In this document: positions 1 through 64,000 of the stretch, piece by piece | Layout of the letters: every line of letters begins with the position of its first letter | Numbering within the stretch: the stretch's first letter is position 1 | Origin: Thermodesulfobacteriota bacterium | GTDB lineage: Bacteria; Desulfobacterota_D; UBA1144; Nemesobacterales; Nemesobacteraceae | NCBI GenBank assembly: GCA_965116075.1 | Contig: OZ220467.1 | Span: 64,191-128,190, forward strand | Length of the DNA: 64,000 bases | Direction of reading: 5' to 3' | The notes under the pieces: model-generated | Seen by the model: only the letters and a program-made list of their open reading frames with translations | Databases searched by the model: none | What the model was told of the DNA's origin: nothing | Position numbers and translations under genes: made by a program

Positions 1-229
1 GGAAACTCTCCTCTATCTATTTCTTTTTCAATATCTTTGAGACCTTTCTCTATAAGCGCCGCATCTTTGCGAGAAATAATCTCTGTTTGCGCAAGCATAT
101 TCGCGTGAGCGATGCTCCCCTTTATGTCTTCTTTGTAGAGACGTTTGTCAAAACTCACTGACTGCGAAAACTTCTCAGCTACTTTGTCCGTAGGGGAAGA
201 GAACCTACCTCCCCAAGCTTTTTTCTCCA
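1..229 (-). CDS. argH: Argininosuccinate lyase, N-terminal part; gene runs off the window start. Probable TTG start at 229..227, overlapping the stop of the MscS gene.
   Basis: Reverse-strand translation of 1..229 gives (M/L)EKKAWGGRFSSPTDKVAEKFSQSVSFDKRLYKEDIKGSIAHANMLAQTEIISRKDAALIEKGLKDIEKEIDRGEF. This matches the conserved ArgH N-terminus (WGGRF...SIAH...ML). Confidence 0.55.
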
Positions 230-240
230 AATTAAATCTC

Positions 241-1323
241 CTATTTCCCCCTCTTGGAACTGCCCCCTATCCGGTCAAGAAAAACCTTGCTGGTGGGATA
301 AGCGAATTCTATTCTCTCTTCAGAGAACTTTTTGAATATCTTCAGATTTACATTCTGCTGTATGTCCATGTAGTCACGAAAGTCTGGGGTAAGAACATGG
401 TAAACCACATCATAGTTAAGGGCAAAATCGTCGAACCTATTGAAATGAGCGCGAGTGAATCTGGCGTTTGGCTCCCCATCTATTATCTCCTTCACAATAG
501 AAGGAATGTTGATGAGTTTTTCATAAGGGGTTTCGTAAACAACGCCAACCGAAAAAAGAACCCTACGCGTATCCATCCTCTTGTAGTTCTTTATACGGCT
601 CTGAAGCAGGTCGTTATTTGAAAAAACAAGTTGCTCTCCTGAGAGACTACGAATACGAGTGGTCTTAAGTCCTATGTGCTCAACATCCCCACTCATATCA
701 TCTACCACTACAAAGTCTCCCACCTGAAAAGGTTTATCAAAAATTATTGAAAGAGACGCTATTAGGTCTCCTAGGACATTCTGCATAGCAAGCGCAACGG
801 CAATTCCCCCCACGCCTAGCCCTGCAATAATGGCAGTCGGGTTAAAACCTAGTCTGTCAATCCCAATAATTAAAAGAATCGTCCAAAGAATCGCTTTTGA
901 TACAAAACCCAAACTTCTTATATGGGTTATCACCGCGCCTGAGCGGGAATCTATTTTTGAGAGCTTCTTTGTGACGTAATAACTTATAAAACCGCTTCCC
1001 CAAAAACCTATCTGAAGCAGAATGCAGATAGATACTACAGTTTGACGCAACTGCTCTACTTGTTCAGTAACTTCAAGGAAAAAAGTGCCTGTGTATATGG
1101 AGAAAATTATTATTAGCACAAAACTCGTTTTCTCCGCAAGCGCTACAACTAAGTCGTCAAAATCGGTTTCTGTTTTCTCTGCGAACTTAGCAAACAACCG
1201 CATAGACCTTTTAAAAATGAAGTTGAGAAGGAGTGCAAAAACAATTACTATTCCTAGAAACCAGAACCAAGTTTCGAGTGAATTTCCCAGATAGACTTCA
1301 CTAAGCATTTGCTGAATGTTCAA
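241..1323 (-). CDS. Small-conductance mechanosensitive channel, MscS family
   Basis: 360 aa with N-terminal TM helices and the MscS beta-domain signature (GDFVVVDDMSGDVEHIGLKTTRIRSLSGEQLVFSNNDLL). Confidence 0.85.
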   Translation of the reverse strand: MNIQQMLSEVYLGNSLETWFWFLGIVIVFALLLNFIFKRSMRLFAKFAEKTETDFDDLVVALAEKTSFVLIIIFSIYTGTFFLEVTEQVEQLRQTVVSICILLQIGFWGSGFISYYVTKKLSKIDSRSGAVITHIRSLGFVSKAILWTILLIIGIDRLGFNPTAIIAGLGVGGIAVALAMQNVLGDLIASLSIIFDKPFQVGDFVVVDDMSGDVEHIGLKTTRIRSLSGEQLVFSNNDLLQSRIKNYKRMDTRRVLFSVGVVYETPYEKLINIPSIVKEIIDGEPNARFTRAHFNRFDDFALNYDVVYHVLTPDFRDYMDIQQNVNLKIFKKFSEERIEFAYPTSKVFLDRIGGSSKRGK

Positions 1324-1582
1324 TCAATTTCTCCCAAATATTTAAACTTGCGCATGGTGAAAACGCACCGATATAGATACCCGTTAGCAAGAAACCGGAC
1401 AATATTAGACTTCTCGGAAGACGACCTCGTGCTACTGAAGTATTAAGTCGTATAAGAAAGTGGTAAAAGGGTATGAAACTCAAAAATGGAATTTTAAGGA
1501 TATAAACAAGGAGAATGAGGAAGTGGATTCAAATAATCAAAACACCACTTAAATTTGCAAAATGCCAGATTTGGCTATAATC

Positions 1583-1852
1583 TCAAAAGTAGCCCCTCTT
1601 CATCCTTTTAATTTCTTCACATAACTTATCGTAATTACCCCTCTTCCAAGTTTTAATATCTTTTATTCTTTCTCCATTATTAGGTTCTCTGCCTGCTATG
1701 TAACACGCGTATTCAAAATTAGTGTCTAACATACGTTGTTTAAGAGTTATATATGCGGACAGTAAGGTTTCCTCTTCTCCGAACCATTCCAAAGGAGGAT
1801 GTCTTTGCGAACAACTTTTAACATAACCTACCAACCATGTTTGTTTATTCAT
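1583..1852 (-). CDS. Hypothetical protein, 89 aa
   Basis: ORF in an AT-rich spacer. No recognisable motif. Confidence 0.3.
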   Translation of the reverse strand: MNKQTWLVGYVKSCSQRHPPLEWFGEEETLLSAYITLKQRMLDTNFEYACYIAGREPNNGERIKDIKTWKRGNYDKLCEEIKRMKRGYF

Positions 1853-1966
1853 TCGCCAATTATCCCGCCCAATTGTCTTATCTACTATGTATTGTATTGC
1901 ATAGTAATATTACTTGTAAAATAATCAGTGTTTCTGTCAATGAGTTCGTTGCAAAAGTGAGATATA

Positions 1967-2602
1967 TCAGAAAGAACTTCCGGGTTCCTTCAAAAAATCT
2001 ATCTCCTCCGGCGTGGATTCTCTTCCTAGCGCAAAATTTCTATGAGGATACCTGCCAAACTTTTTTATTATTTTTAAGTGGCGCCGCGCAAAATCCGTTG
2101 AGTCAGAAAGCATCTGTTTTATTTCAGCAAATCCTGAGTACTGATCTTCAAGGGCCAAGTATTTCTGCAAACTTAGACGTTGCATTTCAGGATTTTCCGA
2201 ATGCATAAGAGGAAGATAGAAAAAAATCCTGTACGCAGGGTGTAGCCCCTTATCAAACTCTTTTTCAATGCCGTCAAGGCACGCGCGAAGAGCTATTGAG
2301 TCCATTGAAAACGCGTTGGACGTTCCCCTATATATGTTTCTTGGAAACTGATCTGCGACTATGATAAACGCTATCGTTCCAAGTGGATCAGAAAGCCAGT
2401 GGGAAATTCTCCCTTTTTTTGCAGACAGAACATATCCTTCGAATTTTTCTCTTATGAGGCTGTCATGCTCCTCTGATTTTGCCCACCATAACATTCGTTT
2501 CTGTTTGTCTGGCAACTCGTTCTCGCGCAATTCCCCAAACCAAAAGGCAATTATATCCGTCACTTGTTCAAGTTCCATAGAAACAGAATTCTCATTTTCC
2601 AT
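1967..2602 (-). CDS. DUF924-family protein (conserved, function unknown)
   Basis: 211 aa with an N-terminal FWFG motif and overall resemblance to DUF924/YbaA-like proteins. Confidence 0.55.
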   Translation of the reverse strand: MENENSVSMELEQVTDIIAFWFGELRENELPDKQKRMLWWAKSEEHDSLIREKFEGYVLSAKKGRISHWLSDPLGTIAFIIVADQFPRNIYRGTSNAFSMDSIALRACLDGIEKEFDKGLHPAYRIFFYLPLMHSENPEMQRLSLQKYLALEDQYSGFAEIKQMLSDSTDFARRHLKIIKKFGRYPHRNFALGRESTPEEIDFLKEPGSSF

Positions 2603-2765
2603 GTCACCGATTATATCACACTTAGGAGTTCTATCAGGGATCTAAAGAACTTTTTAGCTTATTCCATCTTAAGACAAAATTTATTTTAGGTGTTTTTATT
2701 TCCTTGATTCAATTAAGATTTTTTTCTGATAAAACCTTTTTCTTTGAATATTTCCTTGACATAGC

Positions 2766-2836
2766 ACAAGATATTGTGCTTTAATAGTCTTCGTGTACAA
2801 AATAAAGAACTCTTTATTTTGTACACAGAATAAGTG
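2766..2836 (+). promoter_or_regulatory. Candidate operator region upstream of nrdJ. It holds an NrdR-box-like 16-bp palindrome GCACAAGATATTGTGC at about 2766..2781, and a 32-34-bp perfect palindrome TGTACAAAATAAAGAAC-TCTTTATTTTGTACA at about 2804..2837 just 5' of the SD.
   Basis: Direct reading of the sequence. The first palindrome fits the NrdR consensus acaCwAtATaTwGtgt. Confidence 0.4.
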
Positions 2837-2856
2837 AGGAGGATAGGACGTCAAAA

Positions 2857-5313
2857 ATGCCCCGAGATAAGGATGCGGAGGAGAACTCCAATAATGGGAT
2901 CTCCGAACATAAAGTTGTTGCGGTAAAAGACTCAGAGAAAAATACACCAAAAACTTCCAAAGAACGTGTAAAGCCCACTAGCGACGTTATGGAAATCCCC
3001 CAGAAAACAGTTGACGCTTTTTCTGGAGACAAACTTCGAGCCCGGGTTTTTTATGAAAAATACGCTCTGCGGGATGAATCGGGAGAGATAATAGAGAAAA
3101 CTCCAGAGCAGATGTGGCGCAGAGTTGCAAGGGAAATATCATCCCCCGAAGAAAAAAAAGACCTCAGAAAACAATGGGAAGAAAACTTCTACTGGCTTCT
3201 TTCGGACTTCCGGCTCATCCCTGGAGGTAGAATCCTATTTGGGGCAGGCCAGAAAAGAAGAGCAACCCTTCTTAACTGCTATTTCATGCCAGTAAAAGAA
3301 GACTCCATAGAAGGGATATTTGAGTGGTGCAAGGAGGCTGCGAGAACTTATTCTTTCGGAGGTGGCGTAGGGACTGATATATCAGTTTTAAGGCCAAAAG
3401 GCGCTCCTGTGAACAACTCAGCTATATATTCAACAGGCGCAGTGTCGTTTATGGATCTTCTTTCAACTACAACGGGAACCATAGGCCAAGCGGGAAGAAG
3501 GGGGGCGCTTATGATAACCCTCGGAGTAAATCACCCCGACATAATGGAATTTCTTGATATAAAAAACGATGAAACAAGAACCAAGATTCAGTTCGCCAAC
3601 ATATCTGTCAAAGTGAACGATGAATTCATGAAGGCCGTGGAAAAAGACGCTGACTATGATCTCACCTTCTTAAACGAAAAGTTTGAAATGAAAAAGACAG
3701 TAAGGGCTCGCGATATCTGGGAGAAGTTAGTCAAGTCAGCATGGTCTTCTGCCGAGCCAGGACTTATTTTCTGGGATACGGTCAAGAGGTATTCCCCAAC
3801 CGAGTACGCGGGAATGGAAGTAAACGGAGTTAATCCCTGTAGCGAGCAGGCGCTTGAAGATTACGGAAACTGTTGCCTTGCGAACGTGAATCTCTCTGTG
3901 TTTGTGAAAAACGCATTTGAAAACGAAGCCGCGATAAACTGGGAAGATCTTGAAAAGGCTTTTCAGTATACGGTTAGGTTCCTTGACAATGTGCTTGATT
4001 ACAACTTCAAGAAGCATCCTCTTGAGTTGCAAACTAAGGCGTCACTTCGATCAAGAAGAATAGGGGTGGGTTTTACGGGTCTTGGGGACATGCTCGCAAA
4101 ACTCAACATAAAATATGATTCTCCTGAGGGAGTTAAGTTCACCGACGAGTTGTTTGAGCACGTAAAAAACATTGTGTACGAGGCCAGTTCAGATATCGCC
4201 AAGGAAAAAGGAACTTTCCCCGTGTTTGATCTTGACACCCATATCGCAAACCCGTTTGTTCAAACTATGCGCGACAGCGTGATGAGCAAGATAAAGAAAC
4301 AGGGACTGAGAAATGCTTGCATACTCACCGTACCTCCTGTGGGTAGCGGATCTGTTCTCGCCGGAACCACAAGCGGAGTTGAACCGATGTTCGCCCTTTC
4401 TTATCTACGCCGGTCAGAGTCGTTGTCTGAAGGTGAATTCAAGGTCTACCACCCCCTAGTTTCCGAATATATGGAGAAATTCGGGCTTGAGGATGATTCG
4501 GAACTCCCCGACACCTTTGTCACCTCTCACCAGATAGAACCAGAGTTCCGAGTACGCATGCAAGCCGCAATCCAAAAACACATAGACTCGTGCATATCAA
4601 GTACGGTGAACCTCCCTAGAGATATAAGTCTAGAAGAAGTAGAAAACATTTACTTTCTTTCTTGGAAGCTCGGTTGCAAAGGAATAACCGTCTACAGAGA
4701 AGGCTCTAGGGAAGGAATATTAATAACCGAAGAAGAAACTAAGAATAAAAAAACCCCTCCACATCGAGATGAAGGGATGTCAACCACCCACTCCAACCTC
4801 ACACCATCCCTTCATTTCACTCAAAAGGATGAAGTAAAACCTGTCACTAGACCACAGGTTCTCAAAGGGTTTACCGAAGTGATAAAAACCGGCTACGGGA
4901 ACCTCTACGTAACCGTAAATAGTAGTGAAGAAGGTCATCCGTTTGAAGTTTTCGTTCAGATTGGCAAATCTGGGTTTACTACGATGGCGGATGCTGAGGC
5001 AATCGGAAGGCTTATATCCCTGTCGTTGAGATCTGGACTTCACGTCAGGGATGTAGTGGAACAGCTAGAAGCCATAGGGGGTTCCTCTCCGGTTTTTTCT
5101 GGGGGTCAGGTGGTTATGTCAGTTCCTGACGCGATAGCGAAAGTGCTAAGAAGCCATTTCCTCTCAGAAAACAAAGAAGTGGAAAGTAGTTCTGGTGGAA
5201 AAGTTTCTGCAGATTTGATGCTTGAACAATGCCCAGACTGCGGAAGCAAGTCTCTTGCGTTTGAGTCAGGGTGCGTTACTTGTAGAAGTTGCGGATTCTC
5301 AAAGTGTAGTTGA
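2857..5313 (+). CDS. nrdJ: Ribonucleoside-diphosphate reductase, class II (adenosylcobalamin-dependent)
   Basis: 818 aa. It has class II RNR core motifs (NPCSEQAL..NCCLANVNL, VGVGFTGLGDML, TVPPVGSGS) and the C-terminal CxxC...CxxC zinc ribbon. SD GAGGAGG lies upstream; an alternative start at M45 is possible. Confidence 0.9.
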   Translation: MPRDKDAEENSNNGISEHKVVAVKDSEKNTPKTSKERVKPTSDVMEIPQKTVDAFSGDKLRARVFYEKYALRDESGEIIEKTPEQMWRRVAREISSPEEKKDLRKQWEENFYWLLSDFRLIPGGRILFGAGQKRRATLLNCYFMPVKEDSIEGIFEWCKEAARTYSFGGGVGTDISVLRPKGAPVNNSAIYSTGAVSFMDLLSTTTGTIGQAGRRGALMITLGVNHPDIMEFLDIKNDETRTKIQFANISVKVNDEFMKAVEKDADYDLTFLNEKFEMKKTVRARDIWEKLVKSAWSSAEPGLIFWDTVKRYSPTEYAGMEVNGVNPCSEQALEDYGNCCLANVNLSVFVKNAFENEAAINWEDLEKAFQYTVRFLDNVLDYNFKKHPLELQTKASLRSRRIGVGFTGLGDMLAKLNIKYDSPEGVKFTDELFEHVKNIVYEASSDIAKEKGTFPVFDLDTHIANPFVQTMRDSVMSKIKKQGLRNACILTVPPVGSGSVLAGTTSGVEPMFALSYLRRSESLSEGEFKVYHPLVSEYMEKFGLEDDSELPDTFVTSHQIEPEFRVRMQAAIQKHIDSCISSTVNLPRDISLEEVENIYFLSWKLGCKGITVYREGSREGILITEEETKNKKTPPHRDEGMSTTHSNLTPSLHFTQKDEVKPVTRPQVLKGFTEVIKTGYGNLYVTVNSSEEGHPFEVFVQIGKSGFTTMADAEAIGRLISLSLRSGLHVRDVVEQLEAIGGSSPVFSGGQVVMSVPDAIAKVLRSHFLSENKEVESSSGGKVSADLMLEQCPDCGSKSLAFESGCVTCRSCGFSKCS

Positions 5314-5345
5314 CGTTGAAGCAAAAAGCATCTTTCTTTCAAAAC

Positions 5346-5811
5346 GAGGCATTTGCGCTGTAGTGATTCTTGATGCTGATTTCTTTTGATGATTGTGGAA
5401 CCGTTACGAGTTCATTTCTTTTGTAAATGATAAATTTGTTATTAACTTGAGGTAGTTACACTACAACGATTTTTGGGACTTTTTCCTTGAGGATGACCAG
5501 AAACAACATTGACTTGCTCTTATAGTAGAGGAGAAGATTCTGCTAGCAAATTATAATTTCAACCTATGAAGACACCTTTATAGTGGCATTAAAAATAAAT
5601 GAGATCATCAGGTTATTTGTTTTTTGGAGAATTTTTACAGAGGTTATATCAACCGATTTTAGTGTGGGGTGAAATTTCTGGTTTTTGGCTTACATTAGCC
5701 GATTTTAGGACTTTTTTGGGGTATTTTGGGGGGATTTCTGGGGTAAAAAGTTTTTTACCCTTTCTAAAAACCCTTGATATGCATACATTTTTTGGACAGC
5801 GCAAATGCCTC
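5346..5811 (+). mobile_element. Non-autonomous MITE-like element (MITE-B). It is bounded by the 16-bp inverted repeats GAGGCATTTGCGCTGT / ACAGCGCAAATGCCTC of the IS5-family element at 31473..33469. Flanking 5-bp direct repeat AAAAC.
   Basis: 5640..5811 is the reverse complement of the first about 160 bp of the IS at 31473. 5346..5620 reappears reverse-complemented at 34440..34726. No transposase ORF. Confidence 0.7.
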
Positions 5812-5915
5812 AAAACCGATTAAAAACTTCTGTTCTGAATTCATATGCCGCTACTGCGGTCTAGCCAGATTGCAGTACTCAATATTTTGGGGTAGTTTCT
5901 AAGGGTTGAGGTTTT

Positions 5916-6347
5916 TTGAAAAAACCAAAAACCATGGTCATTAACACAGAATTTCTCAGACGTTGCCTTGGCACTTTGGAATACTGTCTAAAAGAGTTAG
6001 AACGTAGTGAGCCAGATGAAATCACTTATGACGTTTATCGTGCGGCTTGCGTAAAAGAGTTCGAAATTATTTTAGAGCAAAGTGGTAAATTGCTCAGGAA
6101 AGTTTTAAGCGCTTACTTCGCCGACAATAGCCAAGCAGACCGCTTAGTTTTCAAAGATATATTTCGCTACGCAGCAAAGCACGGTTTGATTGACCCTGAA
6201 GCCTGTGAACGCTGGCTTCTTTACCGAAACAATCGCAACGATACGGTACATGACTATGGAAAAGATTTCGCCGAGAGCACTATTAAACTTCTGCCGATTT
6301 TTATCGCCGACACCAGAGCGCTTGTGGAGCTATTGGAAAAAAGATGA
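5916..6347 (+). CDS. HEPN-domain, nucleotidyltransferase substrate-binding-like protein (HI0074 family); putative toxin of a HEPN/MNT pair
   Basis: 143 aa helical protein with an RNNRNDTVHDY motif (Rx4-6H HEPN signature). It overlaps the downstream MNT gene by 4 nt. Confidence 0.65.
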   Translation: MKKPKTMVINTEFLRRCLGTLEYCLKELERSEPDEITYDVYRAACVKEFEIILEQSGKLLRKVLSAYFADNSQADRLVFKDIFRYAAKHGLIDPEACERWLLYRNNRNDTVHDYGKDFAESTIKLLPIFIADTRALVELLEKR

Positions 6348-6661
6348 CAGAAAGACTGCATTTATCATCAAAACATCGCAAGATGATTGAAGCATTGCTC
6401 AAGAACCATCTACCTGAAGTTGATGTTTGGGCTTACGGCAGTCGCATACATGGCCGAAGTCACGGTGGTAGTGATCTGGATTTAGTGTTACGCTCCCCTA
6501 GGTTGCAAAGGATTGACACTAGGCGATTAAATGCGCTTTTAGAAGCGTTTCAAGAATCTAACATCCCCTTTTTTGTGGAAGCGCGAGACTGGGCACGTCT
6601 ACCTGAAAACTTTCACAAAGAAATAGAAAAAGACCATGTGGTACTTGTATTAGGACAATAG
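6344..6661 (+). CDS. Minimal nucleotidyltransferase (MNT, pol-beta superfamily); putative antitoxin partner
   Basis: 105 aa carrying YGSRIHGRSHGGSDLDLVL (GSx9-13Dx[DE] NTase motif). Confidence 0.75.
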   Translation: MTERLHLSSKHRKMIEALLKNHLPEVDVWAYGSRIHGRSHGGSDLDLVLRSPRLQRIDTRRLNALLEAFQESNIPFFVEARDWARLPENFHKEIEKDHVVLVLGQ

Positions 6662-6755
6662 TGATGTAGAGAAAATTCGCAGTCATAATATTGATTTTCT
6701 CTCAAAGTAATGTTATGAAATTTGTGAGTTGATCACTGCATATAGGAGGTTTGAG

Positions 6756-7553
6756 ATGAATATTAGTACTTATTTAAAGAAGTTTTTTCCGTTGGGGGTT
6801 CTAAGTCTATTTTTTACATTGGCGCTCATTTTTTCGCCTGTTGAAGGCAAAGCTCAGAACGATGCTACAGAATGTAAAAAAGCTGCAGATGTAGATTCTA
6901 CAAGTGAAACCGAAGTGAAGGCTTTTCTTGAGTGCACAGTAAAATACTACAATAGCACGATTGGGACTGACCCAAAACAGGTGAGACTAAATTTAGCAGA
7001 AATAACCAGAGAATTAAGAGTAAACGATGCTTACCAGAGTAAAAGTGATAATATGTATACAATCTTAATAGAAAACTATAACAATGTTGTTTTTAACCAC
7101 TTAGCGTATCCTGAGTTGTATGGTACCACGCTTAATGAAGATGCTGATACAGACGTTGCGATGAAGTTGAAAAAGTTAATTGTAGATTCCAAGTCGGCAC
7201 CTGCTGATGATAAAATTGCGTGCATAGAATATTATAATGAGACGAAGTATGCCTGTGCGACCCAAGTAATGGCCTTAGCGCCAATGACCATGATAGCAGG
7301 TTTTCATCATGATAAAAATGATGGCGCCTTTAAAAAACCTAATTGCTCGAATTTTGCCAAGCCGGACTTTACTGCTGAGCAGTTATACAAAGACCAGACC
7401 GATGCGAATCTTCGAAAATATGTAAAAAGTTTTATCTCATCAGCTCAAAAAGCGGTGCTTACTAGGATTGAGACGGAAGTTAAAGAAAATCCGAAAATGA
7501 AAGGGTTGCTTACGTCTACAAGCCCAGGGCTTTCTAATTTTTTAGAGGCGTAA
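6756..7553 (+). CDS. Secreted Cys-containing hypothetical protein with signal peptide
   Basis: AGGAGG SD followed by ATG at 6756. N-terminal hydrophobic signal (LGVLSLFFTLALIFSPVEGKA) and low GC. Weak resemblance to Cache-like periplasmic domains. Confidence 0.5.
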   Translation: MNISTYLKKFFPLGVLSLFFTLALIFSPVEGKAQNDATECKKAADVDSTSETEVKAFLECTVKYYNSTIGTDPKQVRLNLAEITRELRVNDAYQSKSDNMYTILIENYNNVVFNHLAYPELYGTTLNEDADTDVAMKLKKLIVDSKSAPADDKIACIEYYNETKYACATQVMALAPMTMIAGFHHDKNDGAFKKPNCSNFAKPDFTAEQLYKDQTDANLRKYVKSFISSAQKAVLTRIETEVKENPKMKGLLTSTSPGLSNFLEA

Positions 7554-7950
7554 GTCGTTGATATTACCGAGTATATCTTTTCAAAGAGAGTTTTGCATCT
7601 TAGAGGTTGCCACTACGTCATGGAGAGAAATTAGAGACTCATTTGTCTTCCCTTTCTAGCGGACATGTAGAAGAATTAGGCTCGGTTTCAGTTCTTCGTA
7701 AGTTTTTTCTTATAACAAACTCTTCTGAATTATAATCTGCGGAGTTGGATATGTAGGGAGAATATATCCAAGGTAGTACATTGTCATTTGGGGATTTGAG
7801 AAAACAGTGAAGTAATATTAGTACGTTATAATCCGGATATTCCAACAGAGATATTAAGTCACAATTCGGTTTCTTCGTTGTTAGATTTCGATCTGGACGT
7901 TACAAATTTAGTTCTGGCTATTTAATGTTTGTTATGGTATGGTGTAGATC

Positions 7951-9735
7951 ATGAGTAGACAGATGTCTCAGGATAATAAGATTGATCTGCACGCGGTCAC
8001 AGTACGTCCTACCTATGGGGAACAGGAGCGTCGTCACTGGGACCATTTAGTCAGACTACATCACTATCTTCCATTCCATCGCGTGTTCGGCAAGGGATTG
8101 CGTCATGTAGCGGAAGTTGGGTCGCGTTGGGTCGCGCTTATTGGTTGGCAGGCAGGCGCATTCAAGTTAGCGGCCCGAGACCGCTGGATTGGCTGGAGCG
8201 CCGAGCAGCAGTTTGGACGCTTGCATCTGATTGCCAACAATGTGCGTTTTGTCATTCTGACACGGCAGCGGGTGGCGAACTTGGCATCGCGAGTGCTGGG
8301 TCTGAGTCTGAGGCGGCTGTCTTCGGACATGCAGACAGCGCACGGTTATCCAGTGTTTCTGGCTGAGACGTTCGTAGATATTTCACGTTTTAATGGTACT
8401 TGCTACCGGGCGGCCAACTGGCAGTCTTTCGGGCTAACGCGCGGGTTTGCCCGTGAGTCTGGAGGGTCTGCGCGGTGGCGCTATCATGGTCAACCCAAGG
8501 AGGTCTTCATGTTTAATCTCGTTGATAATGCTAAAGAAGTATTAAGTCAAGAGGAATTACCACCAGAATGGACCGGTGGGGTTCGTAAGGAGCCTATGAC
8601 GGCGCCACAGTTACGCAGTCTCAAAGATGTTCTAGGTAAGGTGCCTGAGTTCCGAAAGTCTCAAGGTAGACGCTATCCTCTTGTCACCGTGTTGGTTCTC
8701 GCTGTCGCCGCCCGTTTGGCTGGATACCGCGGGGTGTCCGCCATAGCGCAGTTCGCCCGACTACTTAGTCAGGAACAGCTTAAGGCCGTTGGAGCGTTCT
8801 ACAGTCCCAGTAAGAAATGCTACACTGCGCCGGTAATTGGCACCTTCCATAACATCTTCGCAAAACTGCCACCCGACACGCTTGATAAAGCGCTGAACCT
8901 GTGGGAAGCCCGCAAGACCTCGCCCGCAGCGCCGGTGGCGATGGACGGCAAGATGATTCGTGGCGCAGCCAAGCAGACTGAGGGTGGAATTAGAATGATG
9001 GTAGCTGCCCTCGAACATAACACCGGCGTGGTTCTCGGTCAACTAGCAATCAAAGAAAAGAGCAGTGAGATGCTAGTGGTACGCGACCTAGCCAATAAAC
9101 TCGACATTGCTGGTCGTACTGTCACTCTAGATGCGCTGCATGCCCAGCAGGATACGGCGCGCTGTCTGCTGGAAAATGGAGCCGACTATGTGATGACCGC
9201 CATCAAGGACAATCAAAGAACGATCAGCAAGGAAATAAAGGGATTGGACTTTGATGCTGTGCCAGGATGGACAACCGAAGATTATAAACATGGGAGGATT
9301 GAAGAACGGACCTGTTGGGTAGTAGACCTATCCGGTTCTGAGTGGGATGGACATGTAGGCATGCACGGACGGCGTCAAGCCATACGCATAGTCCGCAAGC
9401 GCACTGAGAAGAAGACAGGTAAAACCAGTTGCGAGACTGTCTATGCTCTGACCTCACTTGGCCCAGAGCAGGCTGGAGCCAAGGAGTTACTTGCTCTGGT
9501 TCGCAACCACTGGCACATTGAGAACCGTCTGCATTATGTGCGTGACTTCACCTACGATGAAGACCGTTGTCGGGTATCAAAAGGGTACTTACCGGAAAAT
9601 CTTTCCTGTCTGAGCAACGTTGCCATCGCCATAGTGCGTTGTGAAGGTAGATTCAACTATCTGCCTGAAGCTAACCGACACTATGCCGCCCGGCCTCAGG
9701 AAGCTATTGAACTTATAATGAAGCCGTTGAACTGA
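7951..9735 (+). CDS. ISAs1-family transposase with an N-terminal DUF4338-like extension (fusion protein)
   Basis: The C-terminal about 385 aa carry the ISAs1 signature NHWHIENRLHYVRDFTYDEDRCRV and the DDE_Tnp_1-associated N-domain (RRYPLVTVLVLAVAARLAGYRGVSAIAQF). The N-terminal about 190 aa (IGWSAEQQFGRLHLIANNVRFVIL...YRAANWQSFGLTRG) parallel the DUF4338 protein at 28303..29196. GC is markedly higher than the flanks. Confidence 0.8.
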   Translation: MSRQMSQDNKIDLHAVTVRPTYGEQERRHWDHLVRLHHYLPFHRVFGKGLRHVAEVGSRWVALIGWQAGAFKLAARDRWIGWSAEQQFGRLHLIANNVRFVILTRQRVANLASRVLGLSLRRLSSDMQTAHGYPVFLAETFVDISRFNGTCYRAANWQSFGLTRGFARESGGSARWRYHGQPKEVFMFNLVDNAKEVLSQEELPPEWTGGVRKEPMTAPQLRSLKDVLGKVPEFRKSQGRRYPLVTVLVLAVAARLAGYRGVSAIAQFARLLSQEQLKAVGAFYSPSKKCYTAPVIGTFHNIFAKLPPDTLDKALNLWEARKTSPAAPVAMDGKMIRGAAKQTEGGIRMMVAALEHNTGVVLGQLAIKEKSSEMLVVRDLANKLDIAGRTVTLDALHAQQDTARCLLENGADYVMTAIKDNQRTISKEIKGLDFDAVPGWTTEDYKHGRIEERTCWVVDLSGSEWDGHVGMHGRRQAIRIVRKRTEKKTGKTSCETVYALTSLGPEQAGAKELLALVRNHWHIENRLHYVRDFTYDEDRCRVSKGYLPENLSCLSNVAIAIVRCEGRFNYLPEANRHYAARPQEAIELIMKPLN

Positions 9736-9958
9736 ACGGTCGCACTTTACTCACAACCCCGCCGGATAGCCTGTGCACTGCTCAGGTCTGATACCCTACG
9801 CCTACTGGACGGACAAAGGCTGCGTACACTGTAAGATGAAGCCAAGTGGTACCCTTGTTTCTTGCTAAAACTCTCCATCTGAAGTCCAAATCACAATCTA
9901 AACACTCCAAAACCTCTATCTACCCAACCCTATACAAAGTCCCCGCTACGAAAACTGA

Positions 9959-10612
9959 ATGGTCCTGTCTACAAGCCCTGCAGATAGAGCTGAGTTACTT
10001 GGGCGAGTCCACTCTCTCATAAATAGTTTAGCTACCTGTGTTGCAGATAATAGTTTGAAACATAAAAACGTATACGCTTTCATCATGTCAACAAATCAAA
10101 AGGGCACCGTCTTAGCTAACGGAAACGACGCCAATCTAAATGGTCTTAATTTTGACCTAGAAGATAAAGAGTTGAAAGGAGAGGACAAAAAAGTAGTAAA
10201 CCTGTTCCGAAGCAGTCTGGATAAAAATGGTGACGGTAATCCTGTAGCAGGAGAGTCCGCTCATGTCACCTACAGATGGGACGACCCCCAAAAGAATGGA
10301 GATGAATACGATGGTGACTACCTTAAAGATAAAGTTGTTCCCGGCAATTCAACTAAAAAAGGTTATATTGAAGTTGCTTGGATATCCAAAGCGTTTGAGG
10401 ATGAATACGACAATGTCGAACTACAAAACGCTCCAGTTATTTTCGGTTCGGGATATTATCTCTCCGATCCCCCGGCGACTGGAATGACAAAGGATGATGA
10501 CGACGGATGTGCGCTTGCGGGAACAGAACATACATCTCACAGCGTATTAGTTAATCTATTGCTGATAAGTTCTGTTCTTCTCTCTGTTGTTTTCCTGAGA
10601 AGGCGTGCTTAA
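9959..10612 (+). CDS. sCache_2-like periplasmic sensor domain fragment with a C-terminal GC+TM+RRR sorting-signal-like tail; probably a remnant truncated at the 5' end
   Basis: Cache-like pattern YAFIMSTNQKGTVLANGNDANLNGLNFDLEDKELKG...HVTYRWDDPQ...KKGYIEVAWISK. C-terminus DDDDGCALAGTEHTSHSVLVNLLLISSVLLSVVFLRRRA. No signal peptide or start context. It sits directly 3' of the ISAs1 element. Confidence 0.4.
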   Translation: MVLSTSPADRAELLGRVHSLINSLATCVADNSLKHKNVYAFIMSTNQKGTVLANGNDANLNGLNFDLEDKELKGEDKKVVNLFRSSLDKNGDGNPVAGESAHVTYRWDDPQKNGDEYDGDYLKDKVVPGNSTKKGYIEVAWISKAFEDEYDNVELQNAPVIFGSGYYLSDPPATGMTKDDDDGCALAGTEHTSHSVLVNLLLISSVLLSVVFLRRRA

Positions 10613-10640
10613 TTGAAATTATAGATTTAAAGTTTTATTG

Positions 10641-10680
10641 ATCAAACAAGGGTAGCCCCTTAAAGGTTGCCCTTGTTTTC
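10641..10680 (+). terminator. Putative rho-independent terminator after the Cache-like ORF
   Basis: Stem-loop AACAAGGGTAGCC...GGTTGCCCTTGTT followed by a T-run. Confidence 0.35.
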
Positions 10681-11087
10681 TGATAGTATTAGAACCTCTT
10701 TTTCCCTATCAATGTCTTGTTCGCGAGAATTCTCCAAGTTTTCGACACATTTGTTTTATCCTTTGACAATAAAGAGAGACAAGAGCACGATGAATCTCCC
10801 TGAATTTTATCGCCACCGATACTAGAGCGCGCTTGCCGACCTAAGTGAAAAAGATAGTTAGTGTCCAACAGAAAACCCCCTTTTTGGGGGATATTAGACC
10901 GCTATTTTGCCTGATCCGAGCGTCAAACGGAAGTTGACTTAGATTTCTTTGTGGATTTTGCGCGTATTAAGCAGTTATTTTCTACTTTTGAGACCAATTC
11001 TAGTGCTCCTAATCACCATTAGCGCATAGGTCGCCGTTCCCGCTTAGTGCGGGTTAAAAAATTAGTGTTTTTTGGGAGGTGAAGTCG

Positions 11088-12494
11088 TCAGGCCGCGTGT
11101 CGTCGTCGCTTACGCCGACGTAGTAGAAGACCTATACGGTGGATGTTAAAGGCGGCTATGGAGAGTGACACCGTGCGAGCAAAACCATCTGCTCCACGCG
11201 CTCGGACACGATCCAACCCTCGGTGCTCAAGGTTATTTATCGCTGATTCCACTGCAGAATGCTTGCGACGCATCGCTACGAATTCTTCGCCTTGCTCTCG
11301 CTCTAGATCAGCCTTATTGGAACGACCCTTCTTCGGTAACACGTTGTGTTCAAGCAACTCGTCAAGCTTAATACGGTTTTCCGGACTGTGAAAACCACGG
11401 TCAAAACTCACCGCCCGCAGACTCGAAAACAACTCCTGGCCTCGTTTCACCATCTTCACCGCATAGTCCACGTCACTACCCTCCCACATCACCTCATGGT
11501 GAAGTATAAAACCAAAATGGTCTTCTAAAATACACACTGGCACTCCCAGTTCTACAGGACATCCTGCTTTCCCCTTCGAAATCCAGCGCGTGTGTGGCTC
11601 AAATATTGAAAACACTTTCTCACTATGCGGAATCTTTTCTCCCTGCAAAACACGACGGTTAACCTGGTCTATTTGTCGCTTCGCATGCTCAATATCTTTC
11701 TTGATCCTGTTGATGATTTTAACTTTCTCTCTTTTTGCAACCAGATACGGAAGCGTCTTCTCAGCACGCTTAACAATCTCTTCACAGCGCCCAAGATACT
11801 CTTCTACTCTTTGTGGCCTAGCTCGGTTGGCTCTTCTCACATCTTGAAACAAATCCTTAATCCTCTGCGTCAAGTGCTTCCACTGACGCCAGCCCGACAC
11901 TCCACGCCCCCTCGCTGCCTTGCTCGTCACTCGAATCAAACTCCGCATCGCATCCCACAAAAGATTCACATCCGTGGGATAGTGCACATTGGTCTCCGCC
12001 ACAAACGAATCACACCGCCCGCGTAAAAGCTCACCAAATTTCTTCCCTGCTACCTCATGACCAACTTCCACAATCAGAGCATTGATCTCATCAAGAATCT
12101 CAGGACTTAAAAGATTTACATTATCTACCATCGTCTGATAATTGTATTGATACTTGTCCCAGACCTTCACATGCCCGAGAAACTCACGTAGCGCAGTGTG
12201 CTGGTTCACCATGTCGTGAAGATGGTCAAAATCGCAACCTGTCCCCTGCTTGACCATACCCATCATAAAAATCCGCCACACCTCCATACCCGGTCTTCCT
12301 ACTTTCTTGTTGACCTTGGGAAGAATTTTCTCTTCAAGAATGGCAAACAGACCATTGCGAAATTTCTCGTTTTTGTACAGATGCTGAATCCCTTGTAAAA
12401 TGACTGGAAGATCGTCTCTGCATTTGTGGTCCAATTCAATATCCTCAATACTAACTCCGCCGAATTTCATCTGTCTATCACGTATTTTTCTCAT
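11088..12494 (-). CDS. IS5/IS1182-superfamily DDE transposase with a DUF772-like N-terminal domain
   Basis: 468 aa. N-terminus VGRPGMEVWRIFMMGMVKQGTGCDFDHL (InsH N-domain pattern). Central ETNVHYPTDVNLLWD. C-terminal ESAINNLEHRGLDRV. GC is higher than the host. Confidence 0.7.
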   Translation of the reverse strand: MRKIRDRQMKFGGVSIEDIELDHKCRDDLPVILQGIQHLYKNEKFRNGLFAILEEKILPKVNKKVGRPGMEVWRIFMMGMVKQGTGCDFDHLHDMVNQHTALREFLGHVKVWDKYQYNYQTMVDNVNLLSPEILDEINALIVEVGHEVAGKKFGELLRGRCDSFVAETNVHYPTDVNLLWDAMRSLIRVTSKAARGRGVSGWRQWKHLTQRIKDLFQDVRRANRARPQRVEEYLGRCEEIVKRAEKTLPYLVAKREKVKIINRIKKDIEHAKRQIDQVNRRVLQGEKIPHSEKVFSIFEPHTRWISKGKAGCPVELGVPVCILEDHFGFILHHEVMWEGSDVDYAVKMVKRGQELFSSLRAVSFDRGFHSPENRIKLDELLEHNVLPKKGRSNKADLEREQGEEFVAMRRKHSAVESAINNLEHRGLDRVRARGADGFARTVSLSIAAFNIHRIGLLLRRRKRRRHAA

Positions 12495-12969
12495 GCTTTC
12501 CTCCCGAAGAATTGCTGAAATTGGTATAATTTGGGCATAAATGGCTTAAAAACGGCTTTTTGCCTCAATATTCGGGGTAAAATATACTTAGTTAATTAAG
12601 TAAAGTCAATATATTATGCCTTTTTCTAGCAGACACTAGTTAGATGGAAAAACAGGCGTTTATTATCAATACAACGCAAAAGACTTGAATCGCTGCTATG
12701 TTTCCACTTACCTGAATGAGTTGAAGTTTGAGGTTATAGCAGTCAAACACAATCTAAATACCGTGCGGTGTAGAAGTTATCTGGATTAGGCGTGTTGCGC
12801 GTCTCATTCAGAATGCAAAAATTGTGTGACGCAGGCCAATCAAAAACTTTTAGAAGCATGGTTCAGGAATCAAATGCTCTGATTGAATAAAAAGAGAAAC
12901 ATGTGTTTATATTAGTGTCAGGACAATAGAGTGGCTGGAAAAAATCGTAAATAGAATAGTCTATTTAAT

Positions 12970-13377
12970 TCAAATTTGCTTGCCCGCTCTGGCACGCGCT
13001 ATCCTGAGTTTCTTATCAAGTTCGGTCCTTTGTAAAAGGTCTCCATCTAAAGAATTCTCATCCAGTTGTCTTTGAAGAATCTCAGCATCTTTTTCCGCCG
13101 CAAGAACATCAACATCTTTAGGTTTCTCGGAACAATCAGTCAGTATACTTACGGTATTATCTTTAACATCCGCAAGCCCACCATGAATTATAAAAACATC
13201 TTCTTTGTCTCCGTTTACGAATTTGAGCCTTCCAGGAAAAAGTACTGAGAGAAAAGGTACATGACCAGGGAGAATTCCGAATTCTCCCAGTTCCCCCGGA
13301 GCCACAAGTTCCTCCACCTCGCCATCATAAACAAGCCTCTGCGGGGTTATTATCTTAAGCCTCAGTTTTTCAGCCAA
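12970..13377 (-). CDS. atpC: F1Fo ATP synthase epsilon subunit
   Basis: 135 aa (LKIITPQRLVYDGEVEELVAPGELGEFGILPGHVP). Confidence 0.9.
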   Translation of the reverse strand: MAEKLRLKIITPQRLVYDGEVEELVAPGELGEFGILPGHVPFLSVLFPGRLKFVNGDKEDVFIIHGGLADVKDNTVSILTDCSEKPKDVDVLAAEKDAEILQRQLDENSLDGDLLQRTELDKKLRIARARAGKQI

Positions 13378-13395
13378 TGCACTGATCTCCTCTAG

Positions 13396-15761
<2,366 letters not shown>

Positions 15762-15788
15762 TTTATCTTATCTTTAATCGTTATAGCA

Positions 15789-17306
15789 TCAGGTAAAATC
15801 GCCGAGTTGATTTTTAAGTTCCTCAAGAGCGGTCTTTACGTTTTCGCGAAGGTCGTCTGTAACAACTTTTTTCTCTCTGATCTCTGTAAGGTACTGAGGA
15901 TATTTTGATTCAAAGAAGGAAAACATTTCCTTTTCATACTTTCTGACCGCAGAAACGGGATAATCATCAACATAGCCATTTGTGACGGCAAATATTATCA
16001 GCACCTGCTTTTCAACAGCCTGAGGTTCGTACTGATCTTGTTTGAGCGCCTCAACAAGCCTGCTTCCACGCGCAAGCTGGTTCTGTGTGACTTTGTCAAG
16101 ATCAGACGCGAATTGAGCAAAGGCTTCAACTTCTCTGTACTGGGCAAGTTCCAACCTGAGCGTCCCAGCCACATTCTTCATAGCCTTTATCTGTGCGCTT
16201 CCACCTACCCTAGAAACTGAAAGCCCGACGTTAATCGCGGGGCGGACGCCTGAATAGAAAAGATCGCTTTCAAGGTATATTTGTCCATCGGTGATAGAGA
16301 TAACGTTTGTGGGAATGTAAGCTGACACGTCGCCAGCCTGGGTTTCGATTATCGGAAGCGCGGTGAGTGAACCGCCGCCGTCTTCATCTCTCATCTTGGC
16401 TGCGCGTTCAAGCAGTCTTGAGTGTAGATAGAAAACATCTCCGGGATACGCTTCACGTCCTGGCGGTCTTTTCAAAAGAAGTGAAAGCTGGCGGTAAGAC
16501 CAAGCATGTTTCGTTAGGTCATCGTATATAATTAGGGCGTGGCGACCGCTGTCTCTGAAATACTCTCCAAGGGCGCAACCAGAAAATGGGGCGAGAAACT
16601 GAAACGGCGCAGGAGTGCTTGCAGTTGCGGAAACGATAGTAGTGTAATCCATAGCATCGTGTTCTTTGAGTTTGTCCACGACTTGGGCAACGGTTGACTG
16701 CTTCTGGCCAATGGCGACATATATGCAGTGAACGTTTTCACTTTTTTGGCTTATTATGGTGTCAATCGCAATAGCCGTTTTTCCGACTTGCCGGTCGCCG
16801 AGAATAAGTTCTCTTTGTCCTCTACCTATAGGTATCATGGAATCAACGGCCTTGAGCCCTGTCTGAAGAGGTTCGCTCACCGACTGGCGGTAAATAACGC
16901 CTGGCGCTTTTACCTCAATCTGTCTGGTCTCGGTGGTGGATATCTCTCCAAGCCCGTCAATCGGCCTTCCAAGAGCGTCTACGACTCTTCCTCCCATTGA
17001 CTCTCCCACGGGCACTTCGGCAATGCGCCCGGTGCGCTTAACCATTCCCCCCTCACTCAAATGGGAATCTTCTCCAAAAAGAGCAACGCCAACGTTGTCC
17101 TCCTCAAGATTAAGAACAAGCCCAGTGATTCCACCATCAAATTCAACAAGTTCACCGGCCACCGCTTGGTCAAGACCGTAAACGCGGGCAATCCCATCGC
17201 CAACAGATATAACAGTGCCAACCTCTTCGGTATTAATCTTGCGCTCATAGCCCTTTATTCTGCTTTTTAGAATCTCACCTATACTCTCCGCTTTTAATTC
17301 TTGCAT
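15789..17306 (-). CDS. atpA: F1Fo ATP synthase alpha subunit
   Basis: 505 aa with [15 protein letters not shown]. Confidence 0.95.
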
Positions 17307-17338
17307 TGCTGACTCCTTTGGAATTTTTACTGTCCAGA

Positions 17339-17881
17339 TTAGGACGGGGAAAGAACTCCTCTTATTCTCTCAAGTTGAGTTCTTACGCTGTTATCGTAAA
17401 CCTTGTCACCAACTTTCACTTTTATTCCACCTATCATGGAAGGATCAACATCCACAACCACCTCTACCGTTTTCCCCGTCGCCGCAGAAATCGCCTTTGA
17501 AAGTCTATGAATATCACCGCTCTCAAGTTGAGTTGCGGATACAACCTCCGCAATCACCTTGCCCGCCGCTTCGTCAAGTTTAGCGAGTACAGAATCCCTT
17601 GAGTTGAGAAGCGCTGGAATTTTATCCATCTCAAGCGCAAGCAGAATGAATCTTGCGGTAACATCACGAAAAGAAGCGGCTGAAAGGAAATCGGTTGCAA
17701 CCGACTTTTTCTCCTCCTGGGAAAACACCGTACTCACAAGAACGTCACGAAACTCTCTGGATTCAGAAAGATGACTAAAGAAACTCTCCATATCAGCTTT
17801 CACCATGACAAGTTCCTGACTGTCCGTGGTAGACTCCACAAGGGCGGAGACAATGTCTCTTAATGTTGCAACTGTTGCCAT
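17339..17881 (-). CDS. atpH: F1Fo ATP synthase delta subunit
   Basis: 180 aa OSCP/delta-like protein placed between the b and alpha genes. Confidence 0.8.
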
Positions 17882-18396
17882 TTTCCTTGCTCAATCATTT
17901 TGATTAAATCGTCAACCGAACTGGTCGCAAAATCCCTGTCAACTCGCTCTTTTATCATCTTCTCTGCAAGAGCAAGCGCAGAGTTAACCACCTCCTCTTG
18001 TATTTCCGTAACAGCCTTTGTGGTCTCAAGGCGAATCGTGTCTTGAACTTCACGCTTTATCATCTCACAACTTTTGTGAGCCTGAGAAACTATCTCGTCT
18101 CTTTCCGTTGTGCCCTGTTTCTTTATGTTTTCCTCAAGAGTCTTTATCTCTTCAGATACCGCTTTGAGTCTAGCTGAGTAATCCTCAAGAGTCTGTCTCG
18201 CGTTCTTTGCCTCCCGCGCCGCTCTGTCGACTTCAGAGCGAAGTCTTTCTTTCCTGTTTTTGAGAAATGACATAAGGGGATTTTTCAGAAGATAGGTCAA
18301 AAGCCCCAGAAGAAGCGCAAGATTAACCGTATACTTTGCTACAAACACCCAGTCAAAATTACTATCCAATTTCATCCCCCTGCGGTAAAGAAGCAC
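17860..18396 (-). CDS. atpF: F1Fo ATP synthase subunit b
   Basis: N-terminal TM helix then a long charged coiled coil. Position in the operon. Confidence 0.75.
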   Translation of the reverse strand: MLLYRRGMKLDSNFDWVFVAKYTVNLALLLGLLTYLLKNPLMSFLKNRKERLRSEVDRAAREAKNARQTLEDYSARLKAVSEEIKTLEENIKKQGTTERDEIVSQAHKSCEMIKREVQDTIRLETTKAVTEIQEEVVNSALALAEKMIKERVDRDFATSSVDDLIKMIEQGKWQQLQH

Positions 18397-18408
18397 CTAG
18401 TCCTTTGA

Positions 18409-18936
18409 TCATCGCTGTCCCTCACTACGCAGAACTTGATCGGTTATCTCTGCGGCAAGAGACTCTATCTCTACCTCAAGATCTGTCCTAATTCCAGCAA
18501 CCATGGTCCCAAGCGTCCTTCTTGCAGATTCAAGTTCTGTCTGAGCGGATTCTTTTGCTTCGGCAAGCATTGTTGATGACTGGCTCTGTCCCTGCTGTCT
18601 CAGTTCATTTCTCGCCTCATTCGCTTGCGATCTCGCTTGGGCAAGTTTTTCGTTATATTCGCCGATAGCGTCTTCTGCCCTACGGGTCATCTCCTCAGCG
18701 TTGCGCAAAGTGCCAGCCGTAAGCTCATCCCTTCTATCTTGAATACGAAGCAGTGGTCGAAAAATCAAAGTGTTGAGCAGGTACAACCCCAGAAGAAAAA
18801 TTACGAACTGTATGACCAAATTAAGAGGGTCGACGCTTAGAGAAACTCCTCCTGCATTGGCCGAGGGCGTTGCCATCAATAGCGTGAAAATAAAAAAGTA
18901 CAGAAATACGGTTTTATTATAAAATCTCATAATCAA
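18409..18936 (-). CDS. F1Fo ATP synthase subunit b' (second b-type subunit)
   Basis: Second b-like protein (TM helix plus charged helix) directly upstream of atpF. Confidence 0.7.
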   Translation of the reverse strand: MIMRFYNKTVFLYFFIFTLLMATPSANAGGVSLSVDPLNLVIQFVIFLLGLYLLNTLIFRPLLRIQDRRDELTAGTLRNAEEMTRRAEDAIGEYNEKLAQARSQANEARNELRQQGQSQSSTMLAEAKESAQTELESARRTLGTMVAGIRTDLEVEIESLAAEITDQVLRSEGQR

Positions 18937-18965
18937 ATTGGGGATTGCTTTTTATCGCTTTTCGA

Positions 18966-20261
18966 CTAACTCACGCTTTCTCCCGCTCTGAACAGATAAC
19001 TCAGAAGTGGAGGCACTATAAGGGTTGTCAGTATAACCGTTAACGTCACTGCCGAGAAGAGTTCTGTGTTAAAAACTCCGTAAACAAGGCCAAGTTGAGC
19101 GAAGATAAGCCCAACCTCCCCTCTAGGTATCATACCAACGCCAACTATACTTTTTTTCACCCCTTTTTCATAAACCGCCCAGCCGCTCACATATTTGCTT
19201 ACAACCGCCACAACGAAAAGAATTAAGGCGATAGCTTGCAGTGGGAGGTTTTCAGGTACCAAGGGGTTAAACACCGAAATATCCACTGCGCCGCCCACCA
19301 TTACGAAAAAAATGGGCGTAAAAAAATTAGAAATTGGCTTGACGCCTTTGTCCACAATATTATGTTGGGCGGTTTCGCGAAGCACCAAACCCGCGGCAAA
19401 CGCCCCTATTATTGGAGCAAGAGAGAATAAATTAGAAAAAGAGGCGTATATCAGACAGAAAATTATTCCCATCATGCACACGCTTTTGTCTCCGAATCTG
19501 CTGAAAAAACTGAAAATTCTCGGAGCGATTATCTTTCCGATCAGTATGCAGACTGTTAAAAATCCAAAAGCTTTTATCGTCACGATGCCAACGGAACTGA
19601 AGGTAATCGCTCCTACGCCGCCTCCAGAATCCGAACCAATAGACTTAACTATGCCGCTTACCACTCCTAGAATTATAAGCCCTACCACATCATCTATAAC
19701 GGCTGAAGTAAGAATGATTTTGGCCTCTTTTGTATGTAGTTTATCAATTTCGGCAAGAACCCTAGCCGTAATTCCTACGCTTGTGGCTGTAAGCGTCGCG
19801 CCAACAACTATTGCGACGATACTAATCATATTCGCCTCAAGGCTTAGCAGTGAAAGCTCTTGAAAATATATTATAGAGAAGTAACCAAGCAGAAAGGGTG
19901 CCACCACTCCAATTATCGCTACAAGCGCCGATACAGGGCCTACTTTTATCAAATCACCCAGTCTTGTCTCAAGACCTATGTCGAAAAGAAGAAGAATGAC
20001 CCCTATCTCCGCAAGGAGATGAAACTCCTGATACCCTTCCATACCTTTAAAAAAAGGGTTGAAATCTGGAAGAGTTAAACTCAGAATTGCGCTCAGAACA
20101 ACCCCTGCTAATAGTTCACCTAAAACGGCAGGTTGGTTAAATCTTTCCGCAAATTTCCCAAATGCCTTAGCGAAAATAAAAATTACCGTGAGAAAAAAAA
20201 GGAATTTTTCTATAGATATTTGTTTCGCTATATGCTCTATTTCTTGCGTCACTTCTGTCAT
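18966..20261 (-). CDS. Cation:proton antiporter (CPA1/Kef-NhaP type Na+/H+ exchanger family)
   Basis: 431 aa polytopic membrane protein with FNQPAVLGELLAGVVLS. Confidence 0.75.
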   Translation of the reverse strand: MTEVTQEIEHIAKQISIEKFLFFLTVIFIFAKAFGKFAERFNQPAVLGELLAGVVLSAILSLTLPDFNPFFKGMEGYQEFHLLAEIGVILLLFDIGLETRLGDLIKVGPVSALVAIIGVVAPFLLGYFSIIYFQELSLLSLEANMISIVAIVVGATLTATSVGITARVLAEIDKLHTKEAKIILTSAVIDDVVGLIILGVVSGIVKSIGSDSGGGVGAITFSSVGIVTIKAFGFLTVCILIGKIIAPRIFSFFSRFGDKSVCMMGIIFCLIYASFSNLFSLAPIIGAFAAGLVLRETAQHNIVDKGVKPISNFFTPIFFVMVGGAVDISVFNPLVPENLPLQAIALILFVVAVVSKYVSGWAVYEKGVKKSIVGVGMIPRGEVGLIFAQLGLVYGVFNTELFSAVTLTVILTTLIVPPLLSYLFRAGESVS

Positions 20262-20552
20262 GGAAAACTAAGTTACTCCTGTGAGATAAAAAGCCGTATT
20301 ATTAACATAGAATAGAAAATCTGTCAAAAACTGATACGTACCGCAATGATTCTAAAGTGTAGTATTTATTGTTAGGGAAAAGCACGGGTATTTTACTTGA
20401 GAAGAACTAATTTTAACCCGCGCAGGTATTAACACTAGCGCTTATCATTGATGGAAGAATACAACAAGCCCCACAAATGATCTGACAGTGATGAAATTAC
20501 ACGACTCATCTTATTTATCAGGACGGAGCAACATCATCTCAAACGTTTCGCT

Positions 20553-21977
20553 TTGGAGTTTAAGTCTCGTATGAAAACATTTAGAAAAACCAAAATAATT
20601 TGTACTGTAGGACCTTCGACAAGTTCATATAAAATGCTTATGAAAATGTACCAAGCAGGTATGAACGCCGTGCGTCTTAACATGTCGCATGGAACTCATG
20701 AAAGTCACCTTGAAGTAATCAAAACCATAAGAAAAATCAACAACGAAGTCGGGGATGCGATCGCTGTAATACTTGATACCCAAGGACCTGAGATCAGAAC
20801 TGGGGTTCTACAGAGTGATCTGCATATAAATGAGGGTGACATAATCACAGTATCAGCAAGACCTGAAGGTGTCGAACAATCCTCAATTCACATCAACTAT
20901 GAGGGTATTATGAACGAGGTTCAGGTGGGCGAGAAAATCACTGTGGATAATGGTCTTATAAATCTCAAAGTTCTTGAAAAAGACCAAGGAACCATGAAAT
21001 GCAAGGTGATTGATGGCGGGACAATGAAAAGTAACCGCCACGTAAACCTACCCGGAATAAGAGTTAATCTTCCTTCCATAACTGACAAGGATAAAATGGA
21101 TATACGGTTTGGAATTAAAAACCAAGTTGACTACATAGCGATTTCCTTTGTAAGAGAGGCAAGAGATGTTCAAAAGCTCAGAGAGTTTATCGGCCCGTTC
21201 TCGGAAACTGTGAAGATCGTTTCCAAGATAGAAGATCAGGAAGGGGTGCGCAATGTGGAGGAGATAGTAAAGGAATCAGATGGAGTCATGGTCGCGAGAG
21301 GAGACTTGGGAATTGAGATAAATTTAGAGGAACTTCCTGACGTACAGAGGGTAATAGTAGGCAAGTGTCATCAAAAGGGTAAAAGAGTAATAGTAGCCAC
21401 CCACCTTTTGGAATCAATGATAGAAAACCCTGTTCCTACCCGCGCAGAAGTCACAGATGTTGCAAACGCAGTCTATGAAGAAGTGGACGCTGTTATGCTC
21501 TCTGGAGAAACAACTATCGGCAAATATCCTCTGAAATCAATAGAGTATATAAATAAAATAGCTCTTCGGGCGGAAAAACTGGAAAATCTTCAGTTTGGAA
21601 AACTTTTGATAAAAAAAGACCAAAAACAGCACATAGCGGCATCAGCTGTGGACCTCGCAGAATCAATCAAAGCGGCAGCGCTGGTCGTTATAACAAAAAG
21701 AGGACTTATGGCGCAGCTTGTAACGAACTGTAGGCCCGCAAAAGTTCCTATTTGCGCCATCACTTTTGACAGTAGCGTAAAAAGACAACTTGCGCTTAAC
21801 AGAGCTGTGACAGCCCACACGATTGACAAAGTTGATGACCCTGAACAGGGAATTCAAGATGCTTTTGAACTTCTCAAGGAAAAGAGATTTCTTACGGTAG
21901 GTGACCATGTTGTGCTTGTGTCAGACGTCATAGTAACCACTGGAATTGATTCAATTCAACTGCGGCAAATAACGTAA
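20553..21977 (+). CDS. pyk: Pyruvate kinase
   Basis: TKIICTVGPS, NMSHGTHE and MVARGDLGIEI motifs. The true start is probably MKTFRK at 20571. Confidence 0.9.
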   Translation: MEFKSRMKTFRKTKIICTVGPSTSSYKMLMKMYQAGMNAVRLNMSHGTHESHLEVIKTIRKINNEVGDAIAVILDTQGPEIRTGVLQSDLHINEGDIITVSARPEGVEQSSIHINYEGIMNEVQVGEKITVDNGLINLKVLEKDQGTMKCKVIDGGTMKSNRHVNLPGIRVNLPSITDKDKMDIRFGIKNQVDYIAISFVREARDVQKLREFIGPFSETVKIVSKIEDQEGVRNVEEIVKESDGVMVARGDLGIEINLEELPDVQRVIVGKCHQKGKRVIVATHLLESMIENPVPTRAEVTDVANAVYEEVDAVMLSGETTIGKYPLKSIEYINKIALRAEKLENLQFGKLLIKKDQKQHIAASAVDLAESIKAAALVVITKRGLMAQLVTNCRPAKVPICAITFDSSVKRQLALNRAVTAHTIDKVDDPEQGIQDAFELLKEKRFLTVGDHVVLVSDVIVTTGIDSIQLRQIT

Positions 21978-21987
21978 AAACCTGTGC

Positions 21988-23223
21988 TCAACACTCCACA
22001 TCTTTTAGCACTTTCTCTATTTCATAACCCGCAGCTAGGGTCGCTACTCTGGAAACAAGATCAAATGCAGCGGGAATTGAGCCTGAATCTTCCGAATCGT
22101 ACGGAACAAATTCCATTCCTCTTGAGTTGAGATTCTCAAGTTCCCCTCGCGTAGAATTAACTCTATAGAACATCCCCGTGACACTCGCTTGGATCATGTA
22201 AACAACTGGCTCTGCGACAAGTTGCTGTCCGACTCGAAGAGATGTGGGCACCCCTTCTTGTACGATAATGTCCCGTACCGGCATCCCACCTTTGCAAACT
22301 CTCATTTTTTTTCTTTCGCGTGAGTTCATCTCCAGTATTTCCCTACAGCTACTCACGCTTGTTACCGCCATTCCGTAAGTTCCCGAATTGCTTTTTACAA
22401 AAACGTGGGGGCTGTGGTCCAATCCCCTATGTGAGTAATCATCCCTTACCTCGCGTAGAACTTGTTCTGCCTTTGTAGAAACTCTTTGCCTGTCTTCTGG
22501 AGAATCAAAATCCACCCCTTGTTCAAGAACCGTCCTTATTGACATCACCCAAGGGTCCACCTCAAGTATAGCGGCGAGTTCTCGGCAAAGACCGTTATAA
22601 AACTCAAAATGCACATCTTTTTTTCTTGCGTGCCAGCCTATCTGCACTGGAGGTAGCACGGGCTGGCGCAGGTTCGTAAGCGTTTTTGGACACTTTTCAG
22701 AAAAATCGTTGTTTATCATCACCAGATCAGGGACAAAACCCTCTATCATCGCCATCTGATTTTCTTGGAAAACGCAATAGGCTTCAATCGTCCGCCCGCT
22801 TGCCGTGAGAAACGACGCGCTTTCCTTTACAAATTCCTCATTGGCAATTCCTATACGAACTTCATAATCCACATCTTCCAAAATGGATTTTATTACCGAA
22901 ACATTTTCCCAGTAATAGGAATTTCTTGTGTTGAGTTCTGGAATCAGAAGAATTTTTCGAGCGCTTGGATACCTAGAGTAAAAGTATTGATGGAAAAGTT
23001 TCGAAGCTTTCCTACAAAATCTTTCTGATAGGTTATTAAAACCTGCGGGGAAAACATTTGTATCTACAGGAGTTATTTTATGTTCGGAAAAACGCAGGTC
23101 AACAGAACTGTAGAGAGGGACCATGATGTTGCGGCAATGAGACTCTATCCACAATGAAATCTTATCTTGATTACGCGTGATTCTCTCTCCAAGATAATCA
23201 AAAAGCGGGGCGCGTAGATTCAC
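21988..23223 (-). CDS. ATP-grasp-fold ligase-like protein (GshB/RimK-like), uncharacterised
   Basis: HVFVKSNSGTYGMAV...IIVQEGV...AEPVVYMI resembles ATP-grasp nucleotide-binding segments. Its stop overlaps the RDD gene start. Confidence 0.35.
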   Translation of the reverse strand: MNLRAPLFDYLGERITRNQDKISLWIESHCRNIMVPLYSSVDLRFSEHKITPVDTNVFPAGFNNLSERFCRKASKLFHQYFYSRYPSARKILLIPELNTRNSYYWENVSVIKSILEDVDYEVRIGIANEEFVKESASFLTASGRTIEAYCVFQENQMAMIEGFVPDLVMINNDFSEKCPKTLTNLRQPVLPPVQIGWHARKKDVHFEFYNGLCRELAAILEVDPWVMSIRTVLEQGVDFDSPEDRQRVSTKAEQVLREVRDDYSHRGLDHSPHVFVKSNSGTYGMAVTSVSSCREILEMNSRERKKMRVCKGGMPVRDIIVQEGVPTSLRVGQQLVAEPVVYMIQASVTGMFYRVNSTRGELENLNSRGMEFVPYDSEDSGSIPAAFDLVSRVATLAAGYEIEKVLKDVEC

Positions 23224-23924
23224 GTTTTTATCACCAAAGTACCACTGAGCCTATCACTGAGAGTTCTTCGCTCCGCGTCGAACAACGCTGGAGCAAAACC
23301 TAAAAAACCACTACTCACTGAAAATATCCAGCCAAACCATCTGACCATATTTCCTGAGAGACCAACGCGCGAGCCATCTTGAGTGACTACTCTGATACCG
23401 ACAACAGAGTTTCCAAGCGTTGTTCCACACCAATGAGGAACAATTACAAAATATGTGGTTGATAGAAAATAAACGCCAAGACATATCCGTCCCCAAATAG
23501 AGAAAGCTGTGCTGAATTCTGGAAAAGAAGTTTCGCCTATAAGCTTTGCAGCGCACACAAGCGCCACGACGGCAACACATATGGTAAAAAGAAAATCAAC
23601 AAAAAACGCAAAACCCTTCAAAGTAAGAAGCGCAGGGTTCTCTGATTCCGAAGTTTCGCTTTTTTCTTCAGATAAAACGCTTTGAGCGCTGAAGAAACCG
23701 GGAAGATCTTCAATTTCACCATCAATCCCCTCGTATCTTCTACTTTTTTCTGCCCTATCGTCGGTTCTCCCATCACCCTCGTTACGAACCCTACTATCAG
23801 CCCCTCTGTTGAACTCGCCCTCATACAGATATCTGAACACAGGAACAGGAGAAAGAGCAGCGCCGCATTTCCTGCATTCCTCAAGATAATCAAAGCTATT
23901 GTAACCGCAGTTAGGGCATCTCAT
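23220..23924 (-). CDS. RDD-family membrane protein with an N-terminal zinc-ribbon
   Basis: MRCPNCGYNSFDYLEECRKCGA zinc ribbon, then an RDD-type TM domain at the C-terminus. Confidence 0.6.
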   Translation of the reverse strand: MRCPNCGYNSFDYLEECRKCGAALSPVPVFRYLYEGEFNRGADSRVRNEGDGRTDDRAEKSRRYEGIDGEIEDLPGFFSAQSVLSEEKSETSESENPALLTLKGFAFFVDFLFTICVAVVALVCAAKLIGETSFPEFSTAFSIWGRICLGVYFLSTTYFVIVPHWCGTTLGNSVVGIRVVTQDGSRVGLSGNMVRWFGWIFSVSSGFLGFAPALFDAERRTLSDRLSGTLVIKT

Positions 23925-23943
23925 CGTCTGGGTCTGGAAGACC

Positions 23944-25002
23944 TCACTTAGTGGATTTTTCTGATAACCTAGAAAGGCGGCGGTCTATAATTTTTCGCAA
24001 AGCATCTATATCCACTCCACCCTTAGACGCAAAGCCATCAACAAAAAACGCAGGCGTCCCACTCACTCCGATTAATTTTCCTTCCTTAATATCCGCTTCT
24101 ACCCTCATCGTAGTCTGCTCTGACTTGACGCATTTTGCATACTGTTCCATGTCAAGGTCCATACCTTTTGCGATCTCAGAAAGAGTTTGAGTTGCGTTCT
24201 CAACCGTTATGTCCTGTTGGGCTTGGAAAATCGAATCATGAAATTTCCAAAATTTCTCGTTTGACTGATCATAAACGCAAACAGACGCGACAGCCGCCTC
24301 TTTCGCCCAAGGATGTATGTTTTCTAGTGGGAAATGTTTGTAGAAAAATTTGATCTTACCCTCGTACTCTTCTAGGAGAGGAGAAATTGCGTCTGCGGCC
24401 ATTGCGCAATATGAACATTGAAAATCAGAATATTCAACAACGTTTACTGAGGCGGTCTGCTCACCCTTTGAAGGAGTATTCTCAAGAGAGATGATAGATG
24501 CCGCTTCGGTCGCAGGGGTATTGTCAAGGTCTTCAAGCTTACCGACAATTATTCTCCGCAGATCCCCCGAAACAAGAATCGGAATCGGAGGGCCGCCTTC
24601 AAGCGCTAGAGAACCTTCCCTCATCCCATAGGCATCAGTTTCCTTCATGGTTTCTCCATTAAGCTTGAGTCCTTCATCGCCTCCCGGAATTAAGTACCTA
24701 CCATCGCGACTCACAAGAAAAGGATATTCCTGGGTTTGCCCTCCTGAAAAGGTGATTTTGTAATTACCCTTATTAAAACCCCTGACTTTTGACTTGTTAC
24801 CTATAACGGCTTTTACCTTTACGTCATCGGGAAGGTACATTCCGTAGTGGTCCATAAAGTGGTTTTCTATCTTCTCCGCACTGATATTTTCGCCCTTAAG
24901 GGGATTGCAGGAAATAACCGAAAACATTATAAGACATAGCACGGCTAGTTGCGTTGTAGCGAATCTTTTCGTCTTTAAAAACGATTGCATAAATAAAATC
25001 AT
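23944..25002 (-). CDS. DsbA-like thiol:disulfide oxidoreductase lipoprotein (thioredoxin fold, CSYC active site) with an extra N-terminal domain
   Basis: VVEYSDFQCSYCAMAADAISPLL. Lipobox VISC. Confidence 0.65.
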   Translation of the reverse strand: MILFMQSFLKTKRFATTQLAVLCLIMFSVISCNPLKGENISAEKIENHFMDHYGMYLPDDVKVKAVIGNKSKVRGFNKGNYKITFSGGQTQEYPFLVSRDGRYLIPGGDEGLKLNGETMKETDAYGMREGSLALEGGPPIPILVSGDLRRIIVGKLEDLDNTPATEAASIISLENTPSKGEQTASVNVVEYSDFQCSYCAMAADAISPLLEEYEGKIKFFYKHFPLENIHPWAKEAAVASVCVYDQSNEKFWKFHDSIFQAQQDITVENATQTLSEIAKGMDLDMEQYAKCVKSEQTTMRVEADIKEGKLIGVSGTPAFFVDGFASKGGVDIDALRKIIDRRLSRLSEKSTK

Positions 25003-25020
25003 AAGTGAAACCTCGACAAA

Positions 25021-26319
25021 TTAGTGCTCGCCGAAAACGGCGGCGAATATATAGTCTATATTTTTAAAATCTTCTTTTAGATTAAAAAATGAACTGACTT
25101 CTTCTTTGGAAAGAACACCCATTATTTCCGGGTCGCTTATGAGGGTCTCCTGAAAATCTTTTTGCTCCTCCCAGCAACGTAGGGCGTTTCTCTGCACAAG
25201 CGAGTAGGCATTTTCCCTTGAAATTCCTTTTCTTACAAGACCGAGAAGTACTTTCTGGGAAAAAACAAGCCCTCGTGTGATCCAGATGTTTTTCTCAAGA
25301 TTCTCTGGATAGACGCGTATCCCTTGGAGGAGAACGCATAACCTGTGAAGCATGAAATCAATTAAAATGGTCCCATCTGGACCTATGATTCTTTCCACAG
25401 AGGAATGGCTTATATCTCTTTCATGCCAGAGCGCTATGTTTTCAAGCGCGGCCACCGAATGGGACCTCACGATTCTTGAAAGTCCACAAAGGTTTTCAGA
25501 AAGTATAGGGTTTTTCTTATGAGGCATCGCAGAGGAGCCTTTCTGCCCACTTGAAAAAGGTTCCTCCATCTCCCTTACTTCCGTTCTCTGGTAGTGCCTT
25601 ATCTCCGTTGCGATTTTTTCTATTGATGCCGCTATAAGCGAAAGACAAAGAAAATACTGCGCGTAAACATCTCGTTGTATCACTTGCGTTGATATACCCG
25701 CGGGGCGAAGTCCGAGGAGCGAACACGCATGGCTTTCAACCTCAGGTGGAATATTAGCGTAGGTGCCAACAGCGCCTGACATCATCCCGACGCTTGCGCC
25801 CTCACATGCAACGGCCATTCTATCTCTGTTTCTTTTCATCTCGTCATACCAAAGCGCAAATACAAGTCCTAGGGTCCTAGGCTCCGCATGTATGCCGTGG
25901 GAACGTCCGATCATCGGGGTGTTTTTATACTGAAACGCCTTTTGGCGCAAAATTCCAAGTAACTTTGAAATCCCTTCGAGTATGAGTTCGCCTGACTGGC
26001 GAAGTTGTATGGAAAAAGCCGTGTCAAGAACATCAGACGACGTCATCCCGAGGTGAATAAACCTCGACATCTCACCAACGTTTTCCGCAACGCAGGTCAA
26101 AAATGCTAAAACGTCGTGCTTAAGCTCTTTTTCAAGTTCCTCTATTCTCTGGATGTTGAACGTCGCCTTTTTCTTTATTTCCAAAAGCGCGTCCTGTGGA
26201 ATTTCTCCTTTCTGCGCCCAAGCCTCGCAAACCGCAATTTCTACATCAAGCCAGACGCCATAGCGGTTCTCATCCGACCATATACGCGACATCTGTTCCC
26301 TTGAGTATCTTGGAATCAA
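25021..26319 (-). CDS. purB: Adenylosuccinate lyase
   Basis: 432 aa with a fumarate-lyase signature (GSSAMPHKKNP). Confidence 0.9.
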   Translation of the reverse strand: MIPRYSREQMSRIWSDENRYGVWLDVEIAVCEAWAQKGEIPQDALLEIKKKATFNIQRIEELEKELKHDVLAFLTCVAENVGEMSRFIHLGMTSSDVLDTAFSIQLRQSGELILEGISKLLGILRQKAFQYKNTPMIGRSHGIHAEPRTLGLVFALWYDEMKRNRDRMAVACEGASVGMMSGAVGTYANIPPEVESHACSLLGLRPAGISTQVIQRDVYAQYFLCLSLIAASIEKIATEIRHYQRTEVREMEEPFSSGQKGSSAMPHKKNPILSENLCGLSRIVRSHSVAALENIALWHERDISHSSVERIIGPDGTILIDFMLHRLCVLLQGIRVYPENLEKNIWITRGLVFSQKVLLGLVRKGISRENAYSLVQRNALRCWEEQKDFQETLISDPEIMGVLSKEEVSSFFNLKEDFKNIDYIFAAVFGEH

Positions 26320-27128
26320 ATCTCTATCACCTCACTAGGTTCGTTTCTGGGAGCTACCATCAGCGATACGTATCCACAGGCGCCGTTTCTGCGTAGAACG
26401 TCAAGAGAAACTTGGAGAGCCATTTCGGCAGTGTTATTTTTCGCGCTCAGATGAGCGAGCAAAACATGTTTTAATCCTTTGTGCATCACCTCTTCTAGAA
26501 GGGATGCGGATTGTTCATTCGACAGATGTCCATGACCGCCGCTTATTCTCTGCTTGAGATACGCGGGATAAGGACCGGAAAACAGCGCGTCTCTATTGTA
26601 ATTCGACTCAATCACAAGAACATCGCAGTTCTTAAGACTCTCAATGACAAGAGCGGTAGGTTTACCTATATCAGTTACTACGCCCACTTTAACCTGCCCA
26701 TCCGTAACAGTAAAACCCACGGGGTCAATAGCATCATGGGCTACTGCAAAAGGCGTTATCTGAAGATCTTTTATCTCAAACGCGCTCTGAGAGTCAAACT
26801 GCTTGATTACCTCCATTCCACTTTGGGTTTTCCTAGTCCCACCGTTGTATTCAGATTTTTTCGCTCGCTTTTTTCCTTCCCAAAAATCAACTGTTTCCTC
26901 AGACACGTAAACCGGCACCCTAGGCATCCTCCACACTCCTTTTGAGTGATCATCATGTTCATGGGAAAGGATCACGGCGTCAATATCATTGACCTCGCTA
27001 CCGATGCTTTGAAGATTTCGAGAAATCCGGCGCAGGCTTATCCCAGCATCTATCAGTATTTTGGAATGTCGTGATTCAAGGTAAAATGAATTGCCTGAAC
27101 TTCCACTTGCAAACGTACAAATTTTCAT
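26316..27128 (-). CDS. MBL-fold metallo-hydrolase
   Basis: HEHDDH (HxHxDH) motif. The start is uncertain (MELMKICTF region). Confidence 0.7.
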   Translation of the reverse strand: MKICTFASGSSGNSFYLESRHSKILIDAGISLRRISRNLQSIGSEVNDIDAVILSHEHDDHSKGVWRMPRVPVYVSEETVDFWEGKKRAKKSEYNGGTRKTQSGMEVIKQFDSQSAFEIKDLQITPFAVAHDAIDPVGFTVTDGQVKVGVVTDIGKPTALVIESLKNCDVLVIESNYNRDALFSGPYPAYLKQRISGGHGHLSNEQSASLLEEVMHKGLKHVLLAHLSAKNNTAEMALQVSLDVLRRNGACGYVSLMVAPRNEPSEVIEI

Positions 27129-27208
27129 AAGTTCCATCCATGTAAAAAACCTTGGAAAAATGGGCAATTATACCTGACTAAATAAAACCTGCGGTATCTC
27201 CACATAAG

Positions 27209-27502
27209 GAGGCATTTGCACTGTCCAAAATGTATATGCATATCAAGAGGTTTTAGAAGGACATCCGAATAATACAGATAATTTGACCGAGGAATTTAGC
27301 GGTAGTGACTGTGAATGGATTGTTGCGTCTAAAGGTTGATAACTGGACGGAAATCAGCGGCAAATTCCGGGAAAATCAAGAAATTTGACCGTCAAATTAC
27401 TCAAATACGAATCAGTACGAACTGAAACAGTGGTGAACATACGTTCATACGTCCTCATTACGTCAAAACCACTCCCCCAAAAAACCTACAGCGCAAATGC
27501 CC
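27209..27502 (+). mobile_element. MITE-like deletion derivative of the IS5-family element (left 55 bp plus right about 240 bp, no transposase)
   Basis: Begins GAGGCATTTGCACTGTCC... and ends ...ACAGCGCAAATGCC. The internal part aligns with 33225..33469. Confidence 0.7.
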
Positions 27503-27516
27503 TTTCTCGCCAGTCC

Positions 27517-27554
27517 TTGACTTTGTAAGGGGGGGGGGGGGGTAAACTCAAAAG
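27517..27554 (+). promoter_or_regulatory. Conserved promoter-like module TTGACT-TTGTAA-(G)14-TAAACTCAAAAG, with a homopolymeric G tract between the -35-like and -10-like hexamers; candidate phase-variable promoter
   Basis: G run at about 27529..27542. The same architecture recurs at 42976..43012 (G13) and, on the minus strand, at 62294..62335 (G19). Confidence 0.45.
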
Positions 27555-27642
27555 ACTGACTTAAGAATGAGGGTTTTATAGCAAGGTTTTGCCAGATAAA
27601 TATCCATTTATAAATGGAACAACTTATAAGGGAGGTTGTATT

Positions 27643-28279
27643 ATGAAGTTACGCAGTTTATTAGTGATGTTGTTACTGCTCACTGGAGCAGTTTTCTTTG
27701 TAGCTTGTGAGGGCGAGCGAGGGCCGGCAGGTCCGAAAGGCGACAAAGGCGACCCAGGAAAGGACGGTGCGAGAGGGCCAGCAGGAAAGGATGGTGCGAG
27801 AGGGCCGGCAGGCACGAAAGGTGATGACCTAACAGGTGGTGATCCTAGATGCGACCGCAGTAATGGGATAGATGTAGCCGGTGGCGGTTTTCTGATCCAA
27901 GGAACCGATGATGACGATGTTATTTGCGGTAATAATGCTCAAAACGAAATTAGAGCTCAAGACGGTGATGATGTTGTTTACGCCGGCGCCGGAATGGACA
28001 AACTAGTAGGTGGTGCTGGTGATGACACGCTTTATGGTGAAGCTGGGAATGATTTTTTCTTCGTTCTGAATGAAACCGGCACTAATAAATTGGTTGGTGG
28101 GGACGGGTGGGATATGTTAGTGTTCGCTTCTGATGATCCAAATAGGCACGACATTACTCTTCCTGACGGCCACTATGCTGTTAGTCTTGACAACTTACAG
28201 ACCGAAACCATAACCTTTGATCTTTCCTCGGGGAGTTTTGACGGTACTTCCTTTGAAACTGGAACATTTGCGTTTGAAG
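27643..28279 (+). pseudogene. Collagen-like/RTX-repeat lipoprotein paralog, fragment 1 of 3, interrupted by an IS66-family insertion
   Basis: SD AAGGGAGG plus ATG. Signal/lipobox MKLRSLLVMLLLLTGAVFFVAC. G-X-Y repeats GERGPAGPKGDKGDPGKDGARGPAGKDGARGPAGTKGDD. RTX nonapeptides GGAGDDTLYG. The reading frame continues at 31201 once the IS is removed. Confidence 0.75.
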
Positions 28280-28302
28280 GTAAGCGTTCGTTCAAGGGGT
28301 GT

Positions 28303-29196
28303 TTATAGGGGGTTTGAGCGATTGAGGATTTGTCTCCAATTCCTGTGAAGCGGTCGTAGCCAAATGTCCTTTTTGGGTTTATCGCATCGGTTGTAACGAT
28401 CGTAGCGGCCACGCCCCTGTGTAGTTCCAACGCGTATCCATCCAGAAGCCCGGTATACGGTGCCTGTATATGTCGGAATTTGTACAAACGTCTCAATAAG
28501 CACAGGTGTGAAGTTGTATCGTTGCTTCCAATCCTTGGGCAAGCGGCGACAGACTACCGAGAGAATGTGTGACCCAAGATTGGGTATCTGTATCCATGGA
28601 AGAATCAGGAATCTGGGGTTGTCGATAACCAACGGTAAATTCTTTTCACGTTGCTCGGATGTCCATCCTATGAAGGTGTCACGCGGCGCAAGTCTCCATG
28701 CGGCGGTGGAGAACCCTAGCATGGCCAGCGGCGAACCGTGGCGGTCGCGCACTGCGTAGCGCATCTGAGCCCCGACTAATGTCTTATAACCTAAGTAGTG
28801 ATAACGAGCTACAAACTCGTTCCATAGTTTGCCTTGCCTAGTGCCACTGACAACAGTGTGAACCTGTAGTGGACGGACTTCGTCAAGGGTCTTGGGAACC
28901 GGTAGCATAGGCGGTTCGGTGTCCACTCCAAAGACAATAGGCTTGGCTCGGGGCGACACTCGGGTGGGTGTCGGTAACTTGATGATGCCATCCCTATGCA
29001 TGGATAGCATGGTAACTCTGGCCGTCATATCCTTGAGTCCGCCATCGGGCTTGTACCACCCAATACGTCTGCAAAACTCTCTGGACAGAGCAGTCCGGTT
29101 GAGCCGCTCGGGCCCGGCTATCAAAGCGCGTAGCAGTTTCATCTCCGCAGTCGTGAACTCACGCCCGTAGTAGCGGCACTCAACCTCGTCGCTCAT
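28303..29196 (-). CDS. DUF4338-domain protein with an N-terminal putative winged-helix region, encoded inside the IS66-family element downstream of the transposase
   Basis: IGWTSEQREKNLPLVIDNPRFLILPWIQIPNLGSHILS...YRASGWIRVGTTQG. Its start overlaps the transposase stop by 4 nt. Confidence 0.75.
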   Translation of the reverse strand: MSDEVECRYYGREFTTAEMKLLRALIAGPERLNRTALSREFCRRIGWYKPDGGLKDMTARVTMLSMHRDGIIKLPTPTRVSPRAKPIVFGVDTEPPMLPVPKTLDEVRPLQVHTVVSGTRQGKLWNEFVARYHYLGYKTLVGAQMRYAVRDRHGSPLAMLGFSTAAWRLAPRDTFIGWTSEQREKNLPLVIDNPRFLILPWIQIPNLGSHILSVVCRRLPKDWKQRYNFTPVLIETFVQIPTYTGTVYRASGWIRVGTTQGRGRYDRYNRCDKPKKDIWLRPLHRNWRQILNRSNPL

Positions 29197-31079
29197 CTCT
29201 TGGCGCCAAAGTCACGCAAACGTTGCTCACTCATTGACCATGGCAACCAAGGCGATAGATCTTTTGGAGGACTCCTGCCATCTTCCGCGCAGGCTCTCAA
29301 CCATCCCTTCAGCCAACTAAGAACGTCAATGCCATTCTTTGCGAGCGTACCCAGCACCGTGTATAGAATGGCTGATGTTCTTGCGCCCTCTTCACTGTCA
29401 GATCCAAAACTTACTTTACGGGCGATGGCCAGCCAGCGTAGCGCTCTCTCCGCAATATTGTTATCCATGGGAACTTGGGGATGTTCAACGAACACGCTCA
29501 GCCCTTCACGATGATTCATAAGCGACTTAAGTGGCTTTCGCTCACGCGCATCTTCCGCTAACTCGGATAATTCACTCTCAGCTTTGCTGAACAATGCGTC
29601 GCACGCTTTTTTCAACTCTATCTGTATTCGTTCAAACTCTACAGTATTACCTGAGACGTAGTGATCACACCGCTGTTTGTTTAACTTATACATCTCTGCA
29701 ATGCGTTCTATCCATTGTTCATTCCATTGCTCAAGCTGCTCGTCTCCTGCAGCGCATTTTATAAAATCTCTTCGTACATGCGCCCAACAAAAACACAGCG
29801 TCACCTTCTTATTGAGTTCTTCGAGGAAATCCCGAACCATCTTCTTATAGGAACCGTGGCGGTCGCAGACCAAGAAAATACAATCAACGCTGTCAATGAA
29901 TAGGACCTTTGCCGCCTCAGAACTACGCCAACGGTGTATATTGAATAAGACAGAGTCTTTGCTCACAGATGTCCATAGCCAAGCGCGTTGAGAACCCCCC
30001 ACTTCCTTCAGTGACTGGATTCGCCAACTTGTCTCGTCTGCATGACGCAATCTATCTTCGTTTTGATGGGCGAGAATAGCGTCATAGAGAGTCTCGAACA
30101 GAGGCAGCAGGCGCTTTGCGCTGTCCGCTAGAGTCCCTGCCGAAATCTTAAACCCGTGGTCGCTAAAGCATTTCTCTATACTACGGTAGGGCCTCAGGTT
30201 CCAGTAGCGCTCGTATATCAATAGAGCCCAGACACTGGTCCCATATGGCGTATGTTCAAACAGCCGCGCCGGCGCTGGCGCAGTCACATAGAGCGGAGAT
30301 GACTCACAGTCGCATGACCTACGATAACGGAAGCGGTTAATCCTGCGCGTGTGCGCCTTAACCTTAATCTCTGATATCTTCGAGGTCCGCTTCCCATTTG
30401 CAACGTACCGCTCCCCACAACAAGAACAGGTAATCTCATCATCTGACGGATGCCACGACTCTTCTACCACCTCAATATCTGGTCGGGCTGTACGACCATG
30501 ACCAGGCGCCCCGGGCTGTTGTCCTCGTCTACGCCCCGAAGGTGAACTCTTCTGCTTCTCACTACGACGTCCGTACAACGAATTGGACAGAACCTTACGG
30601 TTAGAAAGCAGGTTCTTGACCTGCTTCTTCAGCTCTGCATTCTCATTCTTCAAGCTGCCAATCTCCATCCGCAACGATACAATCGTACTACGCTTGCGCC
30701 TATCTACTCCAACCTCGTCTAGCAATGCTCTAAGTCGTTGTACTTCTTTGTCCAACGATAAAGCACTTTTCGCCACACGACTGATACGCTTTACTTCCTC
30801 ATTTTTCGCGTCCAACTGAGTACGCGCTTTCTGGCAATACCTTTTATACCTCCCCGCCCAAGACCGTTGCCGAGTTACTTCATGTTCTAATTCCTGATAA
30901 TCATGTTCTAACTTCTGATGTTTATGTTTTAACTCCTGATAAGCCGCTAGCAACTCTTCGTACGAAAACTTACAGTCTAACGAAGCGCGTCCCGACGTAG
31001 CCGGCATGCAATTGATGCATCCAGCGTCATCTTTATCCAATAACCTGACAACCCCGATCTCTTTGTCGTGAACAATCAT
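29193..31079 (-). CDS. IS66-family transposase (TnpC-like)
   Basis: 628 aa with an N-terminal coiled coil, a CxxC zinc finger (ITCSCCGERY), and HADETSWRIQ, CWAHVRRDF and MDNNIAERALR motifs. Confidence 0.85.
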   Translation of the reverse strand: MIVHDKEIGVVRLLDKDDAGCINCMPATSGRASLDCKFSYEELLAAYQELKHKHQKLEHDYQELEHEVTRQRSWAGRYKRYCQKARTQLDAKNEEVKRISRVAKSALSLDKEVQRLRALLDEVGVDRRKRSTIVSLRMEIGSLKNENAELKKQVKNLLSNRKVLSNSLYGRRSEKQKSSPSGRRRGQQPGAPGHGRTARPDIEVVEESWHPSDDEITCSCCGERYVANGKRTSKISEIKVKAHTRRINRFRYRRSCDCESSPLYVTAPAPARLFEHTPYGTSVWALLIYERYWNLRPYRSIEKCFSDHGFKISAGTLADSAKRLLPLFETLYDAILAHQNEDRLRHADETSWRIQSLKEVGGSQRAWLWTSVSKDSVLFNIHRWRSSEAAKVLFIDSVDCIFLVCDRHGSYKKMVRDFLEELNKKVTLCFCWAHVRRDFIKCAAGDEQLEQWNEQWIERIAEMYKLNKQRCDHYVSGNTVEFERIQIELKKACDALFSKAESELSELAEDARERKPLKSLMNHREGLSVFVEHPQVPMDNNIAERALRWLAIARKVSFGSDSEEGARTSAILYTVLGTLAKNGIDVLSWLKGWLRACAEDGRSPPKDLSPWLPWSMSEQRLRDFGAKR

Positions 31080-31200
31080 ATGACCGATGATAACCGATCA
31101 ATTAAGGAGTGACCAGTCTAAATGCAAAAAAATATTTAAGACGGGATTAACGAACGATTAATCAAGCAAACACCCCTTGAACGAACGCTTACGTTTGAAG

Positions 31201-31472
31201 GCATTGAGGACCTTTTCGTAGGTTACGGAGATGACACGATTACCGGAAACGACGAAGACAACTACATTAGGGCGGAGGGAGGAAACAACACTATCAACGG
31301 AAAAGCAGGCGACGATTTAATCCTCGGTGGTGAAGGAGACGATACCATTAACGCAGGGGCTGGCGACGATGTTTTTGACGGATGGGGAGGCAGTGATGTT
31401 CTCACTGGAGGCGCGGGAGCGGATATCTTTATTATTCAATATTCTGCCTCGCCCTCTGTTGGGATTATTAAA
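31201..31472 (+). pseudogene. Collagen-like/RTX-repeat lipoprotein paralog, fragment 2 of 3 (between the IS66 and IS5 insertions)
   Basis: Translates in frame as GIEDLFVGYGDDTITGNDEDNYIRAEGGNNTINGKAGDDLILGGEGDDTINAGAGDDVFDGWGGSDVLTGGAGADIFIIQ..., collinear with residues about 245-330 of the intact paralog. Confidence 0.7.
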
Positions 31473-33469
31473 GAGGCATTTGCGCTGTCCAAAAGATGTA
31501 TGTATATCAAGGGTTTTTAGAAGGGGTAAAAAACTTTTTACCCCAAAAATACCCCAAAAAAGCCCTAAAATCGGCTAATGTAAGCCAAAAACCACAAATT
31601 TCACCCCACATAAACCAGTTGCCGATTTCTCCCTGAAAAACTTGGGAAAGAGATAAATAACTTGCTGATATTACTTGCTTTACATTCTATATCAGTTATT
31701 ATTATTTCTAACATTCACACATTCTCTCTATAAGGAGCAAACAGTTGCTACAAAAAAAGTATTTACCATTCTCTTGGGAACAAATTGATGAGATTTCAGA
31801 CCTCAAACGTCTTGAGTTGGTTTTGGATGCTTTGCCTGATGAAGATATCATTAGGGCTTTGAAAGCTATGCGCAAGAACGGGCGTAATGAGTATCCGGTA
31901 GAACCAATGTGGAGGGCGACGATTGCTGGCGTAGTGTTTCAGCACGAATCCATAGAATCACTGATACGGGAACTGAACCGTAATTCTGAACTACTTAATA
32001 GATGTGGATTCTGTCCCATTCCCATACAACATATTGACAAGTACAGTCTTGAGCAGGATGAAAACGGCGGGAGACCTAAAGTTGTGGTTAAACAATTTCC
32101 TATCTACAGTACGGCGCCTAGCAGTCACAATTTCTCTCGGTTTCTATCAAACGTAGCGAAGTTGGAGCAACGCGACGGTCTGATTTCGAAAATGATGGAT
32201 AGAATGGGAGGAGAGTTGAGAGAATCGCTTCCGGATTTTGGGAAGCATCTAGGATATGACGGTAAGTCTATAGAGAGTAATTCCACAGGGAGAAAGAGCA
32301 ATAAGACAGGAGAGACATCCGATCCTGATGCGGACTGGGGAGTACATACTACGTCTGGGTTTAACTCTGCTACAGGCAAGGCATGGAAAAGCGTAAAGAG
32401 ATGGTTTGGTTACAAGTTGCATGTAATTGCCGATACCAAGTATGAGATACCGGTTGCGATGAGTCTTACAAAGGCATCTGTATCAGAATATAAGGAGTTG
32501 AATCGGATGATAGACAAGTTGTTTGCGCAGAACCCTGAGTTGGTGGAGCGATGCGAATATTTCAGCGCAGACAAGGGTCTTGACAGTGGGTCATTGAAGA
32601 AGAAGTTTTGGAACGAATATGGAACTGACCCTATAATTGGTATCCGAGAGATGTGGAGGGTGGAGTTGGAGAATCAGAACTATATTGCTGGGCAAAAGAT
32701 TATGCGGCCTTTGAGAGAAGATATTAACAACATATTCTACACAGAGAAGGGCGAGGTTTGGTGTCGTTGTCCTATAACCAAGGTAGAAAGTAAGCTGGTG
32801 GGTTGGGGATATGAAGAGGAGCGAGGTACTTTGAAGTTTCGTTGTCCTGCGGCAGCGCATAACCTGAATTGCGTAGGTAGGGAGAAGTGTCACAAAAATG
32901 CGGGTCGTAAGAACAGTGAATATGGCTTATCCATACGAGTTCCTTTGGACAAGGACCCTCGTATTTTTACCCCGACTCCGTATGGTTCAGTAACTTGGGA
33001 GCGGGAGTATAAGCTTAGGAATTCTATAGAACGTATAAACTCAAGGGTTGACAATAGTTTTAAGTTAGAGAGGCATTTTATCAGAGGCAAGGCTAAAATG
33101 ACTGCTCGTACAGGCTTAGCGTTGAGTGTGATGATGGCGTTAGCCATTGGACACATAAAGGCTGGAAGGGCTGATAAGATGAGGTCCCTTGTTTCTGGGT
33201 GTGCTCCTCGGGCTGGATAGGGTTTTTCTCCGAATACTACAGATAATTTGACCAGAGGAATTTAGCGGTAGTGGCCGTGAATGTATAGTTGCGTCTAAAG
33301 GCTGATAATTGGGCGAAAATCAGCATCATATCCTGCGAAAATCAAGGAATCTGACCGTCAGATTGTTCAAATACGAATCAGTACGAACTGAGACAGTGCT
33401 GAACATGCCTTCATACGTCCTCATTACGTCTAAAATCACTCTCAAAAACCTTACAGCGCAAATGCCTCA
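31473..33469 (+). mobile_element. IS5/IS1182-family insertion sequence (2.0 kb). Perfect 16-bp terminal inverted repeats GAGGCATTTGCGCTGT. Flanking direct repeat ATTAAA.
   Basis: Terminal repeats at 31473..31488 and 33454..33469. Excision restores the reading frame of the disrupted gene. It is the source of the MITE family. Confidence 0.8.
31745..33220 (+). CDS. IS5/IS1182-family DDE transposase (DUF772-like N-terminal domain)
   Basis: 491 aa with NGRNEYPVEPMWRATIAGVVFQHESIESLIRELNRNSELLNRCGF and C-terminal ERHFIRGKAKMTARTGLALSVMMALAIGHIKAGRAD. TTG start. Confidence 0.8.
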   Translation: MLQKKYLPFSWEQIDEISDLKRLELVLDALPDEDIIRALKAMRKNGRNEYPVEPMWRATIAGVVFQHESIESLIRELNRNSELLNRCGFCPIPIQHIDKYSLEQDENGGRPKVVVKQFPIYSTAPSSHNFSRFLSNVAKLEQRDGLISKMMDRMGGELRESLPDFGKHLGYDGKSIESNSTGRKSNKTGETSDPDADWGVHTTSGFNSATGKAWKSVKRWFGYKLHVIADTKYEIPVAMSLTKASVSEYKELNRMIDKLFAQNPELVERCEYFSADKGLDSGSLKKKFWNEYGTDPIIGIREMWRVELENQNYIAGQKIMRPLREDINNIFYTEKGEVWCRCPITKVESKLVGWGYEEERGTLKFRCPAAAHNLNCVGREKCHKNAGRKNSEYGLSIRVPLDKDPRIFTPTPYGSVTWEREYKLRNSIERINSRVDNSFKLERHFIRGKAKMTARTGLALSVMMALAIGHIKAGRADKMRSLVSGCAPRAG

Positions 33470-33475
33470 TTAAAG

Positions 33476-33726
33476 ACTTTGACTTGACAGAAGACAAAAT
33501 CTATTTCAGAGATTTTCCAACGAAAGCAGGGACTAATAGAGATCTATCCGTTACAAGCGGTCGGATTTCGGTTGGAACGACACCGTTTGTTGAAATACAG
33601 GTGAACAATACAGCAGACAACGACAAAGCGAATAGTATAAAAAATGACTCAACAAGATATAGGTTTGTAGAAGCAGATTTTGATACCGATACAAAAAAAA
33701 GAGTTTACACTTTTACAGACAACTAA
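33476..33726 (+). pseudogene. Collagen-like/RTX-repeat lipoprotein paralog, fragment 3 of 3 (C-terminal)
   Basis: DFDLTEDKIYFRDFP...RYRFVEADFDTDTKKRVYTFTDN* parallels the C-terminus of the intact paralog (DFDLTEDMIYFRNF...YRFVNSSFGPKTRTYTFTDN*). Confidence 0.7.
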
Positions 33727-34102
33727 ACCGAACTTCTCTTGTTAAAAATACGGAATGGTCAATACAGTATTAGGATATAGGCGAATTCAACCTGTCATTG
33801 AACTGAAAACAAACCGGGCCGGATCAATATTAAGTAGGTTAAATGCCTTTTGTTGTAAATGTTGGCTCAAAGATACTAGCGAAGCAATCACGGGTATAGT
33901 TATTTCTGGATGACCGGACAAATAAAACTCAATGCGTAGAAACACGGTATTATTCTGCGCTGGAAACAATAAAAGTCAGATGAAGTTCGGACTAAAGAAT
34001 CTCGGTGTGGAGTTTACAGCAGGTTTTATACCTGTGGTTTTTTTTAGTACATTGGCAAGAACGCTTCAGGAGGAAATACGATGAGCCTAGCAAAAGACTT
34101 CA

Positions 34103-34726
34103 GAGGCATTTGCGTTGTCCAAAATGTGTATACATATCAAGGGGTTTTAGAAGAGTAAAAAACTTTTTACGTAAGCGTTCGTTCAAAGGGGTGTTTATAG
34201 AGGGTTTGAGCGATTGAGGATTTGTCTCCAATTTCTGTGAAGCGGTCGTAGCCAAATGTCCTTTTTGGGTTTATCGCGTCAATTGTACCGGTTGGAGCGA
34301 CCACGTTCCTGTGTAGTTCCAACGCGTATCCATCCAGAGGCACGGTATACGGTACCTGTATATGTCGGAATTTGTACAAATGTCTCAACCCAAGTTTACC
34401 CCCAAAAAGCCCTAAAATCGGTTGACATAGCCTCTGTAAAATTCCCCAAAAAAAATAATTTGACGATGTCATTTGTTTTAATGTTATCATAAAGGTGTCT
34501 TCATAGGTTGAAATTATAATTTGCTAACAGAATCTTCTCCTCTTCTATGAGAGTAAGTCAATGTTATTTTTGGTCATCCTCAAGGAAAAGCCCAAAAAAT
34601 CATTGTAGCGTAACTACCTCAAGTTAATGACAAATTTATCATCTACAAAAAAACCATAACGGTTCCACAATCATCAAAAGAAATCAGCATCAAGCATCAC
34701 TACAGCGCAAATGCTCCACATGCGGT
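34103..34726 (+). mobile_element. MITE-B copy (inverted relative to 5346..5811) carrying a nested about 215-bp fragment of the IS66-like element end (about 34163..34378). It is inserted into a paralog of the small ORF at 44405.
   Basis: Left repeat GAGGCATTTGCGTTGT at 34103, right ...ACAGCGCAAATGCTC at about 34726. The internal GTAAGCGTTCGTTCAAAGGGGTGTTTATAGAGGG... block matches 28280..28500. Confidence 0.6.
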
Positions 34727-34800
34727 AGTCTATTTGCTAGAAAGGGTTGCGCGATATATCTTTAACAAAGGGTTTTTGGATAAAGACCGGACTACTTATA

Positions 34801-35786
34801 TGAAATTCTCAATAACGTTTTGCGCGGTTTTCGCAATTGTGGGCTTCCTCTTCGCCCTGTTATACCTTTCCCCCGTTCGCGCGTTAGTTGTGGGAGTCGC
34901 ATGCGCCGCAGTTGTGTTTGCCACGCTTTATGGTTTAAGGATGCTTTTTCGGAAAATATCTCTTCGCGGCTCACTCGGGGTTGCAGTCGGTGGACTTACA
35001 GGCGGGTTTCTCTACTACGGACTTTTCATGGCATTGGGTGAATTTCCGGTTTCACCGGAGTTTTTTCCTGAGTTAAAAGTGGCGATGTTTGTTCTTCTTG
35101 TCTCCGCAGGCGCGATAATTGGTTACGATAAAACTCTTTTGGGAACGGTGTCTTCAGATTCGTTTTTCAGAAAACCCGAAGCGCTTGCTCCCAAAATACT
35201 TGACACAAGCGTAATCATCGATGGGCGCATCGCTGATATAGTTCAAGTGGGTTTTCTTGAAGGGGAAATAGTGGTGCCTAAATTCGTTATTCAAGAACTT
35301 CAGTACATAGCCGACTCTTCTGATTTAGCTAGAAAAACCCGTGGTAGAAGAGGGCTTGATATAATAACCAGAATGCAAAATGAGATACCTTCTGCAAAGG
35401 TGAGGATCACCGATCAAGATTTTGATCATATAAAAGACGTTGACATAAAACTTATAGAACTTTCAAAGAGGCTAAACGGCGCGCTTGTTACAAATGATTT
35501 TAACCTCAAGAAAATAGCCGATTTAGAGAAAGTCACTGTCTTGAACATAAATGAACTTAACCATGCGCTGTGGCCAGTCGTTGAACAAGGTGAAAAAATA
35601 AGAATAACTCTGGCGAAGCCTGGCAAGGAGCAAAACCAAGCGGTCGGCTACCTTGACGATGGAACCACCGTTATCGTGGATAACGCTACAAGGCATATAG
35701 GAAAGGAAGTAGAGGCTTCGGTAAAGAGCATGGTTCAGACGCCTACTGGAAGAACCGTCTTCGCTAGGTTAAAAAAAGAGGGCTAA
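34801..35786 (+). CDS. PIN/TRAM-domain membrane-associated protein (YacL-like)
   Basis: N-terminal TM segments, a PIN-like core (TSVIIDGRIADIVQVGFLEGEIVVPKFVIQELQYIADS) and a C-terminal TRAM domain. The ORF-track start at 34734 lies inside the MITE; MKFSITF at 34801 is more plausible. Confidence 0.75.
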
Positions 35787-35792
35787 CACCGT

Positions 35793-36521
35793 GTGATGAG
35801 CTTGCGAGTTTCAGTCATAGTCACCGCAGCAGGTCTATCAAAAAGGTTCTCCCCAACTGAGGAAAAGCAATTTGTTGAGATTGCGGGAAAACCTATGCTC
35901 ACCTACTGCCTAGAAACCTTTGAAAGTAGTGACGAGATAACCGGAGTAGTTGTGGTTGTTCCCGCAGGTAGCGTATCTCGCGCGCAGAAGATAGTTAACC
36001 GATCTGGGTTAAAAAAAGTCGTAGCGGTGGTGGCTGGCGGAGAAAAGAGGCAAATTTCTGTGAGAAATGGCTTTGACGCGACTCCGAAAAATACGGATAT
36101 TGTTATTATTCATGATGCCGCAAGGCCCTTTGTCACCTGCGACATAATAGAAAGGATTATTCATAATTCCTCCTATGACGACGGGGTTGCTACATGCGTT
36201 CTGCCTGTTACAGACACTCTCAAGCGCGTAGACATAACTTCACAATCTGTATTAGAAACGGTTTCTAGGGAAGGACTTTTTCGCGCGCAGACCCCGCAGG
36301 CTTTCCGTTATTCGGTACTCGCTGAAATCTACTCTCACTACGACAGCGATATTAAAAAACCCGAGACAACTGACGAAGCCCAACTTGCAGAAGTCTACGG
36401 AACAAAAGTGACAATGGTTGTGGGAAGCGAGGTTAACTTCAAGGTTACAACAATTGAGGACCTTGCTTTGGCGAAACTTATCGCAAGCACAAGCTTATGG
36501 AGAAGTCAGTGTACAGAATAG
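35793..36521 (+). CDS. ispD: 2-C-methyl-D-erythritol 4-phosphate cytidylyltransferase
   Basis: VIVTAAGLSKRF N-terminal motif. Overlaps ispF. Confidence 0.85.
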   Translation: MMSLRVSVIVTAAGLSKRFSPTEEKQFVEIAGKPMLTYCLETFESSDEITGVVVVVPAGSVSRAQKIVNRSGLKKVVAVVAGGEKRQISVRNGFDATPKNTDIVIIHDAARPFVTCDIIERIIHNSSYDDGVATCVLPVTDTLKRVDITSQSVLETVSREGLFRAQTPQAFRYSVLAEIYSHYDSDIKKPETTDEAQLAEVYGTKVTMVVGSEVNFKVTTIEDLALAKLIASTSLWRSQCTE

Positions 36522-36985
36522 GGACGGGATTTGATGTTCACGCGTTTTGTGAACAGAGTCCGCTTGTGCTCGGGGGAGTGAAAATCAGAACTCATCGCGG
36601 GCTCGCTGGACACTCAGATGCAGACGTGCTTTCCCACGCGGTTGCAGACGCCATACTTGGAGCCATAGGCCAAGGAGATATAGGTAGACACTTTTCGCCA
36701 GAGGACCCAAAGTGTAAGAACATCTCAAGCCTCATAATCCTTTCCCACGTAGCGCAGATGGCAAGGGAGAGTGGGTTTACTGTGGAGAACATTGACTGCA
36801 CGGTTATCTGTGAAGAGCCAAAGATATCTCCTCACGCAAAACTTATGGAGCAAAGAATAGCAAAAGCTATGGGAATCTTAGCAAATGTTGTAAACGTAAA
36901 GGGAACTTCAACTGAAGAACTCGGGTTTATAGGAAGAAGGGAAGGGATAGCGGCCATGGCAAGCGCATGCCTCAGTCGTCGCTAA
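36497..36985 (+). CDS. ispF: 2-C-methyl-D-erythritol 2,4-cyclodiphosphate synthase
   Basis: RIGTGFDVHAF...GHSDADVLSHAVADAILGA. Confidence 0.9.
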   Translation: MEKSVYRIGTGFDVHAFCEQSPLVLGGVKIRTHRGLAGHSDADVLSHAVADAILGAIGQGDIGRHFSPEDPKCKNISSLIILSHVAQMARESGFTVENIDCTVICEEPKISPHAKLMEQRIAKAMGILANVVNVKGTSTEELGFIGRREGIAAMASACLSRR

Positions 36986-37018
36986 GAGAAAAACTGCGCT
37001 GTCTATATATCGTCAATG

Positions 37019-37771
37019 CTAAATTTTTGTATCAAGAAAATCCCTGAAGTGGCTTATAGTCGTTATCTCTGCTTCCGCTACGGTTCCCGTAAACATGATT
37101 TTGCCTTCATCAAGAAAGGCCACTCTATCTGAAACCTCAAATGCAGCGCCTATGTCATGAGTTATAACCACTCCGGTTATGCCTAGACGGTCTCTCATAC
37201 TTTTTATTATCCCAACGATTCTTCTAACGTTGGGAGGGTCAAGCCCAGTGGTGGGTTCGTCATAGAGAAGAATCTGAGGACGCGTGGCTATAGCTCTTGC
37301 CAACGCCACTCTTTTTTTCATACCCCCGCTAAGTTCCCCCGGATATTTATCCTCTATCCCCGGAAGATCAACAAGTTCCAGATTGCAAGCTACTTCCTCT
37401 TCTATACGTTGCGGGGGAAAATCTGAATTTTCAATCAACGGATAGGCGATATTCTCAAAGACCGTGAGCGAATCAAAAAGCGCTGAGTGCTGAAACAACA
37501 TCCCTATTTCTTTTCTTATTTTTACCAGTTCCCTTTCGGTCATCCCCAAAGTGTCTTCTCCTAGAATTACCACCTTCCCTCTGTCGGGTTTTACAAGACC
37601 GGTTATTTCCTTTAACAGAACGCTTTTACCAACCCCACTTTCCCCTAGAACAGTGAAGATCTCTCCCCGCTTCACCGAAAAGTTTATTCCACAGTGCACG
37701 GGCTTGCCGTCAAATGCCTTATACACATCTTCCATCACTATTACGTTTTCCGACATGGAAATTTTCTCCAT
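37019..37771 (-). CDS. ABC transporter ATP-binding protein, MlaF-like
   Basis: Walker A GESGVGKS, signature LSGGMKKRVALARA, about 250 aa. Confidence 0.75.
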   Translation of the reverse strand: MEKISMSENVIVMEDVYKAFDGKPVHCGINFSVKRGEIFTVLGESGVGKSVLLKEITGLVKPDRGKVVILGEDTLGMTERELVKIRKEIGMLFQHSALFDSLTVFENIAYPLIENSDFPPQRIEEEVACNLELVDLPGIEDKYPGELSGGMKKRVALARAIATRPQILLYDEPTTGLDPPNVRRIVGIIKSMRDRLGITGVVITHDIGAAFEVSDRVAFLDEGKIMFTGTVAEAEITTISHFRDFLDTKI

Positions 37772-37940
37772 AGAAAATCCTTAATTGTCATAGCGAAAAA
37801 GAAATTCCGGAAACATCAGGAGAGCAGGCAGTGATTGTTTGCTCTTCATGAATTTGACGGAAACTTTTCTCTAGGTCTTGAAAAATCGCGCTAAGATGAT
37901 ATACTTCTACACAGACCAATTTGCATAGGAGTATATTATC

Positions 37941-38555
37941 ATGGTACACCAATTGCCTGACCTTCCCTACAGTTATGATGCCCTAGAACCCCATATAGAC
38001 GCAAGAACTATGGAAATACATCACTCAAAACACCATCAGGGATATGTGAACAACCTGAACGCCGCACTGGAAAAATATCCAGAGTTTGCTGAGAAATCGC
38101 TTGAAGATCTATTGGAAAATATTAACTCAATCCCAGAAGACATAAAAACCGCTGTCAGAAACAATGGTGGTGGACACGCGAATCACAGCCTTTTTTGGAC
38201 CTGTATGAGTTCCGGTAGCGAGGCTGGAGAGCCATCCGGGGAATTAGCTGAGGCTATAAATTCCATATTTGGAAGTTTTGAAGGTTTCCGTGACGCCTTT
38301 TCCAAGGCAGCCACCACCAGATTCGGAAGTGGTTGGGCGTGGCTCTGCGTTGACCACGACGGAAAACTAGTTGTAACATCTACTCAGAATCAAGATAATC
38401 CTATTTCCGAAGGACTTTGTCCCATTCTCGGTCTTGATGTGTGGGAACACGCATATTATCTCAATTATCAGAATAGAAGACCTGATTACGTAAAGGCTTG
38501 GTGGAATGTGATAAATTGGGAAAAGGTTTCTGAGAATTTCACTAAGGCTAAGTAA
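37941..38555 (+). CDS. Superoxide dismutase [Fe/Mn]
   Basis: [32 protein letters not shown] and DVWEHAYYL motifs. Confidence 0.9.
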
Positions 38556-38672
38556 AACACGGTAATCAAGACCTAAAAAACGCTTACATTTCTGCGTGAA
38601 AAATTTTATAATCGCTTTATTAAAAACCTTACAGCCTAATTGCTTTGCCGGTGGCCGGCGCGAAAAATAAAA

Positions 38673-39800
38673 ATGAACATAGAATACAAAGATTTTGAAA
38701 ACGAAGAAGAAGATTTTTCTTACTCCGATGACGAAGATAGTAATTCCACCAGTACTACTAATCCTGACAACCTAGACGAAGAAGCTCTCAAGACTAGGGG
38801 GAAGGAAAAGGAAAAGTGGATTCCCGACGAGCAACTACGACTCCTTTACGTTTACTTCAAGGACATGGCGGTTGAGCCTCTTTTCGTTGCAAAGCAAGAA
38901 GTTGAGGTCTCCGCCAGAATCAAGATGTGCGAAATAAAGATGGAGAAAATTCCTAAAAATATTGAGAAAATTAGGAAAATTCGCGTCAGAAAAAATTCAG
39001 CCAGAGCGATTGCTTTAGAAAAAAAATTACAAACTCTTCGCACTATGGAGAATCTGTACGTTGACCGAGCGCTTAAGTTCAAGCAGAGATTCGTAAAAGC
39101 TAATCTCAGACTGGTAATAACGATCTCTAGAAGGTATATGAGTAGAGGGCTACCTCTTCCAGACCTTATCCAAGAGGGAAATCTTGGTCTTATGCGCGCT
39201 GTGGAGAGGTTTGACTATACCAAAGGCTACAAGTTTTCAACCTACGCGTCTTGGTGGATACATCAAGCCATATTGCGTGCGCTTCAAGGACAGACTAGAA
39301 CCATCAAAGTCCCCGTTTACCTGCTTGAGCAGTCAAATAGGGTTTACAAAACTAGCGCGCGACTCAACAAGGATTTGGGAAGGAAACCTACACCGAAAGA
39401 GGTGTCCGAGGCATCGGGAATTTCAGCCGAAGTAATAAACAGAATTCTCAATTCCACGAATGACGCCATAAGTCTTGACACTCCGGTTCTTGATGGAGAA
39501 AAAGCAACTCTCCTAGATTCAGTAGCAGACAAAGAAACAAAGAACCCCGACTCCATAATAGCCCAGAGGGCGCTTGCGGAAAAGCTCCAAGATGCGCTTA
39601 CTTTTCTGAATTCAAGAGAAGAGGAAATTATAAGGCTCCGATTCGGCATAGGACGCCGTAGCACCTACACGCTTGATCAAATCGGAAAAAAATTCGATCT
39701 GACAAGGGAAAGAATAAGGCAAATAGAAAAAGCGGCGTTGGGAAAACTCAAATGTTCGGAGTTAAGCGACGATCTAGCAAGTTTTCTAATGCGACAGTAA
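38673..39800 (+). CDS. RNA polymerase sigma factor, sigma-70 family (RpoD/RpoS-like)
   Basis: Regions 2 (YASWWIHQAILRAL) and 4 (LDQIGKKFDLTRERIRQIEKAALGKL). Start taken at MNIEYKDF. Confidence 0.8.
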   Translation: MNIEYKDFENEEEDFSYSDDEDSNSTSTTNPDNLDEEALKTRGKEKEKWIPDEQLRLLYVYFKDMAVEPLFVAKQEVEVSARIKMCEIKMEKIPKNIEKIRKIRVRKNSARAIALEKKLQTLRTMENLYVDRALKFKQRFVKANLRLVITISRRYMSRGLPLPDLIQEGNLGLMRAVERFDYTKGYKFSTYASWWIHQAILRALQGQTRTIKVPVYLLEQSNRVYKTSARLNKDLGRKPTPKEVSEASGISAEVINRILNSTNDAISLDTPVLDGEKATLLDSVADKETKNPDSIIAQRALAEKLQDALTFLNSREEEIIRLRFGIGRRSTYTLDQIGKKFDLTRERIRQIEKAALGKLKCSELSDDLASFLMRQ

Positions 39801-39810
39801 CTCTACTTCT

Positions 39811-41238
39811 CTATCCAAAGCCATAGTAATCCGCGCCTAGATGGCTTATAAGTTCCTCGCCCATGAGATAGCGGAGCGTGTTCTCAAGTTTTGTCAGCTG
39901 GACGAAAAGATCATGCTCGGGGTAAAGCCTTTTATCTACCATCGGACTTTTGAAGTAAAAAGAAAGCCATTCTTGGACTCCACTGATGCCCGCGCGTTGG
40001 GCCAGATCAAGGAAAAGCACTAAGTCCAGAACTACGGGAGCCGCAAGTATGCTGTCACGGCAGAGAAAGTTGATCTTTATCTGCATGGGATAGTCAAGCC
40101 ATCCAAACAAATCTATGTTGTCCCAAGCTTCTTTTTCATCTCCTCTCGGTGGATAGTAGTTTATTCTTACCTTGTGGTAGTAATTCGAGTAGAGTTCAGG
40201 GTTGATTTCGGGCTGGAATATGTATTCAAGCGCCCCTAGCTTGCTTTCCTCTTTGGTCCTAAAGGAACCTGGGTCATCTAGCACTTCTCCGTCTCTATTG
40301 CCGAGTATGTTTGTGGAAAACCAGCCGTTGAGTCCTAACAGCCTACTTTTGAGACCAGGAGCAAGAATGGTTTTCATAAGCGTCTGACCAGTTTTGAAAT
40401 CCTTGCCAGCTACGGGGACTTGGTTTTTTATTGCCAGTTCTTGAAGCGCTGGAATGTCCACAGAGAGATTCGGCGCGCCATTTCCGTAGCCAGCGCCACA
40501 TTTTATCGCGGCATAGGCGTAGATCATGCTAGGAGATATAGCCTTGTGGTTTTCCCGAAGACCCTTTTCAAAACTCTCTATGGTATGGTGAACATCTGAT
40601 TGCTCAAGAAAAATCTCTGTGCTTGCGCACCAGAGCATTACAACCCTGTCTATGCCATTTTTCTCTTTAAACTTTTCTATGTCACAAATAAGTTGTTCGG
40701 CAAAATCCATTTTTGTTTTGCCAGACTTTACATAAGTACCTTGAAGGTTCTTTACGTAGTTGTTGTCAAAAACTGCAGGCATAGGGGATTCCCGAGTAAG
40801 GTCGGATTTTATTTTTTCCATAAGGTCAGGTTTGAGAACTCCTGCGCGAAGTGCCGAAGCATGGCAGTTTTCATCGTATATATCCCAACCGGCAAATACC
40901 AAGTCTTCTATTCCGGCAAGAGGAACAAATTCTTTTATAAGCGGAAAGTTTTTTTCTGTACGCAGACCGATTCTTATCTTGCCCATCTGCGTAAGCGATC
41001 CAACAGGCCTAGCTACGCCGTTTATCACCGCTTTTACGCCCGCTATAAAAGTCGTGCTGACCGCTCCACCCATCCCAGGAATTAGAACGCCCAATTTTCC
41101 CTGCGCAGGTTTTATATCAAATTTTCTCTGAAACTTCTGAGGTTTTTCGGACAAGTATTGATTACCTTTTTGAGAACTGCTGCCCTCTTCTCGCTTTGCG
41201 CTTTCCGTACTTCTTGCTCTCAACCATCCTAGGATCAC
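39811..41238 (-). CDS. Inositol-3-phosphate synthase (myo-inositol-1-phosphate synthase family)
   Basis: N-terminal NAD-binding motif IPGMGGAVSTTFIAGV and NILGNRDG. The start is uncertain. Confidence 0.7.
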   Translation of the reverse strand: MILGWLRARSTESAKREEGSSSQKGNQYLSEKPQKFQRKFDIKPAQGKLGVLIPGMGGAVSTTFIAGVKAVINGVARPVGSLTQMGKIRIGLRTEKNFPLIKEFVPLAGIEDLVFAGWDIYDENCHASALRAGVLKPDLMEKIKSDLTRESPMPAVFDNNYVKNLQGTYVKSGKTKMDFAEQLICDIEKFKEKNGIDRVVMLWCASTEIFLEQSDVHHTIESFEKGLRENHKAISPSMIYAYAAIKCGAGYGNGAPNLSVDIPALQELAIKNQVPVAGKDFKTGQTLMKTILAPGLKSRLLGLNGWFSTNILGNRDGEVLDDPGSFRTKEESKLGALEYIFQPEINPELYSNYYHKVRINYYPPRGDEKEAWDNIDLFGWLDYPMQIKINFLCRDSILAAPVVLDLVLFLDLAQRAGISGVQEWLSFYFKSPMVDKRLYPEHDLFVQLTKLENTLRYLMGEELISHLGADYYGFG

Positions 41239-41557
41239 GTTTGAGAAGACCAGAAACTTTGAGTTTCTTGCGAAGCGATTCGTTCGCCTTTATAAGCGCT
41301 CTTGCAAGTCCGTGGCTGACCGCTCCAGCCTGACCGGTAAGGCCGCCACCCTTTACGGTAACCATCACATCGTACTCTGTCGAAGTATCTGTCACCCTTA
41401 GGGGTTCGCTAGCTTTTAACTGCCATAATTCCCTAGGAAAATACTCTTTAACGGGTCTTTTATTCACGGTAATAGAGCCTGTTCCTCTTCTCAACCAAAC
41501 TCTCGCAATTGATGTCTTTCTTCTTCCAGTACCGTTGTGTATTATGGATTCAGACAT
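41162..41557 (-). CDS. rpsI: 30S ribosomal protein S9
   Basis: 131 aa with the C-terminal tail SKKYGKRKARRGQQFSKR. Confidence 0.9.
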   Translation of the reverse strand: MSESIIHNGTGRRKTSIARVWLRRGTGSITVNKRPVKEYFPRELWQLKASEPLRVTDTSTEYDVMVTVKGGGLTGQAGAVSHGLARALIKANESLRKKLKVSGLLKRDPRMVESKKYGKRKARRGQQFSKR

Positions 41558-41563
41558 AATGAA

Positions 41564-41992
41564 TCAGACCTCCAAAATCTCAGGATTTTGAGCTACATGC
41601 GGATGGCTATCCCCCGGATATATTTTCACCCGCTGTATGAGCTTTTTTTGCCACTTGTTTTTGGGAAGCATGCCCCATACAGCCTTACGGAGAACCTCAC
41701 TGGGTTTTTCCTCAGCAAGTTTTTTTGCTTTTACAGACTTTAATCCCCCAGGATAGTGAGAGTGTCTGTAGTAGGTTTTCTGCTCCCATTTTTTTCCTGA
41801 AAAACCGGCTTTATCTGCGTTTACTATTATAACGAAATCTCCAATATCAGCATGGGGAGCAAACTGTGGTTTTCTTTTGCCTCGAAGAATGGAAACTACG
41901 CTAGTCGCAAGCCTTCCAATACGCTTACCCTCTGCGTCTATCAGATACCATTTTTTCTCAAAGTCGTTGTTCCTAGGCATATATGACTTCAT
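41564..41992 (-). CDS. rplM: 50S ribosomal protein L13
   Basis: 142 aa; WYLIDAEGKRIGRLAT...YYRHSHYPGGLK. Confidence 0.9.
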   Translation of the reverse strand: MKSYMPRNNDFEKKWYLIDAEGKRIGRLATSVVSILRGKRKPQFAPHADIGDFVIIVNADKAGFSGKKWEQKTYYRHSHYPGGLKSVKAKKLAEEKPSEVLRKAVWGMLPKNKWQKKLIQRVKIYPGDSHPHVAQNPEILEV

Positions 41993-42267
41993 TTCATTAT
42001 CTCCTGAGCAAATTTAAGGCGGAAATTGTACTGACTATTAGATACAAAGTCAAAAAACTCGCGAACCATGCAAGGAGATTGATTACAAGGAATAAGAGGT
42101 CTTAACCACCAAACAAAGACGCAGGAGAAAATTGCTATAGTTCTTGTTGTCTTTTGTCTATTGATTTCTATACTTGTCAAAATGTTTTATGTTTTAAGTA
42201 CTCTTTTATTTCCTTAGTAGTTACTGTCTTGATCATAATTGGGGACAAATAAATACTTTAGTCTGAA

Positions 42268-42662
42268 CGTAAAAGTTCGTTCAATGGGTGTTTATAGAGG
42301 GTTTGAGCGGTTGATGATTTGTCTCGAATTCCTGTGAAGCGGTCGTAGCGACCGCGCCCTGCGTAGTTCCAACGCGTATCCATCCAGAAGCCCGGTATAC
42401 GGTGCCTGTATATGTCGGAATTTGTACAAACGCCTCAATAAGCACGGGTGTGACGTTGTATCGTTGGGTTCACTCCTTGGGCAAGCGGCGACAGACTACC
42501 GAAAGAATGTGTGACCCAAGATTGGGTATTTGTATCAATGGAAGAATCAGGAACCGGGGGTTGTCAATAACCAACGGTAGATTCTTTTCACGTCGCTCGG
42601 ACGTCCATCCTATGAAGGTATCGCGCGGCGCAAGTCTCCGTGCGGTGGTGGAGAAACCTTTG
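42268..42662 (+). mobile_element. Partial copy (about 395 bp) of the IS66-like element end, including the 3' third of the DUF4338 gene
   Basis: Aligns with 28280..28680. The ORF-track 76-aa fragment ...RLAPRDTFIGWTSERREKNLPLVIDNPRFLILPLIQIPNLGSHILSVVCRRLP lies here. Confidence 0.65.
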
Positions 42663-42958
42663 GACACTAAAGGCTGGAAGGGCTGACAAAATGAGGTCAC
42701 TTGTTTCTGAGTGTCTTAATCGGGCTCCGAATAATACAGATAATTTGACCAGAGGAATTTAGCGGCAGTGACCGTGAATGGGTTGTTGCGTCCAAAGGCT
42801 GATAATTATGCGGAAATCAACGGCAAATTGCGGGAAAATCAAAAAATCTGCCCATCAGATTGCTCAAATACGAATCAGTACGAACTGAAACAGTGTTGAA
42901 CATGCGTTCATACGTCCTCGTCTAAAACCACTCCCAAAAGCCCTACAGCGCAAATGCC
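42663..42958 (+). mobile_element. Remnant of the IS5-family element right end (transposase 3' tail plus right terminal region), abutting the promoter of the intact collagen/RTX gene
   Basis: ...IKAGRADKMRSLVSECLNRA-like tail, then sequence that aligns with 33225..33469 and ends ACAGCGCAAATGCC. Confidence 0.65.
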
Positions 42959-42975
42959 TTCTTTCTCGCTAGTTC

Positions 42976-43012
42976 TTGACTTTGTGAGGGGGGGGGGGGG
43001 TAAACTCAAAAG
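42976..43012 (+). promoter_or_regulatory. Conserved promoter-like module TTGACT-TTGTGA-(G)13-TAAACTCAAAAG; candidate phase-variable promoter of the intact collagen/RTX gene
   Basis: G run at about 42988..43000. The about 130 bp running from this module to the ATG are near-identical to 27517..27645. Confidence 0.45.
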
Positions 43013-43100
43013 ACTAATTTAAGAATGAGGGTTCTATAACAAGGTTTTGCCAGATAAATGGTCATTTATAAATGGAACAACTTATAAGGGAGGTTGTAAT

Positions 43101-44306
43101 ATGAAGTTAGGTAGTTTATTAGTGATGTTGTTACTGCTTACTGGAACAGTTTTCTTTGTAGCTTGTGAAGGGGAAAGAGGTCCAGCGGGCGAAAAAGGTG
43201 ACAAGGGAGACACAGGTGAGAAAGGTGAGAAAGGCGACCCAGGGAAAGACGGAATACCTGGGCCAGCGGGGTCAGATGGGAGAGATGGAGCAGATGGAGG
43301 AGATGGAGCAGATGGTACTCCATTTGGCGATCCGAGATGCGATGTTATCAATGGAATACAGGGGCTATTAGGAGTTGTTAATGGCGCAAGCATTGCTGAG
43401 GGTGCCATCTCTGGGACTGCTGATGACGATGTTATTTGTGGAACTCGGGTTTTTAACTATATACGAGGGCAAGGCGGTGATGATATTGTTTACGGTGGAG
43501 ATGGTGGTGACATACTAGTAGGCGGTGCTGGTGATGATACGCTTTACGGTGAAGGTGGAGATGACCATTTTTTCCTTAGAGCTGAAAGTGGTGCTAATAA
43601 ACTGGTAGGCGGTGAGGGTAAGGACGCTGTTTACCTCGGTGGCCCTCCAACTTTTGGGTTACTTAATCTTGTTACGAACAATATAGGCTTTTTTTGGGGA
43701 ACAGGCTCAATAGTGGTTTCTGCTAATGTAACCTTAGATCTTTCTTCGGGGACTTTAGATGGTGCTGCTAATTCTATCAACGGAAATGGAACGTTTACAT
43801 TTGAAGGCATTGAGGATATTCGGGGCGGTAGTGGTGCTGAAACGCTTATCGGAAACGAGTTAAATAATTTCATCATTGGAAATGGCGGAAACGATACTAT
43901 TAACGGGAAAGCGGGAGATGATACTCTTCTCAGTGGTAACGAAAACGATACTATTGACGGCGGGGCGGGAGATGATGTTATTTACGGGAATCAGGGTGCC
44001 GACACTTTTACCGGTGGCGCTGGCTCTGACATTTTCCTAATTCGTAAAGGCTTTGGGACTAAGGTTATTGCAGATTTTGATTTGACGGAAGACATGATCT
44101 ATTTCAGAAATTTTACAGCAGGCGGGGAAACAATAACCGTTGGGAGCGGTAAGTTGACTGTCGGCGGAACTGAGGTTGTGATACATGGTGCGAACGGTCA
44201 ACCGGATAACACAAAGGCGGGAAAGATAAACAGCGAAAATAAATATAGGTTTGTAAATTCATCGTTTGGTCCAAAGACACGAACCTACACTTTTACAGAC
44301 AACTAA
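43101..44306 (+). CDS. Secreted lipoprotein with collagen-like G-X-Y repeats and RTX (hemolysin-type calcium-binding) nonapeptide repeats; intact paralog
   Basis: SD GGGAGG 7 nt upstream. Lipobox FFVAC. 17 G-X-Y triplets (GERGPAGEKGDKGDTGEKGEKGDPGKDGIPGPAGSDGRDGADGGDGADGTP). Several GGxGxDxUx repeats (GGAGDDTLY, GGAGDDVIY, GGAGSDIFL). Confidence 0.8.
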   Translation: MKLGSLLVMLLLLTGTVFFVACEGERGPAGEKGDKGDTGEKGEKGDPGKDGIPGPAGSDGRDGADGGDGADGTPFGDPRCDVINGIQGLLGVVNGASIAEGAISGTADDDVICGTRVFNYIRGQGGDDIVYGGDGGDILVGGAGDDTLYGEGGDDHFFLRAESGANKLVGGEGKDAVYLGGPPTFGLLNLVTNNIGFFWGTGSIVVSANVTLDLSSGTLDGAANSINGNGTFTFEGIEDIRGGSGAETLIGNELNNFIIGNGGNDTINGKAGDDTLLSGNENDTIDGGAGDDVIYGNQGADTFTGGAGSDIFLIRKGFGTKVIADFDLTEDMIYFRNFTAGGETITVGSGKLTVGGTEVVIHGANGQPDNTKAGKINSENKYRFVNSSFGPKTRTYTFTDN

Positions 44307-44333
44307 AGAATCTTAATGCGGAGTTTTATAAAG

Positions 44334-44372
44334 CCCCAGCAGGTTATTCGCCTGCGGGGCTTTTTTTTTGAT
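44334..44372 (+). terminator. Rho-independent terminator after the collagen/RTX gene
   Basis: AAAGCCCCAGCAGG-TTATTCG-CCTGCGGGGCTTTTTTTTT. Confidence 0.55.
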
Positions 44373-44404
44373 ATAATGGCAACAACACTTAAGGAGGATA
44401 TACG

Positions 44405-44572
44405 ATGAGTTTAGCAGAAAGACTTCAGCAGTTAATAGATTCGCATGAGAGCAGGATAAGAGATTATGAGAGTAGAATTGAGAAAATGGAAAATGATATA
44501 AGCAAGAATAAAGGTGGTATTGATAAGTATCATTCGTTTATTGACTTAGAGAAAAAACAATCAGCGTGATCA
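44405..44572 (+). CDS. Small coiled-coil protein (about 55 aa), conserved downstream of both collagen/RTX paralogs
   Basis: AGGAGG SD then ATG. MSLAERLQQLIDSHESRIRDYESRIEKMENDISKNKGGIDKYHSFIDLEKKQSA. A homologous start (MSLAKDF...) at 34088 is cut by the MITE at 34103. Confidence 0.3.
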
Positions 44573-44694
44573 AGAAGTTCCTATAACTCTGGACCTGACT
44601 ATCTGGAGACCTTTGCCCGTATTGTACGTGGTGGATAGATCCACAACTAAAAAGTTTTCGTTCTCCCAAAAAAACACCCAAGAGACTACCTCAT

Positions 44695-44765
44695 GAGAGC
44701 GGTTTTTTACTCCTTCTAAAACCCCTTGATATACATACACCCGCCCATTAAACAGCCGTAAAAGA
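44695..44765 (-). mobile_element. Degenerate remnant of an IS5-family/MITE left end
   Basis: GTTTTTTACTCCTTCTAAAACCCCTTGATATACATACAC aligns with 5753..5795 (AGTTTTTTACCCTTTCTAAAAACCCTTGATATGCATACAT), but the terminal repeat is degenerate. Confidence 0.35.
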
Positions 44766-44775
44766 TGTACGAAAG

Positions 44776-45564
44776 TTAGAAATCATAAAAGAGAATCACA
44801 AATATCTTAGAGAGGATAAAGTCAAGAAGTATTATGAGAAAAAGAGATATAACCACCGTTTTGGTTGTGGCATTTCCAACCCCACGCGTACCGCCGGTTG
44901 CTTTCATTCCCACATAACAACCTGTAATCGCTACTACGATTCCAAAGAAAAAGGTCTTTGAGATACCTGTGACAAGGTCTTCTAATGACACCCAACCCCT
45001 TATGCTTTCAATAAACAACGTGGGGTTTACGTCAAGTTCCATCTGAGAGATTACGATCGCGCCTCCTATGCCAGAAAGATTAGAAATAACCGCAAGTAGC
45101 GGAAAGGATATGATGCATGCCATGAGCCTAGGAGAAACAAGTTTTCTTATCGGGTCCGCTCCTAGGGTCTTTATCGCGTCTATCTGTTCTGTGACCTTCA
45201 TGGAACTTATCTCGGCAGTGATACCAGAGCCCACTCTTCCACCCACAAGAAGAGAAGTTATTATAGGTCCAAGTTCCCGTATAAACGCAAGCGTGACCAT
45301 GGGACCGACAAGCGACTTCGCTCCAAACCACGCAAATCCCCACGCAAGTTGAACTACCATCACCATTCCGATGGCCATTGCGGAAACCACCACTATTGAA
45401 ACCGAACGGAAACCCACTTCATGTATCTGAGTCATAAGAAGACCGTAGTCATAAGGGGGAGTAAAGGTGCATACAATAGCATTCCAGAAAAAAAAGCAGA
45501 CATCTCCCACGCCGCAAAGAAAATCAGTACACCACCGCGCAATATCTAAGACAAGCCTTTTCAT
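44776..45564 (-). CDS. ABC transporter permease, MlaE family
   Basis: 262 aa with 5-6 TM segments and FIRELGPIITSLLVGGRVGSGITAEISSMKVTEQIDA. Confidence 0.8.
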   Translation of the reverse strand: MKRLVLDIARWCTDFLCGVGDVCFFFWNAIVCTFTPPYDYGLLMTQIHEVGFRSVSIVVVSAMAIGMVMVVQLAWGFAWFGAKSLVGPMVTLAFIRELGPIITSLLVGGRVGSGITAEISSMKVTEQIDAIKTLGADPIRKLVSPRLMACIISFPLLAVISNLSGIGGAIVISQMELDVNPTLFIESIRGWVSLEDLVTGISKTFFFGIVVAITGCYVGMKATGGTRGVGNATTKTVVISLFLIILLDFILSKIFVILFYDF

Positions 45565-46136
45565 CTGTTTCGCAGTTCCTCAAAACCCGAAACAAAACCC
45601 CTAAAAAAAACCAAGTTCGCACTGAAAACAGAGGTAGGGGCAAAGTAACTGAAATCATAATCACATCTGCTAGATCGATACACCACGGTCGCAAGTCCTA
45701 AATCCTGTCTACCGGAATACACCTCGTATTCTGTGTAGAGCCCTGAACCACGTCCGACCTTTATAGTTTCGCGCAGTTTTATCTGCTTTTCACCCAATCC
45801 CGCTGTGAGTGAATCTGAGGTCTGCTCAACGCCTCTGCGCTGCTTTTCACAGTCTGAGTTCACAGTAATCATCAGTTCCGCTTCTTCATTGTAAAACGCC
45901 AAGTCGCCGTCTGAAAGTGGAACTCTTTCCCATTTCTTTCCAAGTTGAGTTATACGATAGTTTGTGCGTTCGGAGAAATATGTTCCATCCTTTAGCTCTC
46001 CGGCCTTTTTCTCGTCTGAAGATGCATAGACAAGAGCAAATCTCACTGCAGAGCAGGAATAGAAAAGTGGGATGAACAGAACGGAGATTAGAAAGAGAGC
46101 ATTTTTACGCATAAGCCCAAACAAATATGAAAACAA
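45561..46136 (-). CDS. Putative lipoprotein (possibly an ABC-type transport auxiliary component, DUF330-like)
   Basis: Signal plus lipobox (LFYSC), about 190 aa. Overlaps the mlaE start by 4 nt. Confidence 0.4.
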   Translation of the reverse strand: MFSYLFGLMRKNALFLISVLFIPLFYSCSAVRFALVYASSDEKKAGELKDGTYFSERTNYRITQLGKKWERVPLSDGDLAFYNEEAELMITVNSDCEKQRRGVEQTSDSLTAGLGEKQIKLRETIKVGRGSGLYTEYEVYSGRQDLGLATVVYRSSRCDYDFSYFAPTSVFSANLVFFRGFVSGFEELRNR

Positions 46137-46213
46137 GTCTTAGCCGGTTAAAATACTTGAATATACGGTAAAAACCAAGCACTCTTGAAACTTGAAAACC
46201 CGAGGTGAATTTT

Positions 46214-46468
46214 TTGAACTCCGTAACGATTTATACAAGCGCCTATTGCACATACTGCATGCGAGCAAAAAGGCTCCTTGAGGCAAAAGGCATAGACTAC
46301 CAAGAAGTAAGACTTGACGAAGACCAGGAAAAAAGAAGAGAACTTGTAGAAAAATTCAACTGGAGAACTGTTCCTATGATCTTGGTTAAGGATCAGTTTA
46401 TAGGTGGCTACACTGAACTCGCCAAACTTGAAAATTCGGGTGAGCTTTACCGAATGCTCAAAGGATAA
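46214..46468 (+). CDS. Glutaredoxin (Grx3-like)
   Basis: VTIYTSAYCTYCMRAKRLLEAKGIDYQEV...WRTVPMILV...IGGYTEL. Start is either the TTG at 46214 (SD GAGGTGA) or the GTG at 46205. Confidence 0.8.
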   Translation: MNSVTIYTSAYCTYCMRAKRLLEAKGIDYQEVRLDEDQEKRRELVEKFNWRTVPMILVKDQFIGGYTELAKLENSGELYRMLKG

Positions 46469-46482
46469 TTTTTCTGCGAAAT

Positions 46483-47102
46483 GAGGCATTTGCACTGTCC
46501 AAGATTTATATGCATATCAAGAGGTTTTAGAAGGGGGTAAAAAACTTTTTACCCCACCCCAAAAATCAGTTGCTGATTTTTCCCTGAAAGACCCAAAAAG
46601 TACATCTGACTACGACCGCTTCACAGGAACTGAAGACAAATCCTTAACCGCTCAACCCTCTATAAACACCCCCTGAACAAAAATTTACGCAAGTTCAGAT
46701 TAGAAAAGCACTTTATCAGATGTAAGGCTGAAATGAGTGTTCGTACACGCTTAGAGTTGTGTGTGATGATAGTGCTAGCGATTGGACACATAAAGGCCGG
46801 AAGGGCTGATAATATGAGGCCACTTGTTTCTGGGTGTCTTCCTAGGGCTGGATAGAGTTTTTCTCCGAATAATACAGATAATTTGACCAGAGAAATTTAG
46901 CGGCATTGACCATGAATGGATTGTTGCGTTCAAAGGCTGGTAATTGGGCAGAAATCAGCAGCAAATTGCGGGAAAATCAAAAAATCTGCTCGTCAGATTA
47001 TCAAATACGAATAGTACGAACTGAAACAGTGGTGAACATACGTTCATTACGTTCTCATTAACGTCAAAACCACACCCAAAAACCATACCGCGCAGATGCC
47101 TC
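46483..47102 (+). mobile_element. Composite IS remnant: IS5-family left end, a short reverse-complemented IS66-like end fragment (about 46605..46680), the transposase 3' tail (about 46690..46855), and the IS5-family right end
   Basis: Begins GAGGCATTTGCACTGTCC and ends ACCGCGCAGATGCCTC. The internal ...LEKHFIRCKAEMSVRTRLELCVMIVLAIGHIKAGRADNMRPLVSGCLPRAG* parallels the transposase C-terminus at 33070..33220. Confidence 0.65.
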
Positions 47103-47115
47103 GTAATCTGGACTA

Positions 47116-47150
47116 CTTGACACCTCCTTTTTTAGTGGTATCATTGGACG
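47116..47150 (+). promoter_or_regulatory. Putative sigma-70 promoter (TTGACA, 16-nt spacer, TATCAT) directly after the IS remnant, driving the riboswitch-btuB unit
   Basis: Hexamers read directly: ttgaca-cctccttttttagtgg-tatcat. Confidence 0.35.
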
Positions 47151-47154
47151 CTAG

Positions 47155-47345
47155 ATTCAGGTTAAGGGAATCGGGTGAAAATCCCGGACTGTTCCCGCAG
47201 CCGTTATAAGGTTTTTCCTCACATTAACTCAGAGAAATTCCAATGCTCTGGGGGTCACTGGCCGACGAATATTGGCTGGGAAGGCTTACGGAGGAACCCG
47301 CTTTTATAGCACGCCTTTAAGTCGGAAGACCTGCCTGTATCAATC
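47155..47345 (+). promoter_or_regulatory. Cobalamin (AdoCbl) riboswitch
   Basis: Conserved core GGTTAAGGGAATCGGGTGAAAATCCCGGACTGTTCCCGCAGCCGTA, a GTCACTGGCC element, and the B12 box AGTCGGAAGACCTGCC. Lies upstream of a BtuB-like receptor. Confidence 0.7.
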
Positions 47346-47501
47346 CTGGTAGATGCCTCGGGAGTTAGGCTGATGGGTTCTGAAAGGCTTCTTTATCAAT
47401 CGGACCACACTTGAGAAAAAGAAACTTTTAGACATGCGTTCTCTGTACGCTGAACCGACGCTTCTTCCAGAAAACACTTAAGTTCAAGGAGGAACTTTAC
47501 T

Positions 47502-49436
47502 ATGAAAAATTTCATGTTTCTTTGCGTCTGCACAGTTTTTCTGTCAATTTTGCTTATTTCTTATGCGAGTCAAGCGGAGGAAAATCAGCTTGAAAAAGTA
47601 CTGGTCACGGCAACTAAAATCCCAGTTCCCCAAGATCAACTTGGAGCTTCAACAAAGGTAATAACCCGGGAGGAAATAGATAGAAGCGGAAAAAAGGATT
47701 TGGGATCGGTACTGTCCGCGGTGACCGGTTTTCAGATTACGCGAACTGGGAGCAGAGGAAGTTTAACATCGCTCTTTGTCAGGGGAACTAACAGCAACTT
47801 TAATCTAGTCATGATAAACGGCGTCCAAGTCAATAGCTCAGGAGGTCTCTTTGATTTTGGTCAAATCTCAACCGAAAACATAGAAAGGATAGAGATAGTA
47901 AAAGGATCTCACTCATCTCTTTATGGTTCGGATGCGGTAGCCTCAGTAATAAATATAATAACGAAAAAAAGCCAAGACAAACTGACCCTTGACTCCTCAG
48001 CCGCTTTGGGAGGACGGACGGAAGGGGGCGTTATGCAGGAATATTTCGCTAGCCTTTCCGGTGGAGAGGGTGACTACGGATTCTTTTTATCCTATGGAAG
48101 AATAGATGACGGAGGAATACTGGACATCAATAACGATTATAGAAACAACAATTTCACCGCAAACTTCAATGCGGATTTTTCTGAAAATGCCTCATTCGGT
48201 CTCTTCTCCGTGTATAAAGATTCAGAATTTGAGTTCCCAACTGCTGGATCTGGAGATAAGTTTGATGCCTATCTAGACCCAGACAGCCAAACAGAAGCAA
48301 AGTTGTTTGTAATAGGGTCTGATCTGGATTTTTCGTTTATAAATGGATGGAAAAACTCTGTTAAATTCGGATACTCAAAAAATGACAACAAAAACTACGA
48401 TGGACCTAAACCTGATGGCTTAGACGATGTGGAAACAGTAACAGAGTCCGATGATAAGCGAATCTCTGCCGAATACGTCTCCTCTTTTGAGTTTGATTTT
48501 GAGTCTATCTCAAGCATTACTTCCGCTGGGTTTGAATATGAAAAAGAGAGTTATGAATCATCTGAGGGTGTTGATAAGTCAAGAACTAACTACGCATTTT
48601 TCGCGCAAAAACATCTAGGGTTTTTTGACAGATTCTTTGTTACCACAGGAATACGTTTAGATGATAATCAACGGTTCGGCCAGCAATGGAGTCCAAGCGC
48701 GTTTGCGTTGTTTGAGTTGCTAGAAGGGACAAAGATTAGAGCTGGAGTTGGAAAAGGGATAAAAGAACCAAGCTTCTCGCAGAATTATAGTACCGCTTTT
48801 ACAACCCCAAATCCTGACCTCGCTCCTGAGGAATCCTTGAATATTGAAGCTGGAATTGATCAATCTTTTTACCAAGGCATGGGAGAAATCAAAATCACTT
48901 TCTTTCAAAACAAATTTAAAAACCTGATAGCTTACAGTTTTGAAGAGTTTGCAAACGGTACGAGTTACGACAATGTAAACAAATCTGAAGCAAAAGGCGT
49001 TGAAGTAGAATTTCTTTTGAACCCAATAGAAATATTGACGCTTTCAGGAGGTTATACATACCTTGACTCTGAGGTTACAGATGACGGAGGACTAAGTTCT
49101 GAGTCTTTTGCGGAAGGTAAAAAACTACTGCGCCGACCCGATCACTCTTTTTACGCAGGAGCTAACTTTAGTGTAGATGGATTTAACGTAAACGCCTTAG
49201 GAAAATACGTAGGTAGCCGTGATGACATGAACTGGAGTGAATTTGCGAGAGTAGAGAATGACTCATATTTCACTATGGATCTAGCCGCCTCTTATGAACT
49301 CCCAACCAATCAACTGGCGCAAAGCATAAAGATTTTCGCAAGAGCGGAGAACTTGTTTAACAACGATTATGAGGATGTTTTCGGATTTTCATCCCCGGGG
49401 CTAAGCGTTATTGGTGGAATCTCCTTGCGTATGTAA
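47502..49436 (+). CDS. TonB-dependent receptor, vitamin B12 transporter BtuB-like
   Basis: Signal peptide, TonB-box-like VLVTATK and a plug domain. 644 aa beta-barrel ending in the aromatic residue (...GGISLRM). Confidence 0.8.
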   Translation: MKNFMFLCVCTVFLSILLISYASQAEENQLEKVLVTATKIPVPQDQLGASTKVITREEIDRSGKKDLGSVLSAVTGFQITRTGSRGSLTSLFVRGTNSNFNLVMINGVQVNSSGGLFDFGQISTENIERIEIVKGSHSSLYGSDAVASVINIITKKSQDKLTLDSSAALGGRTEGGVMQEYFASLSGGEGDYGFFLSYGRIDDGGILDINNDYRNNNFTANFNADFSENASFGLFSVYKDSEFEFPTAGSGDKFDAYLDPDSQTEAKLFVIGSDLDFSFINGWKNSVKFGYSKNDNKNYDGPKPDGLDDVETVTESDDKRISAEYVSSFEFDFESISSITSAGFEYEKESYESSEGVDKSRTNYAFFAQKHLGFFDRFFVTTGIRLDDNQRFGQQWSPSAFALFELLEGTKIRAGVGKGIKEPSFSQNYSTAFTTPNPDLAPEESLNIEAGIDQSFYQGMGEIKITFFQNKFKNLIAYSFEEFANGTSYDNVNKSEAKGVEVEFLLNPIEILTLSGGYTYLDSEVTDDGGLSSESFAEGKKLLRRPDHSFYAGANFSVDGFNVNALGKYVGSRDDMNWSEFARVENDSYFTMDLAASYELPTNQLAQSIKIFARAENLFNNDYEDVFGFSSPGLSVIGGISLRM

Positions 49437-49456
49437 ACATATGTCTTGGTTATCTG

Positions 49457-50479
49457 TCATGACTTGAAATTTGGAATCACTTCTTTTCCAAAAAGCTCTA
49501 TTGAGCGCGACACGGCTTCTGCGGGCGCCTGTGGGAAAACCATCCTGCACAATATATTTTCTACACCCGTTACGTCTGCGTATTTCTCAACCTCTGCCGT
49601 GCAGCGCTCTGGAGTTCCGATTATAAAACGGTCTTCCGCCATATGCTCAAACATTGGGTCGTCAGGACTTGTTATATTCTTTCCCCTTATGACGATCTTG
49701 ACACCTAGAGACAGGTAAAACTTATACATCTTTATTATGTACTCCGTGCCACCTTCAACCGCTTGCTTTGTAGTTTCTCTCACGTAGGTTTCTCTGAGTA
49801 GAACATGCTTTACGCCGTGGGGGTCGTGACCCGCTTTTTCCGCCTCGTCGTTGTACCATTCTAGAGTATCCATTATCATAGGAAGCGTCCTTCCGGGTCC
49901 TATCAAAAGAGGATAGCCAAGTCTGCCTGCTCTTCTTACCGCAGGTTCTTCAAAAGCTCCTATATATATTGGTATAGGTCTCTGCACAGGCTTAGGGGTT
50001 ACGTCTATTTCCGGAAAAGAAAATCTTTTTCCTTCGAAGGAAAAAGAACCATCTGACCAGCATTTTTGGATTATATCAATCGCCTCCTCTATTCTTGATG
50101 GCCTCTGGTTAATTGGAATTCTAAATCCATCAAATTCCTCCTTGCGGTATCCTATAGCCACTCCAAGATCAAACCTTCCATTGGAAATAAGATCAACCGT
50201 AGCCGCATCCTCGGCTACGCGCACAGGGTTGTGTAGAGTTAGTATCAGAGCCCCCGTCCCTATTCTCACCCTTTCGGTAACCGCGGCCATAGCCGCAGCC
50301 ATAGTGAGAGGAGAACAACAATAACCGTCTTCAAGAAAATGGTGTTCGGAAAGCCACACAGAATCAAAGTTCACCCCCTCTGCGAGTTTTACCTGCGAGA
50401 GGGCATTATGGTATAGTTCCACGTGGTCGCTTTTATCTGTCTGCATACTAAAAAGCCCGACTCCGAATTTCATGTTCAT
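49457..50479 (-). CDS. LLM-class (luciferase-like) flavin-dependent oxidoreductase
   Basis: 340 aa; DSVWLSEHHF... Confidence 0.75.
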   Translation of the reverse strand: MNMKFGVGLFSMQTDKSDHVELYHNALSQVKLAEGVNFDSVWLSEHHFLEDGYCCSPLTMAAAMAAVTERVRIGTGALILTLHNPVRVAEDAATVDLISNGRFDLGVAIGYRKEEFDGFRIPINQRPSRIEEAIDIIQKCWSDGSFSFEGKRFSFPEIDVTPKPVQRPIPIYIGAFEEPAVRRAGRLGYPLLIGPGRTLPMIMDTLEWYNDEAEKAGHDPHGVKHVLLRETYVRETTKQAVEGGTEYIIKMYKFYLSLGVKIVIRGKNITSPDDPMFEHMAEDRFIIGTPERCTAEVEKYADVTGVENILCRMVFPQAPAEAVSRSIELFGKEVIPNFKS

Positions 50480-50590
50480 GCCTCCAAATTTTTTCTAGTT
50501 CAATCACGGATTTGCGTTTAGTTTGCAAATCAAACATAATTTTAACCGTCATTTTTCTGTGTTTGCAAAATCTTTCGGGAGGTATTCTAC

Positions 50591-51646
50591 GTGGGAAAAG
50601 AAATAAAATTCGGACTTTCGGCGCCGATGCCAGGAGCGGATGTTGACGGACTTATAGATTTTTCCGTAAAGGCAGACAAACTAGGCTTTGACGCTATATG
50701 GTATCCAGACCACTTGCTTTTCGTGGCTCCGGGAGCAATAGCCCCAGAGGCGTGGACTGTAGCTGCGGCCGCAGCTATGCAGACGCAGAACATAGAGCTA
50801 GGAACGGTATCTGACCCTCACAGAATGCATCCTGCGGTTTTCGCACAGAGACTTGCCACCGTAGACCAACTTTCAAAGGGACGGACGGTGTTATGTCTCG
50901 GAGTCGGCGAGTCAATGAACCTTGACGCATTTGGCATTGAATGGGGAAAGCCTCTTTCTAAACTTCGGGAATCAATAGATGTAATGCAACTTCTCTGGCA
51001 GACCGACGAACCCGCCAACTTTAACGGGCAGTTCTACGAGCTTGAAAACGCGTTTCTGCAGATAAAACCTTACAAAAGAAACAAGATTCCATTCTATATG
51101 GCGACCCATACTCCCAAGGGACTCAAACTCACCGGAGAAAAAGGAAATGGATGGCTCCCCATAGATCTTAATCCTGCTCTTTACTCAACTTACCTAACTG
51201 AAATTCAAACGGCTGCGGACAATGTAGGAAGATCTCTTGCCGAAGATTTTGATCCTGCCCTGTGGGTATTCACCTCTCTTGGCGAAAACGTTGATCAAGC
51301 GTTCAAAAGTCTTGAGCCGTTTAAATATGTGCTTGTAATGCAGGATCAGTTGCTCAAGGCGGGTTACGATGTGAAGATCCCCGATGAGTACCAAGGTCTA
51401 AACTACTTTAACATAGTGCCTACGGACGAAGAGGGCAGGCAGAAGTTCAGGGATCTCGGACAACTCTTTCCGAGAGAGGCTATTCTTGATTTCACTATCA
51501 CCGGATCAAAAAAGGATTGCATAGAGAAAATTGAGAAATTCATAAACGCTGGAGTGCGGAACTTTGTCCTGTTTTACAGGTTCAGCCCTAATCCAGACCT
51601 TGCGCTTGAGACTTACTCAAAAGAGATAATTCCTTACTTCAAGTAG
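50591..51646 (+). CDS. LLM-class flavin-dependent oxidoreductase (Mer-like)
   Basis: 351 aa; FDAIWYPDHLLF... Confidence 0.75.
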   Translation: MGKEIKFGLSAPMPGADVDGLIDFSVKADKLGFDAIWYPDHLLFVAPGAIAPEAWTVAAAAAMQTQNIELGTVSDPHRMHPAVFAQRLATVDQLSKGRTVLCLGVGESMNLDAFGIEWGKPLSKLRESIDVMQLLWQTDEPANFNGQFYELENAFLQIKPYKRNKIPFYMATHTPKGLKLTGEKGNGWLPIDLNPALYSTYLTEIQTAADNVGRSLAEDFDPALWVFTSLGENVDQAFKSLEPFKYVLVMQDQLLKAGYDVKIPDEYQGLNYFNIVPTDEEGRQKFRDLGQLFPREAILDFTITGSKKDCIEKIEKFINAGVRNFVLFYRFSPNPDLALETYSKEIIPYFK

Positions 51647-51683
51647 ATACGCCGAAAGTACGAAAACTTATAACCAGTCGCCT

Positions 51684-53303
51684 TTATCTATTTACAAACC
51701 TCACTTTGTCAAAGTGGGGGATAGCCATCTTATCCGGTTCAAGCCCTTTTACGTAAGATTTGACCATGTTTTGCTGAACTGAATTTAGGTAGGGAACTAT
51801 CACCGCGTCAGTTTCAATAAGAAGTTTTTGCGCCTTGTTGTAAAGAGTTGTTCTTTTGTCTCTATTTCGCGTCCGAGCGGCTGTTTTTACCAGAAGATCG
51901 TATTGCTCGTTACACCAGAGGGTGCGATTGTTTCCACTTCCGCACTCAAAAAGGTTCATAAAGTTGTGAGGGTCTGGAAAATCCGCTTGCCAGCCAGCCC
52001 TGTACAAAGGTGGAGGGTCTGTCCGAAGAGTACTCAGATAAACTGTCCACTCTTGGTTTGAAAGTTCCACATCCACTCCCAAGTGCTCTCTCCACATTCC
52101 TTGAAACGCCTCTGCGGCAATTCTATTGTTTCCAGTATCAGGATAGAGAAACTGTACTCGAGGAAACCCTTTTCCGTCGGGATACCCCGCGTCGCGAAGG
52201 TATTTTTTTGCACGTTTGGGACTAAAGGAAATTCCTATCTGCGCATTATGCGATAGCATTTCTATCGGTATCCACGAGGTAATCGGAATCCCAGTCCCTT
52301 GGAGAAGTTCCGCAAGACTTTTCCTATCTATAGCGCTTGCAAACGCTTTTCTTACTAATAGATTGTCAAAAGGCGGTTTTTTTGTGTTAAACCCTACATA
52401 GTTATTTCTGAAAACAACTGTGGAGACAAAATCTGGAAGTTTCATCAGTCTAGGAATTTCAAGAAGCGGCATCCCCCTGCCATCAAGAAGATCAAGCTCT
52501 CCACTTTCATAAAGCGCGAGAACAGAAACCGGGTTTTCGTTCATTATCATTTTCACTTTTTTTACGTCTTTTGGCTTTTCACCCCAATAGTTCTCATAGC
52601 GCTCAATTATTATTTTCTGGTGGTGATTCCACAAAGATAGAGTATAGGGACCCAAAGTGACTATGTTAGCAGGCTCTGTCCACTTAGTGCCGTGTTTTGT
52701 TATCACGTCCTCCCTCATTGGGAAGGTGGACATAAAGGTGAGCAGACTAAGGAAATATGCCCTTGGTTCTTCAAGAGTAACTACAAGGGTGCGGTCATTA
52801 GGCGTCTTTATCCCAACTTTTGAAAAATCGGTTATCTCTCCAGAGTTGAATTTTCTTGCGTTTTTTATGTCAAAAAGGAAATAAGCGTATCCGCCGCCGG
52901 TTTTAGGATTTAGTAGCCTTTTCCAAGAATAAAGGAAATCGGCTGAGGAAAGATGTTTTCCATCTGTCCAAAAAACGTTTTCTCTTATAGTGAAAACATA
53001 GGTTTTTTCGTCTTCACTTATCTTCCAACCACTTGAAAGAGCTGGTACGGGTTCATAGTTGTCGTCAAACTCCGCAAGCCCCTCCATTATGTTCGTTATT
53101 ACCCCAAAGGAAGTACCGTCGGTTGCAAGCGACCAGTCAAGCGTGGGAGGCTCTGTACCAATGTTGATGTTAAGGGTGTCTTTTTTCAAAGAAAAATCAG
53201 GATCCCCAGATCCACTCTGACCACAGGAAACAAGAAAGAAAACGCATAAAAAGAAGGAAAATACTCTTAGTCTGTTCATTCGTAAAAACCTAGGAAACCA
53301 CAC
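51684..53303 (-). CDS. ABC transporter substrate-binding lipoprotein, family 5 (peptide/nickel/opine type)
   Basis: 539 aa with signal/lipobox (LVSCGQS) and an OppA/DppA-like architecture. Confidence 0.8.
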   Translation of the reverse strand: MWFPRFLRMNRLRVFSFFLCVFFLVSCGQSGSGDPDFSLKKDTLNINIGTEPPTLDWSLATDGTSFGVITNIMEGLAEFDDNYEPVPALSSGWKISEDEKTYVFTIRENVFWTDGKHLSSADFLYSWKRLLNPKTGGGYAYFLFDIKNARKFNSGEITDFSKVGIKTPNDRTLVVTLEEPRAYFLSLLTFMSTFPMREDVITKHGTKWTEPANIVTLGPYTLSLWNHHQKIIIERYENYWGEKPKDVKKVKMIMNENPVSVLALYESGELDLLDGRGMPLLEIPRLMKLPDFVSTVVFRNNYVGFNTKKPPFDNLLVRKAFASAIDRKSLAELLQGTGIPITSWIPIEMLSHNAQIGISFSPKRAKKYLRDAGYPDGKGFPRVQFLYPDTGNNRIAAEAFQGMWREHLGVDVELSNQEWTVYLSTLRTDPPPLYRAGWQADFPDPHNFMNLFECGSGNNRTLWCNEQYDLLVKTAARTRNRDKRTTLYNKAQKLLIETDAVIVPYLNSVQQNMVKSYVKGLEPDKMAIPHFDKVRFVNR

Positions 53304-53346
53304 CCATGCCGCAGAGCCATATCATGATTCAATTCACTTTAGGTCC

Positions 53347-54534
53347 TTAATGGATAATCTCAAATTTACCGTTTACTACTTTGGCCACCACGGGGTCGTA
53401 AACCGCATCACCATTTTCGTCAAATGAGAAGCTACCAAGAACGGTGTCTAAGTTTTTTATCTTGGCCATTGAGTCGCGAATTGACTCGGCATCGGTTCCA
53501 GAAGAATTTGCAATCGCTTCGGCCAATATGGTTACGGAGGCGTATGATCGCGCCATGTTGGAATCGGGGTCACTCGCGTATTTTGCTCTGTGCGCGCTTT
53601 TAAATTCTGCGTTCTGCGGCGTGTTAACTTCGGGAAGCCAGACCTGAAACGTTATTGCTCCCTCAGAGGCATTGGATAAAGTCGCATCCGCCTTTCTGAC
53701 TTCATCTATGGTAAGTAGCGTGTATATCAGAGGAGCTTTTATACTGAGTTGTCTCGCCTGTACCATGACTCCAATGCGACCGGCTGGAAGAGCGGAGATA
53801 AAAAGAGCGTCAGGTTTTGAATCCTTTATGGCTGTGAGTTCAGTGGTTAGATCACCAAGCGCAGAGTCGGCCAGACGAGAAAAACTTTGCTTGCTTACAA
53901 CATTTATATCATCATAGTTGTCAAATTCGGCAAAAAGAGTTTCGTTGTTGCTTGAAGAAAACGTGTCCGCTTCGTTCACTATGGTGGCGACATCGCTGTA
54001 ACCAACCTCTTTTTTGCTAATCTTCACGCCTTCAGAAACAAGATCTTTTACAGTGAGCGAAGATCGGAAAATATAACTACCCTTGGCGCTTAGCCCTTCA
54101 GCGGCGGAAGTGGGACTAAAGGATATGACGCCACTTTGTTGCGCTACGGGAATAATTTCTGCTGTCGCTGTGGAAGAGAATGGACCTAGTATCGCCACCA
54201 CGCCGTGGTTATCAATAAGACTTTGATAGGAAGATTTTGCGCCTGCTGGAGTGCTCATTGAGTCAGCGACTATAAACTTTATTCTTCTTCCTTGGGGAAG
54301 AGAATCGTTTACTTTCTCAAGGGCGATATCCATGCCAATTTTCATTGAAAGTCCGGTGGAAGCGTTAACTCCGGTAAGCGGAAGAACCACTCCAACTGGA
54401 ATTTCTCCTGCTGACCCAGTATCATCGCTTCCGCATGAATAAATCCCCACAGAAATAACCGCGCAAAACAGAGCACAACAAAGAACTAACGCAAATTTTC
54501 GGAAATTATACATTTTGTCGCTGACAACTGACAC
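53347..54534 (-). CDS. ABC transporter substrate-binding protein, branched-chain amino acid (LivK-like, Peripla_BP_6)
   Basis: 395 aa with lipobox (GIYSCGSD) and a type I periplasmic binding fold pattern. Confidence 0.75.
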   Translation of the reverse strand: MSVVSDKMYNFRKFALVLCCALFCAVISVGIYSCGSDDTGSAGEIPVGVVLPLTGVNASTGLSMKIGMDIALEKVNDSLPQGRRIKFIVADSMSTPAGAKSSYQSLIDNHGVVAILGPFSSTATAEIIPVAQQSGVISFSPTSAAEGLSAKGSYIFRSSLTVKDLVSEGVKISKKEVGYSDVATIVNEADTFSSSNNETLFAEFDNYDDINVVSKQSFSRLADSALGDLTTELTAIKDSKPDALFISALPAGRIGVMVQARQLSIKAPLIYTLLTIDEVRKADATLSNASEGAITFQVWLPEVNTPQNAEFKSAHRAKYASDPDSNMARSYASVTILAEAIANSSGTDAESIRDSMAKIKNLDTVLGSFSFDENGDAVYDPVVAKVVNGKFEIIH

Positions 54535-54734
54535 CTACGGTACGGTTCCCTAGTTAAGTTCCACTATCCTTACATCCAACGTGATTGTAGTGTACATAAA
54601 ATAGGACAAAAGTCAGCGTATGTTGAAAACACGCGCTTTTTCATTATAATTTCAGTGTGACGGTTGGGTTCAGCGGTAATTTCGTAGGTAGAACATAAAA
54701 TAAACTACGTTTCTTTGAAAACAGGAGGCCACAA

Positions 54735-55010
54735 ATGCTTTTCGTTATAGTTTTAGAAAAACCTAATAGCGAAGTAGCTAATCTTATAAAAGAAAGATAC
54801 CCAGAATGCTATGAGTTTTCTGATACTGTATTTTTAATTTCCCAAGACAGCTTGACAGAAACCATTGCTCAAGAGGTCAAAATCAAAGGGGATGATCGTA
54901 TTGAAGCAGCTACAGGCGCTGTTTTTAAACTAAATGGAGCTTACGCTGGATACGCTTCGCGTTCTTTATGGGAATGGCTTGAGAAAACAGAGGGGTCTGA
55001 TAATGGGTAA
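54735..55010 (+). CDS. Hypothetical protein (91 aa), translationally coupled to the downstream XhlA-like gene
   Basis: Low GC. ATGGGTAA overlap with the next gene. Confidence 0.35.
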   Translation: MLFVIVLEKPNSEVANLIKERYPECYEFSDTVFLISQDSLTETIAQEVKIKGDDRIEAATGAVFKLNGAYAGYASRSLWEWLEKTEGSDNG

Positions 55011-55281
55011 TATTAGTCAACTTCATTCAAATCCAGATCAAGCAACTGGGTCAGGTTCAGGCGATGGAGGTGGCGGAGGAAATACTGAAGGCCGGTTAGT
55101 TGCTCTAGAAACTCGTTTGGAATACTTGGCAACTAAAGAAGATGTTCAGGAAATAAAGACAAATATTCAGGAAATAAAGACGAATATTCAAGAACTAAAA
55201 ACTTGGATTCTTGGCAGGTTCATTGGTGGAATAGTTGTCGTTGCTTCTTTGGTAGTCGCCATTGCCAAACTTTTTCTATGA
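55004..55281 (+). CDS. XhlA-like small membrane protein (coiled coil plus C-terminal TM helix)
   Basis: MGNISQLHSNPDQ...GRLVALETRLEYLATKEDVQEIKTNIQEIKTNIQELKTWILGRFIGGIVVVASLVVAIAKLFL. Same architecture as phage-associated XhlA. Confidence 0.45.
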
Positions 55282-55400
55282 GAGAAAAAGGTGACCTCAT
55301 AAATATAAATTTCCAAAAAATTATTCGTCTACTCCTGATATTTTGAGAAATTGTCCTATTAATTCGATTGCCAAACATAAGTTTTGATATTCATTGAGGT

Positions 55401-55895
55401 TCACTCCTCATCAGGTGATATTCTGACTAGAACAGAATCTTTTTCGACCGACTCGCCCTCCTTTACTCTTACCTCCTTTACAGTTCCAGCAAAGGATGCT
55501 TTGAGTTCACTTTCCATCTTCATAGCCTCAACCACAACAACGCTTTCCCCCTCAACAACCTTTTCTCCTTGCTCCTTGAGAATCTTGACCACTCTGCTAT
55601 GCATCGGGACTATGATATCAGGACCGCCCGCGCCATCGGTTTTTGTTGCGTCTCTACCAGACACGGACTCCATTTCGTATAGGTCGCCATCGTAAAAGAC
55701 CTGTATTTTCTTTCCTTCTTTGTGTACGCCTACAGTGAAACTTTCGCTCCCGACAAGAATTGAGTAGACGCTCTTGTCTATAGGCACAACCTGAATTTCT
55801 TTCTGCTCTTGGTCAATGCTTACGACACTCAGCCCTTCACCCTCTTCAAAACCTACCTTGTAGGTTTTGTTTCCAAGCTTAAAAGTGTATGTCAT
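55401..55895 (-). CDS. Biotin carboxyl carrier protein (BCCP) with an about 90-aa N-terminal extension
   Basis: Biotinyl domain VVVVEAMKMESELKAS at the C-terminus. Probable start is the ATG overlapping the accC stop (ATGA). Confidence 0.75.
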   Translation of the reverse strand: MTYTFKLGNKTYKVGFEEGEGLSVVSIDQEQKEIQVVPIDKSVYSILVGSESFTVGVHKEGKKIQVFYDGDLYEMESVSGRDATKTDGAGGPDIIVPMHSRVVKILKEQGEKVVEGESVVVVEAMKMESELKASFAGTVKEVRVKEGESVEKDSVLVRISPDEE

Positions 55896-57403
55896 AAAAC
55901 CGCATTCCCCGATACGCCGATTCTTCTTGAAAAAAGCTTCCATCCTGAAGCATCACTGCCACTGCCCGAAGCCCCCGTCTGATGATTGTTCGTACCAGCG
56001 CTCATAGCTACTGCCGCCGCGGTAAGCACAATTGAGGGATCGGTTTCACCTGCCGAAAGTAGTTCCGCGTGTCTATCTATAAAACCCGTATCTATCTGAG
56101 CTTTCTTGAATTCTTCGTTTTGCATCATCCTAATCAAAAACCCGAGATTGGTTCTCACTCCTAAGACCACGTATTCCTTCAAAGCAGAGTACATCTTGTT
56201 GACCGCATCTTCACGCGTTTCACCCCATGTAACAAGTTTTGAAAGCATAGGATCATAAAAAGAAGTGATCTCGCAACCACTGTAAACAGAGGAATCGTCC
56301 CTTATCCCAGGACCGCTTGGCGCTCGCACGTAGTGAAGAGGTCCGGGAGAAGGTAGAAAGTTCATCGCCGGGTCTTCGGCGTACACTCTGCATTCAAGCG
56401 CATGTCCACGCATCTTTATCTCAGACTGCTTGAAGGGAAGTTTTTGACCGTATGCGATTCTGATCATCCATTTCACTATATCAAGGCCGGTGATCATTTC
56501 CGTAACTGGATGCTCCACCTGTACTCTCGTGTTCATTTCGAGGAAATAGAAGTTTTCCTCCTGATCCATTATGAACTCTACTGTGCCAGCCCCGTAGTAA
56601 TCAACAGCTTTTGCTAGACGGATGGCCACATCACACATTTTTTTTCTGGTCTCCGAACTTATAAAACCCGAAGGAGCTTCCTCTATAACTTTTTGATGAC
56701 GACGCTGTATAGAGCATTCCCTTTCAAACATATGCAGAACTTTTCCGTGCTTATCTCCAAGCACCTGTATTTCCACGTGTCTGGGCATCTGGATGAATTT
56801 CTCTATGAATACTGAATCATCCCCAAAAGAGGAAAACGCTTCGCTTCTCGCCATCCGAAGCGAGGAAGAAAACTCGTCTTTTGAATTCACAAGCCTCATC
56901 CCCTTTCCACCTCCGCCAGCAGACGCCTTTATCATGACCGGATATCCAATTCTTCTAGCCACCCGTGAGGCTTCCACATCGGATACTGCCCCTTCTGACC
57001 CGGGGACAAGAGGCACATCCGCATCACGCGCTATTTTCCTTGCGGTGACCTTGTCTCCCATAAGCCTTATGGCTTCCGGAGAAGGGCCTATAAAAACGAC
57101 ATCTTCTTTTTGGCAAAGATCTGCGAACGAATCGTTTTCGGAGAGAAACCCAAATCCAGGATGTATGGCCTGCGCGCCGGATTTCTTCGCCACATCTACT
57201 ATTTTTTCCCCTACAAGATAGCTTTCTGCGGGTTTCGGCGGGCCTATGCGGTACGCCTCATCTGCGAGCATCACGTGAAGCGCGGAGCGGTCGGCATCGG
57301 AGTAGACAGCCACAGTAGCGATTCCCATCTCGCGACACGCCCTTATTATTCTTACCGCTATCTCTCCCCTATTAGCTACGAGTATCTTTTCAAACATTTT
57401 CAC
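55892..57403 (-). CDS. accC: Biotin carboxylase subunit of an acyl-CoA carboxylase
   Basis: 503 aa; KILVANRGEIAVRIIRACREMGI, ATP-grasp. Confidence 0.9.
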   Translation of the reverse strand: MKMFEKILVANRGEIAVRIIRACREMGIATVAVYSDADRSALHVMLADEAYRIGPPKPAESYLVGEKIVDVAKKSGAQAIHPGFGFLSENDSFADLCQKEDVVFIGPSPEAIRLMGDKVTARKIARDADVPLVPGSEGAVSDVEASRVARRIGYPVMIKASAGGGGKGMRLVNSKDEFSSSLRMARSEAFSSFGDDSVFIEKFIQMPRHVEIQVLGDKHGKVLHMFERECSIQRRHQKVIEEAPSGFISSETRKKMCDVAIRLAKAVDYYGAGTVEFIMDQEENFYFLEMNTRVQVEHPVTEMITGLDIVKWMIRIAYGQKLPFKQSEIKMRGHALECRVYAEDPAMNFLPSPGPLHYVRAPSGPGIRDDSSVYSGCEITSFYDPMLSKLVTWGETREDAVNKMYSALKEYVVLGVRTNLGFLIRMMQNEEFKKAQIDTGFIDRHAELLSAGETDPSIVLTAAAVAMSAGTNNHQTGASGSGSDASGWKLFSRRIGVSGNAVL

Positions 57404-57411
57404 CTAGCCTC

Positions 57412-58956
57412 TCAAAGTGGAATATTTCCGTGCTTTTTCGGTGGAAGGGTCTGTCTTTTCCCAGAAAGCATATCCAAAGCTGCTATAACTCTAGGTCTTG
57501 TATCTTCTGGCCTTATGACTTCATCTATATAGCCAAGGCTTGCGGCGCGGTAGGGATTGGCGAAATTCTTCTTGTACTCATCTATAAGCCGAAGCCTCTC
57601 TGCGTCAGGGTCATCTGCTGCGGCTATTTCTCCACGGGATATTATGTTGACCGCGCCGTCAGGACCCATAACCGCGATTTCCGCAGTTGGGTAAGCGAGG
57701 TTAATATCTCCTCTTATATGTTTTGAGGACATAACGTCGTAAGCGCCTCCGTAGGCCTTTCTCGTTATCACTGTGACTCTAGGAACAGTGGCCTCGCAGT
57801 AAGCGTAAAGAAGTTTCGCTCCATGCCTTATTATTCCACCCCATTCCTGCACCGTTCCGGGAAGAAATCCTGGCACATCAACCAAGGTGAGAAGCGGGAT
57901 GTTAAAAGCATCGCAGAAACGCACGAATCTTGCTGCCTTGACCGAGGAATCTATATCAAGACATCCAGCAAGCACCTGTGGTTGGTTGCCCACTATACCC
58001 ACTGTCTGTCCGTTCATTCTGGCAAACCCCGTAACGATGTTCTTCGCGTGATGCTCCTGTACCTGCAGGAAATGACCATCGTCAACCACAAGCCCTATCA
58101 CTTTGAGCATGTCATATGGTTTGTTGGGATTGTTGGGAATAAGTGACTGCAGAGCAATCTCTTTTCTGTCCACGGGGTCGTCGCATGGAACAGTTGGAGG
58201 ATCATCCATGTTGTTCGATGGGAGAAAACTCAAAAGTTCCCTTATTATGGCTATCGAATCCATATCGTCCTCGGATGCGAAGTGAGCGACGCCGCTTTTG
58301 GAATTGTGAACCATCGCGCCACCGAGTTCCTCGGATGTGACTTCTTCATGGGTCACGGTTTTTATCACGTCAGGACCCGTAACAAACATATAACTTGTGT
58401 TTTTGGCCATCACGGTGAAATCATTCATCACTGGGGAATACACGGCGCCACCTGCGCAAGGACCCATAATCGCCGATATCTGTGGAATAACTCCAGAGGA
58501 TATGACGTTGCGCAAAAATATCTCTCCATAGGCACCGAGGCTTTTTACTCCTTCTTGTATTCTCGCGCCACCTGAATCATTAAGCCCTATGATCGGCGCT
58601 CCGGTGCTGAGGGCAAGGTCCATCACCTTGCAAATCTTCTTTCCCTGCTCAAGCCCCAAAGACCCGCCGAAAACCGTAAAATCCTGCGCGTAGACAAACA
58701 CTTGGCGACCCTCAACTTTTCCGTAACCTGTAACTACCCCGTCGCCCAGAATTCTCTTTTTCTCCATCCCAAAGTCTGTGCAACCGTGCAAAATAAACTT
58801 ATCAAGTTCAACAAAACTGTTTGCGTCAAGAAGTTGAGCTATGCGTTCACGGGCAGTTAACTTCCCTGAGTCGTGCTGTTTTTTGATCCTAGCCTCTCCT
58901 CCACCTAAAAGAGCCTGCTTTTCCCTTTCTTCAAGAACTTTGAGTTTTTCTTTCAT
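57412..58956 (-). CDS. Acyl-CoA carboxylase carboxyltransferase subunit (propionyl-CoA carboxylase beta / methylmalonyl-CoA decarboxylase alpha-like)
   Basis: 514 aa; [14 protein letters not shown]..., two crotonase-fold halves. Confidence 0.9.
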
Positions 58957-59027
58957 AAAATACGCTCCGGCCTCTATTCCCGTTACGGTATACTTGACGG
59001 TGAATCATAACACGCAAGAAAACCCTT

Positions 59028-59633
59028 TCAACCCTGATCCTCTACGATAACGTTCCAAAGTTTTAGAACTTGGGCGCGCAAACTTTCCAAATCTGATGAG
59101 TTTTGTATCAAAAAATCCGCCTGCGCAGCCTTTTTCTCTTCAGGTAATTGAGCGGCGATGCGCCGGCAAATATCTTCTGTAGAGACCCCAAGGCGGTTAA
59201 CTGCTCTTTGTTTCCTGATTTCTGCTGGACAACTGACCACAACTAAACCATCTATAATGCCACTGAGTCCCGCGCCACCTTTGCGATCAATAAGCGATGC
59301 TTCAATAAAGACTACCGAGTCTCTTTTTAGCGTGGAAATTTTTTCCCTTATGCGACGTTCTATTTTTGGATGGGTTATACGGTTAAGCGTTTTTCGTTTC
59401 TGCTCATCTGAAAACGCAATGGAAGCAAGGATTTTTCGGTCAAGCGTTCCATCGTCTCTTAACACCTGCCGTCCAAAACTTAGCACGACTTCCTGCAAAG
59501 CGGGCTCCCCCGGACGCATGATCTCCCTTGCCACATCATCTGCGTCTATTACATGAGCCCCGAGTTGACGAAGAATCTCCGCTACAGTTGACTTCCCCGA
59601 ACCTATGTTTCCGGTAAGTCCATAAATTTTCAT
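59028..59633 (-). CDS. coaE: Dephospho-CoA kinase
   Basis: MKIYGLTGNIGSGKSTVAEIL. Its start overlaps the gltX stop. Confidence 0.85.
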   Translation of the reverse strand: MKIYGLTGNIGSGKSTVAEILRQLGAHVIDADDVAREIMRPGEPALQEVVLSFGRQVLRDDGTLDRKILASIAFSDEQKRKTLNRITHPKIERRIREKISTLKRDSVVFIEASLIDRKGGAGLSGIIDGLVVVSCPAEIRKQRAVNRLGVSTEDICRRIAAQLPEEKKAAQADFLIQNSSDLESLRAQVLKLWNVIVEDQG

Positions 59634-61039
59634 CTTGAAGCATTGTGGGATTTTATAAAACAAATGGCTCTTTTAAGGCGGCGCAAAACCTCTTGTTTGC
59701 CCAGTATCTCAACCACATCGAAAATTCCAGGACTTTTAGTTGATCCGGTAAGAGCGACCCTTGTTGGCTGGGCTATTTTCCCTAACTTCAGACCTGTGCT
59801 TTCCATCACTTGAGAAAAACAGTCCTGCAGACCGTTGTGGGAAAAATCCTCTACTGATGCGAGTTTTTCCATAAGAACGCTCAGTATCTGTTCGCTTGCC
59901 TTTCCAAGGAACTTTTTTGATGCCTTCTCCTCATACTCAAAATCATCTGTAAAAAAATAACGCGACTGCTCCACTATATCCGCAAGCGTATCTGATCGTT
60001 CACGCATGTGAACAACTATGCTCTGAAGCTTCTGCGAAGATGGAACTGCAAGCGACTGCTTTTGCAAAAATGGGACAAGCATAGAGGATATTTGATTCAG
60101 CGAAGTGGATCTGAGGTATTTTCCGTTGAGCCAGAGAAATTTTGCAGAATCGTACATTGACGCGGACTTTCCCAAGCCCTCAAAACCGAATTTCTCCACC
60201 AATTCCTCCTTAGTGAAAATCTCTTGGTCCCCGCAAGACCACCCGAGCCTAACAAGGTAGTTTAGCACCGCTTCTGGAAGATATCCTCTATTGCGATAAT
60301 CAGTTAAGGATTCCGCACCGTGACGTTTAGAAAGTTTTTTGCCGTCAGAGCCAAGTATCATAGAAACGTGCACAAGTGAGGGTGGAGAAAAACCTAGAGC
60401 GCGTGCTATGAGTATCTGCCTAGGTGCGTTTATTATGTGATCGTCTCCTCTTATTACATGAGAAATACCGGTCTGCGCATCATCCACCGTAGCTGCGAAA
60501 TTGTAGGTCGGAAATCCATCTGCCTTAAGTAACACGAAATCCTCTATCTCAGAGGAATCAAAAACTATTGTCCCACGAACAGGATCCTCTATTGAGATAT
60601 TTTCTCCGGGCGGCACCAAAAATCTGATAGCATATGGTTTTCCGTGTCCAGCACCTAAATGCGACCATTCCCTTTTGTATCTAAAGACTTGCCCTTTTTG
60701 GAAAGCATCTTGCCTTCTGCGCTCAAGTTCGTCTGCCGTAACGTAGCACCTGTAAGCATTCCTCTCGTCAATGAGCTGTTGCGCGTATTGAGCATAAACA
60801 CCAAGTCTTCCTGACTGACGAGTAATCTCACCATCCCAGTTAATCCCTAACCATTTGAGAGAGTCAACAATGTTATCTTCAAATTTCTTTTCTGACCGCA
60901 AGCGGTCAGTATCCTCCATCCTGAGCAGAAACTTTCCACGCTGCCTCCGAGCGAAAAGCCAGTTAAAAACAGCAGTGCGCGCAGCACCAATGTGAAGGTT
61001 GCCGGTGGGGCTGGGAGCAAATCTAGTTATCGTGTTCAT
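59630..61039 (-). CDS. gltX: Glutamate--tRNA ligase
   Basis: TRFAPSPTGNLHIGAARTAVFNWLFAR (HIGH), KLSKR (KMSKS). Confidence 0.9.
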   Translation of the reverse strand: MNTITRFAPSPTGNLHIGAARTAVFNWLFARRQRGKFLLRMEDTDRLRSEKKFEDNIVDSLKWLGINWDGEITRQSGRLGVYAQYAQQLIDERNAYRCYVTADELERRRQDAFQKGQVFRYKREWSHLGAGHGKPYAIRFLVPPGENISIEDPVRGTIVFDSSEIEDFVLLKADGFPTYNFAATVDDAQTGISHVIRGDDHIINAPRQILIARALGFSPPSLVHVSMILGSDGKKLSKRHGAESLTDYRNRGYLPEAVLNYLVRLGWSCGDQEIFTKEELVEKFGFEGLGKSASMYDSAKFLWLNGKYLRSTSLNQISSMLVPFLQKQSLAVPSSQKLQSIVVHMRERSDTLADIVEQSRYFFTDDFEYEEKASKKFLGKASEQILSVLMEKLASVEDFSHNGLQDCFSQVMESTGLKLGKIAQPTRVALTGSTKSPGIFDVVEILGKQEVLRRLKRAICFIKSHNASR

Positions 61040-61644
61040 GGGAGGATATTTTACACCAAAAAAACAGATGCGAGGAAAAGGGGTATGAGATGCACTTGTT
61101 TTATTGGAGCTCTGGAAAAGTGCCTTCTCTGATTAGGTTCAGAAAAAACGCTCCGCTTGACCTTTCATACACACTTAGTCCTGCTCCCGGAAACTTAAAA
61201 TTCTCTTTTCTAGCTTTTCTACATAGGCGCAGACGAAGATGGGAACTTCTCAGGGGAAATAGCCGGCACTTTTTCAGAACCCAAGTTCATAAAGTGGACG
61301 ATAACGTAGTGGGTCCGGTAATCGCTCCTAACGCAAAAAAACCTTGCTGGCGATAATAAAAAGCCCCACCGGTCAAAACCTGCAGGGCCGTGGATTCCAC
61401 ACCGAGATTATTTTATTCGGAATTCTGATATAACTGACACGTAAGAAGTTTATGTTTTTCCCAAATAACTATCAGGGAGTGAACCATTAACGCTGTCTAC
61501 TTTCCATTTTCTTTTTGCTACTATCTGGTCAGCCAACTGTTATTTATCTTTCCATCCTTTTTTATAATAAAGGCTTTGAGCGTTTTTCCTTTGTTATCAG
61601 TCGCCCATTAAACTGCGCCTATTTCAGTACTATGCAAAAAATTT

Positions 61645-62214
61645 TTACCTTTTTTCACAAACTGAACTGGTAGTTATGCGCATGGTGCTTTCTACTTCTC
61701 CGTTTTCATAAGCCACCAACACATCTCCAGCCGAAGCAACCAATTGACCTGCTTGGTTTATTCTGTAAGGGGAACACACTACGCTATAGGGAATAGCATC
61801 GAATCGGGCGCAGAGCATATTGTCAGATGCACGAACAACCCAGTGCCCGGCAATAGCAGGGGGTTTTGTGCCCACTCTGCATTCATCCCATTGTTCTGCA
61901 GCCCATGCAGGTTGCTCTATGTGGGGGACATAAAAAGTTCCATCAGAATTATAGGTTTCGACATTTGTGGATCCGTCAGAATCTTCGCAATCCCACGTTC
62001 CTACTAGTTCTGTAGGGTGCGTACCACTAGGCAAAGGTTCCACCACTGCAACTGCAGCGCAGTCATACTCTCCAATTGGTAGTTCTTCCAGTACATCACC
62101 ATTATCATCGCCACCATTACCACCGCCAGCTGGTATTTCTACACCATCATCACCTCCGCCACCACAAGCAACAGAAACAAGTGCCAAGCCTATAATCAAA
62201 ACAATCTTTTTCAT
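61645..62214 (-). CDS. Lipoprotein (189 aa) with a Gly/Asp-rich linker, preceded by the same poly-G promoter module as the collagen/RTX genes
   Basis: SD AGGAGG plus ATG. Lipobox LVSVAC, then GGGGDDGVEIPAGGGNGGDDNGD. Confidence 0.6.
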   Translation of the reverse strand: MKKIVLIIGLALVSVACGGGGDDGVEIPAGGGNGGDDNGDVLEELPIGEYDCAAVAVVEPLPSGTHPTELVGTWDCEDSDGSTNVETYNSDGTFYVPHIEQPAWAAEQWDECRVGTKPPAIAGHWVVRASDNMLCARFDAIPYSVVCSPYRINQAGQLVASAGDVLVAYENGEVESTMRITTSSVCEKR

Positions 62215-62293
62215 TTCAAATCCTCCTAGTTTAATGGGCGTAGGAAAACCTTGCTAGACATCCTTCACCTCATATATCATTATATCATTACAC

Positions 62294-62335
62294 CTCTGAG
62301 CTTACCCCCCCCCCCCCCCCCCCTACAAAGTCAAT
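62294..62335 (-). promoter_or_regulatory. Conserved promoter-like module on the minus strand: TTGACT-TTGTA-(G)19-TAAGCTCAGAG
   Basis: Poly-C run of 19 at about 62305..62323 on the plus strand. Downstream (minus strand) are a TATAAT-like element and a conserved AGCAAGGTTTTCC block, as at 27575 and 43040. Confidence 0.45.
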
Positions 62336-62750
62336 AGTGAGGTGTTTGCAATACTCAATAGGCGTTTTTTATAGCGCAGAGAAAATGAAGATGTGGGGAT
62401 ACTGTCGAATGGCTATGCGTATAAATTAAGCCGTGAGGGATTTAGAGAGGTAATCTTTATCCCGTAGCACTTTAAGATCTTTGGAAGTCAGATCATTTGG
62501 GGCTAAAAATCACAAATTCACCTCAAGTCAGAATCAGTCGAGAGATATTTGTAGCGTAACTATTCTAGATTAATCATGAATTTATTATCTACGCTACAAA
62601 GAAGTAAACCCATGGTAGTTCCGCCATCATAAAAAGAAACTAACATCAAGAATCCCTACAACGTAAATAGCTTTTCCAATGGTTCTTAGGAAAATCAAGC
62701 CTGAAATCGGGTAAAGTAGTTAAAGTGAATAAAGATTTAAGGAAAAAACA

Positions 62751-64000
62751 ATGAAACTGACCTCACGCGCAAGAGACAAAAAATACATAGGGAAAGGCAC
62801 TCTGCCTAATGGTCCACTCAACGATACAGATAAATGGCTACCAATGACCAAGTATCTTGAGACAGGCGCCCAATCCTATCCAGAGAAAACTATGTTCAAA
62901 ATGGGAGACGTTAACGGAAACATTGTCCAAAGTTATACCTATGCGGAAACCAATGCTTGGACCAATAAGGTAGCAAACGGTCTTGTGGGAGAGTTTGGTA
63001 TAAAAAAGGGAGATAAGGTCGGTATGTACATGCTTAACTGCTCAGAGTACGTAATATCAATTCTGGCCGCTCATAAGGCGGGGGCAGTACAAGTCCCCGT
63101 AAATAAGGATGAAAAAGGCGAAAGACTTGCCTACGTAATAAACTACTCGGAGATGCGTGTGTTGATAGTGGATCAGCAAAGCCTTCGTTATGTTAAAGAA
63201 ATATCTGACAAACTTAAAAACCTAGAAGTGATTTTCCTTGTGTCTCAAGAGGGTTCCGGTGATTTGAATGGAATAAGAACTCTTCCCTTCTCGGTTTTCG
63301 ATACTCAGTCCTCAGATAATTTAGGAGTTAACGTCTCTATCGCTGATAAAGAAAGGTGCATGTTCACTTCCGGTACCACGGGTATGCCCAAGGGGGTAAT
63401 TCGTGACCATGGAGGAGTGATAATGACAGTGCGCTCTTTTATCCAACAGCAGGGACTTAGAAGCGAAGACATTCTGATGACGGTTCTTTCTCTCGGTCAC
63501 GCAAACGCTCAAGTCATGTGCCTTTTCGTGTCAATCGCAGTTGGAAGCACTGCAGTTTTCTTTCCAAGATTTTCAGCTTCTAACTTCTGGAAATGGGCGG
63601 CAGGTTGTGGGGCTACTGGCGCTAACATGTTAGGTGCCGTGCCTGAGTACATATGGTCCTCACCTGTTTCGGATTGGGACAAAAAACACAGTATAAGGAT
63701 GATGCTCTCGGGACCTGCTCCGAAAAAACTTCGCGAATTCGAGGAAAGGTTCAATACAAAAATAGTTGAGGGGTACGGTTCAACGGAGATGGGTATGGTG
63801 CTTTGGAAAGACCCTGAAGATCAAGAGCTCGGTTCTTGTGGCTTTCCCGTGCAAGGGTACCATCTGGAACTAAGAGACCCGATCAATACTGACATGATAA
63901 TAGAAAAACGGTGGAATGTAACCGCCTCATCAGCCCCTGCTGAAGATGAAAAGGGGCTTCTTTTCATAAAACCTCTTATACCGCACACTACTCTTGATGA
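62751..64000 (+). CDS. AMP-dependent synthetase/ligase (acyl-CoA synthetase family), 3' partial at the window edge
   Basis: MKLTSRARDKKYIGKG... with the AMP-binding motif TSGTTGMPKGV and GYGSTEMG. The frame stays open to the window end. It is absent from the ORF track, presumably because it is unterminated. Confidence 0.75.
   Translation, partial: MKLTSRARDKKYIGKGTLPNGPLNDTDKWLPMTKYLETGAQSYPEKTMFKMGDVNGNIVQSYTYAETNAWTNKVANGLVGEFGIKKGDKVGMYMLNCSEYVISILAAHKAGAVQVPVNKDEKGERLAYVINYSEMRVLIVDQQSLRYVKEISDKLKNLEVIFLVSQEGSGDLNGIRTLPFSVFDTQSSDNLGVNVSIADKERCMFTSGTTGMPKGVIRDHGGVIMTVRSFIQQQGLRSEDILMTVLSLGHANAQVMCLFVSIAVGSTAVFFPRFSASNFWKWAAGCGATGANMLGAVPEYIWSSPVSDWDKKHSIRMMLSGPAPKKLREFEERFNTKIVEGYGSTEMGMVLWKDPEDQELGSCGFPVQGYHLELRDPINTDMIIEKRWNVTASSAPAEDEKGLLFIKPLIPHTTLD

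What the first reader, a model, noticed from the sequence alone, without database searches (positions are those of the whole stretch)
27517..27554. Conserved promoter module with long poly-G tracts (G14, G13, G19) upstream of three surface-lipoprotein genes: candidate phase-variation switches
The same about 35-bp architecture, TTGACT-TTGTA(A)-(G)n-TAARCTCARAG, occurs three times: at 27517..27554, at 42976..43012, and reverse-complemented at 62294..62335. Each time it lies about 90-100 bp upstream of a gene for a signal-peptide/lipobox protein. A conserved AGCAAGGTTTT(G/C)CC block sits about 45 bp further downstream in all three. The homopolymer occupies the spacer between a perfect -35-like TTGACT and a -10-like TAAACT/TAAGCT. 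With n = 14, 13 or 19 the spacer is 20, 19 or 24 nt, whereas about 11 G would give the optimal 17 nt. Slipped-strand changes in n would therefore switch promoter strength on and off. Three tracts of at least 13 nt in 64 kb, all in equivalent positions, are very unlikely by chance in a roughly 44% GC genome. They point to a co-regulated, stochastically switching set of surface proteins.
Basis: partly seen in the sequence, partly recalled or inferred. Interest (0 to 1): 0.78.

Follow-up and report, generated by a model that had tools for sequence, protein, structure and literature searches.

The report
Poly-G promoter switches on lipoprotein genes
Three long runs of G sit in the spacer of otherwise normal promoters in front of surface-lipoprotein genes of an uncultured Dadabacteria-like bacterium, and they belong to a family of at least 32 such genes that probably switch on and off one by one as the G run slips in length, a trick well known from pathogens but not reported for this lineage.

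Summary
G14 (27529-27542), G13 (42988-43000) and G19 (62305-62323, minus strand) are the only homopolymers longer than 9 nt in the window. Each lies between TTGACT and TAAACT/TAAGCT, 84-94 nt upstream of a lipoprotein start codon.

The promoter reading is supported by comparison. The rplM promoter in the same window is TTGACT-TTGTA...(17 nt)-TACAAT. In a second strain (98-99% identical) all seven other promoters found have the module, with G12 to G15. In a second genus (GltX 83% identical) two family genes have TTGACT-6 nt-G9-TAGAAT in otherwise unrelated flanks.

The downstream genes belong to a family of collagen-like/RTX lipoproteins, at least 32 paralogues on one 2.39-Mb contig, with a near-invariant signal peptide.

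Tract length differs between paralogues and at one of three loci compared between strains (G19 versus G15). That was the only homopolymer discrepancy in about 29.5 kb of aligned sequence.

Switching itself is not shown. No reads or expression data were available, no tract gives the optimal 17-nt spacer, and four of five comparisons of the same locus between assemblies showed equal lengths.

Verdict: a new member of a known kind (porA, tp0126, vlp type).

The parts
27517..27548 (+). Promoter 1: -35 TTGACT (27517-27522), filler TTGTAA, G14 (27529-27542), -10 TAAACT (27543-27548). The spacer is 20 nt.
   Evidence: The orthologue in strain A2 (L121 19091-19104, minus strand) also has G14.
27549..27642 (+). 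5' leader of gene 1. It holds the block AGCAAGGTTTTGC (27580-27592), the palindrome CCATTTATAAATGG and the SD GGGAGG (27630-27635).
27643..28308 (+). Gene 1, the 5' part of a collagen-like/RTX lipoprotein gene. It is truncated by an IS66-type insertion (about 28281-31182). Its remaining parts lie at 31183-31474 and 33469-33725, separated by an IS4/IS5-type element (31475-33468).
   Evidence: Pfam Collagen and HemolysinCabind. Strain A2 has an intact 386-aa gene whose DNA aligns to window 28280-26237, 31474-31183 and 42093-33469.
42976..43006 (+). Promoter 2: -35 TTGACT (42976-42981), filler TTGTGA, G13 (42988-43000), -10 TAAACT (43001-43006). The spacer is 19 nt.
   Evidence: No other sigma-70-like site lies on the + strand upstream of the gene.
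43101..44306 (+). Gene 2, an intact 401-aa lipoprotein. It has the signal peptide MKLGSLLVMLLLLTGTVFFVAC, about 16 collagen G-X-Y triplets and RTX calcium-binding repeats. A terminator-like hairpin lies at 44339-44355, followed by a T run.
62299..62334 (-). Promoter 3: -35 TTGACT (62334-62329), filler TTGTA, G19 (62323-62305), -10 TAAGCT (62304-62299). The spacer is 24 nt.
   Evidence: The orthologue in strain A2 has G15 in otherwise identical flanks.
61645..62214 (-). Gene 3, a 189-aa lipoprotein (MKKIVLIIGLALVSVAC|GGGGDDG...). It has no Pfam match and is unrelated to genes 1 and 2.
62243..62255 (-). Block AGCAAGGTTTTCC in the leader of gene 3, shared with the leaders of the family genes.
42025..42053 (-). 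Reference promoter of the rplM-rpsI operon: TTGACT-ttgtatctaatagtcag (17 nt)-TACAAT. It has the same TTGACTTTGTA start as the poly-G promoters.
27209..27500 (+). Short (MITE-like) copy of the IS with terminal repeats GAGGCATTTGCRCTGT...ACAGCGCAAATGCC. Its right end lies 16 nt upstream of the -35 of promoter 1. A partial copy (42252-42959) ends the same distance upstream of promoter 2.

Best explanation
Each tract is the variable part of the spacer of a sigma-70-type promoter, built as TTGACT, then 5-7 nt, then Gn, then TAnnnT. The promoter drives a single lipoprotein gene through a leader of about 85-95 nt.

Poly-G runs of 9-19 nt gain and lose units by slipped-strand mispairing during replication. 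[quoted passage not shown]

About 11-12 G would give the 17-18 nt spacing that RNA polymerase uses, as in the rplM promoter of the same genome. Shorter or longer tracts weaken or silence the promoter.

Every member of a family of at least 32 collagen-like/RTX lipoprotein genes, and at least one unrelated lipoprotein gene, carries its own tract. Each gene should therefore switch independently, so a population displays a changing mosaic of surface lipoproteins.

Shown here: the anatomy, its conservation, its family-wide distribution and length polymorphism. Inferred: slippage as the cause, dependence of transcription on n, and surface exposure of the proteins.
For: 1. The tracts are real and far beyond chance.

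2. The hexamers are what is conserved.
- Ten species-A copies keep TTGACT and TAA(A/G)(C/A)T, while the filler varies: TTGTAA, TTGTGA, TTATGA, TTATTA, TATGTGA, TTGTAAA, TTGTA.
- In a second genus (GltX 83% identical), two family genes have TTGACT-TACCAC-G9-TAGAAT and TTGACT-TAAATA-G9-TAGAAT in otherwise unrelated flanks.

3. There is an internal reference. The rplM promoter is TTGACT-17 nt-TACAAT and begins TTGACTTTGTA.

4. No other sigma-70-like site lies between the tract and gene 2.

5. Every family gene whose upstream region could be read has a tract: 8 of 8 loci in species A and 2 of 2 in species B.

6. The tract is the length-variable element.
- Observed n values were 12 five times, 13 twice, 14 three times, and 15 and 19 once each.
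- Site 3 is G19 in the window and G15 in strain A2, with identical flanks.
- This was the only homopolymer-length difference in about 29.5 kb of aligned sequence. None of the window's shorter (8-9 nt) homopolymers inside the aligned stretches differed.

7. The genes look like a variable surface family. There are 41 paralogues at 43-62% identity, with a near-invariant lipoprotein signal peptide and variable collagen and middle segments. At least 32 of them lie on the 2,386,527-bp contig that also holds this window's rpsI, SodA, GltX and gene 3.

8. The related strain has other contingency-type tracts, for example G12 inside the 5' part of a C5 DNA-methylase gene.

9. The mechanism has tested precedents. 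In N. meningitidis porA and T. pallidum tp0126 a poly-G between -35 and -10 gives optimal transcription at 17-nt spacing (PMC7864442). In M. hyorhinis vlp genes a poly-A tract in the promoter does the switching (PMC10502178).
Against: - No read-level or expression data were available, so switching is inferred.
- None of the 12 spacers measured is 17 nt. Species A has 18-24 nt and species B has 15 nt.
- The modal lengths (G12 in strain A2, G9 in species B) could mean that a particular length is selected rather than drifting.
- Four of five comparisons of the same locus between assemblies gave equal lengths: site 1 at 14/14, the site-2 promoter at 13/13, and two species-B loci at 9/9. The two species-B comparisons are the same strain in two samples, so they carry little weight.
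- Transcription start sites are not mapped.
- Consensus lengths of long homopolymers in long-read assemblies can be off by a base or two.
- Sites 1 and 2 and the family copies share ancestry, so their similarity alone is not independent evidence. Independence comes only from site 3, rplM and species B.
Confidence: 0.7

Rival explanations
1. The tract is a fixed spacer element. It would be a constant structural or protein-binding part of the promoter, for example a rigid poly(dG).poly(dC) segment or the site of a regulator. A particular length would be kept by selection, and expression would be controlled conventionally rather than by slippage.
For: - Lengths cluster: five of eight tracts in strain A2 are G12, and both species-B tracts are G9.
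- Four of five comparisons of the same locus between assemblies gave identical lengths.
- No tract gives a 17-nt spacer, so plain sigma-70 geometry does not obviously hold.
- Extra conserved elements lie downstream: CTCARAG and AGCAAGGTTTT.
Against: - Lengths do differ. Paralogues with near-identical flanks have 12-14, and one orthologous pair has 19 versus 15.
- The two genera differ by 3 nt or more in total spacer, which argues against one required geometry.
- Runs of 12-19 G are intrinsically unstable in all systems studied (established knowledge).
- A fixed spacer would not need to be a homopolymer.
Confidence: 0.15
2. The tract acts mainly as a recombination or transposition hot spot. The homopolymer would serve as a junction where promoter halves, genes and IS elements are joined, and any effect on transcription would be secondary.
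For: - In strain A2 an ISAs1-like element abuts a tract twice. In one case the -35 half and G13 are followed directly by the IS end. In the other the opposite IS end is followed directly by G12 and the -10 half.
- The same IS makes an 11-bp target duplication in the window. This fits insertion into a G tract with a duplication made of Gs.
- An IS or MITE end lies 15-17 nt upstream of the -35 in six copies.
- The site-2 segment is absent at the syntenic place in strain A2.
Against: - Most copies have intact promoters with both hexamers.
- The position of the tract exactly between conserved -35 and -10 hexamers in two genera is not explained by a junction role.
- IS insertions here look like damage: two cut-off promoters and one split gene.
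Confidence: 0.08
3. The tracts are an assembly or sequencing artefact, or the reported lengths are meaningless.
For: Long homopolymers are error-prone. The contig names look like long-read metagenome assemblies, and one comparison contig has only 2-3x coverage.
Against: - The tracts occur at homologous positions in four independent assemblies: the window's genome, ERZ24894574, ERZ25068685 (an 83x circular contig) and ERZ26693861.
- They always lie between the same conserved hexamers.
- No other homopolymer discrepancy was found in about 29.5 kb compared between strains.
Confidence: 0.03

Closest known systems
Neisseria meningitidis porA and Treponema pallidum tp0126 (poly-G between the -35 and -10 hexamers)
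   Same: A G homopolymer lies in the promoter spacer of an outer-surface protein gene. Transcription is optimal when the spacer is 17 nt, and the tract varies by slippage (PMC7864442).
   Different: - Those tracts are 8-11 G and oscillate around the optimum. Here they are 12-19 G, or 9 G in the sister genus, and none sits at 17 nt.
- Those are single genes. Here the tract is the standard promoter of a family of at least 32 members.
- There is no sequence homology between the genes.
- The organism here is an uncultured Dadabacteria-like lineage, not an animal pathogen with a known host.
Mycoplasma hyorhinis vlp variable lipoprotein family (poly-A in each promoter)
   Same: It is a multigene family of surface lipoproteins with a conserved signal peptide and variable, repetitive mature regions. 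Each gene is a separate transcription unit with its own homopolymer in the promoter, which gives independent on/off switching (PMC10502178).
   Different: - The tract is poly-A rather than poly-G.
- The vlp family has a handful of clustered genes. Here there are dozens of genes dispersed around the chromosome.
- The proteins are unrelated: here they have collagen triplets plus an RTX beta-roll.
- The host bacterium is a wall-less Mollicute, whereas this one is a diderm (YidC with a periplasmic domain, a TonB-dependent receptor, and MlaE; MlaF is my assignment of the ABC-type ATPase ORF at 37019-37771, not a tool result).
T. pallidum tprE/G/J and tprL, and Bordetella fim2/fim3 (homopolymer upstream of or overlapping promoter elements, acting together with an activator)
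   Same: A long G or C tract in the promoter region of surface-protein paralogues modulates transcription.
   Different: In those systems the tract lies upstream of the start site or next to an activator site (CRP-like Tp0262; BvgA, from my own knowledge), rather than simply between the two hexamers. No activator site was identified here.

Membership tests
Promoter-spacer homopolymer phase variation (porA / tp0126 / vlp type) | A homopolymer long enough to slip (about 8 nt or more) | tested here: met
   G14, G13 and G19 in the window. G9-G15 in related genomes.
Promoter-spacer homopolymer phase variation (porA / tp0126 / vlp type) | The tract lies between the -35 and -10 hexamers of the gene's promoter | tested here: met
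   Tested in silico only. TTGACT and TAnnnT flank every tract and are conserved across paralogues and two genera, while the filler varies. The rplM promoter gives the 17-nt reference. No start site has been mapped.
Promoter-spacer homopolymer phase variation (porA / tp0126 / vlp type) | Tract length differs between strains or isolates at the same locus | tested here: inconclusive
   Site 3 is G19 versus G15. Site 1 is 14/14, the site-2 promoter is 13/13, and two species-B loci are 9/9.
Promoter-spacer homopolymer phase variation (porA / tp0126 / vlp type) | Length heterogeneity within one population (reads or clones) | not testable with these tools
   No reads were available. Only consensus contigs could be read.
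Promoter-spacer homopolymer phase variation (porA / tp0126 / vlp type) | Expression depends on tract length, with an optimum near 17-nt spacing | not testable with these tools
   This needs reporter fusions or transcript data. Observed spacers are 15 and 18-24 nt, never 17.
Promoter-spacer homopolymer phase variation (porA / tp0126 / vlp type) | The controlled gene encodes a surface or host-interaction protein | tested here: met
   By sequence only. The products have a signal peptide with a lipobox Cys, plus Pfam Collagen and HemolysinCabind domains. Surface exposure has not been shown.
Variable surface lipoprotein multigene system (Vlp-like organisation) | Many paralogues with a conserved signal peptide and a variable mature part, each with its own switch | tested here: met
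   There are 41 paralogues with a near-invariant signal peptide. A tract was found upstream of 10 of the 10 family loci that could be read.
Variable surface lipoprotein multigene system (Vlp-like organisation) | Sequence homology to Mycoplasma Vlp/Vsp proteins | tested here: not met
   Pfam finds only Collagen and HemolysinCabind. The resemblance is one of organisation, not of descent.
Promoter G-quadruplex element | A G run able to form a three-tetrad intramolecular quadruplex (15 or more consecutive G, or four G3 blocks) | tested here: not met
   Only the site-3 tracts (G19, G15) reach 15. The others are G9-G14.

The most novel reading that the evidence does not exclude
An uncultured Dadabacteria-like lineage may keep a largely silent archive of several dozen collagen-like/RTX lipoprotein genes, each behind its own long poly-G promoter spacer. 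In this reading nearly all copies are held off-optimum: too long in one genus and too short in the sister genus. Rare slippage events would then light up one or a few genes at a time. An ISAs1-like element that inserts into the G tracts would act as a second, irreversible layer of silencing. This would be a combinatorial surface-variation system of pathogen type, and on an unusually large scale, in a candidate phylum with no cultured member and no known need for immune evasion. It would point to strong selection from a host or from phages.
Probability: 0.3. Interest if true: 0.72.

Novelty: new member of a known kind. Interest (0 to 1): 0.55.

Why it matters
Contingency loci are textbook for a few animal pathogens but are hardly documented in uncultivated environmental or symbiotic phyla.

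Here one recognisable promoter design marks a family of at least 32 members in a 2.4-Mb genome, and it persists in a sister genus. That gives two things:
- a sequence signature for finding switchable surface genes in metagenome-assembled genomes;
- a hint that these bacteria face fluctuating selection on their surface, from a host, from phages or from grazers.

The idea is directly testable, because the existing long-read data sets should contain per-read tract lengths.

It also carries a practical warning. Tract lengths, and therefore on/off calls, in consensus assemblies are population averages.

Tried and rejected
- **Genome-collection scan.** None had a poly-G spacer.
- **First metagenome scan.** The strict pattern found nothing, so the lineage is absent from that collection.
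- **Second metagenome scan.** Of the 120 loci, 84 had pure-G spacers, but they come from unrelated organisms. This shows the design is widespread, not that these organisms are relatives.
- **Exact-protein look-ups.** Look-ups of gene 2, rplM, the MBL-fold protein and P0001 found nothing. The DNA of the 2.39-Mb contig, probably the window's own genome, could not be fetched. A genome-wide census of tracts was therefore impossible.
- **Cobalamin-riboswitch promoter as a second reference.** I considered TTGACA-16-TATCAT. I rejected it because the Rfam match starts inside the -10 hexamer, so the assignment is uncertain.
- **5' leader as a structured RNA.** The alifold consensus is weak (-9.7 kcal/mol, covariation term -0.15). 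The site-3 leader folds no better than shuffled sequence (z = 0.09). It was not pursued.
- **Promoter as part of the adjacent IS/MITE.** I rejected this because the complete IS copy (31475-33468) has unrelated DNA directly beyond its end. In addition, two family promoters lack the IS end (L122 and L128b).
- **Literature.** No paper links Dadabacteria with phase variation.

Full report
**1. The observation**

The three sites read as follows.
- Site 1: TTGACT-TTGTAA-G14-TAAACTCAAAAG, at 27517-27554.
- Site 2: TTGACT-TTGTGA-G13-TAAACTCAAAAG, at 42976-43012.
- Site 3, minus strand: TTGACT-TTGTA-G19-TAAGCTCAGAGG, at 62334-62293.

A scan for homopolymers of 8 or more found nothing else longer than 9 nt in the 64 kb, which is 44.2% GC. 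The two-flank pattern matches only these three places, and none of 100 shuffles gave a match.

The downstream block is AGCAAGGTTTTGC at site 1, AACAAGGTTTTGC at site 2 and AGCAAGGTTTTCC at site 3.

Each site precedes an SD and ATG by 84-94 nt. Each product begins with a signal peptide that ends in a lipobox cysteine.

**2. What the genes are**

Genes 1 and 2 are paralogues. They have a lipoprotein signal peptide, about 13-16 collagen G-X-Y triplets, and then RTX calcium-binding repeats. Pfam Collagen and HemolysinCabind are both above threshold. Gene 3 encodes an unrelated 189-aa lipoprotein with no Pfam match.

A protein search with gene 2 found 41 full-length relatives at 43-62% identity.
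- At least 32 lie on one 2,386,527-bp contig.
- Others lie on four contigs of ENA sample ERZ24894574.
- A further 13 or so, at 34-41% identity, lie on a 1,980,752-bp circular contig.

The family has a near-invariant N-terminus, MKLRNLLVMLLLLTGAVLFVAC|EGERGPAG. The collagen and middle segments are variable.

Exact look-ups place this window's rpsI, SodA, GltX and gene-3 proteins on the 2.39-Mb contig. That contig is therefore probably the source genome, which I call species A.

GltX is 83% identical to the copy on the 1.98-Mb genome (species B). It is 65-70% identical to proteins that NCBI names Candidatus Dadabacteria.

**3. Comparative anatomy of the promoter**

ENA contigs ctg6754l, ctg6213l and ctg6363l form strain A2. 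They are 98.0-99.5% identical to the window over about 29.5 kb. They carry these copies of the module.

| Locus | Sequence or relation | Tract |
|---|---|---|
| L121 | orthologue of site 1 | G14 |
| L119 | orthologue of site 3 | G15 |
| L120 | TTGACT-TTGTAAA-Gn-TAAAAT | G12 |
| L122 | TTGACT-TTGTAA-Gn-TAAACT | G12 |
| L123a | TTGACT-TTATGA-Gn-TAAACT | G12 |
| L123b | TTGACT-TTATTA-Gn-TAAACT, cut off from its gene by an IS66-type element in the leader | G14 |
| L128b | TTGACT-TATGTGA-Gn-TAAACT | G12 |

There are also two half-promoters abutted by an IS.

Every species-A family gene whose upstream region could be read has a tract (8 of 8 loci).

Species B has TTGACT-TACCAC-G9-TAGAAT and TTGACT-TAAATA-G9-TAGAAT upstream of two family genes. 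Their flanks and leaders are unrelated to those of species A.

What survives divergence is therefore the -35 hexamer, a filler of 5-7 arbitrary nucleotides, the G run, and a -10 hexamer directly after it. That is the signature of functional promoter hexamers.

An internal reference exists. The rplM-rpsI promoter in the window is TTGACT-ttgtatctaatagtcag (17 nt)-TACAAT, and it shares the TTGACTTTGTA start. No other sigma-70-like site lies upstream of gene 2 on its strand.

**4. Spacer arithmetic**

With a 6-nt filler, n = 11 gives 17 nt.

| Copy | Spacer (nt) |
|---|---|
| Site 1 | 20 |
| Site 2 | 19 |
| Site 3 | 24 |
| L121 | 20 |
| L119 | 20 |
| L120 | 19 |
| L122 | 18 |
| L123a | 18 |
| L123b | 20 |
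| L128b | 19 |
| Species B, both loci | 15 |

None is 17. Two are 18, which is within the usual working range. The rest would be weak or silent by E. coli rules (established knowledge). This fits a family kept mostly off, but it is equally what a sceptic would point to.

**5. Evidence for length instability**

Within the promoter alignment, the tract is the only length-variable element of the core.

Between the two strains I listed every indel in the aligned 29.5 kb.
- Most indels lie in one divergent patch (55180-55300), a few lie in 54260-54650, and some are effects of alignment ends.
- A 2-nt indel lies just after the -10 of site 1.
- The only homopolymer-length difference is G19 versus G15 at site 3.
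- None of the window's shorter (8-9 nt) homopolymers inside the aligned stretches differs, so the assemblies are not generally unreliable at homopolymers.

Against this, site 1 is 14/14 and the site-2 promoter matches L123c at 13/13. The two species-B loci are 9/9 in two samples, but those are the same strain, one of them at only 2-3x coverage.

Strain A2 also has tracts of a contingency type elsewhere.
- G12 lies in the 5' part of a C5 DNA-methylase gene.
- G10 lies near the end of an ORF.
- G11 is intergenic.

**6. Mobile DNA around the loci**

An IS4/IS5-type element with ends GAGGCATTTGCGCTGT...ACAGCGCAAATGCCTC occurs in several forms.
- A full copy lies at 31475-33468, with its transposase at 31745-33220.
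- MITE-like or deleted copies lie at 27209-27500, about 46482-47101, 5346-5811 and 34103-34714.
- A fragment lies at 42252-42959.

Its right end lies 15-17 nt upstream of the -35 hexamer in six family promoters but not in two others. It was therefore probably duplicated together with the gene, and it is not part of the promoter.

Gene 1 is not intact in this genome. Strain A2 has a continuous 386-aa gene. Its DNA aligns to window 28280-26237, 31474-31183 and 33469 onward. This means an IS66-type insertion at about 28281-31182 and the IS4/IS5-type element at 31475-33468 split the gene.

The whole site-2 segment (42094-44755) is missing at the syntenic place in strain A2.

An ISAs1-like element lies at window 7526-9967 and has an 11-bp target duplication, TCTACAAGCCC. 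In strain A2 it abuts G13 on one side of one promoter and G12 on the other side of another promoter. This is what insertion into a G tract with a duplication made of Gs would produce.

**7. Mechanism**

The best-supported reading is a slipped-strand, spacer-length switch of the kind tested in N. meningitidis porA and T. pallidum tp0126. In those, poly-G lies between -35 and -10 and the optimum is 17 nt (PMC7864442).

The organisation resembles the M. hyorhinis vlp family, where each lipoprotein gene has its own promoter homopolymer (PMC10502178).

The promoter anatomy is shown by comparison. Slippage and the dependence of expression on n are inferred.

Because each gene has its own tract, switching should be independent, not co-regulated.

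The rival readings are scored in their own section: a fixed structural spacer, a recombination or IS hot spot, and an artefact. The artefact reading fails because the tracts recur at homologous positions in four independent assemblies.

**8. How common the design is**

Of the 120 loci, 84 had pure-G spacers from many unrelated organisms. They include a human-gut group with TTGACT-TTTTTC-G9/G10/G11-TAAAAT. The design is therefore widespread in nature, which supports the verdict 'known kind'.

**9. Verdict**

The feature is real. The promoter interpretation is well supported, and phase variation is probable but untested.

It is a new member of a known kind. It is notable for three things: the size of the gene family, the unusually long tracts, and its occurrence in an uncultured Dadabacteria-like lineage. 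No paper in the library links that lineage with phase variation.

Noticed in passing
window 28281-31182 and 31475-33468 (gene 1 pieces at 27643-28280, 31183-31474, 33469-33725): The site-1 lipoprotein gene is split by two IS insertions: an IS66-type element with a DruA-domain ORF, and an IS4/IS5-type element with an 8-bp overlap at its junctions. The orthologue in a 99%-identical strain is intact (386 aa).
   Followed up: yes
window 7526-9967; L123 20812 onward; L128 up to 1456: An ISAs1-like IS (594-aa transposase with DruA, DDE_Tnp_1_assoc and DDE_Tnp_1 domains) has an 11-bp target duplication, TCTACAAGCCC, in the window. In the related strain the same IS directly abuts poly-G tracts of two lipoprotein promoters. 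This suggests insertion into the G runs.
   Followed up: partly
window 27209-27500, 31475-33468, 46482-47101, 5346-5811, 34103-34714, 42252-42959: A family of full, deleted and MITE-like copies of one IS with terminal repeats GAGGCATTTGCGCTGT / ACAGCGCAAATGCCTC. Its right end sits 15-17 nt upstream of the -35 hexamer in six lipoprotein promoters.
   Followed up: partly
L122 4451-4462 (minus strand), strain A2: A G12 tract lies inside the 5' part of a C5 cytosine DNA-methylase gene, next to a Vsr gene. This is a candidate phase-variable methyltransferase.
   Followed up: no
L121 7450-7459 and 8730-8740, strain A2: A G10 lies at the end of a 244-aa ORF, after GGAGGAGGAGGTGGTGGT repeats. A G11 is intergenic. 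Both lie in a 3-kb segment that replaces the window's site-2 region (42094-44755) at the syntenic place.
   Followed up: no
window 42025-42053 (minus strand): The rplM-rpsI promoter, TTGACT-17 nt-TACAAT, begins with the same TTGACTTTGTA as the poly-G promoters. This may be an extended -35 region typical of this organism.
   Followed up: partly
window 47142-47352: A cobalamin riboswitch (Rfam RF00174, 68 bits) lies upstream of a TonB-dependent receptor gene (47502-49436) and directly after a deleted IS copy.
   Followed up: no
window 27600-27642 and 43058-43100, and the family leaders: The leaders contain a small hairpin, CCAUUUAU..AAAUGG, with C-to-U changes that keep G.U pairs. A possible pairing, ACAACUU/AGGUUGU, covers the SD. 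No real covariation was found.
   Followed up: partly
L133, L135, L137, L175, L183 and others (human-gut metagenome contigs): An unrelated promoter group, TTGACT-TTTTTC-G9/G10/G11-TAAAAT, lies upstream of small Cys-rich ORFs. Tract length differs between contigs. This is another candidate spacer switch.
   Followed up: no
window 28303-29196: A 297-aa ORF with the Pfam DruA (Druantia) domain is encoded next to the IS66 transposase. It recurs with IS66 copies in strain A2, so it appears to be an IS passenger or accessory gene rather than part of a defence system.
   Followed up: no

Follow-up and report, generated by a model that had tools for sequence, protein, structure and literature searches.

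On balance, the DUF4338 domain (PF14236) is likely to serve DDE transposases as a portable accessory module, probably of an enzymatic kind, and not to be cargo or to lie beside the transposase gene by chance. Little more than a transposase has been considered necessary for an insertion sequence, and the few known accessory proteins, IstB, the IS66 proteins TnpA/TnpB, and TnpB/IscB, have each opened new biology. That one module with a GNAT acyltransferase-like fold is present in six or more unrelated DDE families implies a need in transposition that is general and not tied to any one family, for example for regulation, for host interaction or for a metabolic gate. In the literature searched, no paper linking DUF4338, PF14236 or the DruA domain to transposons was found. 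A first-pass annotation of the window, a stretch of 64,000 nucleotides from a Thermodesulfobacteriota bacterium (contig OZ220467.1), had proposed from two elements that the domain is a recurrent functional partner of transposases; this proposal is strongly supported, and it holds far more generally than in the window.

Two insertion sequences with DUF4338 in the window

Both open reading frames named in that annotation are present, the shorter one (297 aa) on the minus strand, which had not been stated. It belongs to a complete IS66-family insertion sequence of 2,913 bp (28280..31192, minus strand), in which the transposase and the DUF4338 gene are the sole genes. In the canonical IS66 group, tnpA and tnpB precede the transposase gene; neither was found here, and we take this element to resemble the ISBst12-type subgroup, which likewise lacks both. 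The IS66 family is recognized by terminal repeats starting GTAAGCG and by an 8-bp target duplication, and both hallmarks were identified here, with repeats GTAAGCGTTCG... agreeing at 25/25 nt. The 25-bp repeat on the DUF4338 side, GTAAGCGTTCGTTCAAGGGGTGTTT, was mapped to 28280..28304 and its perfect reverse complement (25/25) on the transposase side to 31168..31192, and the 8-bp target-site duplication GTTTGAAG occupies 28272..28279 (left copy) and 31193..31200 (right copy). The DUF4338 gene is thereby placed inside the inverted repeats, as had been claimed, and its stop codon lies within the repeat at 28280..28304. Removal of the element and one copy of the duplication makes a 336-aa RTX/collagen-like open reading frame continuous. 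The element is 92.8% identical to a second copy (L083), and repeats and 8-bp duplications of the same type were likewise identified at loci L005, L007, L016, L020, L086 and L095.

The upstream gene of this element (29193..31079, minus strand) codes for a 628-aa IS66-family DDE transposase with a coiled-coil N-terminal region, matching PF03050 (E 4e-52) and the NCBIfam model NF033517 'IS66 family transposase' (271 bits, cut-off 180). The DUF4338 gene follows at 28303..29196 (minus strand), with its ATG overlapping the TGA of the transposase as ATGA, in agreement with the overlap reported before. Its product matches PF14236 at aa 104-269 (E 2.1e-40; 139.1 bits, gathering cut-off 27) and has over 5,900 homologues; the top 120 of them are about 293 aa long with 71-79% identity. 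In an exact-sequence look-up, no record was obtained for the 297-aa protein or for P0121, and the cluster members P0243 and P0001 are on record. Remnants of the IS66-DUF4338 element were also identified: a truncated and degraded one at 42269..42673 (minus strand; blastn 82%, tblastn 89%) with the terminal repeat and DUF4338 residues ~156 to 297, another truncated one at 34171..34389 (minus strand; blastn 92%, tblastn 91%) with the terminal repeat and aa 234-297, and a short element end in inverted orientation at 46591..46681 (plus strand; blastn 88% over 92 nt).

The second DUF4338 region is encoded in a complete ISAs1-family insertion sequence of 2,443 bp (7525..9967, plus strand), whose boundaries follow from its alignment to another copy (L082; 95.4% identity, 2,450 bp). 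Weak candidate ends from an inverted-repeat scan (7881-7898 and 9884-9901) were dropped, the L082 copy having given the true ones. ISAs1 elements have ends starting CAGG and a target duplication of 8-10 bp, and the window element fits both, with the ends CAGGGC.../...GTCCTG and the 10-bp duplication TCTACAAGCC at 7515..7524 (left copy) and 9968..9977 (right copy). For one related insertion sequence, duplications of 9-10 bp were present at 7/10 sites. Its removal together with one duplication copy restores a 476-aa open reading frame; the flanks of both insertion sequences are interrupted host genes.

The 594-aa protein of this element (7951..9735, plus strand) was confirmed as an in-frame fusion of a DUF4338 GNAT core (aa 7-166, 7969..8448; PF14236 E 2.9e-26, 92.8 bits) to an ISAs1 transposase (aa 226-562, 8626..9636) composed of the DDE_Tnp_1_assoc region (PF13808, aa 226-318) and the DDE domain (PF01609, aa 329-542), with 203.5 bits against NCBIfam NF033564 'ISAs1 family transposase' (cut-off 70). 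The usual ISAs1 element is about 1.2-1.5 kb long with a single open reading frame of about 350-400 aa. The window element exceeds this size, also by a leader of 426 nt, and the length of its open reading frame is explained by the added N-terminal DUF4338 core. The fusion lacks the small helical domain with which the stand-alone protein begins. This architecture is kept in all of the best 120 clusters listed, each with proteins of about 595 aa.

That the two products share a domain is borne out by the PF14236 profile search, which both pass, and by BLASTP, which aligns the two DUF4338 regions over about 200 residues (29% identity, E 6e-29), beginning at residue 100 of the 297-aa protein. The motifs quoted for them, HWHIENRLHYVRDF included, are present in the translations. 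Two points of the first-pass annotation have to be corrected. It had described a recruitment of the same domain by two transposase families within one genome; however, the domains in the window are only about 30% identical, and each came with its own lineage of insertion sequences. It had also called the gene in the IS66-family element a passenger, which is the wrong word for a gene that is coupled to the transposase in translation, is under selection and in many cases is fused to it.

DUF4338 loci beyond the window

The genomic context was surveyed at 81 loci from more than 12 phyla, with relatives 39-55% identical to the query from an insertion sequence plus the closer L001. The whole PF14236 family is larger, with 8,430 clusters at 50% identity, and takes in Druantia and DndF contexts as well; the survey covers only the relatives just named. 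A DDE transposase on the same strand directly abuts the DUF4338 gene at a minimum of 68 loci (84%). An IS66 transposase was identified upstream at 46/81 loci and an IS66-like one downstream at 7/81, a Tn5/IS4 transposase adjoins the gene at 10/81, another IS4-like neighbour is present at 3/81 (one on the opposite strand) and an ISKra4-like one at 3/81. At 3/81 loci an adjacent transposase was not found, and at nine more the neighbour was unresolved, of unknown type or off the contig. The neighbour-joining tree carries no support values.

A 4-nt overlap of transposase and DUF4338 is present at 26 IS66-type loci, and in all eight Tn5-type loci the gap is 0-3 nt. Fusions to IS66, IS4/Tn5, ISAs1 and IS630 transposases are conserved across many clusters (at least 15 for IS630, at least 65 for Tn5/IS4, about 10 for IS66 and 6 for other DDE_Tnp_1 proteins), and an ISAzo13-type DDE domain occurs with DUF4338 in one single protein. 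The domain is fused at either end of unrelated transposases. Co-transcription and co-translation with the transposase are given by the ATGA overlap in the IS66 type and by the in-frame fusion in the ISAs1 type.

DUF4338 is situated between the terminal repeats and is mobilized along with the element. In four element types (IS66, Tn5, IS4-like and ISKra4-like), the transposase and DUF4338 genes are bounded together by repeats and target duplications. An identical 293-aa DUF4338 protein following a 776-785 aa IS66 transposase was identified at no fewer than ten sites with 8-bp duplications, at two of which the transposase is split or cut into shorter open reading frames. An identical 595-aa ISAs1 fusion is present at ten or more sites of one assembly with 10-bp duplications, and an identical 763-aa Tn5-type fusion at 8 sites; such sets of identical copies come from single assemblies. 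For a Tn5-type fusion element (P0548), terminal repeats were found with ambiguous boundaries, and no target duplication is claimed. For both window elements, dozens of sequence variants were identified, of which many share a single 2.39-Mb contig and the remainder are spread over further contigs. In total, no fewer than six transposase families have the module as a partner, in Bacteria and in metagenome-assembled genomes assigned to Archaea, it forms thousands of sequence clusters in insertion sequences, and many of the elements are clearly active. Only 2/72,556 plasmid records contained matches, which shows that it is not a plasmid-borne trait of cultured bacteria.

Fold, conserved residues and selection

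The AlphaFold2 model of DUF4338 (pLDDT 79) has GNAT topology, with a core at aa 104-283 (28348..28887, minus strand), delimited by the model, by Foldseek and by conservation in 95 sequences, that follows the GNAT order beta1-alpha1-alpha2-beta2-beta3-beta4-alpha3-beta5-alpha4-beta6. All of the best 50 Foldseek matches shown from the PDB are GNAT enzymes, for example NAT10, SpeG, PAT and RimI, with probability 1.0 and E of about 1e-4, at modest scores (TM 0.3-0.6); a PDB sequence search with the family profile returned no match at E <= 1. DUF4338 was independently called a GNAT domain by the Aravind laboratory (PMC10853773). The predicted order of strands and helices is the same as in the N-acyltransferases RimI, SpeG, phosphinothricin acetyltransferase and the GNAT domain of NAT10/TmcA, whereas a conserved two-helix insertion (RD.WIGW..EQR...L) between beta3 and beta4 sets DUF4338 apart from them.

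Across 95 sequences representing all partner types, 14 residues are invariant, among them, in the GNAT core (297-aa numbering), H133, R172, W178, E235, Y248 and W253; many of the invariant residues are Arg or Lys. The pair of Glu (beta5) and Tyr (alpha4) is invariant in all contexts, with a spacing of about 13 residues, which we take to be the one in RimI. In GNATs, the beta4-alpha3 loop with motif A, Q/R-x-x-G-x-G/A, binds the CoA pyrophosphate. At this position DUF4338 has a conserved variant, (Q/R/K)-x-x-(N/H)-L-(A/G)-S, which departs from the canonical motif in that the glycines are replaced by N/H and A; L207 is invariant (95/95) and S209 nearly so (94/95). Judged from the model and from these residues, the core would most likely bind acyl-CoA and transfer an acyl group.

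A small N-terminal beta-beta-alpha-alpha-alpha domain (aa 5-69, 28990..29184, minus strand; AlphaFold2, pLDDT 87), possibly HTH-like, is conserved across the family. In a fold search against the PDB it gave no significant match (best E 0.65), the weak ones being to Myb, winged-helix and homeodomain proteins, and the designation 'winged helix' is not claimed. On the predicted structure, it is the sole part of the protein that could bind DNA. The first-pass annotation had offered target selection, DNA binding or regulation as the function, and had asked for a DNA-binding fold. The accessory module stands, and with a GNAT-like core an enzymatic or ligand-sensing role is likelier than plain DNA binding or target selection.

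Purifying selection on DUF4338 is as strong as on the transposase. For the ISAs1 fusion, compared with the L082 copy, dN/dS is 0.11 in the DUF4338 part and 0.17 in the transposase part, and for the stand-alone DUF4338 gene it is 0.20, all values resting on 7-20 substitutions per class.

Proposed role, alternatives and known systems

The 1:1 co-expression and the fusion at either transposase end suggest that DUF4338 acts locally, and since the partner transposases have end-binding domains of their own, its most likely place is within the transposase-DNA complex. Working there, it would neither recognise the element ends nor take part in DDE chemistry. All these families have canonical members whose transposition proceeds without the domain, so that it cannot be essential to the chemistry. 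Its likeliest activity would be the acylation of a lysine, the substrate being, purely as we infer, the transposase itself or a DNA-bound host protein. Such acylation might gate or tune transposition, possibly following the acyl-CoA (metabolic) state of the cell.

Some of the data could also be accounted for by a non-catalytic adaptor, which corresponds to the target-selection or DNA-binding partner of the first-pass annotation and in which a pseudo-enzyme GNAT scaffold and the N-terminal domain would bind DNA or a host protein and steer the element to its target or assemble the transpososome. Coupling and fusion to the transposase suit a structural role equally well, and the motif A loop without canonical glycines, the many invariant Arg or Lys residues and the small N-terminal helical bundle with its Myb-, winged-helix- and homeodomain-like matches are consistent with it. 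However, these matches are insignificant, the ISAs1 fusions dropped the N-terminal domain and retain the GNAT core alone, neither the Glu/Tyr pair nor the beta4-alpha3 loop varies in any context, as is typical of active GNATs, and no obvious shared target sequence was found among the insertion sites, which makes the adaptor unlikely. A host-directed effector, a GNAT toxin-like or anti-restriction enzyme acetylating, for example, aminoacyl-tRNA or a host factor, is quite improbable. GNAT toxins are known from toxin-antitoxin systems, and toxin-antitoxin modules occur inside transposition modules of the Tn3 family, which would fit such an effector. So would the N-terminal GNAT (DUF4338) domain of some DndF proteins, described as 'effector-type' (PMC10853773), and the occurrence of the domain in Druantia type I. 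Yet the 2,913-bp element leaves no room for an antitoxin gene, dozens of copies are tolerated by genomes, and neither in-frame fusion nor 1:1 coupling is expected for a freely acting toxin. An effector of this kind would slow growth, stabilise the element by addiction or counteract a host system by which transposition is kept in check.

It is very improbable that insertion sequences carry DUF4338 as cargo of benefit to the host, with a stand-alone defence function like that of Druantia DruA. The Pfam family bears the name 'DruA', the PADLOC DruA model (PDLC00002) matches weakly over positions 93-217/407, and one copy (L001) has a helicase/MZB defence-like pair as its neighbour. However, PADLOC gives no more than 26.1 bits (E 1e-6) and 19.7 bits (E 9e-5), and none of druB, druC, druD and the DruE helicase was found beside either window gene, the neighbours being transposases within the element boundaries. 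In-frame fusion in five transposase families together with translational coupling is abnormal for cargo, and a function for the host would not call for many copies in the same genome. Chance adjacency, or an artefact of gene calling or assembly, is effectively refuted: many matches come from short metagenomic contigs, but the same architecture is present on megabase contigs and in complete genomes (for example NC_013194), identical copies occupy many sites with target duplications, and adjacency to a transposase prevails in the survey.

The accessory module acting with the transposase can be extended to an active acyl-CoA-dependent enzyme in the transpososome that would license or tune DDE transposition and was repeatedly exchanged among six or more families of insertion sequences, with the domains of DruA and DndF as domesticated relatives, or the reverse; this extended form is possible, though rather doubtful. 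If the domestication held true, it would be a new link from transposons to defence, comparable in kind to TnpB-Cas12 and casposon-Cas1, and would provide an initial clue to the activity of DruA; DruA's own function was not found in the literature searched. The DUF4338 of insertion sequences would in turn offer a tractable model for the role of the DruA domain in antiphage defence. Druantia type I DruA shares PF14236, the family now named after it, but is encoded in an operon with druB-druE, whereas the window domains reside in insertion sequences and are coupled or fused to transposases. The window DUF4338 is probably not a Druantia DruA orthologue, and automatic 'DruA' or 'Druantia' labels on such genes are misleading. 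In DndF, the same Pfam domain is likewise an exchangeable module with a DNA-transaction protein as its fusion partner, there a component of phosphorothioate-dependent restriction instead of a transposase.

TnpB/IscB of the IS200/IS605 and IS607 elements is a non-transposase gene that travels within elements of unrelated transposase types and is related to components of defence systems, and DUF4338 resembles it in all these respects. However, TnpB is an RNA-guided nuclease with a guide RNA, while DUF4338 has a GNAT fold and is often fused to the transposase; an Rfam search identified no RNA family in either window element, which leaves an RNA-guided mechanism unsupported. The Tn3-family toxin-antitoxin modules are integral non-transposase genes too, but consist of two genes that to our knowledge are never fused to the transposase, whereas DUF4338 is a single GNAT-fold protein without an antitoxin. 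TnpA/TnpB (Orf1/Orf2) of IS66 and IstB of IS21 are likewise helpers encoded by the element and co-expressed with a DDE transposase; DUF4338 differs from them in its unrelated fold, in its position downstream of the IS66 transposase and in spanning several families of insertion sequences.

The two DUF4338-containing elements

In the IS66-type element, the DUF4338 gene (28303..29196, minus strand) codes for a 297-aa protein with PF14236, now named DruA in Pfam, at aa 104-269 (E 2.1e-40). Directly upstream, the ORF for a 628-aa protein (29193..31079, minus strand) was identified by PF03050 and by NCBIfam as an IS66 family transposase (271 bits, cut-off 180). In the 594-aa fusion (7951..9735, plus strand), aa 7-166 match PF14236 (E 2.9e-26) ahead of PF13808 and PF01609, and NCBIfam assigned the protein to the ISAs1 family transposases (203 bits, cut-off 70). 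Both DUF4338 regions align with each other over about 200 residues (29% identity, E 6e-29); the stand-alone protein enters the alignment at residue 100 and the fusion at residue 1. The profile search thus confirmed the first-pass annotation, which had proposed one domain for both products, fused in frame to an ISAs1 transposase in one of them.

The IS66-type element of 2,913 bp (28280..31192, minus strand) was delimited by terminal repeats and target duplication; its inverted repeats of 25 nt are perfect and start with GTAAGCG, and the 8-bp direct repeat GTTTGAAG is present on both sides. The ATG of the DUF4338 gene overlaps with the TGA of the transposase gene as ATGA, and its stop codon falls inside the terminal repeat, so that the gene is located within the inverted repeats and over the transposase stop as originally described. 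In-silico removal of the element and one repeat copy resulted in a continuous RTX/collagen-like ORF. The limits of the ISAs1-type element (7525..9967, plus strand) were set by alignment with its second copy, L082, which is located in a different genomic context (95.4% over 2,450 bp). The ends are CAGGGC.../...GTCCTG with a 10-bp duplication, TCTACAAGCC, and taking out the element rejoins a 476-aa ORF. The leader preceding the ATG (7525-7950) is AT-rich (~35% GC) and comprises 426 nt, compared to about 95 nt in a related 2,085-bp element of the P0126 type; no Rfam match was identified in the 426 nt. Three truncated remnants of the IS66-type element, all from the DUF4338-proximal end, are present elsewhere in the window, and dozens of sequence variants of both elements were identified, many of them on a single contig of 2.39 Mb, the others on further contigs.

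Genomic context, mobility and fusions of DUF4338

For a survey of the genomic context, one genome per GTDB species was scanned with a profile of 41 diverse full-length relatives. The 80 loci obtained (39-55% identity) are an independent sample, since the peptide pattern of the scan leaves out the window's own clade, and they span more than 12 phyla, including one ANME-2 archaeal MAG. They were classified together with the database locus L001, using Pfam, NCBIfam and a tblastn search with five transposases as queries. An IS66 transposase is located directly upstream on the same strand in 46 loci, and an IS66-like transposase directly downstream in seven. Tn5/IS4 transposases were found upstream in eight loci and downstream in two, other IS4-like transposases are adjacent in three (one on the opposite strand), and an ISKra4-like 466-aa protein is encoded downstream in three. 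One locus has an unknown 666-aa neighbour, no transposase was identified in three, the neighbour is unresolved in five, and the contig is too short in three. A same-strand DDE transposase directly abuts the DUF4338 gene in at least 68 of the 81 loci (84%), and the recurrent coupling to transposases claimed initially therefore extends to these relatives.

A 4-nt stop/start overlap of transposase and DUF4338 gene is present in 26 IS66-type loci, and the gap is 0-3 nt in all eight Tn5-type loci. Terminal repeats and duplications around both genes were identified for the IS66-type loci L005, L007, L016 and L020 (8 bp), the ISKra4-like loci L075 and L079 (9 bp), the IS4-like locus L027 and the Tn5-type locus L006, the ends of which, CTTTCTATTACACACATCT, presumably resemble the Tn5 mosaic end. 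The ISKra4-like insertion sequence of 2.46 kb, present in L075 (5861-8321), L077 and L079, has 21-nt repeats and 9-bp duplications, and its DUF4338 gene precedes the one for the 466-aa protein, which matches no Pfam family and NF033572 (ISKra4-family) below threshold (E 7e-31). Copies from a Desulfospira and a Christensenellaceae MAG are 99.8% identical, which means either a recent inter-phylum transfer or a binning error.

For the 297-aa protein, more than 5,900 database matches were obtained; the best 120 relatives have about 293 aa and 71-79% identity, and one additional cluster at 96% is the window's own. One relative, P0112, follows an 851-aa IS66 transposase, again with a 4-nt overlap. 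Another, P0037, is identical at at least ten sites, being preceded by an intact 776-785 aa IS66 transposase at eight and by a split or shortened ORF at two; its element of 3.37 kb has repeats of ~29 nt and 8-bp duplications. The combination of PF14236, PF13808 and PF01609 in ~595 aa was found in all 120 best clusters listed (56-69% identity). P0126, a fusion of this type, is identical at at least ten sites of one assembly, where the element has CAGG ends and 9-10-bp duplications at seven of ten sites, and some insertions interrupt recognisable genes. An identical Tn5-type fusion is present at eight sites. On plasmids, only two of 72,556 PLSDB records contain a relative. In L084 (NZ_CP020372.1 282572-283450, on a plasmid of Candidatus Thiodictyon syntrophicum), the DUF4338 gene stands alone and lies within a split DUF2235 gene, accompanied by an integrase and by IS91 and IS4 transposases as nested insertions.

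Among 1.84 billion cluster representatives, 8,430 relatives were identified at E <= 1e-3, of which 1,006 reached E <= 1e-30. The ten longest full-coverage matches are all transposase fusions, with DUF4338 C-terminal to IS66 transposases and N-terminal to Tn5/IS4, IS630 and IS4-type transposases; the next ten add four IS66 fusions. A search seeded with an IS630 fusion yielded at least 15 IS630 and at least 65 Tn5/IS4 fusion clusters; the latter, some of them in MAGs assigned to Archaea, are named simply 'IS4 family transposase' by NCBI. The matches listed also include about 10 IS66 fusions, six further DDE_Tnp_1 fusions and a single fusion (P0478) to PF07592, which we take to be the ISAzo13-type DDE domain. 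A neighbour-joining tree was built from 95 DUF4338 domains, without support values; its clades mostly track the partner type, but the Tn5 association and the 'IS66 downstream' layout each arise at least twice. This suggests that DUF4338 was exchanged repeatedly between transposase families.

Two further arrangements were observed. In P0415, DUF4338 is fused to DUF6788 (PF20586). In L106 (4001-5556), the gene for a DUF4338 protein of 398 aa shares 4 nt with the beginning of an ORF for a Resolvase-domain protein (serine recombinase, 120 aa), with a tyrosine integrase on one side and a large serine recombinase on the other; from this single case, DUF4338 may pair with non-DDE recombinases, too.

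Fold, possible role and relation to Druantia

The AlphaFold2 model of the stand-alone protein (pLDDT 79) consists of a small N-terminal beta-beta-alpha-alpha-alpha domain (aa 5-69), a linker, and a core of GNAT topology, in which beta3 and beta4 are separated by a conserved insertion of two helices. The 50 best Foldseek matches shown from the PDB are all GNAT acyltransferases (probability 1.0, E ~1e-4, TM 0.5-0.6 on target), including the GNAT domain of NAT10/Kre33, SpeG, phosphinothricin acetyltransferase and RimI. In line with this, the Aravind laboratory annotated DUF4338, which occurs fused to certain DndF proteins, as a GNAT domain (PMC10853773). No sequence-detectable relative was found in the PDB. 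The N-terminal domain, modelled separately (pLDDT 87), gave no significant structural match. Structure prediction, proposed earlier for DNA-binding folds, gave a GNAT fold for the core. Since the ISAs1 fusions are devoid of the N-terminal domain, the GNAT core is the constant unit.

Fourteen residues (numbered as in the 297-aa protein) are invariant in 95 of 95 domains from all partner types: H133, L135, G142, R172, W178, L207, L212, E235, G245, Y248, A250, W253, G257 and G261; R146, R195, S209, R262 and K276 are nearly invariant. As judged from the model, the loop after beta4, (Q/R/K)-x-x-(N/H)-L-(A/G)-S, corresponds in position to motif A, through which GNAT enzymes bind CoA, and is probably a variant of it. 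From the model and the generally known placement of general base and general acid in GNAT enzymes, E235 (beta5) and Y248 (alpha4) are predicted to occupy these positions. For the window copies compared to their second copies, which differ by few substitutions, dN/dS was 0.11 for the DUF4338 part of the fusion, 0.17 for its transposase part and 0.20 for the stand-alone gene. Since purifying selection acts on a gene found only inside a multicopy element, this points to a function that would matter for propagation of the element.

DUF4338 is integral to the element, cotranslated with or fused to the transposase, mobile, selected and portable across families. With the adjacent loci, the terminal repeats and target duplications around both genes and the fusions in several families, the suggested functional module of unrelated transposases is well supported. 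Structure and conservation indicate that DUF4338 is probably an active acyl-CoA-dependent transferase. The partner transposases have end-binding domains of their own (Tnp_DNA_bind, HTH, DDE_Tnp_1_assoc), and DUF4338 occurs at either terminus and is made 1:1 with the transposase; because of this architecture, local action within the complex of transposase and DNA is most likely. Our preferred guess, though a doubtful one, is that DUF4338 would acylate the transposase or a DNA-bound host protein, and that this acylation would be a regulatory or metabolic gate on transposition. Less likely rivals are a non-catalytic adaptor, a host-directed effector or toxin, a host-benefit cargo and an artefact.

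For DruA of the Druantia type I antiphage system, the PADLOC model matched the two window proteins weakly (26 and 20 bits). Because of this, and since no druB-druE genes are present near the window DUF4338 genes, which lie within insertion sequences, the proteins belong to the DUF4338 superfamily but are no part of a Druantia system; the domain name is common to both via Pfam, and orthology is argued against. No function is given for DruA in the literature searched. In L001 (7129-12537), an IS66-DUF4338 copy adjoins genes for a DEAD/Helicase_C protein of 1,285 aa and a protein with PF09369 (MZB/DUF1998) near two integrases; these surroundings resemble a defence island, and the association is probably coincidental.

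Automated annotation already records the architectures, for example in a JGI name with DUF4338 and Tn5 transposase, and PGAP labels are 'DUF4338 domain-containing protein' or plain 'ISAs1/IS4 family transposase'. In the full text of about 8 million papers and preprints, DUF4338 is named in just four, none of which connects it to transposons; prior curation in ISfinder is possible. Insertion sequences with an accessory protein are known, and DUF4338 would be an accessory type common to several families that is not described in the literature searched.

Surroundings of the elements in the window

Genes of a collagen-repeat and RTX-repeat family (27589-28279 and 31201 onward; 43047-44306; L083 6412-7233) contain or adjoin the intact IS66-DUF4338 element, one of its remnants and its second copy, L083; this could reflect target preference or segmental duplication. 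A conserved region of ~200 bp is present upstream of the collagen/RTX genes (from 27300 for the interrupted gene, 33266-33466, from 42763, and 46901-47100). A short repeat of ~70-150 bp (ggcatttgcgctgtccaaaagatgtat...) has at least six copies (34102-34170, 46480-46565, 31473-31614, 5658-5811, 27205-27260 and 44702-44739). Two of the three IS66-DUF4338 remnants begin immediately beside, or within ~25 bp of, a copy of this repeat, possibly a MITE, the end of another IS or a context preferred for insertion.

Insertion sequences are very abundant in the window, and two more DDE_Tnp_1-type transposase genes are present without DUF4338 (11088-12494, minus strand; 31745-33220, plus strand). At 5916-6661, overlapping genes code for a nucleotidyltransferase substrate-binding (HEPN-like) protein and a small nucleotidyltransferase, an arrangement characteristic of HEPN/MNT toxin-antitoxin modules. 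A cobalamin riboswitch (RF00174, 68 bits; 47142-47352) is located upstream of a TonB-dependent receptor gene (47502-49436).

Follow-up and report, generated by a model that had tools for sequence, protein, structure and literature searches.

Small-genome pathogens such as Mycoplasma, Treponema and Neisseria provide the textbook cases of phase-variable surface lipoprotein families. The vlp genes of M. hyorhinis are separate transcripts with a homopolymer in the promoter, and insertions or deletions in this tract switch single genes ON or OFF (PMC10502178). A G run between the -35 and -10 elements is found upstream of the outer-membrane-protein genes tp0126/tpr of T. pallidum and porA of N. meningitidis. 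Transcription of these genes is best at a spacer of 17 nt, and the length of the tract is variable, both within an isolate and among isolates (PMC7864442).

The bacterial collagen-like proteins Scl1/Scl2 (Streptococcus), BclA (Bacillus anthracis) and Lcl (Legionella) contain an unbroken, charged G-X-Y run with Pro at X and without hydroxyproline. They consist of a stalk and a globular head, and the number of triplets varies among copies. Among RTX proteins, CyaA of B. pertussis carries GGxGxDxUx nonapeptides in discrete blocks, such as blocks IV-V, each followed by a segment that flanks or caps it. This toxin of 1706 aa leaves the cell by type I secretion through an uncleaved C-terminal signal and folds from its C-terminus while emerging. 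The RTX family was defined by this route of secretion by Linhartova et al. 2010 (PMC3034196).

The target gene studied here lies in a window of 64,000 nt (the whole stretch of DNA analysed) within a 2,386,527-bp contig of an uncultured relative of Candidatus Dadabacteria. The best explanation, with a probability of about 0.6, is that it is one member of a large and dispersed family of phase-variable, variable lipoproteins, probably on the cell surface. As in the Vlp family, the lipoproteins are encoded by many genes whose 5′ region and signal peptide are highly conserved and whose mature parts diverge. The tract is poly-A in Vlp and poly-G in the target family. Vlp comprises approximately seven clustered genes in a wall-less pathogen, whereas about 40 dispersed genes are present in this diderm lineage, and the simple charged repeats of mature Vlp contrast with the predicted folded collagen and RTX domains of the target family. 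The likeness to Vlp is by analogy because there is no sequence homology; Pfam and NCBIfam scans of the target returned no match to Vlp, Vsa or Vsp.

The target gene and its protein

The features of the target gene are as follows.

43101..44306, + strand: target coding sequence, collagen-like/RTX lipoprotein of 401 aa, ATG start, stop codon included
43101..43166, + strand: signal peptide (residues 1-21) and Cys22 for lipidation, lipobox F-V-A-C
43170..43322, + strand: collagen-like region (Pfam PF01391), 17 unbroken G-X-Y triplets (residues 24-74)
43338..43439, + strand: neck segment between Cys80 and Cys113, both Cys columns invariant in the family alignment
43431..43634, + strand: RTX block 1 (residues 111-178), 8 strands spaced 9 residues
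43641..43730, + strand: hypervariable region (residues 181-210) between RTX blocks 1 and 2, from column entropy
43815..44045, + strand: RTX block 2 (residues 239-315), 9 strands spaced 9 residues
44046..44303, + strand: C-terminal cap (residues 316-401; VIADFDLTEDMIYF ... YTFTDN), from profile alignment with CyaA and the structure model
44339..44365, + strand: terminator-like hairpin, then a T run, 33 nt past the stop codon

The open reading frame is preceded by a ribosome-binding site, GGGAGG (43088-43093), 7 nt 5′ of the ATG. As the gene has its own terminator hairpin, it is a monocistronic unit. The signal peptide and Cys, MKLGSLLVMLLLLTGTVFFVA followed by C, pass a PROSITE-type lipobox rule, as do 57 of the 59 family members. 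In the terms of PROSITE PS51257, MKLGSLLVMLLLLTGTVFFVAC has the basic N-terminal region, hydrophobic core, lipobox and Cys within residues 15-35. This region is nearly invariant across 42 paralogs. The residue at position +2 is Glu, which carries no sorting information in this lineage.

The G-X-Y run begins two residues past Cys22, the predicted lipidation site. The Pfam Collagen model matches residues 24-74 with 33.2 bits, above its curated gathering score of 27.2, and the RTX model HemolysinCabind (PF00353) reaches 88.5 bits in five stretches against a cut-off of 23. There are nine canonical GGxGxDxUx nonapeptides in two blocks. Pfam and NCBIfam scans of the target gave matches to collagen and RTX families only; those to NCBIfam SclA, SclB and Lcl were weak, came through the repeat region and fell far below the curated cut-offs. 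An earlier sequence-only reading of this stretch had proposed a lipoprotein signal, about 17 uninterrupted triplets and two blocks of RTX repeats. All three hold: the FVAC lipobox conforms to the PROSITE-type rule, there are exactly 17 triplets at residues 24-74 matching the sequence that had been quoted, and the nine nonapeptides fall in two blocks. The same reading had allowed that domain searches might reveal mere low-complexity G/D-rich sequence. This was rejected, as both domain models scored above their curated cut-offs, and 56 of 58 members keep a Gly at each third residue while X and Y vary.

These 56 members have 11-17 unbroken triplets, all starting at the same residue. Across approximately 790 triplets in the 58 members the Gly register is broken only twice, although X and Y vary freely, which indicates selection on Gly itself. 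Insertions and deletions in the region are of whole triplets. Pro occupies 26% of X positions in this set, and about half of the X and Y residues are charged. The characterised bacterial collagens Scl2 and BclA are likewise enriched in Pro at X and abundant in K/D/E pairs. To our knowledge, bacteria have no hydroxyproline, and 17 triplets is short for a triple helix that lacks it. The stalk of the target family, with merely 11-17 triplets, differs in this from Scl1/Scl2, BclA and Lcl. It also differs in its anchor, a predicted N-terminal lipid adjoining the helix rather than a C-terminal LPXTG or exosporium attachment, and in its head, an RTX beta-roll rather than a V domain or C1q-like trimer. 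An N-terminal module of lipobox plus collagen is also found on unrelated heads in other metagenomes. The segment would most likely form a triple helix, to judge from its composition and register, and the Cys80/Cys113 neck that follows is a candidate disulphide loop.

The AlphaFold2 model of the target has a mean pLDDT of 82, rising above 90 for residues 100-401. Strands every nine residues at 111-178 and 239-315 form a predicted parallel beta-roll, and the hypervariable region between them is modelled with lower confidence than its surroundings. In Foldseek, the model is matched best by the CyaA RTX domains 7rah, 6sus and 7usl. The family profile matches CyaA with E = 1.7e-78; its positions 111-358 align with 6sus residues 61-300 and its positions 224-359 with the whole of CyaA block V, while positions 24-67 match animal collagens. 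It is a confident prediction that the target RTX blocks fold as a beta-roll of the CyaA block IV-V type. Low confidence (pLDDT below 50) is found for residues 17-69, as is expected of a collagen segment in a monomer prediction. Of the structure prediction that the earlier reading had proposed as a check, the beta-roll half thus stands in a confident model, and the triple-helix half gained no structural support.

The conserved C-terminal domain of about 100 aa described in that reading is indeed conserved and ends in YTFTDN. It does not count as a new domain of its own, because it is mostly homologous to the C-terminal flank of CyaA block V: the profile aligns with block V and blocks IV-V (5cvw, 6sus) up to position 359 of 385, and the segment is largely an RTX block cap. 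Unlike CyaA, the target has an N-terminal lipoprotein signal, would stay tethered and lacks a toxin domain. Export through Sec in the N-to-C direction is expected from this signal. Neither an ABC exporter gene nor a membrane fusion protein gene for type I secretion was found among the neighbours between 17.6 and 64 kb of the window by Pfam and the annotation of syntenic loci. For both reasons the target falls outside the RTX proteins as defined by secretion.

Poly-G promoters

Three promoters of one design are present in the window.

42976..43006, + strand: target promoter, -35 TTGACT (42976-42981), TTGTGA, G13 (42988-43000), -10 TAAACT (43001-43006), spacer 19 nt as assembled
43007..43100, + strand: conserved 5′UTR of about 95 nt with palindrome ATAAAT-N4-ATTTAT and ribosome-binding site, from paralog identity
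27517..27548, + strand: promoter of a second family copy, paralog 2, with TTGACT, TTGTAA, G14 (27529-27542) and TAAACT; G14 also in the strain-2 orthologue
62299..62334, - strand: third promoter of the same design, TTGACT, TTGTA, G19 and TAAGCT; G15 in strain 2
61645..62214, - strand: unrelated lipoprotein of 189 aa (MKKIVLIIGLALVSVAC...) behind the third poly-G promoter

Searches of Pfam, PHROGs and PADLOC gave nothing for the 189-aa lipoprotein. The pattern TTGACT-N5-7-G9 has these three sites in the window, with 0.00 expected from shuffles, and is absent from all 78 unrelated RTX loci scanned. TTGACT-N5-7-G(n)-TAnnnT stands 5′ of every intact family gene examined in two species (10 sites in related loci). 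The tracts of these genes are G12 at four sites, G13 at one and G14 at two, with G9 at the three sites of the sister species; across all promoters with the motif they range from G9 to G19. The generic sigma-70 scan missed the target promoter for the sole reason that its spacer falls outside 16-18 nt.

Between the two strains the tract of the third promoter differs, G19 against G15, with all 211 flanking bases identical, although an assembly error in so long a homopolymer is possible. Paralog 2 has an equal tract of G14 in both. Assemblies are prone to errors in long G runs, and exact lengths are therefore uncertain. Assembled spacers measure 18-20 nt, and 24 nt at the third promoter, in the source species and 15 nt at all three sister-species loci. 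Tracts of 7-12 G are known for tp0126/tpr and porA; promoters of the target type carry 9 G in the sister species and 12-19 G in the source species. The assembled spacers of the target-type promoters, read from sequence alone, are 15 or 18-24 nt and never the 17 nt that is optimal for tp0126/tpr and porA. ON or OFF states are unreadable from the sequence.

The poly-G promoters are putatively phase-variable, and tract length would be expected to switch them. The sequence-only reading had proposed phase-variable promoters, and its case has been strengthened: the G13 and G14 tracts are real, the motif recurs in every intact family promoter examined, and the third tract, as assembled, differs between strains. 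The uniform G9 of the sister species is at odds with the prediction of free slippage.

Paralog family and insertion sequences

Two paralogs had been noted in the window, one of them disrupted by an IS. The second copy is there, within a total of about 40 in the source genome, and its disruption is real, through two insertions rather than one.

27643..28280, + strand: paralog 2 piece 1, covering residues 1-213 out of 386 aa; its truncated product matches database protein P0054 at 100% identity
28281..31191, - strand: IS-A, IS66-family transposase and DruA/DUF4338-like ORF, 22-bp inverted repeats TAAGCGTTCGTTCAAGGGGTGT
31202..31474, + strand: paralog 2 piece 2
31475..33468, + strand: IS-B, DDE_Tnp_1/DUF772 transposase, inverted repeats GGCATTTGCGCTGT / ACAGCGCAAATGCC, 8-bp target duplication ATTAAAGA
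33477..33726, + strand: paralog 2 piece 3, C-terminal cap ending YTFTDN, with stop codon
42261..42960, no strand assigned: IS debris directly 5′ of the target promoter, made up of remnants of an IS-A (IS66-type) end (42261-42659) and of the right end of IS-B (42657-42960)

The strain-2 orthologue of paralog 2 is intact, without IS-A and IS-B. Family copies are freely lost to IS insertions, and therefore none is essential by itself. The synteny shared with strain 2 ends at approximately 42260, at the IS remnant. The IS-B remnant was rejected as a general part of the expression cassette, as two paralogs lack it.

The family occupies about 2% of the source genome. A sister genome of 1.98 Mb has at least 12 members, and a more distant relative has a single such gene with the ordinary promoter TTGACA-N18-TAATAT. 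When a genome collection was scanned with generic RTX cap motifs, the sister genome was the only true relative. A library profile search with the family alignment gave giant generic RTX proteins as all of its best 150 matches. Exact look-ups of several window proteins, among them P0001, P0002, the target and L13, gave no entry. The copies are singly dispersed among core genes, and the neighbours of the target are housekeeping genes for L13/S9, MlaE, glutaredoxin and a TonB-dependent receptor.

From -112 to +57, which covers promoter, 5′UTR and signal peptide, paralogs share 84-91% mean pairwise identity, compared with 44-78% in the rest of the gene. Residues 181-210 have a column entropy of 2.7-3.0 bits with insertions and deletions, against 0.3-1.9 elsewhere. 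Orthologues of the two strains differ at 2 positions in 1161 nt of coding sequence and at 8 in 100 nt of 5′UTR; the excess in the 5′UTR points to a gene-conversion patch. Since the strain orthologues are near-identical in the hypervariable region, its variation reflects old paralog divergence, and ongoing diversification, for example by a retroelement, was rejected. Consensus folding of the 5′UTR RNA gives a weak structure (-8.8 kcal/mol) that hardly any covariation supports.

Proposed role and its alternatives

The precursor would leave the cytoplasm through Sec, receive its lipid on Cys22 and then be cleaved. The 51-residue G-X-Y segment, two residues past the lipid anchor, would most likely form a trimeric collagen-type stalk of approximately 15 nm, followed by a neck bounded by the conserved cysteine pair. 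The head would consist of two calcium-binding beta-roll blocks with the hypervariable loop (181-210) between them and then the C-terminal cap, and calcium outside the cytoplasm would lock its shape. Each copy is proposed to be a monocistronic unit with a sigma-70-type promoter, in which 9-19 G fill most of the spacer between -35 and -10. Slipped-strand changes of the tract would shift the spacer length and turn single copies up or down, and the subset of head variants on display in a population would therefore keep changing. Cells would probably benefit by escaping agents that recognise their surface, such as host cells or phages, or by altering their attachment to them. Surface exposure is probable; like it, trimerisation, ON/OFF switching and the selective agent are inferred from the features above. 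A role as a variable surface adhesin or in host or phage interaction, as first suggested from the sequence, is plausible.

The G-X-Y segment could instead be a flexible charged linker that forms no triple helix, leaving a monomeric calcium-binding lipoprotein in an otherwise unchanged phase-variable family. With only 17 triplets, no hydroxyproline in bacteria, no recognised trimerisation domain in the target protein and a pLDDT below 50 at residues 17-69, such a linker is conceivable, and the DNA of the region has a 9- and 18-bp periodicity through which repeat slippage alone could keep the triplet register. It is nonetheless unlikely given two Gly-register breaks in approximately 790 triplets with X and Y free, indels of whole triplets, the passed Pfam Collagen model, the Pro-rich X positions and many K/D/E pairs known from Scl2 and BclA, and the lipobox-plus-collagen module on unrelated heads. 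Two further alternatives concern the family as a whole. The proteins may be periplasmic struts or envelope scaffolds, lipid-anchored trimeric rods facing the periplasm as in Braun's lipoprotein (Lpp), with G-rich promoters as a style of the lineage without switching. A rod-like segment directly past a lipid anchor suits such a strut, as do G9 at all three sister-species loci examined and the one orthologous pair with equal tracts. A strut role does not readily explain some 40 divergent copies with hypervariable loops, and it is also opposed by tract lengths of G12 to G14 among paralogs, by a pure length difference between strains, G19 against G15 as assembled, at an unrelated lipoprotein under the same promoter design, and by the free loss of copies to IS insertions with none singly essential; it is accordingly held to be improbable.

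The other alternative, that the gene is phage-derived or mobile-element cargo, for example a tail-fibre-like receptor-binding protein outside any chromosomal surface-coat family, is very improbable. It draws on weak PHROG tail fibre matches (best E = 3.8e-07), on the IS remnants that flank the gene and on the break in strain-2 synteny at one of them. The PHROG matches are limited to residues 22-77, the G-X-Y segment, and phage origin was rejected on this ground. The housekeeping neighbours, the single dispersal of copies among core genes, the lipoprotein signal peptide and the absence of a PADLOC match also count against it. Membership of a defence system was rejected on the same PADLOC result.

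Returning to the phase-variable lipoprotein family, a broader joint reading is more tentative and less likely than not. It holds that this small-genome Dadabacteria relative, possibly an animal symbiont, may switch a combinatorial surface coat on the scale of mycoplasmas and spirochaetes. The coat would comprise approximately 40 trimeric, lipid-nailed collagen stalks with variable calcium-locked heads, toggled by poly-G tracts, with 5′ cassettes homogenised by gene conversion and IS insertion into G tracts pruning the family. If true, it would be the first such system outside the classical pathogens, on a new protein architecture.

The target joins two well-studied modules, a collagen-like stalk by a lipid anchor and RTX beta-rolls, in an arrangement so far undescribed. 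The literature searched held nothing relevant on a collagen-RTX lipoprotein fusion or on phase variation in such symbionts and, as far as searchable literature shows, a switching system of this logic is new for the uncultured marine Dadabacteria-related lineage. Confirmation would bring environmental or symbiotic bacteria into contingency-locus biology and provide concrete candidate host- or phage-interaction proteins for this lineage. Beta-rolls that would travel by Sec and lipoprotein sorting, not type I secretion, bear on how RTX repeats fold when the N-terminus exits first. For protein engineering, the family offers a compact scaffold with natural variation.

Architecture and fold of the target protein

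The target gene and its relatives form a multigene family of lipoproteins with a new domain architecture; the family is probably phase-variable (a probability of about 0.65). Such phase-variable lipoprotein systems are unreported in this lineage. No description of a collagen-RTX lipoprotein fusion, or of the gene family, was found in the open-access literature.

Features of the window referred to in the text
43101-44306, + strand: target ORF, with an ATG start, GGGAGG 7 nt upstream and a 401-aa product
28281-31191: IS-A, in paralog 2 (the second family copy), with an IS66-family transposase, a DruA/DUF4338-like ORF and 22-bp inverted repeats
31475-33468: IS-B, in paralog 2, with a DDE_Tnp_1/DUF772 transposase and an 8-bp target duplication
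62299-62334, - strand: third promoter, TTGACT-TTGTA-G19-TAAGCT, upstream of a 189-aa lipoprotein gene (61645-62214; 61645-62334 with the promoter)

The domain composition of the target protein is virtually certain and follows the sequence-only reading. The N-terminus (MKLGSLLVMLLLLTGTVFFVA followed by C) has the early basic residue, hydrophobic core and lipobox F-V-A-C that fit the lipoprotein rule, and the lipoprotein signal proposed by that reading is very probably genuine. The G-X-Y triplets, estimated there at about 17, number exactly 17 without interruption (residues 24-74) with the sequence as quoted, and the two proposed blocks of RTX repeats contain nine canonical GGxGxDxUx nonapeptides. 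In the domain searches that had been suggested as a check, both Pfam Collagen (33.2 bits, cut-off 27.2) and HemolysinCabind (88.5 bits over five stretches, cut-off 23) exceed their cut-offs; with the nonapeptides in two blocks, these scores support the collagen and RTX assignments. NCBIfam gives partial matches only (RTX toxins, serralysins and Scl-type collagen adhesins), all far under the whole-protein cut-offs. A terminator-like hairpin lies 3′ of the gene, so each family copy is a self-contained unit.

The AlphaFold2 model, with 42 family members in its input alignment, has a mean pLDDT of 82 and a pTM of 0.77. Structure prediction, also suggested earlier, bears out the beta-roll, with short strands at nine-residue spacing (111-178 and 239-315) and residues 100-401 mostly above 90, but not the collagen segment, which together with the signal peptide stays below 50, as expected of a single chain. 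Among PDB entries, Foldseek ranks the RTX domain of Bordetella CyaA first (7rah, E = 1.7e-09; 6sus; 7usl, TM 0.51), ahead of RTX lipases and serralysins. Against PDB sequences, the family profile matches CyaA at E = 1.7e-78; positions 111-358 span residues 61-300 of CyaA blocks IV-V (6sus), positions 224-359 span the entire block V (5cvw) and positions 24-67 match animal collagens. The C-terminal region of about 100 residues, previously taken for a conserved domain, is conserved but not separate, as by the CyaA block matches it is mostly the usual flank or cap after an RTX block. Sequence specific to the family is confined to the final 25-40 residues.

The accepted definition of RTX proteins demands a C-terminal signal that directs type I secretion (PMC3034196). 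The target protein instead has a cleavable N-terminal lipoprotein signal, and no type I secretion genes occur near its gene or at the syntenic loci; it is therefore not an RTX protein in this sense. It is likened to the bacterial collagen ‘lollipop’ proteins Scl and BclA, although here the head is a CyaA-type beta-roll and the anchor an N-terminal lipid. The gene family behaves like Mycoplasma Vlp, without homology. Surface exposure is given even odds. In its favour are the conserved pair of cysteines, the need of beta-rolls for calcium, the hypervariable loop and promoters of the contingency type. A DsbA-family protein is encoded at the syntenic locus of strain 2 (assembly ERZ24894574). Candidate selective agents are host cells and phages; no prophage or defence context was found.

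Family expansion and the predicted collagen-like stalk

The two paralogs reported earlier are both present in the window, but the family is far larger. Homology searching recovers 57 full-architecture relatives in two genomes. The source genome holds about 40 family genes (35 cluster representatives, four further cluster members and the query), roughly 2% of that genome, and the sister genome OZ242002.1 (1,980,752 bp; GltX 82% identical) at least 12. Two proteins place the window on a 2,386,527-bp contig: its GltX has a 100% identical counterpart there, and the truncated product of paralog 2 is 100% identical to P0054 of the same contig. By GltX, the closest relatives after the sister genome are Candidatus Dadabacteria MAGs (65-70% identity). 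A more distant third lineage (MutS 71% identical) encodes a protein of the same architecture, P0103 (L086 361-1680; 439 aa, 16 triplets), adjoining mutS.

All members share the lipobox, C-E-G followed directly by 11-17 triplets, an invariant Cys80 and Cys113, and 7-15 nonapeptides; a YTFTDN-like end is common to members in the species of the window. Mean identity among paralogs is 84-91% over positions -112 to +57 (promoter, 5′UTR and signal peptide) and 44-78% over the remainder. Variability in the protein peaks between the RTX blocks (residues 181-210; entropy 2.7-3.0 bits, with indels).

Across 58 members, the glycine register is broken only twice in approximately 790 triplets, while the X position (Pro 26%, Asp 21%, Ala 15%, Lys 13%, Glu 12%) and Y position (Ala 24%, Asp 22%, Lys 20%, Pro 11%) vary, and stalk lengths differ by whole triplets. 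Judged from sequence, constant glycine with varying X and Y is what a constrained collagen-type helix would show. The stalk is encoded by a degenerate 9/18-bp repeat, and slippage in such DNA would by itself help to maintain the triplet register. We infer that the segment forms a triple helix, and a trimeric collagen stalk is somewhat favoured. Collagen geometry is 0.286 nm per residue, and the 51-residue predicted stalk, if collagen-type, would be approximately 15 nm long.

In a metagenome scan, the N-terminal module (‘lipobox, ACEG[ED]xGPAG, collagen repeats’) turned up in five unrelated proteins on other heads, none of them RTX. These fusions suggest that the lipid-anchored collagen stalk is a reusable module, which may be widespread, and that the RTX head is a peculiarity of this clade. 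On the JGI metagenome contigs L089-L093, the heads fused to the stalk module differ widely: one carries RCC1-like WCWG repeats, another a CxxCH haem motif. The stalk-module genes on these contigs have no poly-G upstream.

Poly-G promoters and probable phase variation

Upstream of both window paralogs is TTGACT, then 6 nt, G13 or G14, and TAAACT, approximately 95 nt before the ATG. Shuffled sequence predicts 0.00 occurrences of TTGACT-N5-7-G9 in the window, which has three. The lipoprotein behind the third promoter is unrelated to the collagen/RTX family and has no family match, which points to the spacer promoter as a general device for lipoprotein genes in the source organism. Every intact family gene examined in strain 2 and the sister genome has the same design; the strain-2 tracts are G12 in four cases and G14 in two, and the three sister-species tracts are all G9. 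In 217 kb from these genomes, 13 of the 21 G/C runs of at least 8 lie in this context, and another three are promoters of this type that an IS insertion has interrupted. The promoter is found at 0/78 unrelated RTX loci, and that of P0103 (L086, upstream 180-225) is an ordinary TTGACA-N18-TAATAT without a homopolymer. The poly-G spacer thus goes with the expanded family, and the P0103 promoter may be the ancestral state preceding expansion.

Strain 2 has two loci in synteny with the window (98-99% identity). At the third promoter, G19 in the window versus G15 in strain 2 (L088 8710-9395) is the sole difference, with 211/211 flanking bases identical. The poly-G spacer, present at all three window sites, accords with the earlier suggestion of putative phase-variable promoters. 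That the G tracts cause phase variation is probable from their position in the spacer, the variation in their length from one paralog or strain to the next, and the experimental precedents of spacer homopolymers in T. pallidum tp0126 and tpr and N. meningitidis porA (PMC7864442), and of M. hyorhinis vlp (PMC10502178). The claim is weakened by assembled spacers that are never 17 nt, by G14 at the paralog-2 promoter in both strains and by the uniform G9 of the sister species.

Between strains, the paralog-2 orthologues have 8 differences in the 100-nt 5′UTR (L087 9900-10000 vs window 27543-27642), 2 in the 1161-nt coding sequence and 3 in 900 nt upstream. This excess suggests a short gene-conversion patch, which looks like a copy from another paralog. 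Conservation is higher in the family 5′UTR (window 43007-43100 and equivalents, alignment A2) than in the coding sequence. The 5′UTR contains the invariant palindrome ATAAAT-N4-6-ATTTAT, whose centre varies, and, around the ribosome-binding site, a possible hairpin in which ACAACTT pairs with AGGTTGT. No covariation was found in the A2 alignment, which is compatible with either a protein-binding site or an RNA structure.

Insertion elements around the family genes

Paralog 2 (27643-33726, in three pieces) had been described as disrupted by an IS, and it is, although by both IS-A and IS-B. With both removed, an intact ORF of approximately 386 aa results. In strain 2, the orthologue P0398 is uninterrupted, with 386 aa and neither element, so the inactivation is recent. 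The DruA-like ORF of IS-A (28303-29196, - strand) scores 139 bits against the Druantia DruA/DUF4338 family in Pfam and has a weak PADLOC match; it is carried by the IS as cargo and does not belong to a defence system.

Other strain-2 family genes are hit by IS elements in the 5′UTR (L085) or inside the poly-G tract (L083, L085). A third IS type, with a 594-aa DruA + DDE_Tnp_1 transposase (ends CAGGACCA...AGCCCT), sits in the poly-G tract of two strain-2 promoters (L083 7424-9900, L085 20787-20811), with G10 and G12 left on either side in L083. Its window copy (7527-9967) lies elsewhere, with an 11-bp target duplication, TCTACAAGCCC. Synteny with strain 2 stops at about 42260, exactly at the start of an IS-A remnant, beyond which strain 2 has restriction-modification genes. 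As this break is upstream of the target gene, the position of the gene is strain-specific.

In 6/8 family promoters (window 27488-27503 and 42945-42960; L082, L083, L085), the -35 box is preceded at a distance of 16-17 bp by the IS-B right terminal inverted repeat (ACAGCGCAAATGCC), and two different IS bodies lie behind this repeat. Repeated targeted insertion, co-duplication with the genes and a co-opted site are all possible. IS debris is dense in the window, with IS-A and IS-B end remnants upstream of the target gene (42261-42960) and another IS-B end (46700-47101) upstream of a TonB-dependent receptor gene. An element of approximately 460 bp with both IS-B inverted repeats (5348-5809) looks like a miniature derivative. 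A repeat of approximately 38 bp (89-95% identity) mostly adjoins IS ends, at 44702-44740, 31497-31534, 34126-34163, 46509-46545 and 27232-27261.

Follow-up and report, generated by a model that had tools for sequence, protein, structure and literature searches.

A poly-G promoter-like cassette shared by a collagen/RTX lipoprotein family and an unrelated lipoprotein gene in a Dadabacteria-related bacterium: a possible slippage switch

Why should an orphan lipoprotein gene carry in its upstream region a long run of guanines whose surroundings recur in front of genes for entirely different proteins, and what could such a run do there? The window that we analyzed is a stretch of 64,000 nt, and the 42-bp feature that raises this question lies near its right end (62294-62335). 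Read at its coordinates (62334..62294, minus strand), the core is TTGACT-TTGTA-G19-TAAGCT-CAGAG, that is, a -35-like hexamer TTGACT (62329..62334, -), a sense-strand tract of 19 guanines (62305..62323, -), and a -10-like hexamer TAAGCT (62299..62304, -) that abuts the tract. Further along the same strand are two tandem copies of the 8-nt sequence TAATGATA (62275..62290, -), the leader block AGCAAGGTTTTCC (62243..62255, -), a copy of CGCCCATTAAAC (62229..62240, -), the ribosome-binding site AGGAGG (62227-62222, -), and the ATG at 62214. The original prediction, made from the letters of the window alone, held that a poly-G module reaches beyond a pair of paralogous genes to an unrelated lipoprotein gene, and took this as a hint of a small regulon. 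The module and its block are indeed present in front of the lipoprotein gene as described; the scale and the nature of the shared control are a different matter.

Runs of at least 10 guanines occur at only three sites in the 64-kb window (27529-27542, G14; 42988-43000, G13; 62305-62323, G19), where about 0.03 would be expected by chance. The first two belong to collagen/RTX lipoprotein genes. The promoter and leader of colA occupy 27517..27593 (+), with TTGACT at 27517-27522, the G14 tract, TAAACT at 27543-27548, and the leader block AGCAAGGTTTTGCC at 27580-27593 (+); those of colB occupy 42976..43051 (+), with TTGACT at 42976-42981, the G13 tract, TAAACT at 43001-43006, and the block AACAAGGTTTTGCC at 43038-43051 (+). 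The colA gene (27643..33726, +) is broken by insertion sequences (IS) at 28281-31182 and 31475-33468 and is uninterrupted, with 386 aa, in a related strain, and colB (43101..44306, +) encodes an intact protein of 401 aa. At the lipoprotein copy, 11 of the 12 nt on the 5' side of the tract agree with the collagen-gene copies (background frequency in the window, 3e-5), as do 9 of the 12 nt on the 3' side (background 2e-3), where each of the three differing positions is an A>G change; GCAAGGTTTT, a 10-mer, is also found again within 50 nt (background at most 1.6e-3). Because a window-wide nhmmer search with each flank alone, too short to reach significance, gave no significant match at the lipoprotein (E = 1.9 and 7.6), that search was replaced by a test conditional on the tract, and once the tract is given, the flanks of the lipoprotein and collagen genes are jointly similar far beyond chance. 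The similarity of the region 62215-62760 to the rest of the window, or to related loci, is confined to the tract and about 12 nt on either side of it.

The proteins themselves are not related, as had been proposed. The lipoprotein gene (61645..62214, -) encodes 189 aa, with a signal peptide, the lipobox LVSVAC, a Gly/Asp-rich linker, and six cysteines in the mature part. A search of 5.8 billion proteins returned no homolog other than an identical copy in the related strain, no Pfam family was matched, and the predicted structure has a mean pLDDT of 42, too low to support a search by fold. BLASTP comparison with the collagen/RTX proteins, including the colB product, produced only compositional matches in Gly/Asp-rich sequence, none of them significant; the lipoprotein falls outside this family, and the promoter cassette is the only feature that they have in common.

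By contrast with this orphan, colA and colB are paralogs, and their products combine a lipoprotein signal peptide with collagen Gly-X-Y repeats and RTX nonapeptide repeats. A search with the colB protein found 35 paralogs (43-62% identical) on the 2.39-Mb contig of this genome (2,386,527 bp), so that the family there numbers at least 36 with colB itself; the related strain contributed about 10 more, and a sister species 12. The related strain (ENA sample ERZ24894574) is 98.0% identical to the window over 12.4 kb, and the sister species has a circular chromosome of 1,980,752 bp, read in two samples. GltX is 83% identical to that of the sister species and 65-69% identical to those of metagenome-assembled genomes (MAGs) named Candidatus Dadabacteria, and these identities are the basis of an approximate placement, with Candidatus Dadabacteria as the closest named relatives. 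Within the family, the N-termini (MKLRNLLVMLLLLTGAVLFVAC|EGERGPAG), with signal peptide and lipobox, are nearly invariant and the remainder diverges; the collagen-gene leaders are about 85-95% identical. The poly-G tract stands upstream of 11 of the 11 family genes or gene remnants read (three of them in the sister species, the other eight in this one); the count takes in the copies with readable upstream DNA, IS-broken ones included, and has about 30 other paralogs of this genome outside it. In two more paralogs on the 2.39-Mb contig, the leaders are visible through mis-called start codons, and the block is present. With its many paralogs, conserved 5' ends, divergent mature regions, and a tract promoter for each gene read, the family has the traits of a variable-surface-lipoprotein (Vlp-like) family.

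The layout of the cassette is the same throughout the family: TTGACT, 5-7 nt, a run of guanines, and a -10-like hexamer that begins with the first base past the run. Thirteen module copies were compared from both species, the lipoprotein copies among them. TTGACT lies 5-7 nt ahead of the tract in 12 of these, the thirteenth having its 5' flank replaced by an IS, and TA[A/G][A/G][A/C]T follows the tract directly in every copy except one with an IS-replaced 3' flank; the first, second, and sixth positions (T, A, and T) of this hexamer are invariant, and copies other than that of the lipoprotein read TAAACT, TAAAAT, or TAGAAT. Judged by sequence, every copy that retains both flanks has its tract between a -35 and a -10. 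A downstream AAGAAT was considered as the -10 of the family and rejected because it is not conserved among the paralogs, which read AAGAAA or AAGCAG instead.

For comparison, the promoter of the housekeeping gene rplM (42025..42053, -) reads TTGACT-17 nt-TACAAT, with the same -35 hexamer as the lipoprotein copy, and the promoters of hrcA and other genes here also have 17-nt spacers; the organism uses what read as canonical promoters for its ordinary genes. A promoter pattern scan, which accepts spacers of 16-18 nt and does not score promoters lacking a -35 (for example, TGATATAAT), called the rplM promoter and none of the module copies in the window at their present lengths. The rplM promoter also coincidentally has TTGACTTTGTA in common with the module.

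From this layout, we infer that the module is a promoter. The 42-bp feature would be the core of a sigma-70-type promoter in which TTGACT and TAAGCT are set apart by TTGTA and the G tract. Since the tract is the spacer, the gain or loss of guanines by slipped-strand mispairing would change the distance from the -35 to the -10, and the position of the tract exactly between the two hexamers points to independent stochastic switching at each locus: each gene would go up or down on its own, from a contingency (phase-variable) promoter rather than as part of a co-regulated regulon. Our best reading, to which we give a probability of roughly 0.6, is that the module at 62294-62335 is a copy, since diverged, of the promoter-leader unit of the collagen/RTX family, and that the copies would be sigma-70 promoters switched by slippage, each locus independently of the others. 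The layout, its conservation, the size of the family, and the strain difference in tract length are observed; slippage of the module tracts within populations, and an effect of it on expression, are presumed in this proposal.

Several observations fit it. Simple-sequence repeats in promoters are a standard mechanism of phase variation in Neisseria, and homopolymers of at least nine have proved hypermutable in all bacteria studied (PMC5953494). The tracts considered here are uninterrupted and in the hypermutable range of about 8 or more (G19, G13, and G14 in the window; G9-G15 at related loci). In the collagen genes of this species, tracts of 12-14 give spacers of 18-20 nt, and in the sister species, G9 gives 15 nt, so the spacers of the family bracket the optimum and each is one to three slippage steps from 17. 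Against the switching proposal, the lipoprotein tract is three to seven steps away from a functional spacing, and at the vpma genes of M. agalactiae, a homopolymer lies beside the -10 without driving variation (PMC2268961).

Do the tracts vary in length as a switch would require? At the lipoprotein locus, the two strains differ over 61040-62760 (1.72 kb) by four guanines and one synonymous SNP, the tract being the sole indel in that interval against a background divergence of 2% across 12.4 kb. The lengths are G19 in the window and G15 in the related strain, both from long-read consensus assemblies, which are error-prone at long homopolymers; indeed, all tract lengths given here come from such assemblies, and those above about 12 are approximate. 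The lipoprotein tract appears to mutate faster than its surroundings, and we count this in favor of the best reading. Near-identical cassettes within one genome have tracts of 12, 13, or 14. The expectation that tract lengths would differ between strains holds for the lipoprotein copy and fails elsewhere: the colA tract is G14 in the two strains alike, despite eight differences in its leader, and three loci of the sister species have exactly G9 in both samples. This invariance of G9 looks more like constraint than free slippage. The tract is also retained, as G9, at the positional ortholog of colA in the sister species (next to a Lactamase_B gene), and its retention at this position, across species whose GltX proteins share only 83% identity, argues for selection for an uninterrupted tract. 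An assembly or poly-G sequencing artefact was considered as the origin of the tract and rejected, since four independent assemblies show it between conserved flanks.

The invariant G9, together with the fact that the optimal 17-nt spacer is found in none of the 13 module copies (18 nt in three), keeps alive the view that nothing is switched here. The G tract would then serve the promoter as a constant element, structural or protein-binding, of species-specific length under purifying selection, for instance as an unusual spacer geometry, a non-template-strand G-quadruplex, or a binding site. The constancy of G9 at three diverged loci of the sister species and of G14 at colA fits this view, and a quadruplex of three tetrads needs a run of at least G15. 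A fixed length is nevertheless difficult to reconcile with the coexistence of 12, 13, and 14 among near-identical cassettes of one genome, and with 15 versus 19 at the lipoprotein locus; the ordinary promoters of this genome are spaced by 17 nt, and hypermutability of homopolymers of nine or more has been seen in every bacterium studied (PMC5953494). We regard a static element as improbable.

The orphan gene itself raises a second doubt, this time about its own copy of the cassette. With G19, the spacer of the lipoprotein promoter is 24 nt, and with the G15 of the related strain, it is 20 nt; its TAAGCT agrees with the -10 consensus at three of six positions and is the weakest -10 among the module copies. 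The promoter is predicted to be off or very weak at either length. Fourteen nucleotides downstream, the local 8-nt duplication of TAATGATA has formed a perfect extended -10, TGATATAAT (62287-62279), and this duplication is missing from the collagen-gene copies, which read TTAAGAAT, AAGAAA, or AAGCAG there. TGATATAAT is a putative tract-independent promoter of the lipoprotein gene, and any expression in the G19 or G15 state would start from it. With both lengths far outside functional spacing and TGATATAAT at hand, the lipoprotein copy may no longer need its tract. The cassette could accordingly be a relic at this locus, captured once, with transcription now from TGATATAAT and a tract that, freed from selection on its length, has drifted to 15-19. 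For the collagen genes, such a history is compatible with the best reading; the two differ on whether the lipoprotein copy still switches. It would account for the longest tract and the worst spacer of all copies being found together here, and a length difference between strains is what an unconstrained long homopolymer would show. An unconstrained G15-19 run would, on the other hand, be expected to collapse or to gain interruptions, and neither strain shows a break in this tract; conservation is still recognizable in the -35 and in the 12 nt past the tract, and TGATATAAT carries no score, as the scan requires a -35. On balance, we consider a relic less likely than not.

We return to the regulon and to the leader block on which a shared factor might act. 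The AGCAAGGTTTT block belongs to the transcribed leader, past the putative -10, and has the form A[A/G]CAAG[G/A]TTTT[G/A]CC in the lipoprotein and collagen-gene leaders. Its presence downstream of the lipoprotein tract was correctly noted, but its spacing is not that of the collagen genes: 49 nt separate it from the tract at the lipoprotein, against 37 nt in the collagen-gene copies. The block follows the -10 by 32 nt in the collagen-gene leaders and by 44 nt in the lipoprotein leader; in the sister species, two of three copies have related blocks (GCAAGATTCTGCC and GCAGGATTTAGCC) at 22-32 nt, the third has no block, and the distance from block to ATG varies as well. Such variable distances are not what a fixed operator position would give, and a common operator at a fixed position in all members is not what we find. 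Exact matches to the 11-mer of the block also turn up at 281-291, which is coding, and at 61338-61348, which is intergenic like the block itself. If indels are allowed, an extra shared island, ATGAGG, can be aligned by reading between the lipoprotein and collagen leaders.

A transcription or RNA-binding factor that acts on the AGCAAGGTTTT block or on the G tract and co-regulates the collagen/RTX genes with the lipoprotein gene would explain why the block is conserved among the paralogs and is recognizable in two of three sister-species leaders and ahead of an unrelated gene. The collagen-gene leaders also contain a perfect palindrome, TCCATTTATAAATGGA, which is operator-like. This palindrome is missing from the lipoprotein copy, however, and in addition to the uneven spacing, the missing block, and the stray 11-mers, no candidate factor was found; moreover, a shared factor leaves the long homopolymer exactly between two hexamers unexplained. 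We rejected the idea that the block is there for the sake of a common RNA structure: the collagen-gene leader RNAs give a weak consensus (covariation term -0.91) with one helix, formed by the block and the 5' end of the transcript, and the lipoprotein leader folds no better than shuffled sequences (z = 0.11). An Rfam search at the module returned nothing. We give a shared-factor regulon little credence. With the cassette ahead of every inspected member of a family of at least 36 paralogs, and with a tract between -35 and -10 and a block at variable distance in place of evidence for a shared transcription factor, the term "small regulon" understates the scale and probably misnames the mechanism.

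Could the cassette instead have been brought, or made, by insertion sequences? A solo IS right-end remnant (27262..27503, +), which ends in ...ACAGCGCAAATGCC, lies about 13-15 nt upstream of the colA -35, and a second solo right end (42725-42961) lies ahead of colB; in five collagen-gene copies, such an end is found 13-15 nt upstream of the -35, and an outward promoter carried on or created by the IS end next to colA and colB would be a natural thought. The intact IS copy at 31475-33468, with its target-site duplication, fixes the terminus of the element, and this terminus stops short of the TTCTCGC...TTGACT segment, from which it follows that the module is not IS sequence. No IS end lies ahead of the lipoprotein gene, and no IS similarity is found near 62215-62760, which effectively refutes an IS-borne promoter for that copy; the module is likewise free of an IS end in the copy ahead of P0019 in the related strain and in all three sister-species copies. 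An IS origin of the promoter is hardly credible. The view that no IS end adjoins the lipoprotein copy, and that the module is a cis-acting device reused on its own rather than part of an IS-borne duplication, has therefore held up, and the module is conserved in related genomes, namely in both the related strain and the sister species.

Among described systems, the Vlp lipoproteins of Mycoplasma hyorhinis are the closest in design to the best reading: as summarized in PMC2268961 from Citti & Wise 1995, a poly-A tract occupies the spacer between -35 and -10, and its length sets the ON or OFF state. Insofar as that summary describes them, the Vlp genes resemble the present family in that many genes encode surface lipoproteins, that their 5' ends (promoter, leader, signal peptide, and lipobox) are conserved while the mature regions diverge and contain repeats, and that a separate promoter with a spacer homopolymer serves each gene. 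The Vlp loci switch independently, whereas here switching is inferred from sequence. The differences are that the tract is poly-G here and poly-A there; that this is a Gram-negative-type, Dadabacteria-related bacterium and not a mollicute; that about 36 genes are dispersed around the chromosome here and clustered there; that the mature part here combines a collagen triple-helix repeat with an RTX beta-roll; and that one cassette here heads an unrelated orphan gene.

Other parallels come from host-adapted pathogens, in which slippage-driven promoter switches are textbook knowledge (Neisseria, Haemophilus, Bordetella, and Mycoplasma). The meningococcal porA and opc genes, described by van der Ende in 1995 and Sarkari in 1994, reportedly have poly-G or poly-C tracts of about 9-14 nt between or overlapping the -35 and -10; changes of one or two bases are said to grade expression from high to none, with ON spacers of 16-17 nt commonly observed. 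As here, the tract is a G/C homopolymer at the -35 and -10 of a gene for an outer-surface protein; those are single-copy genes, whereas here a family has one common cassette, and no sequenced copy here has a 17-nt spacer. In the fim2 and fim3 genes of Bordetella pertussis, the length of a poly-C tract (about 13-15 nt), which is reported (Willems, 1990) to space the BvgA site from the -10, is said to decide expression. These too are paralogous surface-structure genes with a long C/G homopolymer in their promoters, but there the tract works with the site of the activator BvgA, and here with a plain -35 hexamer. The Streptococcus pyogenes protein SclB/Scl2, described by Lukomski and by Rasmussen and Bjorck (both 2001), is reportedly phase-variable through a CAAAA pentanucleotide repeat within its coding sequence, by translational control. 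It is, as here, a bacterial collagen-like (Gly-X-Y) surface protein with a simple-sequence repeat, and differs in that the repeat is in the coding region and the protein is an LPXTG-anchored product of a single gene in a Gram-positive organism.

To our knowledge, there is next to no description of slippage promoter switches in uncultured phyla, environmental or symbiont. Our search found no literature linking Dadabacteria with phase variation, and in the accessible text of the literature found, Dadabacteria and collagen appear together only in passing mention. The species-representative set of 185,579 genomes, which contains neither this genome nor any close relative bearing the module, yielded 12 matches to TTGACTTTGT-N1-2-G8, every one from a taxon unrelated to this one and lacking the TAARCTCA flank; in the JGI metagenomes, the strict module pattern had no matches and a relaxed pattern had two unrelated ones, with nothing related. 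Our verdict is that this is a device of a known kind, for which both the phylum and the gene family are new, on a scale far beyond that first proposed, and that one unrelated gene has captured it. The fuller proposal, that an uncultured, Dadabacteria-related lineage has a genome-wide, Vlp-like contingency system in which dozens of dispersed collagen-like/RTX lipoprotein genes have private poly-G switches, with a cassette homogenized by gene conversion, able to capture unrelated genes, and repeatedly the target of an IS that inserts into the tract, is tentative, and we rate it slightly below even odds. If true, it would be the first repeat-driven phase-variable gene system described for the phylum, and one outside the usual setting of pathogens and commensals. 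An organism in which at least 36 lipoproteins each have a private poly-G switch would vary its surface stochastically, a trait that would speak for strong and fluctuating selection, whether by a host, by phages, or by grazers. The copy at the lipoprotein gene would represent a switch cassette able to move between genes, a way in which a set of phase-variable genes can grow. Annotators of long-read MAGs should take such tracts as biology rather than as assembly errors.

How might an unrelated gene have come by the cassette? We suggest that the orphan lipoprotein gene would have gained it by recombination, as the leaders of the family show patches of gene conversion. In the colA region, 8 of the 11 differences between strains fall within 75 nt of the leader (27550-27624), with about 0.1% divergence elsewhere, and clustering of this sort is a hallmark of gene conversion among the paralogous cassettes. 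At the lipoprotein copy, the homology to the family leader stops at AGCAAGGTTTTCC, and CGCCCATTAAAC begins two nucleotides further on. A second copy of CGCCCATTAAAC (61602..61613, +) lies 31 nt beyond the lipoprotein stop codon, and the two form a perfect 12-nt inverted pair that brackets the ribosome-binding site and coding sequence. There are three exact copies of CGCCCATTAAAC in the window, where about 0.3 would be expected even with one mismatch; the third lies downstream of colB (44742-44753), and another copy is found upstream of a family promoter in the related strain (L016 9498). CGCCCATTAAAC may mark a recombination boundary. At the syntenic site of the sister species, which is without the lipoprotein gene, an RTX gene in the opposite orientation is found beside gltX instead.

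The IS4-like element of the window (7526-9967), which encodes a 594-aa transposase and has the ends CAGGGC.../...GTCCTG, is flanked by a target duplication of 11 bp, TCTACAAGCCC. The related strain carries the same element within the poly-G tracts of two family promoters (L015, 20799-21137; L016, 1-1468). At one of these tract loci, the order is the 5' flank, G13, and the IS4-like element, and at the other it is the IS4-like element, G12, and the 3' flank. Insertions within tracts make up two of the three seen, and the G13/IS and IS/G12 junctions are as expected if a G run of 10-11 bp was duplicated as the target site of the element.

Other insertion sequences have struck one of the family genes itself. 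In the window strain, colA (27643-33726) is a pseudogene split by two elements: one of IS66 type at 28281-31182, and another at 31475-33468 with inverted repeats GGCATTTGCGCTGT and an 8-bp target duplication, ATTAAAGA; the colA of the related strain is intact and encodes 386 aa. Across 26300-28270, eight of the 11 differences between the strains fall within 75 nt of the colA leader (window 27550-27624 compared with L014), and despite these leader differences the tract is an unchanged G14. Such clustering suggests gene conversion, with a paralogous cassette as the donor. At the position of colB, the related strain has another region instead, which contains an N6-methyltransferase gene (L014). 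A G11/C11 tract (20253-20263) precedes the ATG of a 202-aa gene there by 20 nt; this tract may be another contingency locus, separate from the module.

A 16-nt palindrome, TCCATTTATAAATGGA, perfect or nearly so, lies in the leaders of the collagen genes (window 27603-27618 and 43061-43076); it is kept among the paralogs in the window species and is missing from the lipoprotein copy and the sister-species copies. The palindrome may act as an operator or form a hairpin in the leader. The module also shares an 11-mer, TTGACTTTGTA, with the rplM promoter (42025-42053, minus strand), an ordinary promoter with a 17-nt spacer, so that the agreement of the module copies over this segment is less specific than it appears.

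Repeat copies of an exact 12-mer, CGCCCATTAAAC, are confined to intergenic stretches around the family and lipoprotein genes. Two of them, the left copy at 62229-62240 (minus strand) and the right copy at 61602-61613 (plus strand), form an inverted pair that brackets the RBS and CDS of the lipoprotein gene; others lie at 44742-44753 (plus strand) and, in the related strain, at L016 9498-9509. The flanks of the copies are otherwise unrelated, and the 12-mer may serve as a site of recombination or of binding, or mark the boundary of a cassette. The lipoprotein locus (window positions 61040-62760) is nearly identical to L001 of the related strain, with one SNP and the tract as the sole differences, and the surrounding 12 kb differ by 2%; recent exchange or a sweep may account for this near-identity.

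Pattern scans found promoters of the type TTGACT-N-G9-15-TATAAT-like in unrelated bacteria, including Bacilli, Sphaerochaetaceae, and Bdellovibrionales, among species-representative genomes (L003, L004, L006, L008, and L010) and JGI metagenomes (L023 and L024), and a lipoprotein gene lies behind one of them. Judging by these matches, poly-G spacer promoters therefore seem to be widespread among uncultured taxa.

A further remnant (46863-47100) of the IS end found before colA and colB lies immediately upstream of a cobalamin riboswitch (47142-47352; Rfam RF00174, 68 bits), which is followed downstream by a TonB-dependent receptor gene (47502-49436).
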